From the NCBI GenBank assembly GCA_015059375.1, contig SVAN01000003.1, positions 27,211-91,210 on the forward strand: 64,000 nt of DNA. The letters are read 5' to 3'. The stretch comes from Bacillota bacterium (GTDB lineage Bacteria; Bacillota_I; Bacilli_A; RF39; UBA660). Shown one piece after another: positions 1 through 64,000 of this stretch. The notes under the pieces are model-generated. The model had not been told where the DNA came from, did not search any database, and saw nothing but the letters and a program-made list of their open reading frames with translations. How positions within the stretch are numbered: the first letter of the stretch is position 1; each line of letters starts with the position of its first letter. The position numbers were made by a program, and so were the translations under genes.

Positions 1-267
1 CTTATCGCCATAATTAATAGAAAGAGTAACACCTTTTTCTCCTGTGGCTTTCATAACTTTATAAGTCATTTGTTCAGCAATTTGATACATGTGCGCTAGA
101 ACTTTTTCAGGAACATCAAAAATTGTTGTAAAATGTTCCTTTGGAATAACTAAAAGATGTCCGTCACATGTTGGATTAATATCCATTATTACCATCAAAA
201 TATCATCTTCATAAACGAAGTTACTACTTATTTCTTTATTTGCAATTTTACAAAAAATACAATCCAT
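1..267 (-). CDS. HIT (histidine triad) family protein, N-terminal part only (gene runs off the window)
   Basis: Reverse-strand translation from the ATG at 265-267 gives MDCIFCKIANKEISSNFVYEDDILMVIMDINPTCDGHLLVIPKEHF... This is the CxFCKI plus GHxLVIPK N-terminal pattern of HIT/HinT proteins. It is absent from the ORF track because it is truncated. Confidence 0.7.
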   Translation of the reverse strand, partial: MDCIFCKIANKEISSNFVYEDDILMVIMDINPTCDGHLLVIPKEHFTTIFDVPEKVLAHMYQIAEQMTYKVMKATGEKGVTLSINYGDK

Positions 268-310
268 TTTATTACCACCTCATATTTGTATTATATCAGT
301 AAAAATATTT

Positions 311-2068
311 TTACTCAAACCATATATTACTTATTTTGCAATTGTCGCTATTAGGAGTTGGGTTAGGCATCTCAAATTTTACTAAAGTAGGGATGTTAAT
401 GGCATTTCCAAAAGCGATGCAATATCCTGGTTTAACTGTTTTAATCCGTTCAATAATTTCGTGAGTAATGTTGGGAACGACTTTTAAAACATAATCTAAA
501 TCACTAGGATGCGTTAATTTAAATAGTAATAAATTATTACATTGACTTAAACATGTCTCCGATAGTTCACATGGTCTTTGAGAAATCAATCCTAGTAAAA
601 CTCCATATTTTCTTCCTTCTTTGGCAATCCTTTCAAAAATGTTATAACCAATCGTTTCATTATCATTATCATTTTGGACATAGCGGTGTGCTTCCTCTAA
701 GAAAATATTAAATGGCATGGAGCCACGACTCTCAAGTGATTTAGCATACGAAAAAAACAATTTGGAATACATTTTTACAATAATTTTCGCAAATCTTTCG
801 TCTAAAGAATCGATGCTGAAATTGACTATTTGTGCTTTTTTCCCTTGCAAAGTAGTAAGTAATTTTTCAATATATCCTTTTTTGCTTATATATACAGGAT
901 ATTCAAAAAAAGTACGATTATCGCTATTTAATAAAGAATTAAGACGTACCCGTAAAATATTAGCATCATCAAAAATCTTTTCGCTTTTCCATATTCCTTC
1001 ATCAATTAAAGCAAATTCTAAACCATCAGAAAAGTCTTCTAAAGTATAAGCAAAACTTCCGTCGGGAAGAGTGCTACATACTTCATCGGTTAAGAAACTT
1101 TGTAAAAATTCAGTTATCAATTCAATTGCATTTATTTTATTATTATCATCAATAATTAAACACTGCCTAAAAGTCCGATTATACCCTGGCTGTGAAATAG
1201 TACTTTCTAAATTCAAATCACGAGTATTAAACTTTGAAAGGGCAGAGAATATTTGATCACGAATTTGTGATGCTGGTCTTCCGCTTAATAAAATATCCAA
1301 AATAGCATTGGCAATAATACTATTTTTATATTTAAGAACTTCTTCTTCAGGTCTTTTAAAAAGATTTACATTTCGAAGTGCTTTTTCAATAATTGTTAAT
1401 TGAGAACGATGTTTAACTTCTAAAAGAAGAGCGAAATCTTCAACTTCCAAAAGCCAAGGTGGAATACTTAATGTTTCTTCTCCAAATCTTGCACTGGTAC
1501 TATAAGCTTTGAAAGCGTATTTTTGAGTATTATTTAAATAGTTAAAGGCGTTATAATACTCCCCATAAGCATCAAAAATAATGATATTCATTTTTTCTGA
1601 AAGATTTTGTTTGGCCAATAAATTTTGAAGTAATTTAGCAAAGCCACAAGATTTCCCAGAACCAGTAGAACCAAAAATAGCTAAGTGAGAGCCAAATAAA
1701 GCGTTTAAATCAGCTCTAATGTTCACGTTATCATAAAAAGGTGATAATCCTAAAATAACACTGTTTGTTTCTGAGGATGAACATACTAAAGAACTTATAT
1801 AATTCGGAGATATTAAATCTATTTTAGCATTAAAGGCTGGTTTTTTAATAAAACCATAAATTAATGAATTATTTTTATATTCACCAACTAAACTGATTAA
1901 AGCAATTCCATCTTCGATATTAATAATTTCGCCAACATAAGCACTATTATTATCCTGAAGTAGTACATATAAATTAAGCAAGCTTTGAACTGAATTAATA
2001 TCAATAGTTAACTTTACGTAGATTTTATTGTCAATTATTTTTTCAATTTTTCCTAACATCACAAGCAC
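311..2068 (-). CDS. HerA-like / DUF87 P-loop ATPase
   Basis: 585 aa. Walker A GSTGSGKS. N-terminal barrel-like segment (GKIEKIIDNKIYVKL...VGEIINIEDG) resembling the HerA HAS barrel. C-terminal GLISQRP motif typical of this ATPase family. No NurA-like partner is visible. Confidence 0.6.
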   Translation of the reverse strand: MLVMLGKIEKIIDNKIYVKLTIDINSVQSLLNLYVLLQDNNSAYVGEIINIEDGIALISLVGEYKNNSLIYGFIKKPAFNAKIDLISPNYISSLVCSSSETNSVILGLSPFYDNVNIRADLNALFGSHLAIFGSTGSGKSCGFAKLLQNLLAKQNLSEKMNIIIFDAYGEYYNAFNYLNNTQKYAFKAYSTSARFGEETLSIPPWLLEVEDFALLLEVKHRSQLTIIEKALRNVNLFKRPEEEVLKYKNSIIANAILDILLSGRPASQIRDQIFSALSKFNTRDLNLESTISQPGYNRTFRQCLIIDDNNKINAIELITEFLQSFLTDEVCSTLPDGSFAYTLEDFSDGLEFALIDEGIWKSEKIFDDANILRVRLNSLLNSDNRTFFEYPVYISKKGYIEKLLTTLQGKKAQIVNFSIDSLDERFAKIIVKMYSKLFFSYAKSLESRGSMPFNIFLEEAHRYVQNDNDNETIGYNIFERIAKEGRKYGVLLGLISQRPCELSETCLSQCNNLLLFKLTHPSDLDYVLKVVPNITHEIIERIKTVKPGYCIAFGNAINIPTLVKFEMPNPTPNSDNCKISNIWFE

Positions 2069-2205
2069 CCTTTACTATGATTTTATTTTATCATAAATGC
2101 CTAAAAACTACTATTCTTTTTATTTACTTTTTCACTTTAATAATCATTGAAAGGGTGTGTACTTTTGTCTTGATGTTGCATAAATTAGATTAGGAAGGTG
2201 AATTA

Positions 2206-2754
2206 ATGACTAATTACAGAGAAATTGTAACTAAAGCCATTATCGGTAAATGTAAAAAAACAACAAACGCTAATTTTGAAATCGAATGCGAAGAGGTACC
2301 AAATACCATTTTAGGTTGTTGGGTTATCAACCATACTTTTAGTGGTAATAGTAATGGAGGAAAAGTAACTTTAAACGGTTCATATGATATAAATGTTTGG
2401 TATTCATATAATAATGATACTAAGACAGCTGTATGTACGCGAAAATTTAATTATAGTGATGTTATGAATGTTAATTTAAAAAATGATACTAAATTAGATG
2501 ATCATAGTGAAATTATTGTTCAGTGTTTAAAACAACCGACAGTAGTTGATGTAAATATTAAGAATGGATTAGTTAATTTAAAAGTTGAAAAAGAACTAGG
2601 GGTTGAAGTAATTGGTAATACCACTGTTAAAGTAGCAGTTGAAGATGATTTTGACGACTATGAAGAAATTTTTGATTCGGAAAACGAGGAAGAGTTAAAT
2701 ATTAATATTGATTCTTTAGATGATAATTATCTTGATGGTAGTGTCAACAATTAA
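2206..2754 (+). CDS. cotE: Outer spore coat morphogenetic protein CotE
   Basis: 182 aa, collinear with B. subtilis CotE as I recall it: M..YREI.TKA, ILG.W.INH, YDINVWYSY, and an acidic C-terminal tail. RBS GGAAGG lies upstream. Confidence 0.8.
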   Translation: MTNYREIVTKAIIGKCKKTTNANFEIECEEVPNTILGCWVINHTFSGNSNGGKVTLNGSYDINVWYSYNNDTKTAVCTRKFNYSDVMNVNLKNDTKLDDHSEIIVQCLKQPTVVDVNIKNGLVNLKVEKELGVEVIGNTTVKVAVEDDFDDYEEIFDSENEEELNINIDSLDDNYLDGSVNN

Positions 2755-2757
2755 AAG

Positions 2758-2787
2758 TTGACAGTTTGCTAGCGATGATGTTATAAT
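2758..2787 (+). promoter_or_regulatory. Sigma-A type promoter for rpsP operon
   Basis: TTGACA (2758-2763), 18-nt spacer, TATAAT (2782-2787), about 28 nt upstream of the rpsP start. Confidence 0.5.
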
Positions 2788-2814
2788 ATTGATGCAAATG
2801 AAGGAGGAGAGAAT

Positions 2815-3087
2815 ATGGCAGTTAAATTAAGATTAAAAAGAATGGGTAGTAGACAAAAACCATTTTATAGAATTGTAGCTTCTGATAGTAGAAGCCCTAG
2901 AGATGGTAAATTTATAGAATTAATTGGTACTTACAACCCACTTAAAGGACAAGAAGTAGTAACTGTTGATGAAGAGAAAGCATTAAAATGGTTAAATAAT
3001 GGTGCTGAACCTACTGATACAGTTAGAAATATCCTTAGTAAACAAGGCATAATGAAAAAATATGCAGATAGCAAAAAGAAGGCTTAA
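2815..3087 (+). CDS. rpsP: 30S ribosomal protein S16
   Basis: [41 protein letters not shown] is the canonical S16 N-terminus. Strong GGAGGAG RBS. Confidence 0.95.
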
Positions 3088-3090
3088 TTT

Positions 3091-3336
3091 ATGGATATTA
3101 TTGGCTATACTGAATTTTTGGTAAAAAGCATTGTAAAAAATCCAGACATGGTTAAGGTTCAACTATTTGAAAGTGATGACGAAGACCCAATTGTTGAAAT
3201 TATTGTTCACAGCGATGATATGGGAACCGTAATTGGCAAAGGTGGGAAAATGGCAACTTCTTTAAGAACTTTAATTCAAGCATACGCTTTTGTTAATAAT
3301 ATGTCTAAAGTAAAAGTGAATATTGATTCATTTTAA
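3091..3336 (+). CDS. khpA: KH-domain RNA-binding protein (YlqC/KhpA family)
   Basis: 81 aa. KH GxxG loop VIGKGGKMA. Conserved position directly after rpsP. Confidence 0.8.
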   Translation: MDIIGYTEFLVKSIVKNPDMVKVQLFESDDEDPIVEIIVHSDDMGTVIGKGGKMATSLRTLIQAYAFVNNMSKVKVNIDSF

Positions 3337-3369
3337 AAAAATAATTTCACAATTCGTGAAATTATTTTT

Positions 3370-3600
3370 TTATTTTGAAAAGTAATTTTGAAATAAAGCA
3401 ATGGCTTGATTGAATTCTTCGTCAGTATCTAAACTTTCAATATATTCATTTCCGTCTTTAAAAACTTTTTTTCGAATGCAAAAATCAGTTTGATCGGCGG
3501 GATTAACCAGTAACAAATAGTTATTAATTTCTTTTGTTACAGCATACTCAATTCCATCCTCTAAAGTTATAACTTCTAATTCAACTGCATCTTCCATCAT
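3370..3600 (-). CDS. DUF1292-like small acidic protein
   Basis: 76 aa. Pattern ITLEDG.EY.V....N.YLLLV matches what I recall of the DUF1292/UPF0473 family. Translationally coupled to the upstream gene (stop and start 2 nt apart). Confidence 0.5.
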   Translation of the reverse strand: MMEDAVELEVITLEDGIEYAVTKEINNYLLLVNPADQTDFCIRKKVFKDGNEYIESLDTDEEFNQAIALFQNYFSK

Positions 3601-3602
3601 TT

Positions 3603-4868
3603 TTATCTTGCTCCTTTCACAGTCTTTTCTGCTAAATTATCTAAATATGGTGCATAAACATCTAAAGCTTCTTTGCTATAATCAATAAATGCATCAACAC
3701 TTGGATTACCATTTTTATCTACAAAACCATTTTTTATAAGATACGCTTCAAAATTATAGCATCCATTTGTTTTTTTATAGGCGACTTTATTAGTGTCAGG
3801 ATCTGCTAGATTTCCTAAATAGCTAATTACGTCATCCCAATTTTTGTAAGGCCCGTTTTCTCTGTTTTCACCCATCGCGTCGTAAACTTGATATAAAATA
3901 GCATCAAAAGCTTCATCGGGTAAAGCCAAAATGTCTTGAGCAATTTTAAAATTATCGTACCAATAAGTATCATGAGCGTAATTAGTAAAATGAGTATTTC
4001 TTCCTAATATTGAAGCTGGGGTATACTTTGAATCAGGACTTAATAGCCAAGCAGTAGCAGTTCTAACGTCTCCTAAATCTTGTTGTGTATCTACAAAATC
4101 AATTAGTTCATAAATGCCGATGGTGGATGTTATGCCAATAACAGTTGCTAAGATTATAGCTATAATATTAACATCAAATTTTTTGGATTTTTTGTCATTG
4201 TGAAGTTGGCTTTGCTTTTGAGCTGTTTTTGATTTGGCAAGAGCCTTTTGGATCATTACTCTTTTTTCGTGCTCTGAAAAAGTTGCTTTTGAAAAACTAC
4301 TTAATAAATTTTCTAGTGCTTCTGCAAATTGTATAATTGTATCTTTGTGATTCTCTAGAAATTGTCGTTGAAATTTTTTAAATCTTCTAGAAAGAGAAGG
4401 TTGGCTCTGTTTTTGTTTTGGCCGAGATTTTTGTTTGGCCTTTAGTATTTGATCATTAGTAGATGGTTTATGTGAAAGCTCATTATTTACTTGTACATTT
4501 GCAGCTTTATTAACCATCGTGGCTATTGCCATTTCATCATGCTGAGTAGAGTTACGTCTTTTATGTAGAATTTCCATTAAAGGGTCGGTAGTTTCTCTAT
4601 CAAATATTTCTTCTTTTTGATGGGGAGTTAAATCTGAAACTGGAATATCAACTTCAAAATTTTTCCTTTTAGCATAAGCAAATGGGTCGTGAGTAAATTC
4701 CTTAAATTCAGTGGAATTAATAACTTTGCCATTAACTATTCGTGGACTATTAGCACTAATAATACCAACTCTAATATGACCCAAAGGATTGGGCCAATTA
4801 GCTTTTATTTGTTCACTAATTATTTCTCCTGTTTCGATATTAAAAAATTCAACTCCATGTTTTTCCAT
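3603..4868 (-). CDS. Hypothetical bitopic membrane protein (cytoplasmic N-domain, basic linker, 1 TM, extracytoplasmic C-domain)
   Basis: 421-aa ORF with a Lys/Gln-rich linker and a single hydrophobic span (VNIIAIILATVIGITSTIGIY). No family recognised. Confidence 0.5.
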   Translation of the reverse strand: MEKHGVEFFNIETGEIISEQIKANWPNPLGHIRVGIISANSPRIVNGKVINSTEFKEFTHDPFAYAKRKNFEVDIPVSDLTPHQKEEIFDRETTDPLMEILHKRRNSTQHDEMAIATMVNKAANVQVNNELSHKPSTNDQILKAKQKSRPKQKQSQPSLSRRFKKFQRQFLENHKDTIIQFAEALENLLSSFSKATFSEHEKRVMIQKALAKSKTAQKQSQLHNDKKSKKFDVNIIAIILATVIGITSTIGIYELIDFVDTQQDLGDVRTATAWLLSPDSKYTPASILGRNTHFTNYAHDTYWYDNFKIAQDILALPDEAFDAILYQVYDAMGENRENGPYKNWDDVISYLGNLADPDTNKVAYKKTNGCYNFEAYLIKNGFVDKNGNPSVDAFIDYSKEALDVYAPYLDNLAEKTVKGAR

Positions 4869-4917
4869 CTTCTATCTTCCTTTACTATCAAAATAGTATC
4901 ATGTTCTTGTTATTATT

Positions 4918-5616
4918 TCAATTATAATATTTTTGATTTTTAATAAATTCTTTGAGCATTTTTGTTAAAGCTCGCTTTTCAATTCGTGAGACATAACTTC
5001 GAGAAATGTGCATTTCTTTAGCTATTTGTTTTTGGGTTTTTTCCTCTTCATTATTTAGTCCGTATCGTTTCATAATAATCTTTTTTTCCCTTGGTGTAAG
5101 TAAACATAAATATTCTTTTAAAGAAGATATATTATCTTTAGTGGTAATCAGTTCATCTAAATCGGGAGTTTTATCTTGAATTACATCAATTAAATTAATT
5201 TCATTTCCTTCTTTATCAAAGCCAATAGAGTCTGACAATGATACATCATTATTAGTTTTTTTATTAGCTCGAAAATACATTAAGATTTCATTTTGAATAC
5301 ACCTTGCAGCATAGGTCGTTATTTTCGTTTTTTTATTATCTTTATAAGTATCGATTCCTTTAATCAACCCAATTGTCCCAATCGAAATTAAGTCATCAGT
5401 TAAATTATCTTTTGTATCAAATTTTTTTACAATGTGAGCCACTAATCTTAAATTATGCTCGATTAATTTATTGCGAGCATCGCTATTCCCATTTAACATT
5501 TCTTTGACGTATTTTTCTTCATCTTCTTCGCTTAAAGGCTCTAAAAAAACATTGTTAGAATAGCTTCCTGTAAAGAAAATCATTTCTTTTAAAATATTTA
5601 AAAATTCAAAAAACAA
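4918..5616 (-). CDS. sigK: RNA polymerase sporulation sigma factor SigK (pro-sigma-K); start uncertain (5583, 5616 or 5685)
   Basis: Strong match to B. subtilis SigK blocks: LIEHNLRLVAHIVKKF, LISIGTIGLIKGI, TYAARCI.NEILM, DVSL.D.IG.DKEGNEI.LIDV and ISRSYVSRIEKRAL.KM. The N-terminus LKEMIFFTGSYSNNVFLEPLS aligns with the B. subtilis pro-sequence VKELVFLVSYVKNNAFPQPLS. An in-frame TTG at 5616 preceded by AGGA would give a pro-peptide of about 19 aa. The gene is uninterrupted. Confidence 0.85.
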   Translation of the reverse strand: MFFEFLNILKEMIFFTGSYSNNVFLEPLSEEDEEKYVKEMLNGNSDARNKLIEHNLRLVAHIVKKFDTKDNLTDDLISIGTIGLIKGIDTYKDNKKTKITTYAARCIQNEILMYFRANKKTNNDVSLSDSIGFDKEGNEINLIDVIQDKTPDLDELITTKDNISSLKEYLCLLTPREKKIIMKRYGLNNEEEKTQKQIAKEMHISRSYVSRIEKRALTKMLKEFIKNQKYYN

Positions 5617-5675
5617 ATTATCACATCCTGTTAAATTATATATCTTCAAAAAGAAGTTTATGATATACTTAAGGC

Positions 5676-5987
5676 ATGGAAACAAAGAGATTTAAAATGA
5701 TTGATGAGCCGTTTATATGTGCTGTATGCGGTAAAAACGTTGAACCATTGTTATATAGTGCTAGAGATCACTGCCCATATTGTTTATGTAGTTTGCATGT
5801 GGATAATAATCCAGGTGATAGAGCCAACTTTTGCCGAGGCATTCTAAAACCTATTAGCATTGATAAATTCAAAGATTCATATAAAATAGTTTATCGCTGT
5901 AGTAGTTGTGGTGAAGTCAAAAGAAATATTATGGCTCAAGATGATGACTTTGATAAAATTATTGAAGTAATGAAAAATGTAAGGTAA
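5676..5987 (+). CDS. RNHCP domain protein (zinc-ribbon)
   Basis: 103 aa with C..C...RDHCPYCLCSLHVD..PGDR...C.G...P and a C-terminal CSSCG, which is the RNHCP-family signature. The start could instead be the Met at 5697. Confidence 0.7.
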   Translation: METKRFKMIDEPFICAVCGKNVEPLLYSARDHCPYCLCSLHVDNNPGDRANFCRGILKPISIDKFKDSYKIVYRCSSCGEVKRNIMAQDDDFDKIIEVMKNVR

Positions 5988-6213
5988 TGGATTCTATTCA
6001 CATCGTTTCTGCTACAAAAAATTATTATTTTGAAGCAGATGCTTCCTAAGAAAACAATGTAAGGCATTCTTTATATTTAAGTCGTGACGTTATCATTACT
6101 CATGGTAATGGGTCACAAGAAATCACATATAAAATAAGTTTATAGAAAAATAAGGGAATTTCTTTACAAAGCTAGGAATTTATTATATTATTTATTTAGG
6201 GTAGTGGTCATAA

Positions 6214-6573
6214 GTGAACGAAAATAAGCAAATTTTAAAATATTGTCCAAATTTTTATAAAATTATTAATTTTAATCCGATTATGGGCGATGAACTTTCG
6301 GAACGAATAATTCGCATGTATCAAGATTATATATTTCGCATTAATATTCATAATGAAGATGAAGTAAATGAAATAAAAGAACTTGATGCAGCAGTAGCTA
6401 AATATATAGATGATTATTCTTTTAGAAAAGAAGTTCAAAGACAAATTTTAGCTATTAAAGTAAAAAATGATTGCAAAGATATCGTCAAATACTTTATCGA
6501 TGCAATCATTAGAATATTTTCTAATTATGAAGATTATACAACAAGAGTTATTTATGTCTCTAGATGGATATAA
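6214..6573 (+). CDS. Hypothetical protein
   Basis: 119-aa ORF with a GTG start. No recognisable motif. Codon usage is typical of the window. Confidence 0.35.
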   Translation: MNENKQILKYCPNFYKIINFNPIMGDELSERIIRMYQDYIFRINIHNEDEVNEIKELDAAVAKYIDDYSFRKEVQRQILAIKVKNDCKDIVKYFIDAIIRIFSNYEDYTTRVIYVSRWI

Positions 6574-7539
6574 CTAACTCTTTTTTAATGCTGAAATGCT
6601 AATTATTCCAAACAAAATCAAAAGAATATATGGCGTATAGTGATATAAAAAAATGATTCGTGAGTAGTGGTCAACAATTAAATAAGTTGTTAAAATAACC
6701 GTTAAGATAACACTAGGATAATAAAGTACTTTTGATTTAAGAATTTCTTGAATTCTTTTTAATATCATTGTGATAAAAACAAAAATATCAATATACCAAA
6801 TGGCAGTTAAAATATTTTCGATGTTTTCAATAAATTTAAATATCTTAATTCTTTTTAAAACCATGTATTCTGGAAAACTATAGATTTTCGCTACATTCGG
6901 AGTTAAAGCCCCAAGTATTACTATACATACAAGCGTATGAATTAAACAAGAAAAAAGGTAACCTTTAAGATGACAGGAGAAATTGATGTTTTCTCCTTTT
7001 AACAATAGATGGGGCGAGGCTGATAAAATAGCAAAAATAAAAGCAGATTTGAAAATGGAACTTGTTTTATGAATAAATAACGGCGCAATGTTATCAATTG
7101 TAAAAAAGTTTCCTAAAGATATTGCTGCTAAAGAGAAGATACCAATACTTAAAAATAATAGCAAAAAAGTAGTTCTTTTTATCGTAATCATTTTTTTTGC
7201 TGCTGCATAAAAACATAAAATTAAGGATGGAGCAATAATAATTATCTTTGGAGTAGTTGTTAGAAAAAATGATCCAATAAACGTTTCTAACACCATTACG
7301 GCTAATACTAAAAAATAAAAATAAATAATTAATTGAATAATTTTGAAGTTATCTTTTGAAAATTTCATTTTGTGAATTAAGTGAATAAAAAAAATCCCAA
7401 GTAAAGTTCCTAAAAGGCAAGAAATAATGGCATCGCTTCCAGATTGATTAAATAATAGAGAAAAGGCTAGCCCCAAAAATAATGGTCTTGTGATAAAATA
7501 CGCTAAACTAAAATTTTCTTTATTCATAATCCACCTCAT
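6574..7539 (-). CDS. Spore germination receptor, B (permease-like) subunit, GerAB/GerKB family
   Basis: 321 aa, strongly hydrophobic with multiple TM spans. Last gene of a gerA-type operon and overlaps the C-subunit gene by 20 nt. Shorter than the typical length of about 365 aa. Confidence 0.7.
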   Translation of the reverse strand: MRWIMNKENFSLAYFITRPLFLGLAFSLLFNQSGSDAIISCLLGTLLGIFFIHLIHKMKFSKDNFKIIQLIIYFYFLVLAVMVLETFIGSFFLTTTPKIIIIAPSLILCFYAAAKKMITIKRTTFLLLFLSIGIFSLAAISLGNFFTIDNIAPLFIHKTSSIFKSAFIFAILSASPHLLLKGENINFSCHLKGYLFSCLIHTLVCIVILGALTPNVAKIYSFPEYMVLKRIKIFKFIENIENILTAIWYIDIFVFITMILKRIQEILKSKVLYYPSVILTVILTTYLIVDHYSRIIFLYHYTPYILLILFGIISISALKKS

Positions 7540-8593
7540 AGATTAAGCCTTTTTTATTAATACTAACTTTAACATTTATTTCAACGTCATATTTTTGTAA
7601 AATATTAGGATTTTGCTGACGGTATTTTTTATAATATAAATTTTCAAAACCGACGGCATCTGTATTATTTTGAACGAAAAGATTAATCAGCTCCTCAAGA
7701 TCACTGGCGATTCTTTTAGAAAAGTCTTCTTCAATTTTTTTATAGACTTCATTTTTTCTTAAATCAAATTCTGGCATATTTTCCACAATTTCTGCATCTA
7801 AAGTAACATTAATATAAATTTTTCTATTTTTGAATTCGTAATCGACATTTCCGTCCGATAATTCAATTGCCAAAATTTTCCCATCATATTTATGGGAAAC
7901 TAAGAATTGACTAGGTTCATTTAAAAGCATATTAAGATATGAAGATTGGAGTGGCGTAATCGTATATTTATAATTAAAATTTTCAAAAATTCCTAATCCA
8001 AGAGCTTTAATCTCTTCATTGTCTAAAGTCAAAACACTAACAACGGGACTAATTTTCTTGTTGGTTAACTTTTCTAAAATATCTTCGAACGGTTTAGCAA
8101 AAGTGATACTATAACCATCATTATTAGAGTCAATTAACTTTGTGATTTTATTTCCTACGATGGGATGATTTTTATCAGAGTTTTTAATAATTTCTTTAGC
8201 GCTTACATCTTTTGCCAAGACCATATAAAATTCATTTCGGATTTTGGGGTTTCGAATAATATATTCAGTTATTTCTTTCATATGGTTTTTAGCTACATCT
8301 TCGGATATGACCATGGCTTTTAAATGATAAAAGTAGGGCGTTTTCGCGATTTTTAAGGAAATATTTTCAAAGGCTTTAGAAATAGTGGGGCCACTTCCTG
8401 AAATGGTATATCCCTCTTGTGAAGAAGATGATTCGCCTTTTTTAGTATCGTTTAAAAGTTCAAAAGTTAATTTATATGTATCATTTTCATAATCAATGCC
8501 AATGGCTGATACAAATGATAAGTCATTTATTTCTACGTAATCATAGCAACCGGTTGTTAAAAACATTAAAATAATAAGAAATATTTTTTTCAT
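7520..8593 (-). CDS. Spore germination receptor, C subunit lipoprotein (Ger(x)C family)
   Basis: 357 aa. Lipoprotein signal MKKIFLIILMFLTTGC followed by Y.EINDLSFV.AIGID, the conserved Ger(x)C N-terminus. Confidence 0.8.
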   Translation of the reverse strand: MKKIFLIILMFLTTGCYDYVEINDLSFVSAIGIDYENDTYKLTFELLNDTKKGESSSSQEGYTISGSGPTISKAFENISLKIAKTPYFYHLKAMVISEDVAKNHMKEITEYIIRNPKIRNEFYMVLAKDVSAKEIIKNSDKNHPIVGNKITKLIDSNNDGYSITFAKPFEDILEKLTNKKISPVVSVLTLDNEEIKALGLGIFENFNYKYTITPLQSSYLNMLLNEPSQFLVSHKYDGKILAIELSDGNVDYEFKNRKIYINVTLDAEIVENMPEFDLRKNEVYKKIEEDFSKRIASDLEELINLFVQNNTDAVGFENLYYKKYRQQNPNILQKYDVEINVKVSINKKGLIYEVDYE

Positions 8594-9981
8594 TAGTTCT
8601 CCTTTGTGAGATTATCACTAAGCATGGGACTGCGTTTTTTGTTTTTTTTCTTAATCAGAAATTCTTTAAAATAGCTTTCATCATATGGGGAAGCTGGAAA
8701 CATGTAAGGATAACCAACGGAAGATGTATTAACTAGGTTTACTAAAAAGAATAAAAGGGTAACAAATAAACCATATAATCCCATAAACGCGCTCATTGTT
8801 AAAAATAAAAAACGATAATTTCGAAGGGCATTCCCAATTTCTGGTTCGGTAAAAATTAATGAAGAAATGTACGTAAAGGCCGTTATAATAATCATAATTG
8901 GTGATACTAAACCGGCGCTAACTGCCGCATCTCCTAAAACTAAAGCTCCTAAAATAGAAATGGCTGACCCATATTTGCTCGGAAATCTTAAATCACTTTC
9001 CCTGAGAATTTCACAAATAACGAGCATGATTAAACATTCCACGACGGCTGGAAAAGGAACTCCTTCTCGCTGAATAGCAAAGTTAATTACTAAACTAGTA
9101 GGAATTGCTTCTTGATTATAATTAATGATTGCAATATAAAGCGCAGGAATTGTTGCTGATAAAAAAAAACAAAAAAAACGAATTAACTTGGTAAAATTTA
9201 TATTTAAACCTTTACTATATTTATCAGTAAAAGGATTAATAAAATCGATAAAAAAAGCCGGAAGAATTAAAGCAAATGGGGATTCGTCACAAATAATAAC
9301 AATTTTTCCTTCGCATAAAGCCTCTGCACACCGATCAGGTCGCTCGGTAGTTATAACCGTTGGAAAATGTGATTTATCGCTTAAGTAACCAACTAGATTA
9401 TCGACATCACTTAATAAATCGATGTCGATATCTTTAAGTGAGTTGTATACGCGGTTAACTAATTTGTTTTTTACAATACCATCAAGATATAAAATCCCGA
9501 CTTGAGTACTACTAATGCGGCCAATATTTAAATTTTGGGTTTTTAGGTTATGTGACCGAATTCTTCTTTTAATCATTCCCAGATTTGTTTGATAATTTTC
9601 CACAAAAGCATTTTTAGGTCCTTTTAAAGCTGGTTCTGTTTCATTGGTGGAAATACTTCGGGTAAGTTCGCCTTTGGTTTCAATCGCATAAATATTGGTT
9701 TTATCAAAAATTAAAGTAAAACCATTATATAGATAATTTTCACACTGGTCATAATTATCAAAAACTTTTACATTCCCGCCTGGTATATCTTTTTTTATAT
9801 CTTTAAGGGAATTTATATTAGTAATACTTTTTAATATATAATTGTTAATTTTATCTTGACTACACAAAGTCTCTAAAAAAACTACATATATTTTATGTAA
9901 AGTATTTATTTTAATTTCTTTGATTATTAAATCTGGTGTTTGAGCAAATTCTTTTTTTAATCTTTCTATATCCTTTTTCAT
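8593..9981 (-). CDS. Spore germination receptor, A subunit (GerAA/GerKA family)
   Basis: 462 aa with a soluble N-domain and a C-terminal multi-TM domain. Motifs recalled from GerA-family proteins: GPK.AFVE....N...IRRR, FPTV..TERPD, and PF.L..P.FF. Confidence 0.85.
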   Translation of the reverse strand: MKKDIERLKKEFAQTPDLIIKEIKINTLHKIYVVFLETLCSQDKINNYILKSITNINSLKDIKKDIPGGNVKVFDNYDQCENYLYNGFTLIFDKTNIYAIETKGELTRSISTNETEPALKGPKNAFVENYQTNLGMIKRRIRSHNLKTQNLNIGRISSTQVGILYLDGIVKNKLVNRVYNSLKDIDIDLLSDVDNLVGYLSDKSHFPTVITTERPDRCAEALCEGKIVIICDESPFALILPAFFIDFINPFTDKYSKGLNINFTKLIRFFCFFLSATIPALYIAIINYNQEAIPTSLVINFAIQREGVPFPAVVECLIMLVICEILRESDLRFPSKYGSAISILGALVLGDAAVSAGLVSPIMIIITAFTYISSLIFTEPEIGNALRNYRFLFLTMSAFMGLYGLFVTLLFFLVNLVNTSSVGYPYMFPASPYDESYFKEFLIKKKNKKRSPMLSDNLTKEN

Positions 9982-10062
9982 ATTTTTAGTATGAACTCAA
10001 AAGTAAATAATTATGTCTTTTAAAATATTTATAGTATAATATTTTTAATTAAAGAGGTTATT

Positions 10063-11256
10063 ATGATAGTCAAGATAGAAAGAATGGATCATCTAGGAAA
10101 TGGTATTGGTTATTTAAATGGAAAAATTATTTTTGTTCCTAAAACTATTTCTGGGGATATAGTTAAAATTTTAAATTATGAAGAGCACAAAAAATATAGT
10201 CAAGCTATAGATTATGAACTTATTAGCTTGTCCCAAGAGCGTGTAGAGGCATTTTGTCCTTATTATGAAAAATGTGGGGGATGTCACTTGCAAAATATGA
10301 CCTATGAAGACACCTTAGAATATAAAAAAAATCGCGTTCATAACATTTTAGCTAAAGCAGGGATTACAAATGATATTGAAGTTATTGCAAATCAAAATGA
10401 TAAATATTATCGCAATAAAATTGAACTTAAAATTAAGAATGGTAAATTAGGTTTTTATGAAAAGAAAACGCATAAGTTAACGGAAGTTGAGTCATGTGCC
10501 ATTACTAAAAAAGCAATTAATAATTTCTTGCCAGAACTTTTGAAGATGAATATTCAAAATGGAGAAGTAACTTTAAGATGTAATTATAACGATGAACTTT
10601 TAATTGCAATTCAGACAGACGACAAGATTATTTTAAATGAAGACGTTTATCCTAAGTACAAAGTTGTAGGTATTATTTTAAATAATACATGTATTTACGG
10701 TGAAAAATATTTTTTAGATAAGATTAATAATATGTTTTTTGAAATATCTTATGATGCTTTTTTTCAAGTTAATAGTTATATAAATAGTCAGTTATTTGAT
10801 TTGATATCACAAAATTGTAAGGGAGCAACTGTACTAGATTTGTATTCGGGAGTCGGGACGTTATCCTTAATGGCTAGCCTTAATGCTAAAAATGTTTATG
10901 CAATTGAAAATATCCCTAATGCTGTAGTAAATGCCATGAAAAATGCTAAAATAAATAATGTTAATAATGTGAAGTTTATTTTAGGTAATGTTGAAGATAA
11001 AATCCAATATATCGATGAGAAAATTGATACTGTTATTGTTGATCCTCCGAGAAGAGGACTCGACAATATTACAATAAATAAAATACTAAGTTTAAGTCCT
11101 GCAAAAATCATTTATATTTCTTGTGAAACCCAAAAATTGGCGGAGGATTTGAAAAAACTTCAAGAAAAATATGAAGTAAATAAGTTATCTATCTTAGATA
11201 TGTTTAGTTATACCTATCATGTTGAATGTGTAACGGTATTAAATCTAAAAAAATAA
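10063..11256 (+). CDS. 23S rRNA (uracil-C5)-methyltransferase, RlmCD/RumA family
   Basis: 397 aa. N-terminal TRAM-like segment, Fe-S cluster cysteines CPYYEKCGGCHLQ, SAM-fold motifs LDLYSGVGT and VDPPRRG, and catalytic ISC. Confidence 0.8.
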   Translation: MIVKIERMDHLGNGIGYLNGKIIFVPKTISGDIVKILNYEEHKKYSQAIDYELISLSQERVEAFCPYYEKCGGCHLQNMTYEDTLEYKKNRVHNILAKAGITNDIEVIANQNDKYYRNKIELKIKNGKLGFYEKKTHKLTEVESCAITKKAINNFLPELLKMNIQNGEVTLRCNYNDELLIAIQTDDKIILNEDVYPKYKVVGIILNNTCIYGEKYFLDKINNMFFEISYDAFFQVNSYINSQLFDLISQNCKGATVLDLYSGVGTLSLMASLNAKNVYAIENIPNAVVNAMKNAKINNVNNVKFILGNVEDKIQYIDEKIDTVIVDPPRRGLDNITINKILSLSPAKIIYISCETQKLAEDLKKLQEKYEVNKLSILDMFSYTYHVECVTVLNLKK

Positions 11257-11282
11257 TTAAAAGAAAGAGAAGAATAAAGTTT

Positions 11283-12161
11283 ATGGAAAAATCAAAAGTA
11301 TATTTTAGTAGAGAAATAAGTAGTAAAAGCTTAGTAAAATTATTCGAAAAAGTAGGTAAAGAATTAAAAGGCAATATAGCTATTAAAGTTCATTCTGGAG
11401 AAGATGGAAATCAAAATTATTTACGTCCAGCATTTTTAGAAGAGATAGTTAATCATCTTAAGGGAACGATTGTAGAATGTAATACCGCATATCCGGGAAT
11501 GAGAGATACTACGGAAAAACATAAGGTGCTTTTAGAAAAACATGGCTGGAGCAAGTATTTTAAAGTGGATATTCTAGATGCCAAAGATGATTTAGTTTTA
11601 AATATCCCAAATGGTAAAATTATTAGTAAAAATTATGTAGGTAAAAATATTGAGAATTATGATTCCATGTTAGTTTTGTCGCATTTTAAAGGCCATCCAA
11701 TGGGTGGTTATGGTGGGGCTTTAAAACAACTTTCAATAGGACTATCATCAAGTAAAGGCAAAAGATATATTCATTGTGCTGGTAAAGATAATGGAACTTA
11801 TGAAGAGATGTTTGATACTAATCAACTTTCTTTTTTAGAGGCTATGGCAGATGCCGCAAGTAGTGTTATTAATTATTTTGAAAATAATATAGTTTATCTT
11901 AATGTAATGTGTAATATGAGTGTTGATTGTGATTGTTGTGCTAATGCTCAAGATCCTTGTATGAAAGATATTGGAATTTTAGCATCAACTGACCCAGTAG
12001 CGATTGACAAAGCTTGCATAGACTTAGTATTTAGTTCTAATGATCCTGGAAAAGATGCTTTAATTAAGCGTATCGAAGATAGAAAAGGGACTCATGTTAT
12101 AGATGCGGCGTATAAACTAGGCATTGGTAATGTAGAATATGAATTAGTCGATGTTGATTAA
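11283..12161 (+). CDS. DUF362 domain protein (COG2768-like, putative Fe-S protein)
   Basis: Start moved to MEKSKVYFS; the ORF-track N-terminal extension overlaps the upstream gene. The pattern KVHSGE.GN..YLRP....IV......G.IVECNTAY and the Cys cluster CDCC resemble DUF362 proteins. Confidence 0.6.
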   Translation: MEKSKVYFSREISSKSLVKLFEKVGKELKGNIAIKVHSGEDGNQNYLRPAFLEEIVNHLKGTIVECNTAYPGMRDTTEKHKVLLEKHGWSKYFKVDILDAKDDLVLNIPNGKIISKNYVGKNIENYDSMLVLSHFKGHPMGGYGGALKQLSIGLSSSKGKRYIHCAGKDNGTYEEMFDTNQLSFLEAMADAASSVINYFENNIVYLNVMCNMSVDCDCCANAQDPCMKDIGILASTDPVAIDKACIDLVFSSNDPGKDALIKRIEDRKGTHVIDAAYKLGIGNVEYELVDVD

Positions 12162-12182
12162 TAAAAAATGAAAGGATAAATC

Positions 12183-13088
12183 ATGAATAATAAAGTTGTA
12201 ATTATTGGTTGTGGAAATGTAGGAATGAGTTATGCATATGGCCTTTTAAATCAAGGAACATATGTAAATAAGCTATATCTAATAGATATAAATGAGGAAA
12301 GAGTCGAAGGCGAAGTAATGGACTTGAATCATTGCCTTTCTTACGCTCCTTCGAAAATCAGTATTAATAAAGGAACTTATGAGGATTGTCGTGATGCACG
12401 AATGGTTGTTATTGCGGCGGGGGCAAATCAAAGGCCTGGGGAAACAAGAATGGACTTGATTTCCAAAAATGCGATGATCTTTAAGGATATTATTAGTAAA
12501 GTCATGGCATCAGGATTTAATGGAATCTTTTTAGTTGCCACTAATCCTTTGGATGTAATGACTTACTTAACATATAAATATTCTGGACTTCCTGCATATA
12601 AGGTTATTGGAACTGGAACAAGTTTAGATACTGCAAGATTGCAATTAATTATTGGGAAGAAACTATGTATAAATCCGAAGAATATTCATGCTTACGTAAT
12701 TGGCGAACATGGAGATTCGGAGTTTATCCCATGGAGCCACGCGAATATTAGCTTACAAAATATTAAAGAATTCTTTACTCAGGATGAACTTTTGGAAATT
12801 GAAGCAGACGTGCGAAATGCAGCTTATGAAATAATTGAACGTAAAGGTGCAACTTATTATGGAATTGGTATGGCTATGGTTAGAATTACAAATGCGATTT
12901 TAGGTAATGAAAATACTATTTTAGCACTTTCAATTTACGATGAAGAAAATGATGTATATATTGGTATGCCAGCGATTGTTAACGAGAATGGAGCTCAAAG
13001 AAAAGTCCCTTTTAAGTTAACTGAAGAAGAAAAAGAAAAATTACAAAAGTCGATTAATATTATAAAGGAAAGTATAAAGAGTTTATAG
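12183..13088 (+). CDS. ldh: L-lactate dehydrogenase
   Basis: 301 aa. Rossmann motif VVIIGCGNVGMSYAY, substrate-site GANQRPGETR.DL, and catalytic GEHGDSE. Confidence 0.9.
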   Translation: MNNKVVIIGCGNVGMSYAYGLLNQGTYVNKLYLIDINEERVEGEVMDLNHCLSYAPSKISINKGTYEDCRDARMVVIAAGANQRPGETRMDLISKNAMIFKDIISKVMASGFNGIFLVATNPLDVMTYLTYKYSGLPAYKVIGTGTSLDTARLQLIIGKKLCINPKNIHAYVIGEHGDSEFIPWSHANISLQNIKEFFTQDELLEIEADVRNAAYEIIERKGATYYGIGMAMVRITNAILGNENTILALSIYDEENDVYIGMPAIVNENGAQRKVPFKLTEEEKEKLQKSINIIKESIKSL

Positions 13089-13144
13089 CAAAATTAAATT
13101 GGATAAGATATAATATTTTTGATAAATTTAAAGGGAGTATTTGT

Positions 13145-14341
13145 ATGCAAAAAGTTGTAATAATTGGTGGTGGCGCATCAGGAATGATAGCAGCGATTAA
13201 AGCTTCAGAATTAAATGAAGTGATTTTAATCGAAGCAAATGATAAATGTGGTAAAAAACTTTTATTAACTGGCAATGGTAAATGTAATTATTGGAATGAT
13301 AATATTTGTTTAGACAATTATTTTACTGATGATAAAGCTAAATTAAAAAATATATTAAATTATAAAGATGAAGTTTTAGATTTCTTATACAAATTGGGCT
13401 TATATCCCAAAATTAAAAATGGTTATTATTATCCGTATTCTGCACAAGCTTCAAGTGTAAGAGAAATACTCGCACTAGAACTTGAAAGAAGAAATGTAAA
13501 AGTTTTATATAATAGTAAAGTTTTAAATATTAAGAAAATGGATCATAAATTTTTAATAAAATTAGATGGAGATACAATTGAAGCAGATAAGATAATTATT
13601 GCGACAGGTTCGAAGGCTTTCCCCAAAACCGGTAGTGAAGGAGCGGGGTATGCATTTACTAAAGGATTAGGCCATAGTATTAATCCAGTGTTACCTGCTC
13701 TTGTTCAGTTAAAAGCTGATGAGTTTTATTTGAAAGAATGGAATGGAGTAAGGCAAGATGCTGAATTAACTTTATATGTGGATAATAAAATAATGGCTTG
13801 TGAAGCAGGAGAACTACAAATGACCCAAGATGGTATCAGTGGTATTTGTACTTTTAATATTAGTTCAATTGCTTCGCGAGCTTTATATGAAAATAAAAGT
13901 GTAGAGGTAAAAATCAATTTTTCGCCATTTATCGATGAATCATTTTATGAATTTTTTGATAAGAGAGCTACATTAATACCTAATCAAAATATTGGTCAGC
14001 TTTTGGAAAGTATTTTAAATTATAAACTAATTAACGTTATTTTCAAAAAATCTAATATTTCAAAAAATGCATATTGGAAAAGCTTAACGGAAAATGAAAA
14101 AAGAATATTATGCTCTAACGTTGATGATTTTCGAATAAAGATAATAGATACTAATTCAGTTGATAAAGGGCAAGTATGTACTGGCGGAGTTCCTTTAGCT
14201 GAAGTGGATAATAATTTGCATTCAAATATTTGTACTGGTTTATATTTAGTAGGAGAAATCCTCGACGTTGATGGTAAATGTGGAGGCTTTAATCTAGCTT
14301 TTGCTTTTATTTCTGGATATTTGGCAGGAAAGGTAGTTTAA
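13145..14341 (+). CDS. BaiN/YhiN (HI0933-like) family FAD-dependent flavoprotein
   Basis: 398 aa. VVIIGGGASGM dinucleotide fold, K.LLTGNGKCN and a C-terminal GGV.L.EVD....S.....LY..GE.LDVDG.CGG.NL pattern. Confidence 0.75.
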   Translation: MQKVVIIGGGASGMIAAIKASELNEVILIEANDKCGKKLLLTGNGKCNYWNDNICLDNYFTDDKAKLKNILNYKDEVLDFLYKLGLYPKIKNGYYYPYSAQASSVREILALELERRNVKVLYNSKVLNIKKMDHKFLIKLDGDTIEADKIIIATGSKAFPKTGSEGAGYAFTKGLGHSINPVLPALVQLKADEFYLKEWNGVRQDAELTLYVDNKIMACEAGELQMTQDGISGICTFNISSIASRALYENKSVEVKINFSPFIDESFYEFFDKRATLIPNQNIGQLLESILNYKLINVIFKKSNISKNAYWKSLTENEKRILCSNVDDFRIKIIDTNSVDKGQVCTGGVPLAEVDNNLHSNICTGLYLVGEILDVDGKCGGFNLAFAFISGYLAGKVV

Positions 14342-14342
14342 A

Positions 14343-15932
14343 ATGCTGAAAGTAAGCCAAGTTAAAATTGAAGTAAATAAAGATAACGAAGAAGAAAAAC
14401 TAAGATCTTTAGCCAAGAAATTAAGAGTTAATGAAGATGAAATATTGAATTTTGATGTACGTAAGCAATCGATTGATGCACGAGATAAGACTTGTATATA
14501 TTATGTTTATGAGTTTGCAGTTTCAATGCGTAATGAAGCAAAATATTTAGAACATTGTCTTAATCAAGACGTTAGTAAAGTTAAAGATGAAATTTATGAG
14601 TTTCCTAGCAAGGGAAGTAAACCTTTAGAGGGAAAAATTGCCGTGGTTGGTAGTGGCCCAGCTGGCTTATTTGCAGCTTATACTTTAGCGGAGAATGGTT
14701 ATCCAGTGATATTGATTGAACGTGGTAAAAAAATTGAAGCACGAACTAAGGATGTTGAGCAATTTTGGCAAACTGGTGTATTAAATACTGAGTCAAATGT
14801 TCAATTTGGCGAAGGCGGAGCAGGAACGTTTTCTGACGGCAAACTAAATACGCTAGTGAAAGATCAAAATCATCGGCAAAAAAAGGTCTTTGAAACGTTT
14901 GTTAAGTTTGGGGCTCCAAAAGAAATTTTATATAGTTATAAACCACATATCGGCACAGATAAGTTAAGAAAAGTCATTATTAATATGCGTAATAAATTAA
15001 TAAAAATGGGGGTAGATATTTATTATGAGTCTTGTCTGACAGATATCATCGCTAATAACAATCAGCTATCTTCAATCGTGATTAATAATAGTAAAATAAT
15101 ACCTTGTGCGGTTTTAGTTTTAGCTATTGGCCATAGTGCTCGTGATACGTTTCAAATGCTTTATGACAAAAACATTGAAATGACTAGTAAACCATTTGCA
15201 GTAGGCATTAGAGTCCAACATCCTCAGAAAATGATTAATATGTCGCAATATGGTGAAAAATACGCTAATATTATGGGGGCAGCATCATATAAACTTACTA
15301 ATCAAAGTAGCAATGGTCGTGGGGTATATTCTTTTTGCATGTGTCCTGGTGGTTTTGTTGTCAATGCCTCAAGTGAAGAAGGCTATCTGGCGATTAACGG
15401 AATGAGTAATCATGCTCGAGATGAAGAAAATGCTTGTAGTGCTATTATTGTAACTGTTGACGCTAAAGATTATGGGAATCATCCTTTAGATGGTGTGCAA
15501 TTTCAAAGAAAATTAGAACAAAAAGCATTTGAACTAGGGAATGGGGATATTCCCATTCAATTATTAAAAGATTATTATAGCAGAGTAGCTACTACCTGTT
15601 TGGGTGATATTAATCCAGTTTTTAAAGGTAAAACAACTTTTTGTGATTTAAATGCCATATTCCCCGAAGAAATTAATTTTTCCTTAAAAGAGAGCATGGA
15701 AGTATTTGGGAAAAAAATCAAGGGATTTAATCATCCTGATACAATTATAGCGGGAGTTGAAAGTCGTACATCATCACCAGTCAAAATAATTCGTGATGAT
15801 AATTTTGAGTCTAATATCAAAGGCATTTATCCCTGTGGAGAAGGTGCCGGATATGCTGGCGGTATTACTTCCGCAGCAATTGATGGAATTAAAGTGGCAG
15901 AAGCGATTGGCAAAATTTATTTTCAATTTTAA
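14343..15932 (+). CDS. Uncharacterised FAD-dependent dehydrogenase (COG2509-like)
   Basis: 529 aa. VVGSGPAGLFAAY..AE.G, GEGGAGTFSDGKL, and C-terminal CGEGAGYAGGI.SAA.DG. Confidence 0.7.
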   Translation: MLKVSQVKIEVNKDNEEEKLRSLAKKLRVNEDEILNFDVRKQSIDARDKTCIYYVYEFAVSMRNEAKYLEHCLNQDVSKVKDEIYEFPSKGSKPLEGKIAVVGSGPAGLFAAYTLAENGYPVILIERGKKIEARTKDVEQFWQTGVLNTESNVQFGEGGAGTFSDGKLNTLVKDQNHRQKKVFETFVKFGAPKEILYSYKPHIGTDKLRKVIINMRNKLIKMGVDIYYESCLTDIIANNNQLSSIVINNSKIIPCAVLVLAIGHSARDTFQMLYDKNIEMTSKPFAVGIRVQHPQKMINMSQYGEKYANIMGAASYKLTNQSSNGRGVYSFCMCPGGFVVNASSEEGYLAINGMSNHARDEENACSAIIVTVDAKDYGNHPLDGVQFQRKLEQKAFELGNGDIPIQLLKDYYSRVATTCLGDINPVFKGKTTFCDLNAIFPEEINFSLKESMEVFGKKIKGFNHPDTIIAGVESRTSSPVKIIRDDNFESNIKGIYPCGEGAGYAGGITSAAIDGIKVAEAIGKIYFQF

Positions 15933-15975
15933 AACATAAAAAAACTTCGGAATTTAATATAACCGAAGTTTTTTG

Positions 15976-18177
15976 TTATTTGTAATGAATTTCCTTAACT
16001 GGTGTACATTTAGTTACAAATTTTGCTACGCCAGTTCTTTGATAGCCATCTAATGTTGCTGCTGAACTATATAAATATTCAGCGTTTGACCAGATTGGAC
16101 TTGTTGAAGTAGTTACTGTTTTTGTACAAGCATTATTTGTCATTGTATAACCTTCAGGACAAGTGTTACCAGTGTATTCAGATGGAATTGTTACATAACA
16201 TTTACCATCTTTTAATGTTGCGTTAGCGTCTTCACAATAATATGTATCACTACTATAATAAGTTTTGAAACATTGTAAGCTTTCTTGTGAACCTGATGCA
16301 TTATAACCTTCAGGACAAGAATATGTTTTTGGTGTAGTAGCAGTATTTGCAACTTCTTTCTTATAACAGTTAGTTCCGTTATTAGTATAACCATCAGGGC
16401 AAGTAGAATTTGAATTACTAATTACATTAGTTGTTTTATAACAAAAATTTGAATTGCCTTGACGAATATATCCATAAGGACAATAACTATCACTAGAATA
16501 AATCATATTTGTTTTCATATAACAAGTATTGCCAGATCTAGTATAACCAGTAGGACAATAGCTATTAGTTGTAGTATTTAAACTTGTTTTCATGTAGCAA
16601 GTGTTACCGGATTTAGTATAACCAGTAGGACAAGTAGTAGAACTTGATGTTGTTACATTAGTTTTCATATAACAAGTATTACCAGACTTAGTATATCCAC
16701 TTGGACAAGTAGAACTAGAAGTAGTATCTTTAGTTGCATTCGTATAAACATGACATTTATTACCGTTCAATGTTCCTTGTGAGCAATGATAATATGCAGT
16801 TCTGCTATAAATGGCGTATGTATAAGAAGTAACTCCCATGATTGTAACAGAACCTGTTTGTTTTTTCATTGTAAGTTCATATGTATATTCATTTTCTTTT
16901 TCTTGAGTTTCATATATTGTATCTGGATTTCCCCATTCAGTATATAGTTTTACTGGAGATACAGTTTTTAAGCATTGAGTATTAGCTCCGCTGCCAGTTT
17001 TTGTATATCCGTTAGGGCAAGAATAAGTTGTAGTAGTGTTAGTAATCAAATCAGCATATTTATAGCAATAATTACCAGATTTAGTATACCCAGCAGGACA
17101 AGAAGAAGTAGTTTCTGTAGTTTGGTCAGTAAATTTATAACAACTTCCAAAGCTTTCATGATATCCCGAAGGACAAGAAGATTTATTTTCGGTAATTAAA
17201 TCAGCATATTTATAACAAGCATTATTTTTAGCAGTATACCCAGTAGGACAAGATGAATTTCCTACAGAAATGATATCTGCATATGCATAGCAAGTATTAC
17301 CAACTTTAGTATATCCAATAGGGCAACTTGAACTCAAAGAAATAATTTTATCAGCATAAGAATAGCAATAACCATTAATTAATGTTCCTTCGCTACAATA
17401 AGAATAACTTTCTCCGCCAGTTATTATTGGATCGGTGTATCTTTTGTAAGATACACCAGCATTTACACGTGCATCGGAAATAATAACTTTTTCTTCAGAA
17501 TAGTTAGGTATTGCTTCAATAGTTTCTGTTTTTTCAGAAATACAAGAACCATTTACATATATACCGGATTCACAACGAACATTTCTTTTTACATATTCAT
17601 ACTCGTAAGTTGTATTACATGTTGTTTCAATTTGGGTAAAAGTACAAACTGGTCCAATACAATTTACTTTATCATTATTATTTCCATTTTCATCTTCTGA
17701 AGGTGTAACTTCTAAATCAACCTTATCTTTATTTTCATCAATAATAACGTTACCGTTTTCATCGTCAACAATAGTATTTGTTTCGATTTTTTCAACAATA
17801 TTATCTTTTTTATCACCACATACCAAATTAGTTTTAACTTTATATTCAGTTGCGTTGATTTTAGTAATTGAAACATAACTTAATGTTTCATCACAAGCAG
17901 TTTTTCCATAAAATATCGGATTACTTAATTCTAATTCGTATACTTCATCTAGTGAAATAAGTGTAGTATCTCCGATTTCTTCTGGTAATTCATTAGCGAA
18001 ATATTCCTTGGCATTTTCATGTACTGTTTCTAAATTTGTTTTGAATTCTGCATTATAATCAGCAGTATTAGAACCTTTATTTACTACCCATGCAATAATA
18101 AAAATTATAACAAATAGGGCAATAATACCAAGCAGAATATTTAAAATTTTTCCATTTTTATTATTTTTTGTATACAT
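15976..18177 (-). CDS. Membrane-anchored extracytoplasmic protein with about 16 cysteine-pair repeats (CPxGYTxxGNxCY)
   Basis: 733 aa with an N-terminal TM anchor (ILNILLGIIALFVIIFIIAWVV). Two blocks of about 25-aa repeats each contain two Cys 10-15 residues apart, for example SSCPTGYTAKNNACYKYADLI and TTCPTGYTKSGNTCYMKTSL. A Cys-free spacer (aa ~403-463) separates the blocks. Confidence 0.7.
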   Translation of the reverse strand: MYTKNNKNGKILNILLGIIALFVIIFIIAWVVNKGSNTADYNAEFKTNLETVHENAKEYFANELPEEIGDTTLISLDEVYELELSNPIFYGKTACDETLSYVSITKINATEYKVKTNLVCGDKKDNIVEKIETNTIVDDENGNVIIDENKDKVDLEVTPSEDENGNNNDKVNCIGPVCTFTQIETTCNTTYEYEYVKRNVRCESGIYVNGSCISEKTETIEAIPNYSEEKVIISDARVNAGVSYKRYTDPIITGGESYSYCSEGTLINGYCYSYADKIISLSSSCPIGYTKVGNTCYAYADIISVGNSSCPTGYTAKNNACYKYADLITENKSSCPSGYHESFGSCYKFTDQTTETTSSCPAGYTKSGNYCYKYADLITNTTTTYSCPNGYTKTGSGANTQCLKTVSPVKLYTEWGNPDTIYETQEKENEYTYELTMKKQTGSVTIMGVTSYTYAIYSRTAYYHCSQGTLNGNKCHVYTNATKDTTSSSTCPSGYTKSGNTCYMKTNVTTSSSTTCPTGYTKSGNTCYMKTSLNTTTNSYCPTGYTRSGNTCYMKTNMIYSSDSYCPYGYIRQGNSNFCYKTTNVISNSNSTCPDGYTNNGTNCYKKEVANTATTPKTYSCPEGYNASGSQESLQCFKTYYSSDTYYCEDANATLKDGKCYVTIPSEYTGNTCPEGYTMTNNACTKTVTTSTSPIWSNAEYLYSSAATLDGYQRTGVAKFVTKCTPVKEIHYK
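16123..17577 (-). repeat. Coding tandem-repeat region (about 75-nt imperfect units) encoding the CPxGY cysteine-pair modules
   Basis: Three consecutive units at about 16510-16735 are roughly 80% identical at DNA level by eye (gttttcatataacaagtattgccagatctagtataaccagtaggacaa...). The remaining units are recognisable mainly at protein level. Confidence 0.7.
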
Positions 18178-18199
18178 AACTTTTTCCCCCTAAAACAAT

Positions 18200-19444
18200 T
18201 TATTTAGTTTTGCTTTCATCTTTTGCAAATTCAGTTAACATATCAGCTCTAAATGTGTAGAAACCATTTTTTTCATTACCTATATGTAAGTAAGCTTCGA
18301 GTTCTTCAACACAGGTAAATCCATAGTAACCATCAACTCTAACTCCGTTTCCGTATACAGAAGTTCCTAAACCAGACGTTAATTCTAATAATCTTTTTGC
18401 ATTTTGATTATATACACCAAGTAAAGTATAGTAAGTTGAAATTGGTGAATTTGGAGTAATAGAGTAGGCAACTGCTTTTCTAGCTAATAAGTCATTAAAG
18501 ATTTTAGCAAAATAAACATCGTTTTCATTATTAGCTTTGATGCCCTTAACAAGACGATCAGCAACAGCATAAATATCATAACCTTTTTCTGTTTTGCATT
18601 CTTTAAATTCGTCAATCGATATTTTGTTATCTGTAGCACACATGATGATGTCAGTTAAATCGTGGTCGCTTAGGAAGATATCGCTATCTAAATCTTTTTG
18701 AATAATTGCATCACTTCCAAGCTCACTTACGATTTGTCCAGTTACTCTTGTACTTACATGAATTTCTTCGCGATCTTGGAAAACCGCTTTATTTTCTAAT
18801 CTGTCAAAATTAGCAAGACGAATAGCATACATAATATCTTCGATAGTAATACCTGAATCAGCTGGTAATTTACTTTGAATATCTTGAGCGTACGTTAATA
18901 AAGAATCATAATCATCAATATCTAATTTATCAATTGGTTTAGTTAAATCATCGTCGGTTTGTTCTAAGCCAGGTAAATCGTCAGTATTTTCATTTTTATT
19001 TGGTTCGCATGATTTTAAGGCTAAAACAAGTAAAGTGATTATAGCGGCAACTCCAAGGCCAGTACCAATCGCAATTAGAATTTTCTTGATTCTGTTCCAA
19101 AGTTCTTCTTTATCCTTTTTAGTCTTTTCTTTTTGTTCTTTTGGTGGAATAACTTTCTTTACTTTAACTAAAGATGTTTCTGGACGTGCCATAATTGAAA
19201 CTGGAACCTCAATTTGTTTTAAGTATTTATATAGTTCAGTAAATTGGGTAGCGTATCCATCAAGTTTTTCTTGTGGAATGTCTGTGTTATTTTCAAAATA
19301 TGCAGAATAATAACATATGGTTGAATGTAATCCTTCGATTTCTTCTCTTTGTTTATTTGTTAAATCTGTACGTTTTAAAGCGTTTTCAGCTTTTGTTTTA
19401 CAACTATTAACAAGCACTAGTATTTCTTCTAATTTCATAATCAA
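18200..19444 (-). CDS. Hypothetical bitopic membrane protein, first gene of operon with the Cys-repeat protein
   Basis: 414 aa. Helical N-domain, one TM (ILIAIGTGLGVAAIITLLVLAL) and an extracytoplasmic C-domain. GGGAGG RBS. A 22-nt gap separates it from the downstream gene. Confidence 0.55.
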   Translation of the reverse strand: MIMKLEEILVLVNSCKTKAENALKRTDLTNKQREEIEGLHSTICYYSAYFENNTDIPQEKLDGYATQFTELYKYLKQIEVPVSIMARPETSLVKVKKVIPPKEQKEKTKKDKEELWNRIKKILIAIGTGLGVAAIITLLVLALKSCEPNKNENTDDLPGLEQTDDDLTKPIDKLDIDDYDSLLTYAQDIQSKLPADSGITIEDIMYAIRLANFDRLENKAVFQDREEIHVSTRVTGQIVSELGSDAIIQKDLDSDIFLSDHDLTDIIMCATDNKISIDEFKECKTEKGYDIYAVADRLVKGIKANNENDVYFAKIFNDLLARKAVAYSITPNSPISTYYTLLGVYNQNAKRLLELTSGLGTSVYGNGVRVDGYYGFTCVEELEAYLHIGNEKNGFYTFRADMLTEFAKDESKTK

Positions 19445-19473
19445 AACCCTCCCTTTTTGACTTAATGGCGTTT

Positions 19474-19512
19474 ATCCTAACATAAAATACCTTGTTTGTC
19501 AACTGCTTGACA
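19474..19512 (-). promoter_or_regulatory. Promoter of the 19444-15976 operon with an inverted repeat overlapping the -35
   Basis: The minus strand reads TTGACA (complement of 19497-19502), 17-nt spacer, TAGGAT (complement of 19474-19479). The -35 is one arm of the palindrome TGTCAA-ctgc-TTGACA (19497-19512). Confidence 0.45.
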
Positions 19513-19575
19513 GTGATATAAAGGGATATGAGAATGTAAAAAATGTTCCAAAATAAAAATTTAAAAAAAATTCCA

Positions 19576-19630
19576 TGAAAAAAAGGAAATTAAGTAGGTA
19601 GTAGGTAATATATAGGATGAAAGGAGGTAA
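19576..19630 (+). repeat. About 50-nt leader-like element, copy A (second copy at 63254-63302)
   Basis: tgaaaaaaaggaaat...GTAGTAGGTAATATATAG...aggagg. The 18-nt core at 19598-19615 is identical to 63275-63292. Both copies end in a GGAGG RBS followed by an ATG. Confidence 0.6.
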
Positions 19631-19811
19631 ATGAAACCGGCATATTTAAAAGATGGAGTAATTACAAAAATCTTAACCCTGTTGTAAAGACTATTTAAAT
19701 GAATTTCTAAGTTAACGTTAGGGCTGGATAAAGACTATGCTGTCTATTCTAAGGTTTGTTATGGCAAATTGTTTCTGGTTGTTATATAATTTATTTGGGT
19801 GGTAATGAATA

Positions 19812-20366
19812 ATGTATAAATATATTAAAGGACAAATAACGGAACTTGGGCCTAATTATGTTGTGCTTGAGTGTAATAATATAGGATATTTAATCTATGT
19901 GGCTAATCCATTTAGCTATGAAGTAGGAAAAGAATATAAAATTTATCTTTATAATAATGTTAAAGAAGATGAAAATTCTTTATATGGCTTTAAAAGTGAA
20001 GAAGAATTAAATTTGTTTTTGAAATTAATAAATGTAAAAGGTTTAGGACCTAAGATGGCTAATACCTTTTTTGCGATGGGAAGTGTTAATGGAATTGTTG
20101 ACGCAATTAATCGTGAAAACATTTTATATTTAACTAAATTTCCAAAAATAGGAGAGAAAATCGCTAAACAAATGATTCTCGATTTAAAAGGAAAAGTTAC
20201 TTGTGAAGCGGTAGTTGAAGAAGAAAATTCTACGGAGGATTTAGTAGCTGTTTTAGAAAGTTTAGGATATAAAACTCTTGAGATTAAGAAAATACTTAAG
20301 GATATAGATAATACACTTCCAATCGAATCGCAAGTTAAAGAGGCTTTAAAATTATTGCTAAAATAA
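19812..20366 (+). CDS. ruvA: Holliday junction DNA helicase RuvA
   Basis: 184 aa. MY.YIKG.I and the helix-hairpin-helix region L..V.G.GPK.A. Confidence 0.9.
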   Translation: MYKYIKGQITELGPNYVVLECNNIGYLIYVANPFSYEVGKEYKIYLYNNVKEDENSLYGFKSEEELNLFLKLINVKGLGPKMANTFFAMGSVNGIVDAINRENILYLTKFPKIGEKIAKQMILDLKGKVTCEAVVEEENSTEDLVAVLESLGYKTLEIKKILKDIDNTLPIESQVKEALKLLLK

Positions 20367-20422
20367 GCGAATCAATTAAAAGTGGTAAAGTACTAAGATG
20401 ATTACTTAGAGAAAGGATTATA

Positions 20423-21421
20423 ATGAGAATTGTTGATACTGATGAACAAACTGAAGATATTTTTGAAAAAAGCATTCGTCCGGAAAGTCTAAAGGAATAT
20501 GTGGGCCAAAAAGAAATAAAAGAAAATCTAGATGTTTTTATCAAAGCGGCCAAAATGCGAGGAGAGGTACTTGATCATACGCTTTTATATGGCCCTCCGG
20601 GGTTAGGGAAAACAACTTTAGCTCATATAATTGCCAATGAAATGGGAACTAATATTAAAACTACTAGTGGACCGGCGATGGAAAAACCAGGAGATTTGGC
20701 CGCGGTTCTTTCAACTTTGGAACCTGGTGATGTTTTATTTATCGACGAAATCCATCGTCTTCCGTCTTATATTGAAGAAATACTATATCCGGCGATGGAA
20801 GATTTTGAACTTGATATAGTTATTGGTACGGAAGGAAAAAGTAAAAGTATTCGGATTGATTTGCCGCCATTTACATTAGTAGGAGCTACTACTAGGGCGG
20901 GAGATTTATCAGCGCCGCTTCGCGATCGCTTTGGTATTGTAAATAAACTTGAATATTATTCAGATGAAGAATTATCCTCTATAATCAAGAGAACCAGTAG
21001 TGTATTTGAAATGGCGATTGATGATGATGCTGCGTTAGAACTAGCACAAAGAAGTCGAAAAACCCCAAGAATAGCAAATCGCCTTTTTAAAAGAGTTAGA
21101 GATTTTGCTTTGGTTTTAGGAAACGGTAATATAGATTTAGAAATAACCAAGGATGCTCTGAATCGTTTAAAGGTAGATGCTTATGGCCTTGATAATATAG
21201 ATATTGAATATTTACGCAGTTTGATTTCCAAATTTAATGGTGGACCAGTTGGCGTAGAAACAATCGCTACTTCCATTGGTGAAGAGGTTACAACCATTGA
21301 AGATGTAGTAGAACCGTTTTTATTGCAAGAGGGATTTATTAAAAGAACCCGAAGTGGCCGCGTGGCAACGCCAAAAAGTTATGAACATTTAAAAATAGCT
21401 TATAATCATACTTTGTTTTAG
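20423..21421 (+). CDS. ruvB: Holliday junction DNA helicase RuvB
   Basis: 332 aa. RP..L.EY.GQ, Walker [12 protein letters not shown], Walker [10 protein letters not shown], and sensor GATTRAG.L..PLRDRFG. Confidence 0.95.
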
Positions 21422-21435
21422 AAAGAGAGGTAATT

Positions 21436-22266
21436 ATGATATTGGATGGGAAAAAAATCCGTGATGAAATACTGGAAAACCTGAAGAATGTTGTACAAAA
21501 TGAAAAGCTAAATTTAACTCTAGCAATTATATTAGTCGGTAACTATCCTCCGAGCGAAGTGTATGTTAAAAATAAAATTAAGTTTTGCAAAAAAGTAGGG
21601 ATTAATCCGCTTTTGGTTAGAATCCCCGAAGATGCAAGTGAAGATAGCATTATTGAAGAAATTGAAAAATTAAATAAAAATGAAGAGGTTACGGGAATTA
21701 TTGTCCAAAGTCCGCTTCCAAATAGCCTTGATTTAGAAAATTGTATAAAACATATTGACCCTAAAAAAGATATCGATGGTTTTACTAAGGAAAGTTTTTA
21801 TGCTCTAGTTCATAATTTACCAGGACTTAGACCATGTACTGCTAAAGGAATTATTCGCCTTTTAGAGTATTATAATATTGATTTAAAAGGAAAAGATGTA
21901 TGTATAATTGGTCGCGGTAATTTGGTAGGCAAGCCTTTATTTTTTGAGCTTTTAAATCGCGATGCAACTGTGACAATATGTCATACTAAAACTTTAAATT
22001 TAAATAAAAAATGTAAAAAAGCAGATATTATCATCTGTGGAGCCGGCGTACCAAGAATTTTGCAAGCGAAGATGGTTAAAAAAGGAGCAATAGTTATTGA
22101 TGCTGGCATAAGTGTTATTGAAGGTAAAGTTGTAGGAGATGCCGATTTTAAAAATTTATTAAAAAAGTGTAAATATATAACACCAAACCCAGGGGGAGTG
22201 GGACCAATGACAATCGCAATGATTATAGAAAATGTTATTGAGGCTTATAGAATGGGAGGTATGTAA
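21436..22266 (+). CDS. folD: Bifunctional methylene-THF dehydrogenase / methenyl-THF cyclohydrolase
   Basis: 276 aa. ILDGK, YV..K.K.C...GI, D.DGF, PCT..G, IGRG..VGKP, and [11 protein letters not shown]. Confidence 0.95.
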
Positions 22267-22267
22267 A

Positions 22268-23500
22268 ATGGATGAGTTATTACTAAAAGCTTTAAAAGCA
22301 GAAAGGAAAAGACAGGAAGAAAACATTGAACTTATTGCTTCAGAAAATTATGTTTCTAATGAAGTTTTAAAAGCTCAAGGGAGCATTTTAACTAATAAAT
22401 ATGCCGAAGGATATCCAGCTAAAAGATATTATGGGGGCTGTGAAAATATTGATGTTGTTGAAAATCTAGCAATTGATTATGCCAAAAAATTATTTGGAGC
22501 AACTTTTGCTAATGTTCAACCACATTGTGGGTCTTCCGCTAATATGGCGGTATATAAAGCTCTGCTTAAAATTGGTGATAAAGTAATGGGGATGAATTTA
22601 GATAATGGGGGACATTTAACTCATGGTCATAAAATGAGTTTTAGTGGTATTGATTATGAAATTGTTTCCTATGATGTGGATTCACAAACAGAAGTTTTAG
22701 ATTATGATGCAATTGAAACTTTAGTTTTAAAAGAAAAACCTAAAATGATAATTGCCGGTGCGTCGGCATATTCAAGAATTATTGATTTTAAAAGATTTCG
22801 CGAAATCGCTGATAAAGTGGGAGCGTATCTAATGGTTGATATGGCTCATATTGCAGGCTTGGTTGCTGCTGGCCTTCATCCATCTCCTCTGCCGTATGCC
22901 CATGTAGTTACAACGACTACGCATAAAACATTAAGAGGCCCTCGAGGCGGATTGATTCTAACTGATGATGAAGAAATAGCGAAGCGAATAAATAAAATGG
23001 TTTTCCCAGGTATTCAAGGGGGGCCTTTAGAACATGTAATTGCCGCGAAAGCTCAGTGTTTTTATGAGGCTTTGCAACCGGAGTTTAAAGAATACCAAGC
23101 AAATGTTTTGAAAAATATTAAAGCGCTAGCTAACAGCTTAAAAGAGGAAGGATTTAGAATAATTTCTGGTGGAACTGATAACCATCTTATTTTGGTAGAT
23201 GTTAAATCATCATGTGGGATTACCGGGAAAGAAGCTCAAAATTTACTAGATAAAATTCATATTACAACTAATAAAAATACGATACCTAATGATTCAGAAC
23301 CACCAATGACGGCAAGCGGATTAAGATTAGGTTCTCCGGCGATGACGACAAGAGGATTAAATGAAGGGGATTTTAATAAAATTGGTAAAATAATTGCTAA
23401 AGCATTAAAAAATAAGGATAATGAAGCTGTTTTAAATGAACTGGTTAGAGAGGTTTTAGAAATTACAGGAAAATATCCATTATGGTATGAGGAATACTAG
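22268..23500 (+). CDS. glyA: Serine hydroxymethyltransferase
   Basis: Start moved to MDELLLKAL. Motifs: [23 protein letters not shown], and the PLP lysine block [14 protein letters not shown]. Confidence 0.95.
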
Positions 23501-23503
23501 AAT

Positions 23504-24385
23504 ATGTCAAAGTGGGATAAAATTTATTTGGATTTATGTGAAGAAATTTTAGAAAAGGGAACTAGAGTTCATAATCGAACAGGAATTGATACAATCAAGA
23601 TCCCTTTTAAATCCTTTGAATTTGATTTAGAGGAAGAATTTCCAATATTAACGACTAAATTTGTTGCTTTTAAATCTGCTGTTTTAGAACTTTTATGGTT
23701 TTATCAAGCCCAAAGCAATGATGTTTCTTGGTTAACAGAGCGAGGAGTAACAATTTGGGATGAATGGCGAATAAGTGATGATGGCATTTATCGAACATAT
23801 AATCCGGATGGAACCATCAAAAGTGAAAAAGAGTTTCCAAAAGGTTATGAAGGCACAATAGGTACTGCTTATGGCTATATTGTTAATAAATTTAAACTTA
23901 CGCAAAATTTAATTGAAAAATTAAAAAATAATCCAACTGATCGTAGGATGGTAATGGGGCTATGGCAAAATGACTATTTAGAAACTGCTGTATTACCATC
24001 GTGTGTTTGGAATAGTATGTGGGATGTGACGGATGGAAAATTAAATTGTATTGTTACATGCCGAAGTAATGATGTTGGTTTAGGTTTGCCATTTAATATT
24101 ACACAATATGCTGTGCTAGTTCATATGCTTGCACAAGTTACAGGGCTTAAATTAGGAAAGCTTTATTATAATGCTAAGGACATGCATATATATGTTAATC
24201 AAATTGATGGGATAAAAAAACAATTAGAAATTTATAAAACTTTAGGAGATTATCCGGCCCCAAAATTGTGGCTAAATCCAGATATTAAGGATTTCTTTGA
24301 ATTTGATAATTCGAAAGAACTAAAGGATATTAAGCTAATTGATTATAAACATCATAAAAAAATAAAAATGGATGTGGTAGTATGA
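23504..24385 (+). CDS. thyA: Thymidylate synthase (ThyA)
   Basis: 293 aa. NRTGIDT, DRRM....W, catalytic LPSC, and RSNDV.LG.PFNI.QYA.L. Confidence 0.9.
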   Translation: MSKWDKIYLDLCEEILEKGTRVHNRTGIDTIKIPFKSFEFDLEEEFPILTTKFVAFKSAVLELLWFYQAQSNDVSWLTERGVTIWDEWRISDDGIYRTYNPDGTIKSEKEFPKGYEGTIGTAYGYIVNKFKLTQNLIEKLKNNPTDRRMVMGLWQNDYLETAVLPSCVWNSMWDVTDGKLNCIVTCRSNDVGLGLPFNITQYAVLVHMLAQVTGLKLGKLYYNAKDMHIYVNQIDGIKKQLEIYKTLGDYPAPKLWLNPDIKDFFEFDNSKELKDIKLIDYKHHKKIKMDVVV

Positions 24386-24858
24386 TTAATATAATTGCAG
24401 CAGTAGGGAGAAATTATGAACTAGGTAGAGATAATCATTTATTATGGAATCTTCCTGGTGATATGCATTATTTTAAAAAAACAACGATGGGTCATCCCGT
24501 AGTAATGGGGAAAAACACCTATCTTTCAATTGGAAAACCACTTCCGGGAAGAAGAAATATTGTTCTTTCTAGTACTCTTTGCGATGAAAGGGTTGAAGTA
24601 GTTAAAACTGCTTCCGAGGCAATAAAGTTAACAAAAGGTTTAAATGCCTTTATTATTGGTGGTGCAAAAGTGTATGAAAGCTTTTTGCCATATGCTGATA
24701 ATTTATATTTAACTTTAGTCGATGATAGTCCAAAAGCTGATGTTTATTTTCCAAAGTTTAATATGGAAGATTATGAAGAAGAAATTATTAGTGAAAAACA
24801 AGAAAACAATCTAAATTATAAATTTGTTATTTATAGGAGAAAAAATGGAAAAAGGTAA
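24382..24858 (+). CDS. folA: Dihydrofolate reductase
   Basis: 158 aa. IAAV.....G.DN.L.W..P.D...FK..T....VVMG..T, LPGR.NIVLS and IIGG..VY. A 4-nt overlap with thyA. Confidence 0.9.
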   Translation: MINIIAAVGRNYELGRDNHLLWNLPGDMHYFKKTTMGHPVVMGKNTYLSIGKPLPGRRNIVLSSTLCDERVEVVKTASEAIKLTKGLNAFIIGGAKVYESFLPYADNLYLTLVDDSPKADVYFPKFNMEDYEEEIISEKQENNLNYKFVIYRRKNGKR

Positions 24859-25525
24859 ATTAATCGTAATCGAGGGAACGGATTGTTCTGGTAAAGAAAC
24901 ACAAACTCAAAAGCTTATTAATTATTTGGAATCACAAGGTAAAAAAGTTAAATCTTTTTCTTTCCCGATGTATGATACTCCAACTGGTAAAATAATCGGC
25001 GGACCATTACTAGGAAAAGAATATATTTGTGATGGGTGGTTTCCCGAAGGCGCAACCCATGTTGATGGGAATGTTGCCGCCCTTTACTATGCTGCAGATA
25101 GATACTATAATATTCATAAAATAATGGATGCCTTAAATGAAGGATATACTGTAATATTAGATCGTTATATATATAGTAATATGGGGCATCAAGCAGGAAA
25201 ATTGGCAAAGAAAGAAGAAAGGCTAGAAAGATATAAATTTATTGAAAAACTAGAGTTTGATCTTTTACAGTTACCAAAGCCTGATGGCGTAATTCTTTTG
25301 TTTATGCCAGTTCAAGAAGCAAAAATAATAAGGGCACAAAGGCCAGAAAAACTTGATCAAGCAGAGAGCGATGAAAAACATTTAATGCAGGCTCAAAATG
25401 CCTATTTAGAAATGGCTGAACTTTATAATTTTAATGTAATTAATTGTGCTATTAACGGTAATATAAGAACAATAGATGAAATTAGTAAAGATGTAATTAA
25501 AGCGTTCGAAAAAATAAACGGTTAG
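24845..25525 (+). CDS. tmk: Thymidylate (dTMP) kinase
   Basis: Start moved to MEKGKLIVIEGTDCSGKETQ (P-loop). DRY motif (LDRYIYSN). Overlaps the 3' end of folA. Confidence 0.85.
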   Translation: MEKGKLIVIEGTDCSGKETQTQKLINYLESQGKKVKSFSFPMYDTPTGKIIGGPLLGKEYICDGWFPEGATHVDGNVAALYYAADRYYNIHKIMDALNEGYTVILDRYIYSNMGHQAGKLAKKEERLERYKFIEKLEFDLLQLPKPDGVILLFMPVQEAKIIRAQRPEKLDQAESDEKHLMQAQNAYLEMAELYNFNVINCAINGNIRTIDEISKDVIKAFEKING

Positions 25526-25614
25526 ATTTTATCTAACTGTTTTTTTATATAAAATAGGCGTATTTAATAAGGCATTTTTAAAAACAACATATTTTATTAT
25601 TAGGAGGATAAAGT

Positions 25615-26058
25615 ATGTTATTTGAAAACGATAATAATTATCTAAATTTGTTGTTTAATGTAGGACAAAGTGACAATTATAATAGTTTTAATAATACTGG
25701 AGCAATTGCTTCGGATGAAGAAGGCTTTTTACGTGGTAATATGTTTGATGATGAATATGTGCCATATAAAAATTTAACTTATATTAAACCAAAAATTAAA
25801 TCAGAAAAAGAAAGGGATTTATTTAAAATAATGGAAGTATATTTTGCTATCAATGATTATAACTTATTTTTAGATGTTCATCCTGAAAATACTAATATTT
25901 TAAATAAATATCGAGCTTGTACAGAAAAGTATCGTAAACTTACCAAAGAATATGAAGAAAAATATGGCCCACTATCAATAGATGAAGGAAATTATAAAAC
26001 ATTTAAATGGATTGAATCACCTTGGCCATGGGAAAAGGAGGATTCAAAGTATGTTTAA
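25615..26058 (+). CDS. cotJB: Spore coat protein CotJB with a CotJA-like N-terminal segment (apparent CotJA-CotJB fusion)
   Basis: 147 aa, against about 87 aa for a typical CotJB. The C-terminal half has the CotJB pattern FAINDYNLFLDVHPEN......Y. The N-terminal EGFLRGNMFDDEYVPY resembles the CotJA C-terminal motif (GL.KGT.FPEL..PY). Confidence 0.7.
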   Translation: MLFENDNNYLNLLFNVGQSDNYNSFNNTGAIASDEEGFLRGNMFDDEYVPYKNLTYIKPKIKSEKERDLFKIMEVYFAINDYNLFLDVHPENTNILNKYRACTEKYRKLTKEYEEKYGPLSIDEGNYKTFKWIESPWPWEKEDSKYV

Positions 26059-26608
26059 ATATAATAAAAGTTTAGTTTATCCTGTAAATATTACCAAAAA
26101 AGATTTACGTATGGCTAAATATTTGATTACTCAATTTGGTGGCCCTAATGGAGAACTATCAGCTTCATGGCGTTACTTTTCCCAAAAATTTACGATGCCA
26201 GATGATAAAGGCAAAGCATTATTAAATGATATAGCTACGGAAGAACTTTCTCACGTTGAAATGATTTGTACTATGGTTCACCAGCTTACTAAAAATGCTA
26301 CAATTGCCGAACTTGAAGAAGCCGGTCTCGGAGCATATTATACTGAACATGGGGTTAGTTTGTATCCTCAGGATTCAGTAGGTAATCCATTTACCGCGGC
26401 ATATTTTGCATCAACCGGTGATGTAATTGCTAATTTATCGGAAGATATGGCTGCAGAGCAAAAGGCTAGAGCTGTTTATGAAGCATTAATTAATCAAACA
26501 AAAGATGAAGATATAATTGGTCCATTGTTATTTTTAAGACAAAGAGAAATTATTCACTTTAATCGTTTTAAAGAATTGTATGATTATTATAAAACAAAAG
26601 GATATTAA
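26051..26608 (+). CDS. cotJC: Spore coat protein CotJC (manganese-catalase-like ferritin fold)
   Basis: Start moved to MFKYNKSLVYP. Motifs: GG.NGELSA..RY..Q, ATEE.SH.EM, and L.EDMAAEQKAR..YE. Confidence 0.9.
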   Translation: MFKYNKSLVYPVNITKKDLRMAKYLITQFGGPNGELSASWRYFSQKFTMPDDKGKALLNDIATEELSHVEMICTMVHQLTKNATIAELEEAGLGAYYTEHGVSLYPQDSVGNPFTAAYFASTGDVIANLSEDMAAEQKARAVYEALINQTKDEDIIGPLLFLRQREIIHFNRFKELYDYYKTKGY

Positions 26609-26617
26609 GTAAAATAC

Positions 26618-26660
26618 TTTGCCACCTAAATCATTGCTGAGCTAGGTGGCAAAAATATAT
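26618..26660 (+). terminator. Rho-independent terminator after cotJC
   Basis: Perfect 11-bp stem tttgccaccta / taggtggcaaa (26618-26628 and 26643-26653), followed by an A/T-rich tail. Confidence 0.55.
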
Positions 26661-26673
26661 TATTTAGAATGTA

Positions 26674-26702
26674 TTGATAATATCTAATTTAATTAGTATA
26701 AT
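26674..26702 (+). promoter_or_regulatory. Near-consensus sigma-A promoter driving a structured leader
   Basis: TTGATA (26674-26679), 17-nt spacer, TATAAT (26697-26702). Confidence 0.55.
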
Positions 26703-26795
26703 AAAAATATATTAAATAGTTTGCCTGATATTTATATGACAATTTAATCGATAGGGTATGTTTCTAGAGGCAAAATAGAAATATGCATGATGCGG

Positions 26796-26829
26796 AGATA
26801 CTTATTTATATGATAAGTGTCTTTTTTTA
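26796..26829 (+). terminator. Intrinsic terminator/attenuator inside the 5' leader of the ORF6N gene
   Basis: 10-bp stem agatacttat / ataagtgtct (one G-U pair) with a 7-nt loop and a T7 run. It ends 13 nt before the GGAGG RBS of the downstream gene. Confidence 0.5.
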
Positions 26830-26852
26830 TTGTTTTTAAAGGAGGAGTTACA

Positions 26853-27728
26853 ATGAATGAATTAATAGAAAAAGAAAAAATAATAATTGAAGATATGATT
26901 TATGAAGTAAGAGGAGTACAGGTGATGCTTGATAGTGATATTGCAAAACTATATCATGTTGAAACTAAAAGAATTAATGAAGCTGTCAAGAATAATCCTG
27001 ATAAGTTTCCGGAAAGATTTAGTTGGGTTTTAACAAAGGAAGAGACAAAAAAAATAAGGTCGAAAATTTCGACCTTAGAAATTAAAGGCCAAGGAAAATA
27101 TAGTAAATATGATCCAAGAGTATTTACAGAGCAAGGGTTATATATGCTAGCAACTATTTTAAAATCTAAAGTTGCAACAGAGGTATCAATTGCAATCATG
27201 GATACCTTTGTAAAAATGAGACATTATATAAATTATAATAAGAATTTTTTACCCCATAAATTTATGCTTTTAGAGAAAAGGGTAGATGAAAATACACAAA
27301 GAATAAATGAATTATTTGATAAGTTTGACCCAAAAGAAATAGTTAAAGATTATCTATTTTTTGAAGGGGATTTTTATGACTCTTATTCATTATTACTGGA
27401 TCTTTTTAATACCGCTAAAGAAGAAATAATTATAATCGATAATTATGCAGGTAAAGAGTTATTAGATATTTTAAAAAAGATAAATAAAAAAATAATAATA
27501 ATTTCTAAAAACATAGATGATGTATTAAAGAAAAAATATGAACAGCAATATAATAATGTTTCATTTATAAATAATAGTTCTTTTCATGACAGATTTATAA
27601 TATTAGATAGAAATATATTATATTCGTGTGGAGCATCATTTAAAGATTTAGGCAAAAAATGTTTCGCGATTAATGAATTTATTGATAAAGAATATTTGAT
27701 AAAAATATTAGAAACAATATATTCTTAA
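26853..27728 (+). CDS. ORF6N (KilA-N-like) DNA-binding domain protein with a C-terminal HDRFIILD domain
   Basis: Start moved to MNELIEKEK, after a GGAGG RBS. The N-terminus (I..VRG..VMLD.D.A.LY.VETK.IN.AVKNN..KFP..F...L) is the ORF6N signature. The C-terminus has IIIIDNY....LLD.L and FHDRFIILD....Y.CGAS.KDLG.K. Confidence 0.7.
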   Translation: MNELIEKEKIIIEDMIYEVRGVQVMLDSDIAKLYHVETKRINEAVKNNPDKFPERFSWVLTKEETKKIRSKISTLEIKGQGKYSKYDPRVFTEQGLYMLATILKSKVATEVSIAIMDTFVKMRHYINYNKNFLPHKFMLLEKRVDENTQRINELFDKFDPKEIVKDYLFFEGDFYDSYSLLLDLFNTAKEEIIIIDNYAGKELLDILKKINKKIIIISKNIDDVLKKKYEQQYNNVSFINNSSFHDRFIILDRNILYSCGASFKDLGKKCFAINEFIDKEYLIKILETIYS

Positions 27729-27816
27729 TCCCGTTTTATTTCTGTTGTTAACTAGGGTTGAATCGTTAAATTAAAATTATAAATAGTAATAATCAAACAG
27801 ATCGAATAACAATAGC

Positions 27817-27845
27817 TTGATTTTTTTTTTTTTTTTTGATATTAT
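27817..27845 (+). promoter_or_regulatory. Promoter whose spacer is a T17 homopolymer (27821-27837)
   Basis: TTGATT (27817-22), 17-nt spacer (15 T plus GA), TATTAT (27840-45). It lies 29 nt upstream of the lipoprotein ATG at 27874. Confidence 0.5.
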
Positions 27846-27873
27846 GCGGAAAAATAAGGGTAGGCGGTTAAAA

Positions 27874-28671
27874 ATGAAATTAATAATCCCAAAAATTCAA
27901 TTAAGCTTGCTGGGACTTGGAATTATTATATTATTAAGTGTATGTCATAGTAATAAAGATGTAATAAATCAAACAGATTCAAAGATAGAAAAAAATCAAT
28001 TGGCATTTATTATGTGCGAAGGAGAGTCTTGCCAAACAACATCAACAATACCCGTAGGCGATTATATTTTAGATGAGGAAAGAACATATTGTGAAGCTGG
28101 AGGTAAGATAAGTAATTATGATTCAACTTTAGGGACAATAAAATATGTAGTAAAAGGAAACGATGAATGTAAAGTGTATTTTACAACGCCACTACAATTA
28201 GAACCCATTATTAATCAGACTTTTTCCAGCGGTACTAGCATAATAGTAAAAAATGAAGACGATATAACGAGTGGCACTTTTGATACACAAATAGAAACGC
28301 CGGTGGATTATGATGAGATTGAATATATTGATTTTAAAGAACTTGGATTAAGTGGTGAGTTTGTAGATGAATATGGCAATTTCGATTTTTGGGAAAATGA
28401 CTTAACAAACGATTTTTGTGATAATTATAATTTTTGTTATACTGTTTCTTCGATTTATGATGTCAAAATTTCACAAGCACTCTTCGATTCCATATGGGAT
28501 GATCCTAATTATGGCCAAATTAGTTTTAATCCAGAATCGACCTTACAATTTAATTATCTTTTCTATAGTGATGGAGATTTTACTTTGTATTTTGCGTTTA
28601 GATTAAAAAAGAAGGGATATAAACCCAGCGCTTGGTACTTGGCTTCTTACGGTTGGAATATAGCTTCATAG
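27874..28671 (+). CDS. Putative lipoprotein / secreted protein, function unknown
   Basis: Start moved to MKLIIPKIQLSLLGLGIIILLSVCHSN, a signal peptide with Cys that could be a lipobox. The ORF-track extension would translate the poly-T tract. Confidence 0.55.
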   Translation: MKLIIPKIQLSLLGLGIIILLSVCHSNKDVINQTDSKIEKNQLAFIMCEGESCQTTSTIPVGDYILDEERTYCEAGGKISNYDSTLGTIKYVVKGNDECKVYFTTPLQLEPIINQTFSSGTSIIVKNEDDITSGTFDTQIETPVDYDEIEYIDFKELGLSGEFVDEYGNFDFWENDLTNDFCDNYNFCYTVSSIYDVKISQALFDSIWDDPNYGQISFNPESTLQFNYLFYSDGDFTLYFAFRLKKKGYKPSAWYLASYGWNIAS

Positions 28672-28714
28672 CTTGTTATGAGATAAAAAGGTTATAAATC
28701 AAGAACTTTATCTA

Positions 28715-28743
28715 TTGCCAAAAGCATAATTTTATAATATAAT
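28715..28743 (+). promoter_or_regulatory. Sigma-A promoter for rpsO
   Basis: TTGCCA (28715-20), 17-nt spacer, TATAAT (28738-43). An 80-nt leader precedes the RBS. Confidence 0.5.
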
Positions 28744-28825
28744 GTTTTAGAAGTTTTAACTTAGTTTGGATTCTTTCTCGGTTCCATACTCAGTTTAAAC
28801 CGATTTAAAAAAGGAGGAAATTAAA

Positions 28826-29095
28826 ATGGCTTTAACAAAAGAAGAAAAGCAAACAATCATTAAAGAATTTGCTAAGAATGAAAAAGATTGTGGTTCTGCT
28901 GAAGTACAAATTGCAATTCTTACAAAAGAAATTAATGAATTAACTGAACATTTAAAAGTTCATTCTCATGATTATCATTCAAATCGTGGACTTTTAATTA
29001 AAGTTGGTAGAAGAAAAAAATTACTTGATTATTTAAAAAATAACGATGTAAAAAGTTATCGTGAAGTAATTAAAAAATTAAATATTAGAAAATAG
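28826..29095 (+). CDS. rpsO: 30S ribosomal protein S15
   Basis: 89 aa. GS.EVQIA.LT..I..LT.HLK.H..D.HS.RGLL..VG.R..LL.YL. Confidence 0.95.
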
Positions 29096-29148
29096 GCACT
29101 AAAATTTTTAGTGTCTTTTTTTATTCATAATGAAAGGAATGTAGAAAA

Positions 29149-31335
29149 ATGAAAAGAGAATTTAAATTTGATTTTTTAGGAAGAGAATTAATTGTTGAAA
29201 CTGGTGAACTTGCTAAACAAACGAATGGCAGCGTATTAGTAAGATATGGAGATACGGTTGTATTATCTGTATGCGTTATGGGAAAGACTCCAGTAAGTCA
29301 AGACTTTTTCCCGCTTCAAGTGTTATATCAAGAAAAATTATATTCAGTTGGTAAAATACCTGGCGGATTTATTAAAAGAGAAGGAAGACCTACAGACGCG
29401 GCAACTTTAGCAGCTCGTTTAATTGATCGCCCAATTAGACCAATGTTCGATGAAAATTTAAGAAATGAAATTCAGGTTGTTAATACAGTTTTATCAGTAG
29501 ACCAAGATAATTCACCAGAAATGGCAGCGATGTTTGGTACATCTTTATGTTTAGGAATATCTGATATTCCATTTGATGGCCCAGTTGCTGGGGTTATGGT
29601 TGGTATGGATGAAAAGGGTAAATTTATTATTAATCCAACTGCTAAAGAAAGTGAAAATAGTCCTCTTGCGTTAACTGTAGCAGGAACAAAAGATGCAATA
29701 TGTATGGTTGAAGCTGGAAGTAAAGAACTTTCTGAAAAGCAAATGCTTGAAGCATTAATGTTTGCTCATGAAAATATTCAAACATTATGTGATTTCCAAA
29801 ATGAAATAATTAGTGAAATTGGTAAAGAAAAAGTTGTATTAGAACCAGCTGTAATTGATGAAAATGTTGATAAAGATGTAAGAGAGTACGCCACTAGCGA
29901 TATGCTTGAGGCAATTCAAATTAAAGAAAAACTTGTTAAATATGCTAGAATTGATGAAGTGAAAGAAAAAACTATTGAACACTTTACTAAAGTTTATGCT
30001 GAAGACGATGACTTCGATAAAAAGATGAAAGATGTTAGTAAGGTTGTTAATCAAATTGAAGCTGATGAAGTAAGAAGATTAATTATTGAAAAGCATATTC
30101 GTCCTGATGGAAGAGCAATGGATGAAATAAGACCGTTATATGCTGGTATTGATTTGCTTCCTCGTACGCACGGTTCCGGACTTTTCTCAAGAGGAGAAAC
30201 GCAAGTTCTTGCAACAACTACTTTAGGTCCACTATCTGATCATCAAGTACTAGATGGCTTAGGTATCGAAGATGAAAAACGTTTTATGCTTCATTATAAT
30301 TTCCCTGCCTTTTCAGTAGGCGAAGTTGGAAGATATGGAAGCCCTGGTCGAAGAGAAGTTGGTCATGGTGCGTTAGGGGAAAGAGCTTTAGCGCAAGTTA
30401 TTCCTTCAGAAGAAGAATTCCCATATACAATTCGTGTTGTTTCAGAAGTATTGGAAAGTAATGGTTCATCATCTCAAGCAACAATTTGTAGTGGTTGTCT
30501 ATCATTAATGGCTGCGGGAGTTCCTATTAAAGCTCCAGTTGCTGGTATTGCAATGGGATTAATATCTAATGGCAAAAAATATACTATTTTAACTGACATT
30601 CAAGGATTAGAAGACCATATGGGAGATATGGACTTTAAAGTGGCTGGTACTAAAGAAGGTATTACGGCTTTACAAATGGATATTAAAATTAAAGGTGTAA
30701 CAAAAGCAATTTTAAAGGAAGCTTTAAATGAGGCTAAAAAAGCAAGAATGAAAATTCTTGACGTAATGGAAGGCGCGATTGCTGAGCCGAGAAAAGAGCT
30801 TTCAAAATATGCGCCAAAAGTTGTTACATTTACAATTGATCCGGAAAAAATTAAAGAAGTTATTGGTAAAGGCGGCGAAATGATTACTAAAATTATTTTA
30901 GAATCATCAAATGTTAAAACTGTTAACGATAAAGAAGCTGTTAAAGTTGATATCGAAGATGATGGAAGAGTAATTATTTATCATTATGATGCCGAAGTAA
31001 TAGCTAAAACGAGAAAAATGATTGAAGATATCGTTAAAGAGGTTGAAACAGATAAAATTTACACTGGTAAAGTAGTAAAAGTTGAAGATTTTGGTTGCTT
31101 TGTCGAATTGTGGCCAGGATGTGAAGGCTTAGTCCATGTATCACAACTAGATCATAAGAGAGTAGAAAAACCAAGTGATATGTTTAGTATTGGCGATGAG
31201 ATTGTTGTTAAATCATTAGGCTATGATAATCGTGGTAGATTAAATCTATCAAGAAAAGAAGCGTTACCAAAACCGGTAAAAAAAGATAATAAAGAAACGG
31301 CAAAAGAAGAAGCTGAATCTAAAAACGAAGAATAA
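29149..31335 (+). CDS. pnp: Polyribonucleotide nucleotidyltransferase (PNPase)
   Basis: 728 aa. Two RNase PH domains (G.IPGGF.KREGRP, RPDGR....IRP), then KH (GKGG..I) and S1 (G.V......FG.FVE) domains. Confidence 0.95.
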
Positions 31336-31346
31336 TTTTGATAAAA

Positions 31347-31378
31347 AGTAACTTATTTTTAGTAAGTTGCTTTTTTTT
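31347..31378 (+). terminator. Rho-independent terminator after pnp
   Basis: Stem agtaactta / taagttgct (one G-U pair) followed by a T8 run. Confidence 0.6.
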
Positions 31379-31452
31379 ATGAGAAACTTACTAAATGGTA
31401 CAAAAAAGGTAATGTATAACGAATATTAAAAATTTAAAAAAGAGTGATTTGA

Positions 31453-31482
31453 TTGACATAAAAAGAAATCCTATAATATAAT
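31453..31482 (+). promoter_or_regulatory. Sigma-A promoter for the 31502 surface-protein gene
   Basis: TTGACA (31453-58), 18-nt spacer, TATAAT (31477-82). Confidence 0.5.
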
Positions 31483-31501
31483 TATTTAGGAGATAGATGA
31501 T

Positions 31502-32728
31502 ATGCGAATGAGATTTAAAAGTGCTTTGTTCCTTATTTCAATTCTTTTGTTATCAACTTTTGTTTTAGGTTCATTTTACTTTGTATATAAAAATTATATA
31601 AGTTATGGTGCGGACATCAAAATATCGGGGCCACTTTCCATCAATTATTTAGATGGAAGTATAATTTCTGGAAGTGGAGTCGTTGAAACTCATTTTTCGA
31701 TTATTAACGATTCAATGGAAGATGCCTATTATTTTATTGAATTTAAAAATCCCAAAAATATTAAAGGAAAAATAACATTTAATTTAAGTAATGGTAATGA
31801 TATTAACATTACCGACGAGCTAAATAATTATAATACGATTATTACTAGTTATGTTCCGATTAAAGCTGGTGAAATTGTTAGTTATACTTTGATTTTGAAT
31901 CCCGAGGAAAAGTTTAATTACGGTTTGGAGTTAAATGTCAAATCGGAAAATCTAGAAACAAATACTTTTGCTGAAGTAATCTTAAAAAATAATTCGATTA
32001 ATGATAAGCCACTTACAACTCCGGGGTTAGCGATTGCCGTTAGCGATGAAGGACTAATAAAGTCGTCGGATGATTATGGCACAACGTATTATTTCCGGGG
32101 GGCGAGTGTTAAAAATAATGTTTTAATAAATGGCTTAAATTTTAAAATTGTTCGAATAAATGGTGATGGTACGGTAAGATTGGTTTTAGATGGCGAAACT
32201 GACAATTTAAAAAAGTATTATGATACAATAGAAAAATATACCTTTAAAGAGTCAAATGTATATTCCTATTTAAATAATTGGGTAAATGAAAAATTAACTG
32301 ATTATACAACCTATTTAGCAAATCATAAATATTGTAATGATAATAATATTGAAGGTGGTACTTTTTTAGCTTTAACGAGAATTAAGACTGATAACATCCC
32401 TTCATTTGTTTGCCTTAGTGATAAGGTGCTTAGCAAGGTTGGCTTGTTAACCGCAGATGAAGTTATTTATGCTGGTGCTACATTAAATGAAGTTAATAAA
32501 GATTACTATTTATATAATGAAAATATTAGCGCAAACTCTTATTTAATGACTTCTGCAACGCTGTTAAGTAATGCCTATTATCCTTTTATGTTAAGTAAAG
32601 ATGGAAAATTAATTACCAATGATAGTGGCGCTAATTTTCGAGCAGTAAGGCCTGTTATTACTATCATTAAAACTGCTAATGTTATTGGCGACGGAACTGT
32701 AAATGACCCGTATCAGTTGACAGAGTAG
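31502..32728 (+). CDS. Predicted surface protein, paralog family member (N-terminal anchor/signal + beta-rich domain + C-terminal VRP...GDGT..DPYQL module)
   Basis: 408 aa with an N-terminal hydrophobic span. The C-terminal module (YYFRGA...FKIVRINGDGT..., LLTADE, YLMTSA...FRAVRPVITI...GDGTVNDPYQL) is the same one present in the 54771 and 57338 proteins. Confidence 0.65.
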   Translation: MRMRFKSALFLISILLLSTFVLGSFYFVYKNYISYGADIKISGPLSINYLDGSIISGSGVVETHFSIINDSMEDAYYFIEFKNPKNIKGKITFNLSNGNDINITDELNNYNTIITSYVPIKAGEIVSYTLILNPEEKFNYGLELNVKSENLETNTFAEVILKNNSINDKPLTTPGLAIAVSDEGLIKSSDDYGTTYYFRGASVKNNVLINGLNFKIVRINGDGTVRLVLDGETDNLKKYYDTIEKYTFKESNVYSYLNNWVNEKLTDYTTYLANHKYCNDNNIEGGTFLALTRIKTDNIPSFVCLSDKVLSKVGLLTADEVIYAGATLNEVNKDYYLYNENISANSYLMTSATLLSNAYYPFMLSKDGKLITNDSGANFRAVRPVITIIKTANVIGDGTVNDPYQLTE

Positions 32729-32783
32729 TTAGTAAATTTATTATCAAGCGTTTGCAACTGACGTCAAATATGTTACAATAACG

Positions 32784-33275
32784 ATGTGGTGGTATAACAT
32801 GTTTAGTGATATTTGGCTATTTTTAAAAAGTATTACATTTATTGATTATGTATTTTTCTTTACAGTAGTTTTTTTAATTGTTTTAGTAGTTAGTTTGATA
32901 TATTTTATTAAAATAAATGAAGAAGTAATAGAAAGTGGAGATTCAGTAAAAGATCCAGATAATTTAAGAGCAATTGCAACGGCTATAAAAAGTCAACCCA
33001 AAGAACCTATTGCTTTTACTTCTTATGAGCAAGAACAAGAGGATAAAGCAATTATTAGTTATGATGAATTACTTTCAAATACTGGAGAATTTCAACTAAA
33101 TTATGTTGATGAAGAACAAAAGGGTGACTTATCAGTAAAAAAGATTGATTTAAATAATTTGATTAATGCTTCAGTTAAAGCTGAACCGCCAAAAATTGAA
33201 GTTCATTTAATTTCTTTGAAAAGGGAAGAGGAATTTTTACAAACATTAAAGGAGTTGCAACGTAGTCTAAATTAA
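32784..33275 (+). CDS. Hypothetical membrane protein (1 TM, acidic C-domain)
   Basis: 163-aa ORF. The start could be the Met at 32799. One TM (YVFFFTVVFLIVLVVSLIYFI). Confidence 0.45.
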   Translation: MWWYNMFSDIWLFLKSITFIDYVFFFTVVFLIVLVVSLIYFIKINEEVIESGDSVKDPDNLRAIATAIKSQPKEPIAFTSYEQEQEDKAIISYDELLSNTGEFQLNYVDEEQKGDLSVKKIDLNNLINASVKAEPPKIEVHLISLKREEEFLQTLKELQRSLN

Positions 33276-33287
33276 GGGGGAATTTTG

Positions 33288-34520
33288 ATGAAATTTAATA
33301 TTATTACTTTAGGCTGTAAGGTTAATACTTATGAGTCTAATTTTATTAAGGAATCATTAATTGCTAATGGTTTTTCTTTTTGTAATGAAAATAAAAATTG
33401 TGATGTTGTTATTATTAATACATGCACCGTAACTGATACATCCGATAAAAAAAGTCTGAAGACAGTGCGGAGAGTTCGTCGGGAAAGCCCTAGGGCAATT
33501 CTGGTTGTATGCGGCTGTTCTGTGCAAAATAATGTAGAGATTTATCAAAACTTAGGAATTGATATTTTACTTGGTAATAAGGATAAATCGAAAATAGTCA
33601 CTTTGATTTCTAATGTCATGAAAACCAAAGAAAAGTATAAATATATTACTAAAGATCGAAACCTCCCTTTCGAAGATATGGAAATAAAACGTTTTGATCA
33701 TGTAAGAGCCTTTATCAAAATTCAGGATGGATGTAATAATTTTTGCTCATATTGTATTATTCCTTTTGTACGCGGAGATATTCGTTCTAAATCTTTTGAA
33801 AAAGTTATCTGCGAAGCTAGTAAATTAGCTCAAAATGGGTACCAAGAATTAGTACTCACTGGAATTCATACTGGTTCATATAATGATAATGGTAAAGATT
33901 TGTGTGACTTAATTAATTCTTTGTCATCTATAAAAGGGATAAATAGAATAAGACTTTCATCAGTAGAAATAACTGAATTAAATGATAAATTTATGGAGCT
34001 CCTTCGGGAAAATAAAATTTTCTGTAATCATTTGCATATCCCTTTGCAAGCAGGAAGTGATGAAATTCTAAAAATTATGAATCGTAAGTATGATACTGAG
34101 TATTATCGCCAAAAGATTGCACAAATCCGTGCCATTAGACCTGACATTTCAATTACGACCGATGTAATAGTTGGGCATAATTATGAAACGGAGGAACTTT
34201 TCGAAAAGTGTTTAGCTTTTTGTGAAGAAATTAAGTTTGCAAAAATTCATGTTTTTCCATATTCGCAAAGATCAGGAACTGCTACGAGTAGAATGGATGG
34301 TCAAATAAGTGAAGAAGTAAAAAAAAATCGGGCGAAAAAGTTAATTGCTTTATCAGAAAAACAAGAACAGGATTATTATAATCGTTTTAAGGGGCAAATT
34401 TTAGACGTTTTAATAGAAACAAATAATGGCAAAGAATCTGTAGGACATACAAGTAATTATTTAAAAGTAGTTTTAAAAGAAAATTTGCATGTTAATGAAA
34501 TTTATCAAAGGGAAATTTAG
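33288..34520 (+). CDS. mtaB: tRNA methylthiotransferase, MtaB/MiaB-like radical SAM enzyme
   Basis: LGCKVN.YES N-terminal cluster, radical-SAM motif CNNFCSYCIIP, and a C-terminal TRAM-like segment. ATG at 33288 follows an AAGGGGG RBS. Confidence 0.8.
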   Translation: MKFNIITLGCKVNTYESNFIKESLIANGFSFCNENKNCDVVIINTCTVTDTSDKKSLKTVRRVRRESPRAILVVCGCSVQNNVEIYQNLGIDILLGNKDKSKIVTLISNVMKTKEKYKYITKDRNLPFEDMEIKRFDHVRAFIKIQDGCNNFCSYCIIPFVRGDIRSKSFEKVICEASKLAQNGYQELVLTGIHTGSYNDNGKDLCDLINSLSSIKGINRIRLSSVEITELNDKFMELLRENKIFCNHLHIPLQAGSDEILKIMNRKYDTEYYRQKIAQIRAIRPDISITTDVIVGHNYETEELFEKCLAFCEEIKFAKIHVFPYSQRSGTATSRMDGQISEEVKKNRAKKLIALSEKQEQDYYNRFKGQILDVLIETNNGKESVGHTSNYLKVVLKENLHVNEIYQREI

Positions 34521-34523
34521 TTA

Positions 34524-36722
34524 ATGGACTATTATATCAAAGGCAAGTTTAAAAAAATTGTTTATCAAAATATGGAGAGTAATTATGCTGTTACTCTTTT
34601 TCGGGTAAAAGAAACTAATGATCCGAGTATGGTAGAACATCTTAATAAAACAATTAATGCCACGGGGGTTCTTCCTAATTTGAAACTTGAAGCTCCATAT
34701 ATTTTAAGCGGTTCGTATGTAAAACATCCTAAATATTCTTGGCAATATACTTTTAACTCTTTTGAGCTAGAAAAACCGACAACCAAAAATAGTATTGAGG
34801 AATTTTTAGCTAGTTCATTTGTAGTAGGGTGTGGCCAGGCTACTGCGAAAAAAATTGTTGATGTTTATGGTGATAAGGCTCTAGAGAAAATTAAAGAAGA
34901 TGTTAATAATTTAATGATTATCAAAGGAATGACGATGGTCAAAGCAATGAAGATATATTCTTCGGTGTTAAATTATGAAAAGAATGATCAAATAATTTTA
35001 AAACTTAAAGAGATGGGCTTTTCTTTGGAAGATGCCTCGCGGATTTTAAATAAACATAACTATGACATTGATGCAATAATCGAAGGCAATTTATATCTTT
35101 TGAAAGACCTTTTTGAATTTAAAAAAATTGATGATATTTATAAAAATAATTTTAACCCAGAAAGTGCATTGCGATGTAAAGAATGCATTTTAAGCAGTAT
35201 GATGCAAATTAGTTTTAATGAGGGAAGTACCTATTACTTTATCGAAGAAATCTATAAAGCATTAAGCGTCTTATATGGTTTAAATATTTCTAATGAAGAT
35301 TTTATTAATTATTTAAATGAGTTAATAAAAGAAGATTTAGTAACTAAAATAGGTCAAAGGTTTTATTTAACTAAATATTATTCCGAGGAAAAAAGAATTG
35401 CTCGGGATTTGTTTTTGATATCGCAAGAGAAAAACAAAAAAATCCCTAAATTAGAGGAAAAAATTGCCAATATTGAAAAAAGCTTAGGAATAACTTATAA
35501 CGACGAACAAAAACGGGCAATAAAAGAAGGACTAAATAATAACGTTTCTATTATTTCTGGCGGCCCCGGTACAGGAAAAACAACAATCATAAAAGCGATT
35601 GTTAAGATTTATATTGAAGAATATCGATTAAGTCCTGCAGATATTATGGCTAATATTGCGCTTTTAGCCCCGACTGGCAGGGCGAGTAAAAAACTAAGTA
35701 GTTCGACAGGGCTTCCGGCTTATACAATTCATCGTTTTTTAAAGTGGCATAAAGATAGTGATTCCTTCGAATTTGATGAAAATAATAAGCTTATTCAAAA
35801 ACTTATTATCGTTGATGAAACTTCGATGATTGATGTTTCTTTAATGAAAAGTTTAATTTGCGCACTTAATATTAATGTTCGTTTGATTTTAGTGGGAGAT
35901 ATATATCAGCTTCCTTCGGTAGGGCCAGGATTAGTTTTGCAAGATTTAATTAATAGTGATTTATTTACATTTACCCCCCTTAATATTATTTATCGGCAAA
36001 GTGATAATTCATATATTCCTTTTTTAGCCAAAGATATAAAAGCTCAGAATATAGACGAAGAGTTTATGTACAAAAGAGATGATTATAATTTTCTCGTATG
36101 TGAAGAAGAAAATATTCTGTCTAATGTTTTAGCTAGTGTTAGATATGCGATAACCAAAAATATTAATGAAGACCAAATGCAAATTTTAGCACCAATGTAC
36201 AAAGGCCTTAATGGGATTGACAATCTTAATTATCATTTACAACAAATATATAATGCTGCATCTCCAGAAAAAAATGAAATTAAATATATTGATAAAACGT
36301 ATCGCGAAAATGATAAAGTTCTTCAGCTGGTCAATGATTCTGATAATAACGTTTTTAATGGCGATATTGGAAAAATAATTGCTATCTTTAAAAATAGTCA
36401 AAATAAAATGATAATTCAAATTGATTTTGATGGTAATATTGTTAAATATGAAAAAAAAGATTTAAAAAATATAACTCATGCATATGCAATTACAATTCAC
36501 AAAAGCCAAGGAAGTGAATTTGAGCATGTAATTATGCCGGTTTGTCGTTCATATTTCATTATGTTATATAATAAATTACTTTATACAGGGGTTTCTCGAG
36601 CGAAAAAAAGCTTAACGATAATTGGCGAACCTCGAAGTTTTATTAGTGGAATCCAAAATAATTATTCTTCGAGTCGAAAAACAAGTTTAATTGATGCTTT
36701 ACAGGAAGATTTTCACGTATAA
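34524..36722 (+). CDS. recD2: ATP-dependent RecD-like DNA helicase (RecD2)
   Basis: 732 aa. Walker A SGGPGTGKTT, IVDE.SM.D, LVGD..QLPSVG.G, and C-terminal AYA.TIHKSQGSE motifs. Confidence 0.9.
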   Translation: MDYYIKGKFKKIVYQNMESNYAVTLFRVKETNDPSMVEHLNKTINATGVLPNLKLEAPYILSGSYVKHPKYSWQYTFNSFELEKPTTKNSIEEFLASSFVVGCGQATAKKIVDVYGDKALEKIKEDVNNLMIIKGMTMVKAMKIYSSVLNYEKNDQIILKLKEMGFSLEDASRILNKHNYDIDAIIEGNLYLLKDLFEFKKIDDIYKNNFNPESALRCKECILSSMMQISFNEGSTYYFIEEIYKALSVLYGLNISNEDFINYLNELIKEDLVTKIGQRFYLTKYYSEEKRIARDLFLISQEKNKKIPKLEEKIANIEKSLGITYNDEQKRAIKEGLNNNVSIISGGPGTGKTTIIKAIVKIYIEEYRLSPADIMANIALLAPTGRASKKLSSSTGLPAYTIHRFLKWHKDSDSFEFDENNKLIQKLIIVDETSMIDVSLMKSLICALNINVRLILVGDIYQLPSVGPGLVLQDLINSDLFTFTPLNIIYRQSDNSYIPFLAKDIKAQNIDEEFMYKRDDYNFLVCEEENILSNVLASVRYAITKNINEDQMQILAPMYKGLNGIDNLNYHLQQIYNAASPEKNEIKYIDKTYRENDKVLQLVNDSDNNVFNGDIGKIIAIFKNSQNKMIIQIDFDGNIVKYEKKDLKNITHAYAITIHKSQGSEFEHVIMPVCRSYFIMLYNKLLYTGVSRAKKSLTIIGEPRSFISGIQNNYSSSRKTSLIDALQEDFHV

Positions 36723-36767
36723 ATCTTCTTTTTTATAGAATAATAAATGTAGTAAAGAGGTGTTAAA

Positions 36768-36929
36768 ATGAAACAAATGATGAAAGTAGTTGGAGGAATG
36801 CTAACAATTGGCATGGCGGGCTATGGCGCATATGAGATGATGAAACAAAAAATGCCTAAATCGCAAATCAAAAAAACAATGAAAAGTCCTTATACAATGA
36901 ATCAAAATAATAGTGTAAAATCAAATTAA
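36768..36929 (+). CDS. Small ORF (53 aa), putative small membrane/secreted peptide; below the ORF-track length cut-off
   Basis: ATG at 36768 preceded by AAAGAGGTG. Product: MKQMMKVVGGMLTIGMAGYGAYEMMKQKMPKSQIKKTMKSPYTMNQNNSVKSN. Confidence 0.35.
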   Translation: MKQMMKVVGGMLTIGMAGYGAYEMMKQKMPKSQIKKTMKSPYTMNQNNSVKSN

Positions 36930-36991
36930 AAAAGCATTGATTATTATTCCAAAATATTATATCATTTAAATGAGAATAAGGGTGATTGGAA

Positions 36992-37291
36992 ATGGACAAG
37001 CCATATAAAATAACGTGTGTAGTTTTAGCGTCGATAATTGCGATTTTAGTGGTGATACTTATTCTATATTTGCAAAAAACATTTACAGTTACATTTGATA
37101 CTAAAGGTGGAACGATTTATCAAGCGGTAGAAGTAAGACCAAATACGCCAGTTATTAAACCATTAGATCCTGTAATGGAGGGTTTTCGATTTGTTGGTTG
37201 GTATGTTGGTAATACTGATGAAAAATTTGATTTTAATAGTAAAATTGCTAATGATATAACGATAACGGCTAAATGGGAACCGATTATTTAA
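36992..37291 (+). CDS. Membrane-anchored protein with one Listeria-Bacteroides (InlB B-repeat-like) repeat
   Basis: TM anchor followed by TVTFDT.GG......V......KP.DP...G..FVGWY......FDF...I..DITI.AKW, the List_Bact repeat pattern. A hairpin terminator follows (about 37292-37317). Confidence 0.65.
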   Translation: MDKPYKITCVVLASIIAILVVILILYLQKTFTVTFDTKGGTIYQAVEVRPNTPVIKPLDPVMEGFRFVGWYVGNTDEKFDFNSKIANDITITAKWEPII

Positions 37292-37345
37292 ACTCGTCTA
37301 CTGATGAGTTTTTTTGATTAAAGAAGGCACTTCGAGGAGTAGAAT

Positions 37346-38377
37346 ATGAAAAAAGAAAATTGGATTTTAATAATTATTGGCTTAGTATTTATTATTACGC
37401 CTTTTTTATTAAATTTTTATCATTTTTTTAGATTAATGAGTCTCTTAATTGGGATTATTATTACTTTATTAGGATTAATTATTTTTAAAACTAATAAAGC
37501 ATGGAAAATTATTGTTTATCCGATTATACTAATTACCGTTATTATTCTAGGCGATTTCTTTTTAGCTAGTGTGTTTAAAAGGGTTCCGGTTATAGCAATT
37601 GAATATCGTTCTTCTTCTTTTTCGTCAACATATAATAGTTTATTTTATCGAGTATATAATTGTAATGAAGTTTTAACTTTTGATGCAAATTATGAAAAAA
37701 ATTTTGTTTGTAATAAGGAAAGTTTAGAGTTAACCGCGATTAATAAATTTTTAGAGAGTCCTAAAGAAAATTTTGAAGAAAATCACGGTAAGTTTGTGCG
37801 TTTAGAAGGTAAAATTAATACGATTGTTGGCAATAGTTCTCTTACACTAAATGCATATGCTGATGAAAAAAACTTAAATGGGTATGTTGTCTTTGATGAA
37901 CATAAGAAAGTTATTATTGATGGTTTAAAAATTAATCCAAACGACTTTCATATCTATGACTATATTGAAGTAATAGGACTTGTTAAAGATTATCAAGAAA
38001 AAGATGAAAAGATAACAATTTATTTAACAGATGCCAAGGTTTTTCCATCGGAGTTATATCAAAATTATGAAGTGGTTGTAAATGAGGATAAGACTCTTAC
38101 TAAGAACAAGATTGAAGATAAGTTATATTATTTGGGTTTAAAAAGTATTTATTACAAATATGATGAAAATAATATATATGAATTAGAATATTTGATGTCC
38201 GATAAAAGAGAAAGTGTTGATAATTTGCTAAATGGGCTGGCGGGCACCATCATTAATGAAAAAGATGAACTTTATACCTTAGAAAAATATAATATAGTAA
38301 AATGTGAAAATAATGATGTTGTTTTTGTGAATCAAGATATTAATAATTTTGAAATGATATGTGATAAAGAGAATTAA
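37346..38377 (+). CDS. Hypothetical membrane protein (3 N-terminal TM spans + soluble C-domain)
   Basis: 343-aa ORF. No family recognised. Confidence 0.45.
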   Translation: MKKENWILIIIGLVFIITPFLLNFYHFFRLMSLLIGIIITLLGLIIFKTNKAWKIIVYPIILITVIILGDFFLASVFKRVPVIAIEYRSSSFSSTYNSLFYRVYNCNEVLTFDANYEKNFVCNKESLELTAINKFLESPKENFEENHGKFVRLEGKINTIVGNSSLTLNAYADEKNLNGYVVFDEHKKVIIDGLKINPNDFHIYDYIEVIGLVKDYQEKDEKITIYLTDAKVFPSELYQNYEVVVNEDKTLTKNKIEDKLYYLGLKSIYYKYDENNIYELEYLMSDKRESVDNLLNGLAGTIINEKDELYTLEKYNIVKCENNDVVFVNQDINNFEMICDKEN

Positions 38378-38404
38378 AAATAGTAATTAGTAAATAATAT
38401 AAAT

Positions 38405-39028
38405 ATGAAAAGGTTTATTAAAAATAGTTACTTATTTTTAATTTTTTTTATTCTTTTATTGAGTAAAAATTTTTGGTATGATTTATTTTCTCCAAAAAGA
38501 GAAATTAATTTAAGTGATATTGCAATTACCAAGCTAACTAATGAACTAAATGCTTTGAATTCGGATTTTTTGGCAAAAACCTCAGGGGTTTATGGAAGGG
38601 TTCTTTATCAAAATCCGTACAAGTATCAAGAAGAATTAGTTCTTGCGGCTAATGGTGAGAAGGTTAACAAAAATGATTATGTTATTTCTGAAATCGGTTT
38701 AATTGGTGTGGTTGATAAAGTTTATCAAAATCAGATAATTGTTAGAATGTTAACGAGTAAAGATTTGTTATTACAAGTAAAGATAAATAATTGTTATGGG
38801 CTATATTCGTATAACAAAAGGGCATTTATAAAAAATGTTAGCAATCTTTGTCCTATTAATTTTGGTGATCAAGTATATACTTCGAATCTTGGATACCAGG
38901 ATGACCAAATATTAATTGGAACAGTGAAAACGATTCATTTTTCAAGTGGAATTCCGGAAAAATTTGAGTTAGAATTAGCAAATGATTTTAATCGCTTAAA
39001 TTATCTTGTAATATTAACGGGGGATTAA
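38405..39028 (+). CDS. mreC: Rod shape-determining protein MreC-like
   Basis: 207 aa. N-terminal anchor, coiled segment, GLIG.V..V......V..L....... beta-domain pattern. Position upstream of an mreD-like gene and spoIVFA/B, as in Bacillus. Confidence 0.6.
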   Translation: MKRFIKNSYLFLIFFILLLSKNFWYDLFSPKREINLSDIAITKLTNELNALNSDFLAKTSGVYGRVLYQNPYKYQEELVLAANGEKVNKNDYVISEIGLIGVVDKVYQNQIIVRMLTSKDLLLQVKINNCYGLYSYNKRAFIKNVSNLCPINFGDQVYTSNLGYQDDQILIGTVKTIHFSSGIPEKFELELANDFNRLNYLVILTGD

Positions 39029-39029
39029 A

Positions 39030-39350
39030 ATGGGACTCCTTTTGGATTTATTTATTGCCACGTATACTCCGTATCCTAGTCTATTATTTTTAAATGTTTT
39101 AAATTATCAAAATTTTTATTATTTGCTTTTTATTGGGGGAACTATTGATTTTGTTTTGGCAAATACCTATGGCGTAGTTAGTGTTTTGCTTATTATTTTA
39201 TGGATTATTAATCGGTACATTAAAAATTATTTTTTAAAAAACTTTTTTAATTTTTTTCTTACTTTACTAATTTTAAAAATTCCTTTGCGATGGGAAAGTA
39301 TTTTTTTTCAATTAATATTCATTTACTTAATGAAAAAAACATATAATTAA
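39030..39350 (+). CDS. Small polytopic membrane protein, possibly MreD
   Basis: 106 aa and hydrophobic. Assigned only from its position after mreC. Much shorter than canonical MreD. Confidence 0.35.
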   Translation: MGLLLDLFIATYTPYPSLLFLNVLNYQNFYYLLFIGGTIDFVLANTYGVVSVLLIILWIINRYIKNYFLKNFFNFFLTLLILKIPLRWESIFFQLIFIYLMKKTYN

Positions 39351-39938
39351 TTGGTGATTAAAATGGATAGCAGCAGACTTTTAGATAATTACTTAGGTAC
39401 TCCACCACAAAAAAATATTTCTAAGTTTTTTACAAAGGTATTATGCTGTTTAATCTTTTTGTTTGCTAGTTTAATATTTACTTCATATAGTGATGAGAAT
39501 TTGGCTTTATACCACAAATGGGTTTTTGAAGAAAATTTCAATTTTATGGCTTTTAAAAATTTTTATCAAAATATTGCTTCTTCAAATCCTAAAAAAGACG
39601 AAGATAAGATGGTTTTTGGTCAAACTTTAGAGTATACGAATATAACGCCATATCAAAATGGACAAAGTTTGGAAATAGGGGTAGATGTTCCCATTAATTC
39701 TTTGGGTGGGGGAATTGTTGTTTTTGTGGGCGAAAAAGAAGGTTTTAATAAGACAATAATCATCCAAGGAAGCGATGGGTATGACATTTGGTATGGAAAT
39801 TTAGAAAATATAGATATCAATATCTATGACTACATTGAAGCAGGAAAAATTATGGCTTCAGCATCTGATTCGTTATATCTATTAATTACAAAGGATGCTA
39901 AGTATTATACTTATGAAGAATATCAAAATCAAATTTAA
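39351..39938 (+). CDS. SpoIVFA-like protein (TM anchor + degenerate LytM/M23 domain)
   Basis: 195 aa. C-terminal G.IVVFVGEKEGFNKTIIIQGSDGYDIWYGNL..I.I..YDYIEAGK resembles an M23 fold lacking the catalytic His. It sits immediately upstream of spoIVFB. The start could be the ATG at 39363. Confidence 0.5.
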   Translation: MVIKMDSSRLLDNYLGTPPQKNISKFFTKVLCCLIFLFASLIFTSYSDENLALYHKWVFEENFNFMAFKNFYQNIASSNPKKDEDKMVFGQTLEYTNITPYQNGQSLEIGVDVPINSLGGGIVVFVGEKEGFNKTIIIQGSDGYDIWYGNLENIDINIYDYIEAGKIMASASDSLYLLITKDAKYYTYEEYQNQI

Positions 39939-40653
39939 TAATTTAACTCTTTATTTTCTTTTGATTGCTTTACTATCTGGCTATATAAAAAATGCTTTAG
40001 TTATTTTGTTAATTGTTCTTTTTCATGAACTGGGGCATATTGTTGTCGCAAAAATGCTGGGTTATAAAATTATAGAAGTAGAAATCTTTCCTTTTGGTGG
40101 AATTACTAAAATTGATAAAATGCTTAATACTAAAATTTATAAAGACCTACTGATCAGCGTTTTTGGCGTATTGTTCCAACTTTTAATTTATTTAGCTTGC
40201 TTAATGGGAATTATTGACAGTCCTTTAGTATATGAATATAATTTATCAATTATGCTTTTTAATTTGCTGCCCATCATTCCTTTAGATGGTTCTAAAATTA
40301 TTTTTGAACTTTTAAATTATCGGCTTTCGTATAAAAAATCCTTAATAATATATTCGGTTTTATCATGTTTATTCATTGTACTTTATTTTCTTTTTAATTA
40401 TCATTATGAATTAAATAATTATATGATAATAATTTTATTTGTTTGTAAAACTGTAGAAGTATTTAATAAACGAACAATAATTCATCATAAATTTATTATA
40501 GAAAGATTTTTATATAATCCGGAATTTAGCAAAGTTAAAAATACTAATGAGACAGTAGGGAAGTATCGTAAAGAGTATCGATATTATTATCATTTGGATA
40601 ATCGTATATTAACGGAAAAAGAGTATTTAAAAAAAATATATCAAAAAGATTGA
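39913..40653 (+). CDS. spoIVFB: Pro-sigma-K processing metalloprotease SpoIVFB (M50 site-2 protease)
   Basis: HELGH zinc motif in a TM helix, plus NLLPIIPLDGSKI (the NxxPxxxLDG motif). Synteny with rplU-prp-rpmA-obg as in B. subtilis. Confidence 0.8.
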   Translation: MKNIKIKFNNLTLYFLLIALLSGYIKNALVILLIVLFHELGHIVVAKMLGYKIIEVEIFPFGGITKIDKMLNTKIYKDLLISVFGVLFQLLIYLACLMGIIDSPLVYEYNLSIMLFNLLPIIPLDGSKIIFELLNYRLSYKKSLIIYSVLSCLFIVLYFLFNYHYELNNYMIIILFVCKTVEVFNKRTIIHHKFIIERFLYNPEFSKVKNTNETVGKYRKEYRYYYHLDNRILTEKEYLKKIYQKD

Positions 40654-40669
40654 AAATAGATCTCTTTGT

Positions 40670-40698
40670 TTGACAAATATGCCGTTTTTTGGTAAGAT
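40670..40698 (+). promoter_or_regulatory. Sigma-A promoter of the rplU operon
   Basis: TTGACA (40670-75), 17-nt spacer, TAAGAT (40693-98). Confidence 0.55.
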
Positions 40699-40704
40699 GG
40701 ATAC

Positions 40705-40790
40705 GCTTTAAGTCATTTCATCCACTCTAAAAAGGTTTCAAAATACTTAGTATTACCTTAAAGGTGTGACTTATTAATGTTTAAGGAGGA
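40705..40790 (+). ncRNA. Structured rplU 5' leader (candidate ribosomal protein L21 leader)
   Basis: Nested helices are visible: AAGTCA (40710-15) / TGACTT (40767-72), AAGGT (40732-36) / ACCTT (40755-59), and AATAC (40742-46) / GTATT (40750-54). An L21 leader is known upstream of rplU in Firmicutes. I could not align this one to the family model. Confidence 0.45.
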
Positions 40791-40797
40791 AAGAGAA

Positions 40798-41097
40798 ATG
40801 AAAGCTATATTTAAAACAGGTGGCAAACAATATTATGTTGCTGAAAACGACAGAGTTTACATTGAAAAATTAGATGCTGAAGCAGGAAGCAAAGTTACTT
40901 TTGATGAAGTATTATTTGTTGACGGAAAAACTGGTAACCCTACAGTAAAAGGTGCTACTATTGAAGCTGAAGTTATCAAAAATGGTCGTGCAAAAAAAAT
41001 TAAAGTATTTAAGTATCGTCCTAAAAAGAAATATCGTAAAACTCAAGGTCATAGACAACCATATACTTTAGTAGAAATCAAAAAAATTAATGGTTAA
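40798..41097 (+). CDS. rplU: 50S ribosomal protein L21
   Basis: Start moved to [13 protein letters not shown] after an AGGAGG RBS. Canonical L21 sequence. Confidence 0.95.
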
Positions 41098-41100
41098 TAA

Positions 41101-41391
41101 ATGATTAAAGTTGTTTTAAAAGATAACGTAATTACTATTAGTGGTCATGCTAATAGTGGAGAGTATGGAAAAGATATAGTATGTGCTAGTGTATCTAGTA
41201 TAATATATACTACAATTAATGCTCTAAAAAAAATTCAGGAATCTTCGATTGAAGTAGAAGATAATGCGTCAATGATTATTAAAATTCTTACAGAAGATGA
41301 AATTGTAAAGATTTTAATTGATAATATGATGGAATTATTAAAAGCTTTATCAAATGATTATCCTAAAAATTTAAGTGTAAAGGAGAATTAA
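41101..41391 (+). CDS. prp: Ribosomal-processing cysteine protease Prp (YsxB)
   Basis: 96 aa. GHA......G.DIVCA.VS pattern containing the catalytic His/Cys. Located between rplU and rpmA. Confidence 0.85.
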
Positions 41392-41392
41392 G

Positions 41393-41674
41393 ATGTTTTT
41401 TAAATTAAATATTCAACGTTTTGCCCATGTTAAAGCTCAAGGTTCAACTAAAAACAACCGTGATTCTGCGGGACGTAGACTTGGAGCTAAACTTGCTGAT
41501 GGTCAAACATGTAGCGCTGGAAGCATTATTTATCGTCAAAGAGGAACAAAAATTTATCCAGGAACTAATGTAGGAATGGGTAAGGATCATACTTTATTTG
41601 CTAAAATTGATGGCGTAGTTAAGTATGAAAGACTTGGCCGCGATAAGAAAAAAGTTAGTGTTTACGAAAAATAA
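41393..41674 (+). CDS. rpmA: 50S ribosomal protein L27 (with cleavable N-terminal extension)
   Basis: [30 protein letters not shown] is an L27 with the Firmicute pro-peptide ending in FA. Confidence 0.95.
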
Positions 41675-41801
41675 TTAGCAAACTAACAGAAAAAATAGGT
41701 ACTTTTAAAGTATCTATTTTTTTGTGAAGTTTTTGTGGACAGAGAAAAATTTTGAGTATATAATTAATATGAAATAATAAGTAAAGATAGGAGTAAAAGA
41801 G

Positions 41802-44800
41802 ATGAAAAAAATATTTTCAAAACAAGTGCAAATTATTTTATTTATAATAATGTTATTTGCATTTTCACCTAATGTTTTTGCACAAAGTTTTGATGGTATA
41901 ATGTATAATTTAGATGATTCGGCCCAATTATCTAAATTTAGTGATGGAAATCTAATTCTTTATACCGAAGAAACTGTTAATCTTGTATTTGATTCGTCGC
42001 AATCAGTGTACGAGGTTACTTCATGTGAAATACTTGATAATTTTCCTGCTACAGCCACATTTAATGATGGGGTATGCACAATTAAAACTAATCATTATGG
42101 AAGGTTTGAATTGCTAGTTAATTATGCAAGTGAATGGTCGAATTACAATTTTGTAATTGGGGGCTATTCGGTTTCCGACGATTTGTTCGTTGACATTGAA
42201 TCAGCATATTTTTATAATCGTGATTTTACACATTATGAATATTATCGATTTAATAGTGATGAAAAATTAAGTAAAGCCTTTAATGTTTATCGGAATTGTT
42301 ATACAACTGTGGACGGCTATCATTGTGATGTGAATTATTCATTCCCTTATGGGCCAAGTAAAAGCACTTCTTTTAGTGGTGCGTTAACTGGTTTAAATGT
42401 TATGGTGCCTTCGAATATGTATGTTGCTGATCGGTTTTACAATGCATTTGAAGATCAAGAACTGTTAATTACTGATGAAAGCGTTGTTAAATATGAAGAC
42501 GGTGCATTAATTGCTCTTAAAGAAGGTAATACAACAATTTATGTAATTGATAAGAAAACTAATAAATTTTATTTTACTCAAGTAAAGGTTGAAAATCAAA
42601 ATATTATTGGGGCATATGAACGATTAGAATTTAATACTGCATATTTTAATGAAAGAATTGAATTAGTTCCAACCAGTATCGAAGTAAATGCTAATGATTA
42701 TTACACTTCGTCATCCGCTGTGCTTGAAGACTTTGTTGTTAAACATCTTTTTGGTGAAGCGTATGTTGGTAAAGATTATAATAATTTAAATGTTTGGTAT
42801 AACACTCCTGATTGGAATAATCCCAATATTATAAATGTTCATGTATCATTTTTACCTAATGATAGTGAAGAATATATTGAACATGTATTTGAGAATATAA
42901 CAATTAGTTATTTTGGAGTATATTTTTCTAATAATATTCAATATGGTACATCTCAAACATTTTATAATTTTGTGCAAGTATATGGTGATGAAGAAGTTAC
43001 ATATACATATGATGAAAACTACATATCAATTGAAAATGGGATAATAACTCCGATTAAGCATGGATGCTTTAATATGAGCGTGACAGCGGGAAATAATACC
43101 ACCTCTAAAGAAGTTTGTGTATTTTTTTCTCACGAAGAGCAAAGAGAATTAAGAAGTGCTATTAATTTAATTCCAACATATGAGTTTGAAAATTCTAAAG
43201 ATGATTTTAGCAATAACTTAGAATACTTAGAAAAGTTAGTTAATGCTAAATATATGGAAGACATCCCTGAAAAGTATCATGATTATATTGAACTAAAAAC
43301 AATTTGTGTTAATCCCAAGTTATGTGCTACTGCTATTGATGGCGATTTACTTAATCCCGATTATTTTTATAAAAGCATAAGATATACAAATTCTAATGAA
43401 TCTTTAAATAGTGTACCTAATGTTATTAGTAATATTAAAGATGTCTATTTAGTAGGTTTTGATGATTTTATTAAAATAAATAATGCTGCTAAAGGGAATG
43501 AAGAAGCTTATTATGAAAAAATTATTGATGTGGTAAACTTAGAAGAACTTTTAAAAGACACACCAATCACAGCATCAGTAGTTAATAAAAAACAATATGG
43601 AATAGATAATCGTATTTATGGAAATTTAACATTTGTATTAAATTTATCAGTGGATTCAAAAATTATTTATTCTAAAGAAATAGCTATAGTAACAAATCCG
43701 TTTATTCATCTTTCTATAGACATAGAACAAAATGATATAAAAAGAGCAGAATATATAAATGAATATTTAAAAGAATTACTTGAAGTTGAAAACGTTAATT
43801 GTGTAATTAGTGATACTTTTGTTTCGGCATTTATAAATGATGAATATACAATAAAATTTGGTTATACTCAAGATCCAATTATTCCGGTAACTTCATTGTC
43901 ATATTTATATACGCATTATGAAATGAATGTAGGTGATCAAGTTCAAGTTGAGCTTGCATACTATCCTGCAAATGCTAATCAAATGCCTAACTTAATATAT
44001 ACTTCATTAAATGAGGATGTAGTTACAGTTGATGAAAATGGCGTTGTAACTGCATTAAAGAATGGTTATGGCGAAATCCTGATTCGTAGTGATATCGGAT
44101 ACATTTATTCAATTGTTATATTAGTTGGAACTAATATGCAGGCATTTCTTGATAGTTTAGTAGATGATATTAATACTCATGTTGAAGTTAACTACGGGGA
44201 ATATAGGTCAAGTGGTATGTATGCAATTGAAAATCAAATTCGTCCTCAAACTATGGATTATAATAGTGGCTGGTGGAAGTATTCCGGAAGCATTAATGAA
44301 GTAGGTAATGAACTATATTATACGAAGTGGCATTGGGGAAATGGCCCAGGAGAAGAATATCAAAAGTTTGAATCAAAACCGGTTAAAATCACCTATGTTT
44401 TAAAAGGTATTGATATTGAATATGAACATTACTATTTAGATCTTTTAGAAAAAACAAAAGTTAATTTAACTTATAGTGAAGGTGATACTTCAAAATTATA
44501 TTACCGAGTTGATAAACCTGGAATAGTATCGTTTAATTTAAATGGAGATTTAATGGGGCTTGCTCCAGGCATTACGCGAGTTGATATTTATGGCAAAAAA
44601 GAGACATATTTTAATTATTTTTATGTTTACGTTGATGAAAGTAACTTTATAAATACTAAACTTCGTGAACTTGAACAAAAAGGCGTTGTAATTGATGCTA
44701 GCTATATTGAATGGAGTCCAAATTCTGGAGTTAAATATAAAATCGATGATTATTTAGACTTCTATATGTTTAATCCGATTGTTGATTGTGATACTGAAAG

Positions 44801-46655
44801 CCAAATATGTTCTTATGAACTTGAATTAAATGGTCAAACTTATACTGCCTCAATCCCATATACAATAGAGGGAATGCTTATCAATGGCGACACGCATGTA
44901 TATTTAAATTCAGGTCAAACTCATCAATTAAATATTACAAATTATACCCTAAATGATAATAAGACTATAAATTATCGCTCGTTTGACGAAAGTATTTGTA
45001 CAGTCACAAGTGCAGGCTTAATTACTGCCAATAAAAAAGGAATATGTCCGGTTTTAGCTTCAAACGTAAATAATTCCGCAATTGCAGTCAACGTTGTTGT
45101 TGATGCTGAGCAAATCCGCACTGATTTAGCAAGTGAATATAACAAAATTCCAGATGAAGTTAATGTAGATGTTGTTCGCTATTCTGATGAAATTGATAGT
45201 GGAGATGATACTGAAGCATATATAATTTATTTGAATGAATATTTTAGACAATTCTTTGGAGGCAGTAAAGATTACTATTTCATGTTTGGCCTTGGTGCTT
45301 TAAGTGAAAGTGATGATAATATTTTAGAAGTAACATTTGATAAAAACTACAGCTTTGAATATAATGGAAATTATTGGTCAACAACATTTACGCCTAATGG
45401 TAGTAAAAAGGTTAAATTTAATTTCTTAGAAGAACCAATGGTTGCTGACCAAAATCTTGATACGATAAAAGAGTCGCTTGTTCACGATTATGACTTAACG
45501 ATGTCAGAGGCATTAAGATATCGAGTATCACAAAAAGGAATTGGCGGAATTGTTGATTATTGTAGTGAATTTAAAAATTCTATTCATAGATTTGCTGGTT
45601 ATGATTATATATTTGATGCCAGAGCAGGAAGTGCATTTGACGGAACAACTGCTGTAGAAGGTGGATTTGTTGTTGTTACTTACAATGGTGCTCCAGTTTA
45701 TTCTACTCAAGCATTCTTTACTGCAAGATATTATTTACCGAGTGATGCGCCTCAAAATCAAGCTGCATTTATTGAATATTTAAAAAATGTTATTAAAGAA
45801 GAGTTTTTAAAACTAATCGATCCAACTGATAACCAATATGGGGTTGGAATGACTATGGAACCGAGAACTGTTCTTTATGCTGGTACACCAAATGTTGAAC
45901 CAAATGTCGAAGTAGAGTATCTTAAAAATTCTGGAAGTGGTGAGTTATATTTAGTAACAATAAATGATTTGAGTTTTGGTCTAGAAGTAGCCCGTGATAA
46001 AAACATTGATTATCCAGATATGGCAACAAATATTACTCTAAATACTGATAAAATGACTTTAGACCTTGGGCAAAGTGCTAAGGTGACTTATACACTAGAA
46101 CCAATTGGCGCTGCAAAAGCCAAAGTATATTGGTTTACATCAAATCCAAATGTTGCAAGAGTTGACAATGGTCAAATATTTGCTGTAGGAGCTGGTGAGG
46201 CTATAATAACAGCTTCAGTTGATGGTGTATCCGCAACAGTTCTAGTAACAGTTAATAACAAAAAACTTGATCAAATAATAACTAGTCAAGGGTATAAATT
46301 ATCAGGTACTTTTGTTCATGGATTTGGTTTAGATGAAACAATTGCTAGCCTGCAAAATAAAATCGGAAATGATATTACAATTGAAAGTAATAATAATAAA
46401 ATCGTAGGAACTGGTACTAAAATTACATATAAAGGGCAACAATTTGTAGCAGTTATATATGGCGATTTATCTGGAGATGGTGTAATCAATTCTGCTGACC
46501 TTTTAAAAATGCGTCAACATTTATTAGGAACAGGTGTATTGGAAGGTGCTTACAAACAAGCAGCATCGGTAGTCAATGGCCAAACAATTAATTCTGCTGA
46601 TTTGCTAAAATTAAGACAACATTTGCTTGGTACCAATATAATTGTTCAAGGATAG
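41802..46655 (+). CDS. Giant secreted protein with Big_2 Ig-like domains and a C-terminal dockerin-like module
   Basis: 1617 aa. Signal peptide (...SPNVFA-QS). At least three Big_2-like segments, for example VTVDENGVVTALKNGYGEILI and NPNVARVDNGQIFAVGAGEAIITASVDGVSATVLVTV. The C-terminus GDLSGDGVINSADLLKMRQHLLG...VVNGQTINSADLLKLRQHLLG is a duplicated dockerin-type EF-hand repeat with a degenerate second loop. Confidence 0.8.
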   Translation: MKKIFSKQVQIILFIIMLFAFSPNVFAQSFDGIMYNLDDSAQLSKFSDGNLILYTEETVNLVFDSSQSVYEVTSCEILDNFPATATFNDGVCTIKTNHYGRFELLVNYASEWSNYNFVIGGYSVSDDLFVDIESAYFYNRDFTHYEYYRFNSDEKLSKAFNVYRNCYTTVDGYHCDVNYSFPYGPSKSTSFSGALTGLNVMVPSNMYVADRFYNAFEDQELLITDESVVKYEDGALIALKEGNTTIYVIDKKTNKFYFTQVKVENQNIIGAYERLEFNTAYFNERIELVPTSIEVNANDYYTSSSAVLEDFVVKHLFGEAYVGKDYNNLNVWYNTPDWNNPNIINVHVSFLPNDSEEYIEHVFENITISYFGVYFSNNIQYGTSQTFYNFVQVYGDEEVTYTYDENYISIENGIITPIKHGCFNMSVTAGNNTTSKEVCVFFSHEEQRELRSAINLIPTYEFENSKDDFSNNLEYLEKLVNAKYMEDIPEKYHDYIELKTICVNPKLCATAIDGDLLNPDYFYKSIRYTNSNESLNSVPNVISNIKDVYLVGFDDFIKINNAAKGNEEAYYEKIIDVVNLEELLKDTPITASVVNKKQYGIDNRIYGNLTFVLNLSVDSKIIYSKEIAIVTNPFIHLSIDIEQNDIKRAEYINEYLKELLEVENVNCVISDTFVSAFINDEYTIKFGYTQDPIIPVTSLSYLYTHYEMNVGDQVQVELAYYPANANQMPNLIYTSLNEDVVTVDENGVVTALKNGYGEILIRSDIGYIYSIVILVGTNMQAFLDSLVDDINTHVEVNYGEYRSSGMYAIENQIRPQTMDYNSGWWKYSGSINEVGNELYYTKWHWGNGPGEEYQKFESKPVKITYVLKGIDIEYEHYYLDLLEKTKVNLTYSEGDTSKLYYRVDKPGIVSFNLNGDLMGLAPGITRVDIYGKKETYFNYFYVYVDESNFINTKLRELEQKGVVIDASYIEWSPNSGVKYKIDDYLDFYMFNPIVDCDTESQICSYELELNGQTYTASIPYTIEGMLINGDTHVYLNSGQTHQLNITNYTLNDNKTINYRSFDESICTVTSAGLITANKKGICPVLASNVNNSAIAVNVVVDAEQIRTDLASEYNKIPDEVNVDVVRYSDEIDSGDDTEAYIIYLNEYFRQFFGGSKDYYFMFGLGALSESDDNILEVTFDKNYSFEYNGNYWSTTFTPNGSKKVKFNFLEEPMVADQNLDTIKESLVHDYDLTMSEALRYRVSQKGIGGIVDYCSEFKNSIHRFAGYDYIFDARAGSAFDGTTAVEGGFVVVTYNGAPVYSTQAFFTARYYLPSDAPQNQAAFIEYLKNVIKEEFLKLIDPTDNQYGVGMTMEPRTVLYAGTPNVEPNVEVEYLKNSGSGELYLVTINDLSFGLEVARDKNIDYPDMATNITLNTDKMTLDLGQSAKVTYTLEPIGAAKAKVYWFTSNPNVARVDNGQIFAVGAGEAIITASVDGVSATVLVTVNNKKLDQIITSQGYKLSGTFVHGFGLDETIASLQNKIGNDITIESNNNKIVGTGTKITYKGQQFVAVIYGDLSGDGVINSADLLKMRQHLLGTGVLEGAYKQAASVVNGQTINSADLLKLRQHLLGTNIIVQG

Positions 46656-46662
46656 GAGAAAA

Positions 46663-47451
46663 ATGAAAAGATTATTAAGTTTATTATTAGGTTTATTATG
46701 CATGATGCCTGTTTGCGTTTTTGCAGCAGGCACTGCTAAGATTAGTGCTCCAAGTAGCGTTGAAAATGGCTCGAATGTTTCAATGAGCGTTACAGTTTCT
46801 GGCGTTGCAGCATGGAATTTAACGTTATCTGGTTCTGGAGCAACGACGGGGTGTACTAGTAAAGTGGCTGATGTTACAGCGGATGCAAGTAACACGACTA
46901 AAACTTTTAGCGTAACATGTAAAGCGACAAAAGTTGGTACAATTTATTTTCAAGTAATTGGGGATATTACGAGTGCTGATGGAACAAATAGTCCTGTTTC
47001 GCTTACGAAAAATGTAACTGTAGTTACGCCTAGAGAAAGAGATAAGGAATCGCGATTAGAATCTTTAAAAATAGATGGCTATGAAATTGACTTTGATAAA
47101 GATAAAACTTCATATGCAATCGAAGTAGAATATGATGTTAATTCTGTTAAAGTTGATGCCGATTCTTTGAGTAGTAAAGCCAAGGTCGAAATTGATAATC
47201 CAGAATATTTAATTTTTGGTGAAAATACCATTTTAATTAAAGTAACTAGTGAAAGTGGTGATATCAAAAATTATACAATTAAGGTTACTAAAAATAAGCC
47301 GGTATTAGAATGCGAAGAGTGTCCAGTACCAGAACCGGTTAAATGTGAAAAACCAACTAATACTGGTTATATTGTTACAATCAGTATTGAAGCAGTAGCG
47401 CTTATTAGTTTACTAGGATATCTAATTTATGATAAGAAAATAAAAAAATAA
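46663..47451 (+). CDS. Secreted, C-terminally membrane-anchored protein: about 100-aa beta-sandwich (cohesin-like?) + cadherin-like beta-sandwich domain
   Basis: Start moved to MKRLLSLLLGLL (signal peptide ...VFA-AG). The middle segment SRLESLKIDGYEIDFDKDKTSYAIEV....V.V.A......A.V.I........GEN.I.I.V.SE.G....YTI.V matches the cadherin-like beta-sandwich pattern common in Clostridia. C-terminal TM IVTISIEAVALISLLGYLIY. Confidence 0.65.
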   Translation: MKRLLSLLLGLLCMMPVCVFAAGTAKISAPSSVENGSNVSMSVTVSGVAAWNLTLSGSGATTGCTSKVADVTADASNTTKTFSVTCKATKVGTIYFQVIGDITSADGTNSPVSLTKNVTVVTPRERDKESRLESLKIDGYEIDFDKDKTSYAIEVEYDVNSVKVDADSLSSKAKVEIDNPEYLIFGENTILIKVTSESGDIKNYTIKVTKNKPVLECEECPVPEPVKCEKPTNTGYIVTISIEAVALISLLGYLIYDKKIKK

Positions 47452-47457
47452 GATTTT

Positions 47458-47487
47458 AACTAATGCCGTTTCGGTATTAGTTTTTTT
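47458..47487 (+). terminator. Rho-independent terminator
   Basis: 11-bp stem aactaatgccg / cggtattagtt (one G-U pair), 3-nt loop, T7 run. Confidence 0.6.
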
Positions 47488-47547
47488 GTTTATAGATTTT
47501 TGTAGCCATATAAAGAAAGTTTTGATATACTAATTTTGGTGATTTAC

Positions 47548-48822
47548 ATGTTTGTAGATGAAGTAAAAATTAAGGTTATAGCTGGAGATGGAGGTATGGG
47601 ATGCACTTCGTTTCGGCGTGAAAAATTTGTGCCAATGGGAGGCCCTGACGGTGGTAATGGTGGTCGCGGCGGTAACATTATTTTCGCGGCTGACAAATCC
47701 TTGAAAACTTTAATTGATTTAAGATATAAAAAGATTATCAAAGGAAACAAAGGGAATAATGGAGAAGGTTCAAATCGTAATGGTAAAAATAGTGAAGATA
47801 TCATTATTAAAGTACCACTTGGAACAACCGTTTATGATGCTGATACCAATCTTATTATTAAAGATATTATTCATGAAGATGATGAAGTAATTGTGGCTCA
47901 TGGTGGCCGTGGTGGTCGCGGAAATCGTGCTTTTGCAACTCATGAAAACCCGGCACCAAAGTTTTCTGAAAAGGGTGAAGCAGGAGAAATTCGTTTTTTA
48001 CGGTGTGAACTTAAAGTTTTAGCAGATGTTGGTATTGTTGGGATGCCAAGTGTAGGTAAAAGTACGTTATTATCTGTGATTAGTAGCGCTAAACCTAAAA
48101 TAGCAAGTTATCATTTTACTACGCTTTCACCCAATTTAGGTGTTGTTAAAATGCAAAATCACGATACCTATACGGTTGCAGATCTTCCTGGCTTAATTGA
48201 AGGAGCTAGTGAAGGCGTGGGGCTTGGCGATCAATTTTTACGCCATGCGTATCGTTGTAAAATTTTACTTCACATGATTGATATGTCCGCTGAAGAAGGC
48301 AGAAATCCAATTGAAGATTATAAAATCATTCGTAAAGAGTTAGAAAAATATTCTAAGAAGTTGGCTATCAAAAAAGAAATTGTCGTTGCAAGTAAGATGG
48401 ATAATCCTAATTTTTTAGAAAATTTTGAAAAATTTAAAAAAGCTTATCCAAATTTGGAAGTTTACGGAATAAGCTCTTATACTAACGAAGGAATTAATGA
48501 ACTTTTAGAACATATTAATGAATCTTTAAAAGAAAATATTAATAATGAATATTATGCTGAAGATGAAATTGAAGAAAGTGTATATATTAAGTTTAAAGAA
48601 GAAAAACCATATACAATTACTCGGGAAAATAACTTATGGGTTATTCAAGGTAAAGAAATTGAAAAACTATTTAATATGACAAAATTCGAAGAAGAAGAAG
48701 GCGCAATGCGTTTTGGGCGTAAACTTCGCGGGATGGGAGTCGAGGATGAGTTAGCAGCTTTAGGTGCTAAACCTGGAGATGAAGTTGTTATTAATGGTTA
48801 TTTATTCACTTACAAAGGTTAA
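47548..48822 (+). CDS. obg: GTPase Obg/CgtA
   Basis: Start moved to MFVDEVKI.V.AG.GG.G. Glycine-rich Obg fold, G1 GMPSVGKST, G3 DLPGLIEGA, and a C-terminal OCT domain. Confidence 0.95.
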   Translation: MFVDEVKIKVIAGDGGMGCTSFRREKFVPMGGPDGGNGGRGGNIIFAADKSLKTLIDLRYKKIIKGNKGNNGEGSNRNGKNSEDIIIKVPLGTTVYDADTNLIIKDIIHEDDEVIVAHGGRGGRGNRAFATHENPAPKFSEKGEAGEIRFLRCELKVLADVGIVGMPSVGKSTLLSVISSAKPKIASYHFTTLSPNLGVVKMQNHDTYTVADLPGLIEGASEGVGLGDQFLRHAYRCKILLHMIDMSAEEGRNPIEDYKIIRKELEKYSKKLAIKKEIVVASKMDNPNFLENFEKFKKAYPNLEVYGISSYTNEGINELLEHINESLKENINNEYYAEDEIEESVYIKFKEEKPYTITRENNLWVIQGKEIEKLFNMTKFEEEEGAMRFGRKLRGMGVEDELAALGAKPGDEVVINGYLFTYKG

Positions 48823-49131
48823 TTTATCGCCAATTTTAACTTTTTTACTAGTGTTACTAGGTAGTTCTAGAACACTAGTATTTTTTATTTTGTTGTTAAT
48901 TTTAATTATTTTATTTTTAGGAATATTAAGAGCTTTGAAAATTACTTCATTATTTTTATTAAAACCAATTATATCAATGTTTTCTTTCATGAAAAAAGTA
49001 TGAATACTATTAGTGTGCTTGAATAAAAGACCATAGTTAAAATCGGTCTTTCCCATTAATCCAAAGAAACGTTTAACTATTGAGTTAGCTTTTTTTATAA
49101 CTATTTTTTGGTCGTCAATTAATATATACAT
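48802..49131 (-). CDS. DUF192 domain protein
   Basis: 109 aa. A.....R..GLMG+......GLLF....SIHTFFM...IDIIGF pattern. Convergent with obg and overlaps it by 21 nt. Confidence 0.65.
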   Translation of the reverse strand: MYILIDDQKIVIKKANSIVKRFFGLMGKTDFNYGLLFKHTNSIHTFFMKENIDIIGFNKNNEVIFKALNIPKNKIIKINNKIKNTSVLELPSNTSKKVKIGDKLTFVSE

Positions 49132-49305
49132 ATATTATCTCCTTATATCAAAATTATATCAGCCTTAAGTTAATAATATGATTGATAATTAGCTTCTTGA
49201 CACAAATTTTTCATGACATTATTTTAGCTAAATTATCTTTTTGAATATTGACTACTTTATTAAAATAATGTATCATTAAAGTAATGATAGTAAAGGAGGA
49301 TAAAA

Positions 49306-50301
49306 GTGAGAGAAATAAAGAAAGAAGCTGACGGAAGGGGTAATGTAATATTACTAACAGTTATTGCTATTGTAACAATGATTATTGTTGTAGTAGGTGC
49401 AACATTTGCTTATTTAGCAAGTTCAGTTCAAAGTGGTGATATTTCAAATATTAATGCAACGACTGAAGGAGGCAGTGATTTATTATTAATTAATGCTGGT
49501 GAAGATTTAAGTCTTGTTGCTAATCTTGATAATTTTAATGAAACTGCTGGTAATTTAACAGGCCAAGTTGATGCGAATGTTTTACTTCAAACAAATAATA
49601 AGAATGAAGTTACATATGATTATAGAGTTTATTTAACAGTTCCTAATAATGACTTTGAGTATACTTCAGGAATGTGTTACGTTAAACCTGCAACGGATGC
49701 CATTGTTGTTGATAATCAAGAAGATTGTCTAGCAGATTCTTCAAGTAATGTTTGGGCTACAGTTGATGGAACGGGATTTGCATGCTATGCATCTCCAACA
49801 CAAGTTGTTAATGCGTTCTATACTAATGAAATAACTTGCTTATCAAACCCTAATTATATGTGGTCGCAAAGTAATATTGCAGAATTAGTTTTAGACTTAT
49901 ATCAATCAACTGGTGAATCTGTAGAAAAAGCTACATGTGAAGCTCAAGGCGTTTGTGTTAGCAATACCCGTACAATTGTTGGTGGTGTTACTACAAGCGC
50001 TGATTGTAAAAGCAATAATCCTAATAATACATGGCTTCCAAACATTTCTGAAAACGGATTATGTTATGGCGTAATTAAAACTGCTGATTTAACTACTCTA
50101 ACAACGACTGAAGGTACTAATTTAAGTTTAATTGATTCAGTATCAATCAAAGCAACAGATGGTCAAACTAAGCATTATTATAAAGGTATAGTTACATTAA
50201 TTAATTTTGGACATAACCAAATTGTTAATGGTAATAAAGCGTTTAATGGTTCATTAAATTTTGAACGTATTATTCCGAGCCAAAATAGTGTAGTAGATTA
50301 A
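49306..50301 (+). CDS. TasA/camelysin-like secreted protein with SipW-type signal peptide (Cys-rich insert)
   Basis: GTG start after AAGGAGGA. The N-terminus ...IIVVVGATFAYLASS resembles the GGT(F/W)A(Y/A)F(S/N)D SipW-cognate signal of TasA/CalY. The C-terminus NQIVNGNKAFNGSLNFE resembles the TasA C-terminal N.YQGN....F.FE. Confidence 0.55.
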   Translation: MREIKKEADGRGNVILLTVIAIVTMIIVVVGATFAYLASSVQSGDISNINATTEGGSDLLLINAGEDLSLVANLDNFNETAGNLTGQVDANVLLQTNNKNEVTYDYRVYLTVPNNDFEYTSGMCYVKPATDAIVVDNQEDCLADSSSNVWATVDGTGFACYASPTQVVNAFYTNEITCLSNPNYMWSQSNIAELVLDLYQSTGESVEKATCEAQGVCVSNTRTIVGGVTTSADCKSNNPNNTWLPNISENGLCYGVIKTADLTTLTTTEGTNLSLIDSVSIKATDGQTKHYYKGIVTLINFGHNQIVNGNKAFNGSLNFERIIPSQNSVVD

Positions 50302-50323
50302 TAGATTTTTGTTTTGATATATT

Positions 50324-50355
50324 AAAGATTGAAGATTTTCTTCAATCTTTTTTTG
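50324..50355 (+). terminator. Rho-independent terminator
   Basis: 12-bp perfect stem aaagattgaaga / tcttcaatcttt, 3-nt loop, T-run. Confidence 0.7.
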
Positions 50356-50849
50356 AGTAAAAAACTGACAAATAAAATGCGCGGCATTATAATTAATATG
50401 GGTGATAAAATGGCAATTGATATTTTGTGAATGTTCACCGGCTCTCACAAATTTAATAAAATATTGTATATTGAATAACATTGTTATTTTGGCATCATGC
50501 AAGGGGCACTCAGAGTGAGTTAGTCCTCTTATAAAAATCTTTGAAATAAGTTCAAAAAATAGTTGATTATGAATTTTACGGGGTAAATATTGATGAGATG
50601 TTTGAAGTCCATCATCGCTCTTTTAAGAAACTTGAAAAACAAGGCTCGTATATTAAAACAATTGCTAAATGTCCGGCTTATAATAGAACGAATATTATTC
50701 ATAAAATGTTTGCAAAAGAATTAAGTCGTAATCAAGAAATTAAAGAATTTATTATTAATAATTCGCGAAAGTAAAAAAAATGCTTGGCGTTTTAAAAAAC
50801 TATTTTAAATAGTTTTTTTTTATGTTAAAATGATACATAGTAGAGGAAA

Positions 50850-51218
50850 GTGATTAATGTGAATAATTTGACATTTTTAAAAGAAAAGGGTATTGATACT
50901 GATTTGGCTCTTTCCTATCTAGGAGATGAATCAATGTATAATGAAATTCTTTTAGAATTTAAAAATGGTTTTATTAACCAAATGGGTGATATAAGAAAAA
51001 AATATGAAGCTGGTGATATTGCAACATATGCTATTTTAGTTCATGCATTAAAAAGTAATTGTAAGACATTAGGAATTACTAGTTTAGCCAATCTTGCTTA
51101 TGATCATGAAATGAAGGGGAAAGCTAATGATCTTCAATATATTAATGAACACATTAGTGAACTTTTCTTAAAAGCCAATGAAATTTATCAAATTTTAGAA
51201 GAATATTTTACAAAGTAA
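50850..51218 (+). CDS. Histidine phosphotransfer (Hpt) domain protein
   Basis: 122 aa. Hpt motif VHALKSNCKTLG (HxxKG-type). The start is either GTG 50850 or GTG 50859. Confidence 0.7.
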   Translation: MINVNNLTFLKEKGIDTDLALSYLGDESMYNEILLEFKNGFINQMGDIRKKYEAGDIATYAILVHALKSNCKTLGITSLANLAYDHEMKGKANDLQYINEHISELFLKANEIYQILEEYFTK

Positions 51219-51233
51219 AGAGGGTAGACTAGA

Positions 51234-52802
51234 ATGGATAATAGTATAATAAATTTAATAAATAAAGCTGCAATAAAAATATTTGGAAGTACGACATTAA
51301 TCGATATTGCTAATGATCAAGTAATGATTTTTGATTGTAAAAATGCTGGAATCCAAGCTGAAAAAAACACTTATGAAGATTATTATGAAAAATTAAAAAA
51401 GATTATTCATCCAGACTATCTTAATAAATATTTCGAAGCTATTAGTTTGAACTTTTTGCAAAATAGCACGAGCGATTATGAGTGTATTAAATATTTGAAA
51501 TTATCTTCGAATCTGTCTTATGATTCATATATTGATATTATTAAGTTAATGGAAAATGATCAAGTCTTAGTTTTATCATTTAAATGCAATTTGACAAATG
51601 AAAAAGTGGAACCTAAAAACGATGATGTAAGTTTAATTACAGCCGATTTAGTATGGGATATTGAGTCAGTTATTGACCATATGAAAGCAGATGACTTTGA
51701 AACAAAAAACGCAGTTAAATACATTTCGGAATTATTAAATGATGTTAAGCAACATGGAGATGTATTAAAAAAATATCAAGAAAAGGTTACTGTGGAAGTA
51801 AATAAGACGTATGAGTCACTATTGATTGTTGATGATGATTCACTTACAAGAAATATTTTTAAAAAGATATTTGAAAAAGATTTTAATATTATTGAAGCTA
51901 AAAATGGTGCTGAGGCAGTTGATATCCTAGAAAATAAGTTTTTACAGAAGTCAGATGAAGAAAATATTGTGGGAATGTTCCTGGATTTAAAAATGCCAGT
52001 AATGGATGGTTTTGGCGTATTAGATTATTTAAAAGATAAAAGAATAATTAATCGGATCCCTGTTATTATTATTTCTGCGGATGATGCTAAAGAAACTAAA
52101 GAATCAGTTTATACTTATGATATTGCTGATATGATAGAAAAACCCTTTAACTATGAACTTATCAAAAAAAGAATTGGTAATATGATAAGAATGTATGCTA
52201 AAAGTAATGCTTTAAATGAACTTATCCGAGTTCAAGAGCGTGAGCTTAAAGAGATTTTGGCGCAGTACACTAAATCTTATTTCGAAGATTATCAATATAT
52301 TAATGAAGTGTCTAGTAAATATCTAAAAGGATTATTAGAAAAATATGCTAGTATAAGTGATTTAAACATAGATGTTTCGCAAATCATAGCAGCAGCAAGG
52401 TATTATGATATTGCTCTTAATTTTGTCCCAAGAAAATATTTAGAACGAATTAATAATTTAAATGCTGAAGAGAAAAAAGTTGTTTTAAATTATCCCAATC
52501 TAGGTGAAAAAATAATTAAGTATGTTACAGAATCGCAGAGTGATTCATTTGTAAAATATGCTGTAACGATAGCCAAAATGCATAACGAAAAATATGATGG
52601 AACTGGCTTTCCTTTAGGGGCAAAAGAAGAAGCTATTCCATACTATGTTTATTTAGTTAATATGGCTTTAGAGTGTGCTAATTTAGAAATAAAGAATACC
52701 CCTAAAGAAAACATTTATAATATTATAATTACGAAGAGTGGAACTAAATATCATCCGAGGACTATTGAAGCATTTAAATTATTGTTCGAGGAGTTAAGAT
52801 AA
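51234..52802 (+). CDS. Response regulator: PAS-like N-domain + REC + degenerate HD-GYP domain
   Basis: 522 aa. REC segment: LLIVDDD....., phospho-acceptor FLDLKMPVMDG, PVIIISA. C-terminal MHNEKYDGTGFPLG matches HHE.DGSGYP.G. The HD dyad position reads YYD (AARYYDIA), so the domain is probably degenerate. Confidence 0.7.
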   Translation: MDNSIINLINKAAIKIFGSTTLIDIANDQVMIFDCKNAGIQAEKNTYEDYYEKLKKIIHPDYLNKYFEAISLNFLQNSTSDYECIKYLKLSSNLSYDSYIDIIKLMENDQVLVLSFKCNLTNEKVEPKNDDVSLITADLVWDIESVIDHMKADDFETKNAVKYISELLNDVKQHGDVLKKYQEKVTVEVNKTYESLLIVDDDSLTRNIFKKIFEKDFNIIEAKNGAEAVDILENKFLQKSDEENIVGMFLDLKMPVMDGFGVLDYLKDKRIINRIPVIIISADDAKETKESVYTYDIADMIEKPFNYELIKKRIGNMIRMYAKSNALNELIRVQERELKEILAQYTKSYFEDYQYINEVSSKYLKGLLEKYASISDLNIDVSQIIAAARYYDIALNFVPRKYLERINNLNAEEKKVVLNYPNLGEKIIKYVTESQSDSFVKYAVTIAKMHNEKYDGTGFPLGAKEEAIPYYVYLVNMALECANLEIKNTPKENIYNIIITKSGTKYHPRTIEAFKLLFEELR

Positions 52803-52803
52803 G

Positions 52804-54669
52804 ATGATTAGATGTGTAGATATCCAGCTGTGTTCTGTTGTTTATATGCTTCTTTTGCTGGGAGTATTTATTTATAAAAAGAAAAGCCGTAATCTCGAAG
52901 GCGTTTTATATCAAGTTTTATTACTTTTAACAACAATTATTCTTCTTTTAGATATTACTGGAAATACAGCTACTCAATATCAAGATGAAATTCCTATAAT
53001 TTTAAATGTTATTGGTAAAGCTTATTTGATTTTTACAGTAATTTGGGGAATGTGGTTAATGCTTTATGTCGTTAATATGAATGCTGATAATGATAAGAAA
53101 ACGATGCGTGAGCTTTTTAAAGATTCAACACCATTAAAAATTAGTACTCTTATTACTTTAGTATTATCAGTTATTATCTGTTTGCTAGATTCTGTTTATA
53201 TTTATGAACCAGATATTGTAGCAAGTTATCAAAGTGGAGAAGCGTTATATTTTACTTATATTATTAACTTTGTTTATATGGGGATTATAGCAATTTACAT
53301 GATTAATAATCCTAAAAAAATTCCGTTTATTCAACGAATTCCTATTTTTATTTTTATTTTTCTAGCAACTGCAGCTATAGTATTGCAATGGATTTATCCA
53401 AGTGTTTTACTAGTTAGTTCTGTTATGGCGTTTGTGATGCTATTTATGTATTTTACAATGGAAAATCCCGATATTAGGATTATTAGTGAACTGGAAAAAG
53501 ATAAGGAAGTGGTTGAAGAAGCATCTAAAGCGAAAACTGATTTTTTATCGAATATGAGTCATGATATTAGAACGCCAATGAACGCTATTATTGGTTTTAG
53601 TGAATCGCTTTTAATGGAAGATTTAAATGAAAGACAGAAGGGGGAAGTCCAAAATATTTATGAAGCAGCGGCAACTTTATTAGAAATTATAAATAATATT
53701 CTTGATGTATCGAGAATCGAATCTGGTAAAGAAGAAAAGAATGAAAAAAAATACGAACTAAGAAAAATTGTTATGCAACTTACGAGTGTTATTACCGCCA
53801 AGATTGATCAAAGTAAAATTAAATTTAATATTCAAATTGATAAAGATGTACCTTCCCATTTAATTGGTGATGAATTAAAGCTTTACCAAATATTAATGAA
53901 TTTACTTTCTAATGCAGTTAAATATACGGAAGAAGGCAAGATCGATTTTATAATTACATCAGAAAATATTGGTGAACTTGCTAAAATAAAATTTGTTGTA
54001 ACTGATACAGGAATTGGAATTAAAGAAAGTGATTTTGATAAGCTTTTTGTTAAGTTTTCCAGAATTCATAATAAAGAAAATCATAAGTCAATTGAGGGAA
54101 CGGGACTAGGTTTAGTTATAACTAAAAAATTAGTGGAACTATTAGGTGGAACAATTACCTTTACCAGTGAATTTGGTAAGGGAACGAGTTTTACTGTAGT
54201 AATTCCCCAAAAGATTTATCAAGGTGTAGTGGAAAGTCAAGTAGTTAAGGCGGTAACGGGAAATGCCACAGTAGCTAATGTGCATTTCGATGGTTCTTTA
54301 TATGATATTTTAGTAGTTGATGATAATAGTTTGAATTTAAAAGTTGCTCAAAGAATACTAAGTGATTATAAGTTTCAAATTACACTTGCCAGTAGTGGAG
54401 AAGAAGCAATAAATAAACTGAAAAACGGGGAAAGATATGATTTAATTTTCTTAGATCATATGATGCCAGTAATGGATGGCGTGCAAACTTTACATCATAT
54501 TCGGGCTTTAGAGGGAGTAAAAATTCCTCCGATTGTAGCGCTTACTGCGAACGCTATGGTTGGAATGAAAGAAATGTATTTAAACGAAGGTTTTGATGGT
54601 TATATTTCTAAACCGATTAATCGCGAAGAACTTCAAGTACTTTTAAATAATATTTTTTGTAAAAAGTAA
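52804..54669 (+). CDS. Hybrid sensor histidine kinase (6-7 TM sensor, HisKA, HATPase_c, C-terminal REC)
   Basis: 621 aa. H-box FLSNMSHDIRTPMNAI, N-box LLSNAVKYT, G-boxes DTGIGI and GTGLGL. REC: ILVVDDN...FLDHMMPVMDG...ALTANA. Confidence 0.85.
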   Translation: MIRCVDIQLCSVVYMLLLLGVFIYKKKSRNLEGVLYQVLLLLTTIILLLDITGNTATQYQDEIPIILNVIGKAYLIFTVIWGMWLMLYVVNMNADNDKKTMRELFKDSTPLKISTLITLVLSVIICLLDSVYIYEPDIVASYQSGEALYFTYIINFVYMGIIAIYMINNPKKIPFIQRIPIFIFIFLATAAIVLQWIYPSVLLVSSVMAFVMLFMYFTMENPDIRIISELEKDKEVVEEASKAKTDFLSNMSHDIRTPMNAIIGFSESLLMEDLNERQKGEVQNIYEAAATLLEIINNILDVSRIESGKEEKNEKKYELRKIVMQLTSVITAKIDQSKIKFNIQIDKDVPSHLIGDELKLYQILMNLLSNAVKYTEEGKIDFIITSENIGELAKIKFVVTDTGIGIKESDFDKLFVKFSRIHNKENHKSIEGTGLGLVITKKLVELLGGTITFTSEFGKGTSFTVVIPQKIYQGVVESQVVKAVTGNATVANVHFDGSLYDILVVDDNSLNLKVAQRILSDYKFQITLASSGEEAINKLKNGERYDLIFLDHMMPVMDGVQTLHHIRALEGVKIPPIVALTANAMVGMKEMYLNEGFDGYISKPINREELQVLLNNIFCKK

Positions 54670-54704
54670 GATTTTAAAAAATATTAAAATTTTAATTAAT
54701 AATT

Positions 54705-54737
54705 AAGGAAATGAGATTGTCATTTCCTTATTATTTT
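54705..54737 (+). terminator. Rho-independent terminator after the kinase gene
   Basis: 10-bp perfect stem aaggaaatga / tcatttcctt followed by a T-rich tail. It lies inside the ORF-track N-terminal extension of the next gene. Confidence 0.6.
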
Positions 54738-54770
54738 GGTAAAATTTTATATAGAGTAGGAAGGTTACTT

Positions 54771-57254
54771 ATGAAAGATAAAAATCGTTTATATTTAATT
54801 ATCGGGATTGTTGTTGCCGTTTTGTTTTTAGCAGGAACATTTACTTATGCATATATTAATCGAGCTAACTCAAGTGGTAATACAAATTTATTATCAGAAA
54901 TTATTGATTCTAATAGCACTATTAGTTATACAGGTGAAACAACAGGGAATATGAGCATTACTGTTGATTTAAATAAACTTCAAAGTGATACGGCAAGTAA
55001 TGATTATGCTAGTTTTATAGAAGGCAATGAAGCATCGGCCTCGATGACTTTGGCATATGAGCCAACTTTCTTTAAATATGGTTTAACTTGTGACTATAAA
55101 ATTAGTTATGTTCCATCAAAAACATATGTGCCTACATCAGCGTCTTTAAATGCGGGGTTAAAAGAATTTGTTTTAATCGGTACAAATGGCAGTGATTCTT
55201 TTGAGGCAGATTTAGGTAATGTATCTTCAGAAACTATTGTATATGAATCAAAATTAAGTCCTAAAGTGATAAATAATCCGTATGAAGAAACATGGCGATT
55301 TTCTCTGCGATTTTATAATTTAGATGTTAATCAAGAGGATGTTGCTGGTAAAGAAATGGCTGGGAGCGTAAAAATTATACCTGGCAATTGTCGCGGTAGC
55401 AATGAGATATCCAATATAGTGCTTGCTCAAGCTGATGGGAATGACAAAGCGTCAAGTCAAGATGATGGCGGGATATACCGTGTAGTAAATCAAAATGGTT
55501 ATCGTTATCAAGGAAAAAATCCTAATAATTATGTGGAATTTAACAATGGTGAATTATGGCGAATCATTGGTGCGTTTGAAGGAAGTACAATCGGCCTTGA
55601 AGAGGGTGAATATTACACCAAAATTATTAAAGACGAGTCAATTGGTGATTACTATTGGGATGAAAATGATGAAAATAATTGGGTAAATGCCAGTTTAAAT
55701 AATTATTTAAACGGTACCTATTTAAGAGAATTGGATTCGTTTTCAAAAGGCATGATAACCTCAGCAACGTGGTATTTGGGCGGCGTTCCAGCAGACTCAT
55801 ATGAAATATATAATACATTACAATTTTATGAGGCCGAAAGAGGATCAACTGGGGGAGGCGCTTCACCTACAACATTAAATTATAGAAATAGAATTGGCTT
55901 AATCTATCCAAGCGATTATGGATATGCGATGTATGATGGAAGCGCTAATACTACGTGTACGACTGATTCATTAGTTTACGATTATCATATTTCGAGGCTA
56001 AAGTGTGCAAATTACGATTGGTTATTTTATCAAGATTATTATTGGACAATAACGTCAGTTTCTGTTTCTGATCATTATGAGTTCCGGGTGAACGAAGCTG
56101 GCTACGTCATGTGGGAAAATGGTTTTAACTATGCGTATGGTGTGCGTCCTACAGTTTACTTAAAATCTAATATAAATGTAGAATCTGGCTTAGGTACTAA
56201 AGAAGAGCCTTACAAGCTTGAATTAATTATACTAGATGATTTCACCTTAGCTGTTACAACAGATTGGGAAAGCGAAGGATTATCATTAGAAAAAGGCTAT
56301 AAAGAGGAATTATTGTGTAACGATAATAGTGTAAACTATAATTTTAAATATAGAAGTATTGATATACCTATGGGGGCTGGAAAAATAATTTGTGAGTTAA
56401 TTTATGCAAAAGATACTGCAGAATATCCTAATCTAAGAGAAGAAGTACAAAGACTAAATTCCACTGATAACGATGGATATCGTTATCAAGGAAAGCAGCC
56501 AAATAACTGGGTATGGTTTAATGATGAACTATGGCGAATAATTGGAAGTGTACCTGTATGTACAAACGCCACGATAGCAAGTGGGGCAACAAGCGGAACT
56601 TGTAACAAAAGAACTAACTTAGTTAAAATAATTCGAAATGAATCAATAGGCGGACTAGCTTATCATAGTTCAGAGACCAACACTGTATGGGGAAGCGGAA
56701 ATACCTTATATACCCTTTTAAATGAAAAATATCATGGAAAACAAAATGCCACAGGAGCAAGCCCATGTTATGGATATAGTACATATTTGGGAACATGTGA
56801 TTACCGGATAAACGGGATATCAAAAAATAAAAATGATTATTATAATAAAATGATTGAAAGCGTACATATGAATGTCGGAACAGTAAGGAGTACATCAACA
56901 TATATAGATGTAGCATATGATTTAGAAACAAACTTAGTTACTAAACAAACAGCAATAGGACTTATGAACGTAAGCGATTATGGATATGCCGCATCGGGAA
57001 TAACATATAGTAGTACAGATTTATCAAGTTTAAGTAGTTCAGTTGCTAATAACTGGTTATATGGAAATGGAAATGAATGGACAATGACGCCAAGAAGTTC
57101 TGATCGCGTTATGCGCGTGGGCAATCACGGCAATCTTGGCAGCTATATTGCAAACTACGGCCGCGCAGTCAGGCCAATCTTGTATCTAGACTCTGGTGTA
57201 TATATTCGGGGAGGAAATGGAACGATAACTAATCCATATATCCTAGGGCTGTAA
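54771..57254 (+). CDS. Large surface protein: SipW-type signal/TasA-like N-domain + two copies of the VRP...G.GT...PY.L module
   Basis: Start moved to MKDKNRLYLIIGIVVAVLFLAGTFTYAYI. Module 1 ends YGVRPTVYLKSNINVESGLGTKEEPYKLEL. Module 2 ends GRAVRPILYLDSGVYIRGGNGTITNPYILGL. Confidence 0.75.
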   Translation: MKDKNRLYLIIGIVVAVLFLAGTFTYAYINRANSSGNTNLLSEIIDSNSTISYTGETTGNMSITVDLNKLQSDTASNDYASFIEGNEASASMTLAYEPTFFKYGLTCDYKISYVPSKTYVPTSASLNAGLKEFVLIGTNGSDSFEADLGNVSSETIVYESKLSPKVINNPYEETWRFSLRFYNLDVNQEDVAGKEMAGSVKIIPGNCRGSNEISNIVLAQADGNDKASSQDDGGIYRVVNQNGYRYQGKNPNNYVEFNNGELWRIIGAFEGSTIGLEEGEYYTKIIKDESIGDYYWDENDENNWVNASLNNYLNGTYLRELDSFSKGMITSATWYLGGVPADSYEIYNTLQFYEAERGSTGGGASPTTLNYRNRIGLIYPSDYGYAMYDGSANTTCTTDSLVYDYHISRLKCANYDWLFYQDYYWTITSVSVSDHYEFRVNEAGYVMWENGFNYAYGVRPTVYLKSNINVESGLGTKEEPYKLELIILDDFTLAVTTDWESEGLSLEKGYKEELLCNDNSVNYNFKYRSIDIPMGAGKIICELIYAKDTAEYPNLREEVQRLNSTDNDGYRYQGKQPNNWVWFNDELWRIIGSVPVCTNATIASGATSGTCNKRTNLVKIIRNESIGGLAYHSSETNTVWGSGNTLYTLLNEKYHGKQNATGASPCYGYSTYLGTCDYRINGISKNKNDYYNKMIESVHMNVGTVRSTSTYIDVAYDLETNLVTKQTAIGLMNVSDYGYAASGITYSSTDLSSLSSSVANNWLYGNGNEWTMTPRSSDRVMRVGNHGNLGSYIANYGRAVRPILYLDSGVYIRGGNGTITNPYILGL

Positions 57255-57292
57255 AATAAAAAGTGCCGCTGGTGCGTTTTTGTACCCGGCAC
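56433..57292 (+). repeat. Direct repeat copy A (about 860 bp, period 1262 bp) covering the C-terminal module, stop codon and terminator hairpin
   Basis: Hand alignment with 57695-58554. Identity is about 95% over the first ~650 bp and about 98% over the last ~125 bp. A 76-nt patch (57094-57169) carries 21 mismatches. Confidence 0.85.
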
Positions 57293-57337
57293 GGCCGAAA
57301 ATGATAGAAAAGAAAAAAAGAAGTTAAGGAGGTATAA

Positions 57338-58516
57338 ATGAAAAACGGAAAGATACCGAGATGTTTATTTGGAATATTAATACTAAGCATGATAATTGTA
57401 TTTTTGTATCCCAAAAATGCGAGAAAATATCTTAATTATGAAGGTACTATGCTTGCTATAACTCTTGATGGCGAATATATCGAAACGTTTCCTGATTCGA
57501 GTGGTAAATATAATGCTACTATTGAGTGCACAAACGGAGCAGTAGGAAAATACATACCAATTAAAATATATAATAATGGTGCTGAAACAGGTGAATATGA
57601 AATGAAGTTAAGAATTCAAAATCTTGATTCTAAAAAAGTGACGTGTGACGTCAACTTTATATCAATTACCGCTGAGAATCAAGATGATTATTTACTAATA
57701 AAGGAAGTACAAAGACTAAATCCCACTAATAACGATGGATATCGTTATCAAGGAAAGCAGCCAAAAAACTGGGTATGGTTTAATGATGAACTATGGCGAA
57801 TAATTGGAAGTGTACCTGTATGTACAAGTGCTACGATAGCAAGTGGAGCAACAAGCGGAACTTGTAACAAAAGAACTAACTTAGTTAAAATAATTCGAAA
57901 TGAATCATTAGGCGGACTAGCTTATCATAGTTCAAGTACCAATACTGTATGGGGAAGCGGAAATACCTTATATACCCTTTTAAATGAAAAATATCATGGA
58001 AAAGAAAATGCCACAGGAGCAAGCCCATGTTACGGATATCAAACTATGTTAGGAACATGTGATTACCGGATAAACGGGATATCAAAAAATGAAAATGATT
58101 ATTATAATAAAATGATTGAAAACGTATATATGAATGTCGGAACAGTAAGTAGTACATCAACATATATAGATGTAGCATATGATTTAGAAACAAACTTAGT
58201 AACAGAACCAACCACAATAGGACTTATGAACGTAAGCGATTATGGATATGCCGCATCGGGAATAACATATAGTAGTACAGATTTATCAAGTTTAAGTAGT
58301 TCAGTTGTTAATAACTGGTTATATGGAAATGGAAATGAATGGACAATGACGCCAATAAGTTCTAGTGACGTTATGAACGTGCACTATTACGGCTATGTTA
58401 GCAGCTACAGTGCGGACTACGGCAACGCAGGCAGGCCAATCTTGTATCTAGACTCTGGTGTATATATTCGGGGAGGAACTGGAACGATAACTAATCCATA
58501 TATCCTAGGGCTGTAA
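57338..58516 (+). CDS. Surface protein paralog (N-terminal anchor + small Cys-containing beta domain + one VRP...GGTGTITNPYILGL module)
   Basis: 392 aa. Strong AAGGAGG RBS. The C-terminal ~270 aa are nearly identical to module 2 of the upstream gene. Confidence 0.75.
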   Translation: MKNGKIPRCLFGILILSMIIVFLYPKNARKYLNYEGTMLAITLDGEYIETFPDSSGKYNATIECTNGAVGKYIPIKIYNNGAETGEYEMKLRIQNLDSKKVTCDVNFISITAENQDDYLLIKEVQRLNPTNNDGYRYQGKQPKNWVWFNDELWRIIGSVPVCTSATIASGATSGTCNKRTNLVKIIRNESLGGLAYHSSSTNTVWGSGNTLYTLLNEKYHGKENATGASPCYGYQTMLGTCDYRINGISKNENDYYNKMIENVYMNVGTVSSTSTYIDVAYDLETNLVTEPTTIGLMNVSDYGYAASGITYSSTDLSSLSSSVVNNWLYGNGNEWTMTPISSSDVMNVHYYGYVSSYSADYGNAGRPILYLDSGVYIRGGTGTITNPYILGL

Positions 58517-58554
58517 AATAAAAAGTGCCGCTGGTGCGTTTTTGCACCCGGCAC
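57695..58554 (+). repeat. Direct repeat copy B
   Basis: See copy A. The variable patch is at 58356-58431. Confidence 0.85.
58525..58554. terminator. GC-rich bidirectional terminator hairpin shared by the 57338 gene and def (a duplicate is at 57263-57292)
   Basis: gtgccg-ct-ggtgc gttttt gcacc-cggcac, flanked by an A-run upstream and a T-run downstream. Confidence 0.6.
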
Positions 58555-58561
58555 TCGATTT

Positions 58562-59122
58562 TTATATTTCGCGCATTTTATCTTTATTTTTAAATGGATT
58601 TTTTTTATCAATCTTATCGACAAATAAAATACCATTTAAGTGATCAATTTCGTGTTGGAAGGCAATGGCAATGTCTTCGCGAACACGAATTTTTTTATGG
58701 TTACCATCCATATCTTGATAATTTAATGTAATTCTAGCACATCTTGGAACAATGCCATCTACCGGTCTATTTACTGACAGGCAGCCTTCGCCTTCGCCAA
58801 CATAAATCATTTCTTCACTTTGGGACGTAATAACAGGATTAATAATAATATGTTCTTCGAACTTTCCAGTATCTTCATCTTTATTAGCGATAACAAAAAT
58901 TCTTTTAGGAATACCAAGTTGAATAAATGCAAGCCCCATACCGGGTCTTAAGTCATATTTTTCCGCTATTTCTTCATCTTGTGATAATTTTAAATAATTA
59001 ATTGCATCAAATATCGTTTGTTTTGTGGCATCCTCTAAAGGGAAGGTAACTTCTTTAGAGACTTTTCTAAGTATCTTATCTTTTTCATCTAATATTTTAA
59101 TATTTGGTAAATTCATATACAT
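58562..59122 (-). CDS. def: Peptide deformylase
   Basis: 186 aa. Motifs G.GLA..Q, EGCLS and HE.DHL.G. Confidence 0.95.
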   Translation of the reverse strand: MYMNLPNIKILDEKDKILRKVSKEVTFPLEDATKQTIFDAINYLKLSQDEEIAEKYDLRPGMGLAFIQLGIPKRIFVIANKDEDTGKFEEHIIINPVITSQSEEMIYVGEGEGCLSVNRPVDGIVPRCARITLNYQDMDGNHKKIRVREDIAIAFQHEIDHLNGILFVDKIDKKNPFKNKDKMREI

Positions 59123-59178
59123 CGTCCTTTTTCAGAAGTATTTTAACATATTTCCATTTAAAAAGGAAGCAAAGCTTC

Positions 59179-59370
59179 CTAGTTATTAAAACCTTGATTG
59201 TTATTGCCAAAGCCCCATGCCCCGATAATTATTACAAGTAGTATGAAAAGTACTATCCAAATAGCAGCACCAATTCCTGAACCAGCAGTATAACCGGCAT
59301 ATGTGCCGCCACAACAAGGAGCTCCGTAACCGCCACCACCATAGTAGCCGTTATTCCCATAATAATACAT
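59179..59370 (-). CDS. YjcZ-like Gly/Tyr-rich tiny membrane (sporulation) protein
   Basis: 63 aa. MYYYGNNGYYGGGGYG...IWIVLFILLVIIIG resembles the YjcZ family, which has a GGYGGGF..IVVLFILLIIVG core. Terminator hairpin at 59164-59180. Confidence 0.6.
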   Translation of the reverse strand: MYYYGNNGYYGGGGYGAPCCGGTYAGYTAGSGIGAAIWIVLFILLVIIIGAWGFGNNNQGFNN

Positions 59371-59496
59371 ATATTGTAACCTCCTTTATGTATCTATTAT
59401 AAGATATTAAACATTTTCATTTTTTGACACTACTAATTTATTAGTTCGTAGACTTTACTTATTTTGTTTGATACAATTCATAATGGAGGAAGACAC

Positions 59497-60648
59497 ATGA
59501 AGGATATAAAAAAGATTGATAAAACCCTTTTGATTTTGACAATTATTTATTCTATATTTGGTTTAATGATGATTTTATCTGCTTCGAGTGCTTCAACTAT
59601 TTTAAGGTATCATGTATCTTCGAATCACTTCTTTTTACGGCAATTAATTGTTTTAATTGCATCGTATATTGCTGGTTTTATTGTATTAATTATTCCTACG
59701 CGGAAATATAAAGGTATTTCTTATTTAGGTATTATGGGAATTTTGTTTTTACTTATTTTAGTCTTAGTTAAAGGTGAGATTACTAATAATGCCCAAAGTT
59801 GGTTTGAAATAGGCCCTTTTAATTTACAACCAAGTGAATTTGCTAAAACTGTTCTTATTTTATTTACAGCTGTTTTTTATCATAATTTGACTTATGCTAA
59901 TAAGAAAAACTTGTCTTTATATTTTATTCCTTTGTGTATTGATTTAATTATGGCCTTTTTAATTGCTAAACAACCAGACTGGGGTAGTGCTGCAATCTTA
60001 ATTGCAATTTCGGGACTGACTTTTTTTAGTGTGCCAATGATTAGAAAAAATATTGGTAAGGTGATGAAAATCGGTTTTGTTGGTATTATTTTAGTAGGAA
60101 CCGTTTTAATTTTTAAAGGTGGCGATATTTTTAGTAGTGAAAAACTAAGCCGATTTAATTTTCAGAATCCTTGTACTAGATATAAAGAAGATACAGGATA
60201 TCAAGTATGTAATGGTTTAATTGCTATATCTAATGGCGGATTATTTGGAACCGGACTTGGTCAAAGTACACAAAAATATATGTATTTACCAGAAAGTCAT
60301 ACAGACTTTATTTTCCCAATAATTTGTGAAGAGCTCGGAGCCTTAGTTGGTGTAGTTGTAATACTAGGTTACGGATTAATGTTAGCTCGAATGTTTAAAA
60401 TTGCAAAGAGTGCCGATAATCTTCGAACTAGTTTAATTGCTTATGGAGCCTTTTGGTATTTTGCCCTGCATATTCTTGTTAATTTGCTTGGTGTACTTGC
60501 TTTAATTCCTCTTACTGGCGTCCCCCTTCCGTTTTTATCATACGGAGGAAGTTATACTCTTAATGCAATACTAATGATTTTCTGCGTTGAAAGAGTAGCG
60601 ATTGAAAATAAAAAGAACAGGTTTAATCGTGAAATGGCTAAAATCTAG
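59497..60648 (+). CDS. FtsW/RodA/SpoVE family (SEDS) peptidoglycan polymerase
   Basis: Start moved to MKDIKKIDKTLL after a GGAGGA RBS. About 10 TM spans. Motifs: QPSEFAK, P..HTDFIF and LP..G.PLPF.SYGGS. Confidence 0.9.
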   Translation: MKDIKKIDKTLLILTIIYSIFGLMMILSASSASTILRYHVSSNHFFLRQLIVLIASYIAGFIVLIIPTRKYKGISYLGIMGILFLLILVLVKGEITNNAQSWFEIGPFNLQPSEFAKTVLILFTAVFYHNLTYANKKNLSLYFIPLCIDLIMAFLIAKQPDWGSAAILIAISGLTFFSVPMIRKNIGKVMKIGFVGIILVGTVLIFKGGDIFSSEKLSRFNFQNPCTRYKEDTGYQVCNGLIAISNGGLFGTGLGQSTQKYMYLPESHTDFIFPIICEELGALVGVVVILGYGLMLARMFKIAKSADNLRTSLIAYGAFWYFALHILVNLLGVLALIPLTGVPLPFLSYGGSYTLNAILMIFCVERVAIENKKNRFNREMAKI

Positions 60649-60763
60649 CAGTCTTAATATAGATTGCTTTTTTTATTTATTGAACATTTTTGGCAAAAAT
60701 GTTCAATGGAAGGTTATAAATTTATCTGATTTAGCTTAAATTAAAAACATATAATATTATAAT

Positions 60764-60780
60764 TGTTGAAAAAATCAACA
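60764..60780 (+). promoter_or_regulatory. Palindromic operator candidate in the promoter of the XRE gene
   Basis: TGTTGA-aaaaa-TCAACA perfect palindrome. It overlaps a possible -35 and lies 17 nt upstream of an extended -10-like TGTGATAAA. Confidence 0.4.
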
Positions 60781-60813
60781 TTTTGTGATAAAGTATAGTT
60801 CGAGGTGGGCGAG

Positions 60814-61125
60814 ATGAAAAAAAGTGGAGAAAGATTAAAAGCTGCTAGAGAATTTTTAGGTTTAACACAAGAACAAGTTGCATCAGCCTTACATATGACT
60901 AGAAACATGATTGTAAATATCGAAAACAATAATAGAACTATAAAATCAGATGAACTTTATAGATTTTCTAAATTATATGGAATCAGTATGGAAGAAATTG
61001 TTTCGGAAGAAAAAGAGGTAAATATGAATATACCAGCTTTTGCAAGAGGTTTTGAATCATTATCGGATAAAGATCAACAAGAGATTTTAAATTTGATAAA
61101 ATTTAAAATTAACTATAAAGGTTAG
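60814..61125 (+). CDS. XRE-family helix-turn-helix transcriptional regulator
   Basis: Start moved to MKKSGERLKAAREFLGLTQEQVA..L...R..I..IE.N.R, the classic Cro/C1 HTH. Confidence 0.85.
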   Translation: MKKSGERLKAAREFLGLTQEQVASALHMTRNMIVNIENNNRTIKSDELYRFSKLYGISMEEIVSEEKEVNMNIPAFARGFESLSDKDQQEILNLIKFKINYKG

Positions 61126-61127
61126 TA

Positions 61128-62480
61128 GTGTATTTTAATAATAGATCAAGAATAGCAGCTGAAAAAATTTTACAAACAATAAAAGAAGAAAAAGGAAAAA
61201 TAACTTATCCAATCGATCCTTTTGAAATATTAAGAAAGAATAATGTAGTGATTACATTTTCTGATTTTGATAAACTGGAAGGACTATTGTTATTTGATAA
61301 ACAGAAAGAATCTATCGTTTCAATAAACTTAAATAGACCTATAACTCGACAACGATTTACTGCAGCTCATGAATTAGGCCATATAATGCTTCATACAGAA
61401 ATTAATGGAGATAACTTTTTGTGCCCAATATTAGGGGCAAAGAATCATATTGAACGCGAAGCGGATGATTTTGCTTCCTATTTATTGATGCCAAATGATG
61501 AATTAAATAAAATTATAGATATGTATCAAAACCAAAATGGATTTGTTGACCTTGACGCCTGTTTATTAATAGCAGAGTATTTTGGTGTTAGTTTTGAATC
61601 ATGTGTAAAAACCATTAGATTTCGATTAAATAGATTAGTGCATCAGCTGAATAACACCGAATTAAATAAAATAATAAGAAAATATAAACCACAATCTAAA
61701 AGAAAGAAACTGTTTGAAAATACAAATGACTTAAATTTACTAAGAAATTCTATTAATTATAGTTATTTTTCTATTCCTAATGTTAATGAAATTGTAGGAA
61801 TTAGATTTATGCAAAATCTGGTTTATCATGATAATAGATTAGAAAATATTGACTTATCAATTGAAAAAGTTAACGAAATATATGCAGATTTCCGTATTAA
61901 TGGTAGCGGAAGCAAGTTTTGTACGGAAGAAAATCAAAATATTATTGAAGTGTTAGGAAATATTGAAATGAATAAATATTGTCTAGAAACCTCTGATGAT
62001 ATTACTATTTTCAAAATTAAAGATTTAAATAAATTATTATATAAATTCGTTCCTTACCCTGAATATACTGGAACTTTTAGGACTACTGACAATTTAATTT
62101 TGCGAGGTAAAATACAACCAATTAGTATATCGGAATTATTTAATAAGATAGAAGAATTAAATGAACTGGTTAATAAGTTAGTTGTAAATATTGATGAATA
62201 TGATATTTCTGATTATATTAGAGAAGTAGCCAATATTCATTATAAATTAACTGTATTGCATCCGTTTAATGATGGAAATGGGAGAATATCTCGTGCTTTT
62301 ATGAATTGGTTATTACGATTAAAAGGATTATGTCCAATTTATATCGATTCTGAAAACAGGGACGTATATTTGGACTCGTTGAGCAAAATAGATTCTGGTG
62401 ATGATACTACTGAATTACAAATTATAATAATTAAGTCAATTATTAAAACAATGGCTGAATTGCATAATTCTTGGAGGTAA
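61128..62480 (+). CDS. ImmA/IrrE (COG2856) metallopeptidase fused to a Fic (AMPylase) domain
   Basis: 450 aa. The N-terminal half has FTAAHELGHIMLH (HEXXH) plus EREADDFASYLLMP. The C-terminal half has the canonical Fic motif HPFNDGNGRISR, preceded by a candidate inhibitory-helix motif (DNRLEN). Starts 3 nt after the XRE gene. Confidence 0.8.
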   Translation: MYFNNRSRIAAEKILQTIKEEKGKITYPIDPFEILRKNNVVITFSDFDKLEGLLLFDKQKESIVSINLNRPITRQRFTAAHELGHIMLHTEINGDNFLCPILGAKNHIEREADDFASYLLMPNDELNKIIDMYQNQNGFVDLDACLLIAEYFGVSFESCVKTIRFRLNRLVHQLNNTELNKIIRKYKPQSKRKKLFENTNDLNLLRNSINYSYFSIPNVNEIVGIRFMQNLVYHDNRLENIDLSIEKVNEIYADFRINGSGSKFCTEENQNIIEVLGNIEMNKYCLETSDDITIFKIKDLNKLLYKFVPYPEYTGTFRTTDNLILRGKIQPISISELFNKIEELNELVNKLVVNIDEYDISDYIREVANIHYKLTVLHPFNDGNGRISRAFMNWLLRLKGLCPIYIDSENRDVYLDSLSKIDSGDDTTELQIIIIKSIIKTMAELHNSWR

Positions 62481-62596
62481 TGTTGATTTGTAATTTGATA
62501 GCAATACTGCTGGAATTATTGGAGACTAGAATTTTGATTGACAAGCTTTAACTAATCATGATATATTTATCTCCTGCCTAAAAATGAGGTGAAGTT

Positions 62597-63097
62597 ATGG
62601 AGGAAAAAATATCATATTACTTAGTACTGGAATTAAGACCTAAGGATTTTATGCCAGTAGATATTAACTTGCTTTTAAATAATAGTAAAAAATATAAAAC
62701 TTTAAGAGATATTGATGCGTTTACTAAAAATTATACTGAAGAAGAAATCAAAGAAATGATTAAAATAAGTAATAGTGTTCCAGAGAACTATTTAAATGGA
62801 AATCTTCAGATTATTAATGATTGTAAATATCGCTATTTAGTTCTTACTAAAGATATTAATTTTTCTATCGATACCTTTTTTGAAAACTATATCGATGATA
62901 AACTGGTAATGAATAAATTTATTAATATTTATAATAAGTATTGTTCTACAACCAAAGATGAGATGAAAAAACATTTAAATGAAAAGAATATAAATAATAT
63001 ATTACAATTGCTGTTTTCTAATTCCTATGAACAAGTAAGAAACATATATACATATTTATATGAAAATATATATAATGATAAAAACCATGTTTCGTAA
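62597..63097 (+). CDS. Hypothetical protein
   Basis: 166-aa ORF with a GAGGTGA RBS. No recognisable motif. Confidence 0.4.
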   Translation: MEEKISYYLVLELRPKDFMPVDINLLLNNSKKYKTLRDIDAFTKNYTEEEIKEMIKISNSVPENYLNGNLQIINDCKYRYLVLTKDINFSIDTFFENYIDDKLVMNKFINIYNKYCSTTKDEMKKHLNEKNINNILQLLFSNSYEQVRNIYTYLYENIYNDKNHVS

Positions 63098-63253
63098 TTA
63101 AGAGAAGCGTGGTTTTTATATGGGTAAAGGATAAATTGACAAAAACAAAGAAATGGTAATCTGAATAATTAGGATAAGACTTTATAAAGCAATCTTGTAA
63201 TGAATATCTTTCTGTAGAAATCAAAATGGAACTTAGTGGCATTTTTTAGTGCC

Positions 63254-63302
63254 TGAAAAAAGGAAATGGAGGGTGTAGTAGGTAATATATAGTATAGGAG
63301 GA
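63254..63302 (+). repeat. About 50-nt leader-like element, copy B (see 19576-19630)
   Basis: The core GTAGTAGGTAATATATAG at 63275-63292 is identical to 19598-19615, and the flanks are similar. Confidence 0.6.
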
Positions 63303-63315
63303 CTAAAAAAATATA

Positions 63316-63616
63316 ATGAAAGGAAGTTATCCTAATCAAAATCTTTGGGGTGTTGAAATCACCACCCCAATAAATAGTGGTAGGGGTAAAATTGAAATGG
63401 TAAAAGATAATAAATTATCAAGATATGCCTGTTATGTAATAGCACAAAATGGTGATTCACGAAAACGAGTTATAGCTTTAGCTCAAACTTATTTTGCAAT
63501 TCAAACCAAAAAATAGGAACTCAGCAAAAAAACTCGGAGGAACGATGTCTGAAGATCTTCGGACGCCAGAAAAGAGTCTAAAAGAATTAGAAAAAGAAAA
63601 TAAACAATTAAAATAA
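63316..63616 (+). pseudogene. dinD: DNA-damage-inducible protein D (DinD)-like pseudogene
   Basis: [34 protein letters not shown] matches the conserved DinD core ([26 protein letters not shown]). It is then interrupted by an in-frame TAG at 63514. The DinD C-terminal tail (EDLRTPEKSLKELEKE) reappears in another frame at 63545-63616. The N-terminal and central parts are missing. Confidence 0.65.
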
Positions 63617-63725
63617 TTGATTATGTGAGTTTGTCTAGCTAAAGAGCGTATCAAGTACGTTTTTTTATATTGATTATATTTGAAATTGTTTATATAATAT
63701 TATTATAGGGTAGGTAAGAAGAAAA

Positions 63726-64000
63726 ATGAAAAGAGGAAAAGAAATCGATAAAGACGGATTAAATGAACTTATTCATTTATCTAAAAATTTATTAAGAGTT
63801 GTATATGTCATTGTGATAGTTGGCATATTTTTATGTGGGTTATTAGTTTTGGATCGCCTTAAATTATTTGGCTTTATTATTGGCGCCTTAAAAGTCATTT
63901 CACCGTTTTTTATTGGTTTTATTATAGCTTGGCTTTTTTATCCGCTTCATCGGAAATTAATAGATAAAGGGTTTCATAAAGTAGCTAGTGCTTTATTAAT
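63726..64000 (+). CDS. AI-2E family transporter (PerM/YtvI-like), 5' part only
   Basis: MKRGKE... followed by two TM spans and ISPFFIGFIIAWLFYPLHRKL, the conserved AI-2E N-terminal pattern. Runs off the window. Confidence 0.6.
   Translation, partial: MKRGKEIDKDGLNELIHLSKNLLRVVYVIVIVGIFLCGLLVLDRLKLFGFIIGALKVISPFFIGFIIAWLFYPLHRKLIDKGFHKVASALL

Follow-up and report, generated by a model that had tools for sequence, protein, structure and literature searches.

We examined a 64,000-nt stretch of DNA (the window) from a 1.01-Mb draft genome with 29.6% GC content, designated G000. The locus described here lies between a co-oriented gene for an ORF6N protein and rpsO. It consists of an uninterrupted plus-strand run of 17 T residues (T17) and, downstream of it, a gene for a predicted exported or membrane-anchored protein (Table 1). 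The T run is followed by GA (27838-39). A first-pass annotation of this DNA had described two promoter-like hexamers that are separated by exactly 17 nt, with 15 of the 17 spacer bases contributed by the T run, and had named the run as the longest homopolymer of the window. Both descriptions agreed with our re-reading of the sequence. At the level of sequence, the repeat is positioned between the −35 and −10 elements of the gene's putative promoter. The last T of the run and the following G form a TGn extended −10 motif, which a promoter scan also flagged (9 of 12 matches, TG present). The hexamer match alone is not significant, because promoter-like sites occur at close to the shuffle expectation in DNA of 30% GC (27 sites in 2.7 kb versus 19.9 ± 4.7 in shuffled sequences). 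Nearby, rpsO is preceded by a clear promoter with 17-nt spacing (TTGCCA, 17 nt, TATAAT). An Rfam search of positions 27650-27950 matched no family. The accessory character that had been ascribed to the location was borne out by comparison with 80 relatives, none of which carries the gene or a T run of at least 12 within 3 kb upstream of rpsO-pnp.

Table 1. Features of the T17 locus (window coordinates)
Feature	Position	Strand	Remarks
Cassette upstream edge GATCGAATAACAATAGC	27800..27816	+	CGAA(C/T) box 8-9 nt 5' of TTGA
−35-like hexamer TTGATT	27817..27822	+	TTGA fixed; tract begins with the final two T's
T17 homopolymer, putative hypermutable promoter spacer	27821..27837	+	One of five A/T runs >10 in the genome
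Extended −10 TGaTATTAT (hexamer TATTAT at 27840-27845)	27837..27845	+	Promoter scan and conservation in 25 cassettes
29-nt core GATATTATGCGGAAAAATAAGGGTAGGCG: −10, predicted start region and conserved 5'-UTR box GGAAAAATAAGGGTA	27838..27866	+	
Gene for 265-aa exported or membrane-anchored protein, downstream of putative switch	27874..28671	+	ORF; ATG at 27874

Genome-wide counts of A/T homopolymers set the T17 tract apart from the background. G000 contains 1307 runs of length 7, 305 of length 8, 26 of length 9, and 2 of length 10. There are no runs of 11-16 nt and five of 17-22 nt, giving a bimodal spectrum. Run counts decay by a factor of about 0.08 per added base, and the chance expectation for a run of at least 17 is approximately 1e-7. 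The T17 tract is thus far beyond chance.

All five long A/T runs in G000 lie within a single conserved cassette, TTGA-T(n)-GATATTATGCGGAAAAATAAGGGTAGGCG-(6-9 nt)-ATG, ahead of paralogous genes for exported proteins. The first-pass annotation had described a single locus; the T17 locus (C25b) belongs to this five-cassette family and is not a lone candidate switch. The other members carry T19 (C25a, located 20 kb ahead of the window), at least T19 (C6, where the contig terminates within the tract), T20 (C13b), and T22 (C13a). C13b directly follows the tRNA-Lys and tRNA-Gln genes, and the ORF behind it is a 48-aa remnant of the gene at C13a. The layout is therefore a multigene one with one tract per gene, in which five cassettes of T17-T22 precede paralogs, one of them truncated. 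A sixth copy, C10, has only T7 (TTGAAT, 16 nt, TATTAT) and precedes a decayed 88-aa stub, and C8, a more distantly related paralog, is preceded by an ordinary promoter-like sequence with no tract. Exact copies of GATATTATGCGGAAAAATAAGGGTAGGCG number four in G000, and two further copies have two mismatches. The sequence CGAACG or CGAATA is found at the same distance from TTGA in C13a, C25a, C25b, and the decayed C10. When TTGATT is taken as the −35 element, spacer length equals n, so that in the assembled consensus only C25b sits at the canonical 17 nt and the other long cassettes have spacers of 19-22 nt.

Similarity between the copies stops about 25 nt upstream of the tract, and the sequences beyond that point are unrelated. 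C13a and C25a also have their own canonical terminators 40-50 nt upstream. Because the upstream flanks are unrelated and these two copies are separately terminated, each gene would need a promoter inside its cassette. Within the conserved part of the cassette, TTG(A)-T(n)-TGnNANNAT is the only element that resembles a promoter.

The genes behind the cassettes encode related proteins. The paralogs of the T17-locus gene in G000 comprise four behind long tracts (including the 48-aa stub), the decayed copy behind T7, and the tract-less one. Four full-length proteins of 261-411 aa are encoded behind long tracts, and they share an N-terminal hydrophobic helix and a Cys-rich domain of about 70 aa (AFxxCD..C..P.GDYILDEE.TYCE.GGK.SNYDS.LGTIKY..KGNDECK.YF), followed by diverging C-termini. 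In the T17-locus protein, this conserved Cys-rich beta domain spans approximately residues 41-110 and the C-terminal part is variable. The AlphaFold (AF2) model has an N-terminal transmembrane helix (residues 7-24) and a small beta domain (residues 41-110) with pLDDT >90; the remainder is poorly modeled. Foldseek returned no match to this fold in the PDB below E = 1. The T17-locus protein has no Pfam match, and the lone Pfam match among its paralogs is DUF6273 in the C-terminal part of one. A word-based homolog search with the T17-locus protein found nothing beyond a paralog. A full HMMER scan detected the N-terminal domain (N-domain) in 208 proteins among 1.84 billion representatives. In nearly all of the 150 matches listed, the domain is N-terminal and precedes C-termini that differ widely in length.

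The first-pass annotation had called the gene product a lipoprotein, a label that we found to be weakly founded. The candidate lipobox, LSVC, is non-canonical in having Val at −1, a Cys is missing from the corresponding position of the G000 paralogs, and AF2 predicts a transmembrane helix. Given this motif and the paralogs, "exported or membrane-anchored surface protein" is the safer label. Good lipoboxes (LATSC and ISTSC) do occur in two cassette-driven genes of a related species, G012.

We compared G000 with metagenome contigs from other samples that encode exactly the same proteins. One contig (L170) matches the C25b locus over 3039 nt with 0 mismatches and has T23 in place of T17. Another (L165, a k=141 contig) matches C13a over 1941 nt with 0 mismatches and has T15 in place of T22. 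In both cases, tract length is the sole difference from G000 over the aligned 1.9-3.0 kb. A third contig (L013) carries T32 at C25a, where G000 has T19, with 1 mismatch in 2283 nt. For C6, L168 aligns over 2789 nt with 0 mismatches and reads through the tract at which the G000 contig ends, giving T18. The length variation proposed in the first-pass annotation is therefore seen between otherwise identical assemblies, although these are short-read assemblies and the exact counts are uncertain. Short reads handle such runs badly, so exact counts, especially T32 and T43, need caution and may be partly technical. We treat the 6-7-nt differences between clean, otherwise identical contigs as real. 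T17 at the C25b locus was also found in three further assemblies (L007, L008, and L009); this recurrence in four assemblies counts against a switch in that the tract is not wildly unstable at the consensus level. Many other contigs break at the tract or show degraded sequence adjoining it, which is compatible with length instability and equally expected from sequencing difficulty. One contig fuses the upstream flank of one cassette copy to the gene of another. Together with the genome-wide counts, these comparisons show that the tract is real, non-random, and located within a conserved cassette, and that otherwise identical sequences differ only in its length.

We then considered related species. 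Of the 22 species in the genus, 17 encode proteins of the N-domain family, in 1-23 copies per species. Runs of at least 14 T followed by G are found in G000 (5), G009 (4), G012 (15-16), and G019 (7), and this type of run was not found in the remaining 18 of the 22 genus genomes. The tracts measure 16, 16, 16, and 17 in G009; those read in G012 measure 17, 19, 20, 21 (four times), 24, and 33; and those in G019 measure 16, 17, 18, 19, 20, 22, and 23. The G019 set consists of seven copies with near-identical flanks and seven different tract lengths. The four G009 tracts, all 16-17 nt, look stable and as such count against a switch. PNPase identity places G009 nearest to G000 (92%), and G012 and G019 (83-84%) among the most distant members of the genus. 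Because both the closest and these distant species carry the cassette, its distribution within the genus is patchy. The relatives are labelled as uncultured Bacilli, "Tenericutes", or Candidatus Onthocola, and come from rumen, goat, rabbit, chicken, and human gut; the group presumably equates to the GTDB order RF39.

The sequence that follows the tract is strongly conserved. In 25 cassettes from four species it reads G A [T/G] A N [A/T] A T G. Within the −10 hexamer, A2 and A5 are each present in 25 of 25 cassettes and T6 in 24 of 25, and the preceding TG is kept in 24 of 25. An A-run and an AAGGGTA box come after the −10, and the AAAA...AAGGGTA part is kept in the four cassette-bearing species of the genus. 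On the other side, the tract is directly preceded by TTG or TTGA in nearly all cassettes with an assembled upstream flank across six species; the exceptions are G012:C26 (AAAATC) and Lapin-001 L178 (CCCTAG). Across species, n varies between 15 and 24, apart from two outlying tracts of 33, while the TTG / T(n) / TGn-NANNAT layout stays. Allowing up to 3 mismatches, we did not find the exact G000 cassette in any of 40 relatives, and only the looser architecture is common to other genomes. Searches for the exact cassette in collections of genome and metagenome contigs, from which near-identical records may be missing, also had no hits. When we scanned approximately 185,000 species genomes with a generalized pattern, only five other MAGs were recovered (one from goat rectum and four from rabbit), with 1-16 cassettes each. 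These five presumably include G009, G012, and G019.

Some cassettes precede proteins that lie outside the N-domain family. In Lapin-001_bin66, cassettes with T15, T17, and T18 stand before proteins of 700-940 aa that have a ...GATYAYF-type signal and differ by eye from the N-domain family. A signal of similar type, SGSYAFY, occurs at G009:C5, where the downstream ORF has no match to the N-domain HMM. Since the cassette is found ahead of unrelated proteins, these observations suggest that it is a portable regulatory module rather than coding sequence.

We propose that this surface-protein family is subject to slipped-strand phase variation, or to rheostat-like control, through a mechanism resembling that of the vlp promoters of Mycoplasma hyorhinis, and we consider this reading probable. 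The promoter would be of the sigma-70 type, with an extended −10 and with the T17 run as its spacer (TTGATT, 17 nt, TGaTATTAT), and would be carried in a portable cassette that also supplies the 5'-UTR and the start of the signal-anchor. Slippage during replication would add or remove T's and change both the distance and the helical phase of the −35 TTG relative to the −10. Transcription of the gene for the exported protein could then be turned on, down, or off in a heritable and reversible manner. With five cassette-bearing paralogs that each have their own tract, switching would be independent, so that a population would show shifting combinations of surface proteins. The sigma-70 spacing optimum is 17 ± 1 nt, with a steep loss of activity outside 16-18 nt, and slippage in the T run should therefore switch or tune transcription. 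We infer that the hexamers are the promoter in use, that 16-18 nt is the permissive range, and that frequent length changes alter expression. An extended −10 works even with a poor −35; because the TGn motif makes the −35 less critical, a graded, rheostat-like response is possible in place of an all-or-none one. The conserved features of the cassette correspond to exactly those predicted to be required of a promoter: TTG at the tract, TG, and NANNAT with A2 and T6. The repeated cassette, the length differences between assemblies, and the conserved architecture thus lend support to the vlp-like slipped-strand switch that the first-pass annotation had put forward, as judged from sequence comparison.

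Two further properties of the system bear on how such a switch might behave. No terminator was predicted between the T17 gene and the upstream ORF6N gene, nor between the T17 gene and rpsO downstream, so read-through in either direction could blur the switch or give tract-independent expression. We also considered loss of mismatch repair as a cause of tract instability. MutS was found in 20 of the 22 genus genomes, including G000, and instability therefore cannot be ascribed to such a loss.

Other functions for the tract can be envisaged. It could act mainly as the U-tract of an intrinsic terminator or insulator, with a length that drifts neutrally and with expression independent of the number of T's. 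G012 and G019 offer the best evidence for this idea: a conserved hairpin, CAAGATT(TT)...AATCTTG, adjoins the tract (ΔG about −9 to −16 kcal/mol with flanks), its variants retain sense-strand G·U wobble pairs, and upstream genes end just 5' of the cassette with no other terminator. Within G000, copy C13b has a good hairpin (−8.7). At the T17 locus, however, the hairpin has a negligible stability (−2.1 kcal/mol) and no terminator was called, and the separate terminators of C13a and C25a would already serve this purpose. Moreover, G000 has no A/T run >10 outside the cassettes, which means that its other terminators manage without a longer U-tract, and a terminator leaves unexplained the invariant TG-NANNAT immediately after the tract. 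We conclude that a mainly terminating role is unlikely, and that the T run in G012 and G019 probably doubles as a terminator U-tract. The terminator and promoter-spacer roles are compatible, and are complementary rather than exclusive. A different objection is that the promoter is constitutive, with the tract as its stable, A/T-rich spacer, and that the length differences reflect short-read or assembly artefacts or old, fixed differences. The contigs that end or degrade at the tract, the recurrence of T17 in four assemblies of the locus, the narrow 16-17-nt range in G009, and the presence of MutS all fit this view. We nevertheless think it quite unlikely, because differences of 6, 7, and 13 T's occur amid flanks of 2-3 kb with no more than one mismatch, including one k=141 contig, and by our own rough estimate differences of 6-13 T's are probably larger than slippage noise alone would give. 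The seven lengths among the near-identical paralogous cassettes of G019 also speak against it. In addition, a constitutive promoter has no need of 19-24-nt spacers, which should be nearly inactive by established sigma-70 rules.

The promoter might instead lie upstream of the tract, leaving the U-run in the 5'-UTR to act on translation or stability, or the tract might be translated from TTG 27817 as a poly-Phe frameshift switch. An open frame does run from this TTG through the tract into the gene, as it also does in C25a, and an ATG comes directly after the −10 in all cassettes. AT-rich −10-like hexamers are also present upstream (for example TTAACT, 18 nt, TAAAAT at 27748-27777). We regard these alternatives as very improbable. 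TTG 27817 has no Shine-Dalgarno sequence before it, and in C13a (4+22+35 nt) and C13b the frame of the tract differs from that of the gene. In three G000 copies, an ATG-led mini-frame ends at a TGA that overlaps the start codon, and the relation between mini-frame and gene frame varies between copies and species. We rejected a coding poly-Phe or uORF switch on the basis of these differing frame relations and the missing Shine-Dalgarno sequence. A conserved upstream promoter was rejected as well, because the flanks diverge beyond about −25 and the copies thus share no sequence in which such a promoter could reside; in G012 and G019, an upstream TTGACA has no −10 at 16-18 nt. We therefore retained the variable promoter spacer as our preferred reading of the tract.

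We compared this putative switch to known systems. Promoter-spacer homopolymer switching of surface-protein families is textbook biology for pathogenic mycoplasmas. The closest known system is the vlp family of M. hyorhinis, in which the tract is an A/T homopolymer of a length similar to that of the G000 tracts. Insertions and deletions in the poly(A) tract of the −35/−10 spacer switch each separately transcribed vlp gene ON or OFF (Citti and Wise 1995, as summarised in PMC2268961 and PMC10502178). In both systems an A/T homopolymer fills the promoter spacer, every gene of a surface-protein multigene family has a tract to itself and is separately transcribed (the latter predicted for G000), and a conserved promoter and leader cassette is joined to a variable mature protein. 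The hosts are also comparable, as G000 derives from a low-GC, genome-reduced, animal-living relative of the Mollicutes. The systems differ in several respects. The G000 proteins bear no sequence relation to Vlp (no Pfam match, private N-domain family), the G000 paralogs lack a canonical lipobox, and no tandem-repeat region was noticed in them. The G000 genes are scattered over at least three contigs rather than clustered, and their −10 is TGn-extended. Unlike in mycoplasmas, MutS is present in G000. In two of the related species the tract also follows a terminator-like hairpin. By analogy, the G000 system would work like vlp, and its proteins fall outside the Vlp family.

Other phase-variable promoters share fewer features with the cassette. 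Promoter-spacer indels switch transcription of the surface proteins Vmm of M. mycoides, at a (TA)n repeat, and Maa2 of M. arthritidis (maa2) ON or OFF (PMC2268961, PMC10502178). As in G000, the indel falls in a repeat between −35 and −10; in contrast, the Vmm repeat is a dinucleotide and single genes are controlled, whereas G000 has a mononucleotide T run across a gene family. In Neisseria meningitidis, slippage in the spacers of porA (poly-G) and opc (poly-C) yields several expression levels, and promoter strength depends on a homopolymer located in or at the spacer, as proposed here. These tracts differ from those of G000 in that they are composed of G/C, measure about 9-14 nt, fill part of the spacer, and occur at single loci of Gram-negative pathogens. 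In Helicobacter pylori, slippage-altered poly-T length tunes transcription of the adhesin gene sabA in the manner of a "rheostat" (PMC4081817; PMC11162790). The length-variable poly-T is common to sabA and G000, and with its extended −10 the G000 promoter could give a graded outcome too. The two would differ in geometry: the sabA T-tract reportedly adjoins or lies upstream of the −35 and acts through upstream-contact geometry, and so is not itself the −35/−10 spacer.

A broader role for the cassette is conceivable, although we hold it to be doubtful. The cassette could be a three-in-one portable module, movable to unrelated surface-protein families, that combines an insulating terminator U-tract, a variable promoter spacer, and boxes for deterministic control. 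The terminator may insulate the gene from upstream transcription while the promoter built on the same T run restarts transcription. Candidates for the conserved control boxes are the AAGGGTA box, the palindrome GTCAATTGAC on the upstream side, and TGTCAATTTACA on the downstream side. Cassettes may also recombine with one another and so reshuffle the genes, as the contig that joins one copy's flank to another's gene would suggest.

These findings have implications for genome analysis and for the biology of gut Bacilli. Because short-read assemblies break at the tracts and chimeric joins are possible, the tracts mark unreliable regions of MAGs where long reads would be informative. Our literature search found no paper that links uncultured, genome-reduced gut Bacilli with phase variation. 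The cassette is restricted to six of approximately 185,000 species genomes, all of them herbivore-gut Bacilli. By analogy with the mycoplasma promoters, this poly-T cassette adds a candidate to the known phase-variation systems that use repeats in promoter spacers. Genome-reduced gut Bacilli of this type are common members of the gut microbiota of herbivores and humans. A real switch would mean that such commensals change their surface at random, presumably as a defence against host antibodies or phages.

We examined the neighbours of the variable gene, which encodes an exported protein and lies behind the T17 promoter. Intrinsic terminator prediction found none on either side of it: neither at window positions 27729-27816, towards the ORF6N gene, nor at 28672-28825, towards rpsO. 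With no predicted stop ahead of rpsO, transcripts from the variable promoter might read through into that gene, which also has a predicted promoter of its own, and extend as far as the terminator listed in the table. Only 2 of the 80 relatives have a homolog of the upstream ORF6N-domain protein ahead of rpsO.

Features near the variable gene and further cassette copies elsewhere in the draft genome (G000)
Feature	Location	Details
ORF6N-domain protein, upstream neighbour	window 26853-27728	Pfam E = 6e-30; C-terminal half uncharacterised
Predicted rpsO promoter	window 28715-28743	TTGCCA, 17 nt, TATAAT
Predicted terminator	window 29094-29116	
Decayed cassette copy	G000 C10:126870-127170, outside window	tract down to T7
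T20 cassette	G000 C13:29900-30277, outside window	immediately after tRNA-Lys(UUU) and tRNA-Gln(UUG)

Elsewhere in the genome, two copies of the cassette, the unit in which a T run separates TTGA from an extended -10 and a 5'-UTR box, head stub genes. The C10 copy has a new layout (TTGAAT, 16 nt, TATTAT), two substitutions in the core and an ORF of just 88 aa, and it may represent a 'locked' member that was later pseudogenised. Behind the T20 cassette on C13 lies a 48-aa remnant that repeats residues ~17-42 of the protein from another copy, C13a, without the signal helix.

A metagenome contig joins parts of two copies. We compared this sequence (L161 / L193, JGI 3300024268) against L168 / L194, the former being the C6 locus, and against G000 C13. 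On this single 3.6-kb contig, a T22 cassette links the flank that lies upstream of copy C6 (genes of 455 aa and 125 aa) to the C13a gene, together with hrcA. Both G000 and L165, the C13a locus, show a different upstream flank for the C13a gene. The junction reflects either cassette-to-cassette recombination or an assembly chimera over the ~75 bp repeat.

Additional elements surround the promoters of related species. In G012 and G019, two species of the same genus, the poly-T cassettes (L056-L080) carry a perfect palindrome, GTCAATTGAC (or GTAAATTGAC), ~45 nt upstream of the tract and 5' of a hairpin. A related box, TGTCAATTTACA, lies ~35 nt downstream of the tract, in the 5'-UTR directly before the Shine-Dalgarno (SD) sequence. 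These boxes are possible sites for a regulator that would bracket the variable promoter. Family genes in tract-less species of the genus (L023-L049) have a different conserved leader ~40-70 nt upstream. There, a TATAAT-like box sits within a 10-bp inverted repeat, TTTTCTTAAA-N9-TTTAAGAAAA, that resembles an operator. After the repeat comes a CTCC(A)...(T)GGAG pairing, which could mask the SD sequence. Separately, the poly-T cassette precedes large proteins with a signal ending in GATYAYF or SGSYAFY in the metagenome-assembled genome Lapin-001_bin66 (L178, L180 and L183) and in G009:C5 (L052), from another species of the genus.

Finally, we counted A/T homopolymers across the whole of G000. There are 1307 runs of length 7, 305 of length 8, 26 of length 9, two of length 10 and none of 11-16, a sharp drop beyond length 8. 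Assembly bias may be another source of this scarcity of long runs; the distribution itself suggests that slippery runs are selected against throughout the genome, with the cassettes as the exception.

Follow-up and report, generated by a model that had tools for sequence, protein, structure and literature searches.

Two adjacent genes within a 64-kb stretch of DNA (the window; all coordinates below refer to it) encode paralogous proteins that are closely similar over a long shared segment and diverge in one short patch near their C-termini. The locus raises the question of whether this patch is a DGR variable repeat (VR) and, if it is, where the corresponding template repeat (TR) and reverse transcriptase (RT) are to be sought. 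The host is an uncultured goat-gut bacterium, and the sequence is that of a MAG.

Both genes are chromosomal, with def and ftsW as neighbours, and lie on the forward strand. ORF1 (54711..57254; 847 aa; GenBank MBE6155463.1, E7164_01750) has an N-terminal hydrophobic anchor followed by two lectin-type modules, the second of which occupies 56433-57254. ORF2 (57338..58516; 392 aa; MBE6155464.1, E7164_01755) follows after a spacer of 83 nt, and its lectin-type module is accompanied by a transmembrane helix and a beta-sandwich (AlphaFold2 mean pLDDT 93). NCBIfam searches with ORF1, ORF2 and the 49306 ORF gave no matches, and a suspected resemblance of their N-termini to SipW-type signal peptides is not supported.

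The two 860-nt repeats (56433-57292 and 57695-58554) align free of gaps with 59 mismatched sites, 21 of which fall inside 57094-57169, giving this 76-nt patch an identity of 72% (p = 2e-9 for the clustering, Fisher). The upstream 661 nt contain 36 mismatches (94.6% identity) and the downstream 123 nt only two (98.4%), in line with the ~95% and ~98% estimated in a preliminary description of this DNA. That description counted 21 mismatches in the 76 nt with 19 at codon positions 1 or 2, and our recount agrees; the corresponding figure for the coding flanks is 21/37 (p = 0.009). Five patch codons are altered at positions 1 and 2 together with position 3 kept. Fourteen residues differ between the patch copies, as previously stated, but among 29 rather than 31, which is the number that the quoted strings hold.

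The patches are also compositionally distinct, with a GC content of 0.54 in copy 1 and 0.49 in copy 2 compared with 0.299 for the 64-kb window, close to the earlier estimates of ~50% for the patch and ~30% for the genome. Third-position GC is 0.52 and 0.59 in the patches versus 0.19-0.21 in the 570 nt upstream, and A content is 0.19-0.27 versus ~0.40 in the flanks. Adenine occupies five of the 21 variable sites in copy 1 and eight in copy 2, and is present in neither copy at eight; since neither holds A throughout the variable sites, the earlier statement that neither copy is the template of the other stands.

Five related contigs (L014, L016, L017, L019 and L020) carry a target, bAvd, RT, TR and a second target, and the RT of L014, on which the cassette lies at 11886-13400, contains the motifs IGNQSSQF and YMDD. 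Differences between TR and VR in these sister cassettes fall at template adenines in 15/16, 11/11 and 15/15, 19/19, and 14/19 and 12/12 cases, or 86 of the 92 differences counted. The sister TR covers the same Pro-to-Arg stretch as the window patch, and all 21 window mismatches are within the TR-homologous span. The interval 57094-57169 runs from the first to the last variable site; limits set by homology to the sister TR/VR spans place variable repeat 1 at 57090..57173 in ORF1, from a Pro codon to an Arg codon, and its counterpart, variable repeat 2, at 58352..58435 in ORF2 (both on the forward strand).

When the 21 variable sites of the window sequence are changed to A, the result scores 20-31 against six sister TR regions, compared with 8-23 for either unaltered VR and 5-13 when C, G or T is placed at the same sites; among 500 controls in which A was placed elsewhere, not one reaches the observed score. 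By this sequence comparison the 21 variable sites coincide with adenine positions of the sister templates, which points indirectly to an adenine-specific pattern, and the ~84-nt TR-like copy expected for the window VRs would be close to CCAAAAAGTTCTAATAACGTTATGAACGTGAACAATAACGGCAATATTAGCAGCTAYAATGCAAACTACGGCAACGCAGACAGG.

Third-position GC is 0.70-0.93 in the cassette-linked VRs, 0.70 in the other paralogous pair of the MAG (L003), and 0.11-0.33 in family members apparently unlinked to a DGR. A similar cassette-less pair, L015, has values of 0.37-0.41 and no GC-rich hairpin. The equivalent patch in module 1 of ORF1 (56064..56144, forward strand) has a moderately raised third-position GC of 0.48 versus 0.26 upstream; a search for a partner copy of this patch found none, and one possible reading is a variable repeat that is older or has decayed.

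Each of the two genes is followed by a GC-rich hairpin on the forward strand. Hairpin 1 (57263..57292; GTGCCGCTGGTGC-GTTTTT-GTACCCGGCAC) begins 8 nt past the ORF1 stop codon and has no T tail. Hairpin 2 (58524..58555), 7 nt past the ORF2 stop codon, faces the convergent def gene and has a T-rich run behind it; because of these two features it may also be a terminator. GC-rich hairpins 5-12 nt past the stop codon accompany all six cassette-linked targets examined and three of the four paralogues of the MAG; in other family genes the hairpins are weak and AT-rich, or absent. An Rfam scan of the window gave no matches.

A patch of this kind might arise with no retroelement at all, as a ligand-binding loop under strong diversifying selection in which patchy gene conversion keeps the flanks alike, and this alternative was offered in the preliminary description. 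Every family member has a variable loop here, even those without a DGR signature, gene conversion between the paralogues is evident, and the window, L001 and L003 yielded neither RT nor TR. However, selection of this sort leaves unexplained a third-position GC of 0.52-0.70 and an A-depletion that are confined to ~84 nt, the five codons that differ at both of their first two positions but not at the third, the correspondence of the variable sites with sister template adenines (0/500 controls), and the common GC-rich hairpin. With composition, codon pattern, adenine match and hairpin all opposing it, we now regard ordinary selection alone as distinctly improbable.

The AlphaFold2 model of ORF2 (pLDDT 93) places the patch at residues 339-365, in confident beta-strands. 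Foldseek matches the model to DUF6273 phage proteins with a probability of 1.0, and weakly to DUF1566 and C-type lectins as well; among solved structures it matches best chain 9qa6, which has DUF6273 as its N-terminal domain (PMC12402451). This lectin-like domain is a published target of DGRs, the VR being located at its C-terminus (PMC10743442, PMC11792537). AlphaFold2 and Foldseek thus place the patch at the 3′ end of the ORF and at the C-terminal end of a C-type-lectin-type fold, much as the preliminary description had it when it located the patch just before the conserved end of a lectin-like module. The Pfam profile for DUF6273 (PF19789) gives 21.8 bits with module 1 of ORF1, under the gathering cut-off of 23.5, and no match with ORF2; a neighbouring third gene passes with 31.3 bits, and weak DUF6273 matches are present in only 5 of 90 family members. 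The predicted likeness of the window genes to DUF6273 is therefore at the level of fold only.

Drawing on sequence, structural models and analogy with related systems, we think it probable that the patches of these two tandem, membrane-anchored surface proteins are DGR variable repeats, located C-terminally in DUF6273-like C-type-lectin modules. The DGR-type patch proposed in the preliminary description is well supported, albeit only indirectly, by its occupying the same place as the VRs of full Avd-RT-TR cassettes and by the agreement of its variable sites with sister template adenines. As the sister cassettes suggest, a TR would be transcribed, an Avd-assisted RT would copy it while misreading adenines, and the cDNA would replace the ~84-nt stretch from Pro codon to Arg codon; AAY codons of the template would become NNY in the gene, and the adenine-free scaffold codons (GTG, GGC, GCN, TAC) would stay unchanged. 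Once written, the patch alleles would have behaved as stable cassettes, while the paralogues have swapped the surrounding sequence by gene conversion. Both homing in this lineage and the location of the template are inferred: template and enzyme, present neither in the window nor beside the second pair, would be elsewhere in the genome or lost, which we hold to be about equally probable. Counting against this mechanism, sister genomes have the cassette between their two targets, and the window targets are 83 nt apart.

The preliminary description reported no RT or TR in the window, and this was borne out by searches there for a third patch copy (blastn, word size 7), a YxDD reverse-transcriptase-like ORF and an AAC-dense TR-like stretch, all of which were empty; the template-like third copy that it suggested seeking was looked for in the window, L001 and L003, and none was found there. 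The 64-kb window is free of RT, Avd and TR, as are the 2.5 kb that L001 adds to it and the 16.7 kb that L003 covers round the second pair, and no RT was found within ~5-10 kb of that pair. Among ~170 distinct listed sister-clade RTs no name or source indicates this MAG, the 16 RT clusters checked include no accession from it, and five RT matches traced to their loci (four of them JGI-sourced) are all from other organisms. A template-only pattern, with A at the variable sites, had no matches in metagenome, genome and viral contig collections, from which the organism is absent, and a general pattern, with N at codon positions 1-2, had none in the same collections while matching the window, L001 and L002. 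These negatives are uninformative as to a template, because the collections hold no sequence matching the pattern that L001 and L002 match; the patterns moreover ended in GGCC, perhaps 1-2 bases beyond the true template end as in L014. Searches of the viral contig collection with shortened cores of the presumed scaffold A and scaffold B templates gave no matches, and related loci numbered none among viral contigs and four among genome contigs, none of the four with an RT.

The same MAG (locus-tag prefix E7164, also holding MBE6155738/9) contains at least five patches of this kind, and their scaffolds are of three incompatible types: A in the window pair, B in the L003 pair (L003 5193-5273 and 6512-6592) and C on L001 (9687-9767), so one TR cannot serve them all. 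A single adenine-rich template for all four paralogues was considered and rejected: ~12 third-codon positions agree within a locus and differ between loci, which independent randomisation would not give.

The patch alleles are unchanged in every assembly that carries them (L001, L002 and L012; L003-L005), and no hypervariation was seen between strains or assemblies, a comparison of low power, as the assemblies appear to be of one strain and consensus contigs would mask rare variants. The flanks are mosaic: in blocks 300-360 and 480-540 L3a goes with copy 2 and L3b with copy 1, and the patch groups by locus. Exact copy-1 or copy-2 patches also occur on other-locus backbones in cluster members P0125, P0127 and P0128, and this recurrence reflects either recombination or assembly chimeras, as the mosaic proteins are on short contigs (2.7-5.8 kb) in which 95%-identical repeats could give chimeras. 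The preliminary description had named fixed patches explained by recombination with other paralogues as evidence against its reading; the alleles are indeed identical and recur on other backbones, which bears against ongoing hypervariation. Its conditional proposal, that under a DGR both copies are targets of a remote template, is in its simple one-template form opposed by the three scaffolds, the fixed alleles and the presence of alleles on other backbones.

These observations accord with a history in which the alleles were written by a DGR elsewhere, whether in an ancestor, a different strain or a different paralogue, and duplication and gene conversion moved them, leaving no working cassette now and VRs in slow decay. 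Neither locus has a cassette where sister genomes have one between the targets; the mosaic flanks with grouping of the patch by locus, the exact patches on other-locus backbones and the identity of alleles across all assemblies agree with such a history, as does a third-position GC (0.52-0.59) under the 0.70-0.93 of cassette-linked VRs, and the L015 pair looks like a later stage of decay. However, third-position GC is still far over background and neither hairpin has decayed, and any loss of the cassette would therefore be recent; the sequence read covers a small part of the genome and remote DGR targets are known (PMC8144416); and the mosaic proteins may be chimeras. We give imported or orphaned VRs of this kind a substantial chance, somewhat short of even.

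The contigs end inside these repeats, and L001 departs from the window at five sites, none more than 104 nt from a contig end and two of them matching the paralogue's base, as could be expected if the patch differences or the tandem layout came from mis-assembled metagenome repeats. However, the two-gene layout with both patches is present on independent JGI-sample contigs, the ORF2 gene and its patch are also on an ENA contig, and the same proteins are present in the GenBank MAG, which makes an artefact very improbable indeed.

Returning to the DGR reading, one extension of it, which we consider rather unlikely, is that a single small-genome gut bacterium keeps a library of five or more lectin loops written by a DGR, with three or more scaffolds among them, at several loci with no cassette in cis and with reassortment between paralogues by gene conversion. 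Diversification would then be two-tiered, a retroelement doing the writing and gene conversion the later shuffling of cassettes; or else one remote RT would work with several templates. In metagenome surveys a DGR comes to light only if its VR adjoins the RT (PMC8144416), and for this reason loci like the window pair are missed. As this case shows, a cassette-less target can be recognised by an A-poor patch of high third-position GC in an AT-rich gene, by the pattern of codon differences between paralogues, and by variable sites that match sister templates. The protein family numbers 6,678 cluster representatives at E <= 0.001, and the locus points to a large family of surface lectins in uncultured gut and rumen Bacilli, many of which may be diversified likewise, possibly as a means of binding ligands that change, whether on the host, on plant fibre or on other microbes.

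DGR biology of this type is already established, and this locus would add one more case. The phage DUF6273 targets—tentaclins of gut phages nd4/nd12 and those of Faecalibacterium prophages Lelie, CP11, Roos and Pioen (PMC10743442, PMC11792537)—have the lectin-like DUF6273 fold predicted here, with VRs that form C-terminal beta-hairpins or loops of this domain, AAY-codon diversification and, commonly, two targets per element. They are phage tail proteins, whereas the window genes are chromosomal and encode membrane-anchored cell proteins, which unlike the phage targets are under the Pfam cut-off and have no adjoining cassette. The prototype, the Mtd DGR of Bordetella phage BPP-1 (PMC3240598), is similar in its adenine-specific rewriting of a C-terminal lectin-fold loop, and its GC-rich VR end and GC-rich downstream inverted repeat are tentatively comparable; in published cases hairpin and VR are 4-34 bp apart and the loops are 4-nt GRNA, whereas the hairpins of the window are ~90 nt away, past the stop codon, with other loops and a putative role in homing. 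Cellular DGRs of Legionella, Treponema and cyanobacteria (PMC8144416, PMC7517822), in which the targets are remote from the RT and TR and a genome has several VRs, resemble the arrangement proposed here, although in those cases all VRs are on the scaffold of one TR, and here at least three scaffolds coexist. The sister chromosomal cassettes of uncultured Bacilli (L014, L016/L017, L019, L020/L021, L022 and L023) have bAvd, RT, TR and a ~90-aa ORF between their targets where the window has its 83-nt spacer, but they belong to the same family at 33-41% identity, and they share with the window the pairing of a long target with a short one, the position of the patch, the scaffold logic V-x-N-V-N-N-N-G-N... 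and the hairpin past the stop codon.

An ungapped alignment of the direct repeats at 56433-57292 and 57695-58554 of the window shows 59 differences, of which 21 lie within 57094-57169 (the patch, whose second copy is at 58356-58431), 36 in the 661 nt upstream and two in the 123 nt downstream, a clustering far beyond chance (Fisher p = 2e-9). Codon positions 1 and 2 together take 19 of the 21 patch mismatches, whereas for the coding flanks the count is 21 of 37 (p = 0.009), and five patch codons are altered at both of these positions with the third kept (cgc/aac twice, ggc/cac, gat/agt and cgc/gac). The two patches have GC contents of 0.54 and 0.49 in a window of 0.30; their third-position GC is 0.52 and 0.59 versus about 0.20 immediately upstream, and their A content 0.23–0.27 versus 0.40 upstream. 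The repeat and patch figures of the preliminary description are correct, but 14 residues differ among 29 quoted, not 31. It had also claimed that the window holds no reverse transcriptase (RT) or template repeat (TR) of a diversity-generating retroelement (DGR), and we found no third patch copy, no RT-like orf and no AAC-dense template-like stretch in these 64 kb; nothing there could thus provide a template or an enzyme.

The patches belong to two genes from the record of an uncultured 'Firmicutes bacterium' MAG: ORF1 (54711-57254; 847 aa; GenBank MBE6155463.1, E7164_01750) and ORF2 (57338-58516; 392 aa; MBE6155464.1, E7164_01755). An AlphaFold2 model of ORF2, built from 90 homologues and confident (mean pLDDT 93), predicts a transmembrane helix, a beta-sandwich and a globular C-terminal module. 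Foldseek matches the model to phage DUF6273 proteins (probability 1.0) and, among solved structures, to the Thomasclavelia ramosa IgA peptidase, of which DUF6273 is the N-terminal domain (PMC12402451); the C-terminal domain of Legionella Lcl and classical C-type lectins match less well. Sequence-level scores of the modules are under the Pfam DUF6273 cut-off, and we therefore propose a predicted likeness of fold rather than membership of the Pfam family. Published work describes DUF6273 as a lectin-like DGR target with its variable region at the C-terminal end (PMC10743442, PMC11792537); in ORF2 the patch occupies residues 339–365, directly ahead of a near-invariant Arg-Pro. At E <= 0.001 the family has 6,678 cluster representatives, and at E <= 1e-30 it still has 470; in some of its members up to eight stretches match. 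The equivalent loop in the first module of ORF1 (56064-56144) is a weaker patch (third-position GC 0.48 versus 0.26), for which no partner copy was found, and may be an older variable repeat (VR).

Cassettes were reached through homologue contigs and the RTs found adjoining the homologues. Five contigs from related uncultured Bacilli share the order target, small orfs, bAvd, RT, TR, an orf of ~90 aa and second target, and TR/VR differences lie at template adenines in 15/16 cases in L014, 11/11 and 15/15 in the two VRs of L016, 19/19 in L017, 14/19 in L019 and 12/12 in L020; the family of the window genes is thus a proven DGR target. The sister TRs start roughly 20–40 nt past the RT stop codon and run from the Pro codon following E-W-T-x-T through Arg (or Arg-Pro), thus covering the segment in which the window copies vary. 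In L014 the RT bears the motifs IGNQSSQF and YMDD, and the protein next to it hits the NCBIfam model for DGR Avd with E = 1.5e-11, a score under the model's cut-off. L016 and L017 encode an identical RT protein and have unlike VRs, which fits diversification still running in that lineage. The two L014 targets (11109-11398 and 14712-15001) are 100% identical across 290 nt, VR included, yet each differs from the template at 16 sites, which implies gene conversion between them after homing. Both L016 VRs (7789-7878 and 11436-11525) need two gap openings to align with the template, and the called target proteins have a C-terminus outside the family's usual reading frame; frameshifted VRs or assembly errors are possible. 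About 600 nt past the second target of L016 begins an array of 11 tandem orfs matching DUF1016/YhcG (12159-19903), several of them short fragments, and one YhcG-like gene lies upstream of the L014 cassette.

With no cognate template at hand, the sister templates served as an outside predictor for the window's variable sites. Setting all 21 sites to A gives CCAAAAAGT...GACAGG, which aligns to the six sister TR regions with scores of 20–31, versus 8–23 for the unaltered VRs and 5–13 when the sites are set to C, G or T; with 21 other sites set to A, the observed score was reached in none of 500 trials for each of the six templates. The reconstructed core, AAC GTG AAC AAT AAC GGC AAT, is one base off the template of a further sister contig (L023). 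The sites that differ between the window copies are therefore adenines in real templates of the family.

A GC-rich hairpin, starting 5–12 nt past the stop codon (−16 to −23 kcal/mol, 59–77% GC), follows all six cassette-linked targets examined (among them L014 11377-11406 and 14980-15009, and L020 3717-3747), both window genes (57263-57292 and 58524-58555) and one gene of the second tandem pair of this MAG; in the remaining family genes that we inspected, hairpins are weak and AT-rich or absent. Third-position GC falls in parallel: 0.70–0.93 in cassette-linked VRs, 0.52–0.70 in this MAG's patches (hairpin in three of four paralogues checked), 0.37–0.41 in a cassette-less pair (L015; no GC-rich hairpin) and 0.11–0.33 in other family members (likewise none). 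Decay once the element is lost would produce such a gradient, and this MAG stands near its active end. Ordinary diversifying selection alone, as the source of the patches, is very unlikely, as it leaves unexplained their composition, the codon pattern of their mismatches, the sister-template match and the shared hairpin; we consider it probable that they are DGR variable repeats.

The second tandem pair (contig L003, 3999-5357 and 5513-6676; E7164_03175 and E7164_03170) has patches with four mutual differences, at each of which one copy has A, on a scaffold of non-variable positions incompatible with that of the window. At about 12 third-codon positions copies agree within a locus and differ between the two loci, which rules out one template for both. 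Contig L001, which overlaps the window and runs past its 3' end, carries a third multi-module gene (8385-10040, about 64866-66521 in window numbering) with an ORF1-like N-terminus, a Pfam DUF6273 match above the cut-off (31.3 bits) and its own A-poor patch, CADRSDYAFYVSGNFGGYVGRGSVSVGNTARP (third-position GC 0.70), representing a third scaffold that does not resemble the one in the window; L001 breaks off within the second module of this gene. No cassette was found in the DNA read from this organism (window, L001 and L003), and targets are adjacent at both the window and L003 loci, whereas in sister genomes the cassette lies between them. A working cassette or cassettes elsewhere in the genome and recently orphaned alleles are about equally probable. 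The L003 pair is followed directly by a cluster of Tad / type IV pilus-like genes extending to 16676 (TadE, a ParA-like ATPase, T2SSE, two T2SSF and an N_methyl protein), which hints that its lectin proteins might be pilus-associated.

Independent contigs exclude an assembly artefact as the origin of the patches. The flanks of the MAG's four paralogues are mosaic, and the database protein variants P0125, P0127 and P0128 have exact window patches on the other locus's backbones; P0003 similarly joins one locus's backbone to the exact patch of another. All four are either real recombinants, arising by gene conversion, or chimeric short contigs. Patch alleles are identical in every assembly carrying these genes, and the contigs appear to come from a single strain, given that differences from L001 are confined to its contig end. 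Since assemblies are also consensus sequences, in which rare variants would stay hidden, this identity counts only weakly against current DGR activity.

Several other features of the window were noted. A minus-strand orf (15976-18177; 733 aa) contains 75-nt tandem units of 60–78% identity (16363-17377), and two copies of a 47-nt A/G-rich repeat, 81% identical, lie 43.7 kb from each other at 19579-19625 and 63256-63302, the latter at least being just upstream of an orf start. A 1617-aa protein (Big_2, hyaluronate-lyase N-terminal, dockerin) followed by a cadherin-like protein occupies 41802-47451, and the same kinds of genes lie upstream of the L016 cassette. A 63-aa Gly/Tyr-rich orf with a hydrophobic tail (59179-59370, minus strand) lies between def and ftsW, and at 60805-62480 an HTH protein precedes one in which an M78 (IrrE-type) peptidase and a Fic domain are fused.

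In published DGR hairpins the loop is GRNA and the distance to the VR 4–34 bp (PMC3240598), whereas those described here are about 90 nt from the VR with loops of other sequence, so their link with targets is an observed association and a role in DGR function is putative. DGRs, targets with a lectin fold, the use of DUF6273 as target domain and remote targets (PMC8144416) are already established. Mildly new are a family on Bacilli chromosomes in which a long target is paired with a short one, and a genome that combines several scaffolds with the lack of a cassette in cis; both may work in the same way as known DGRs.
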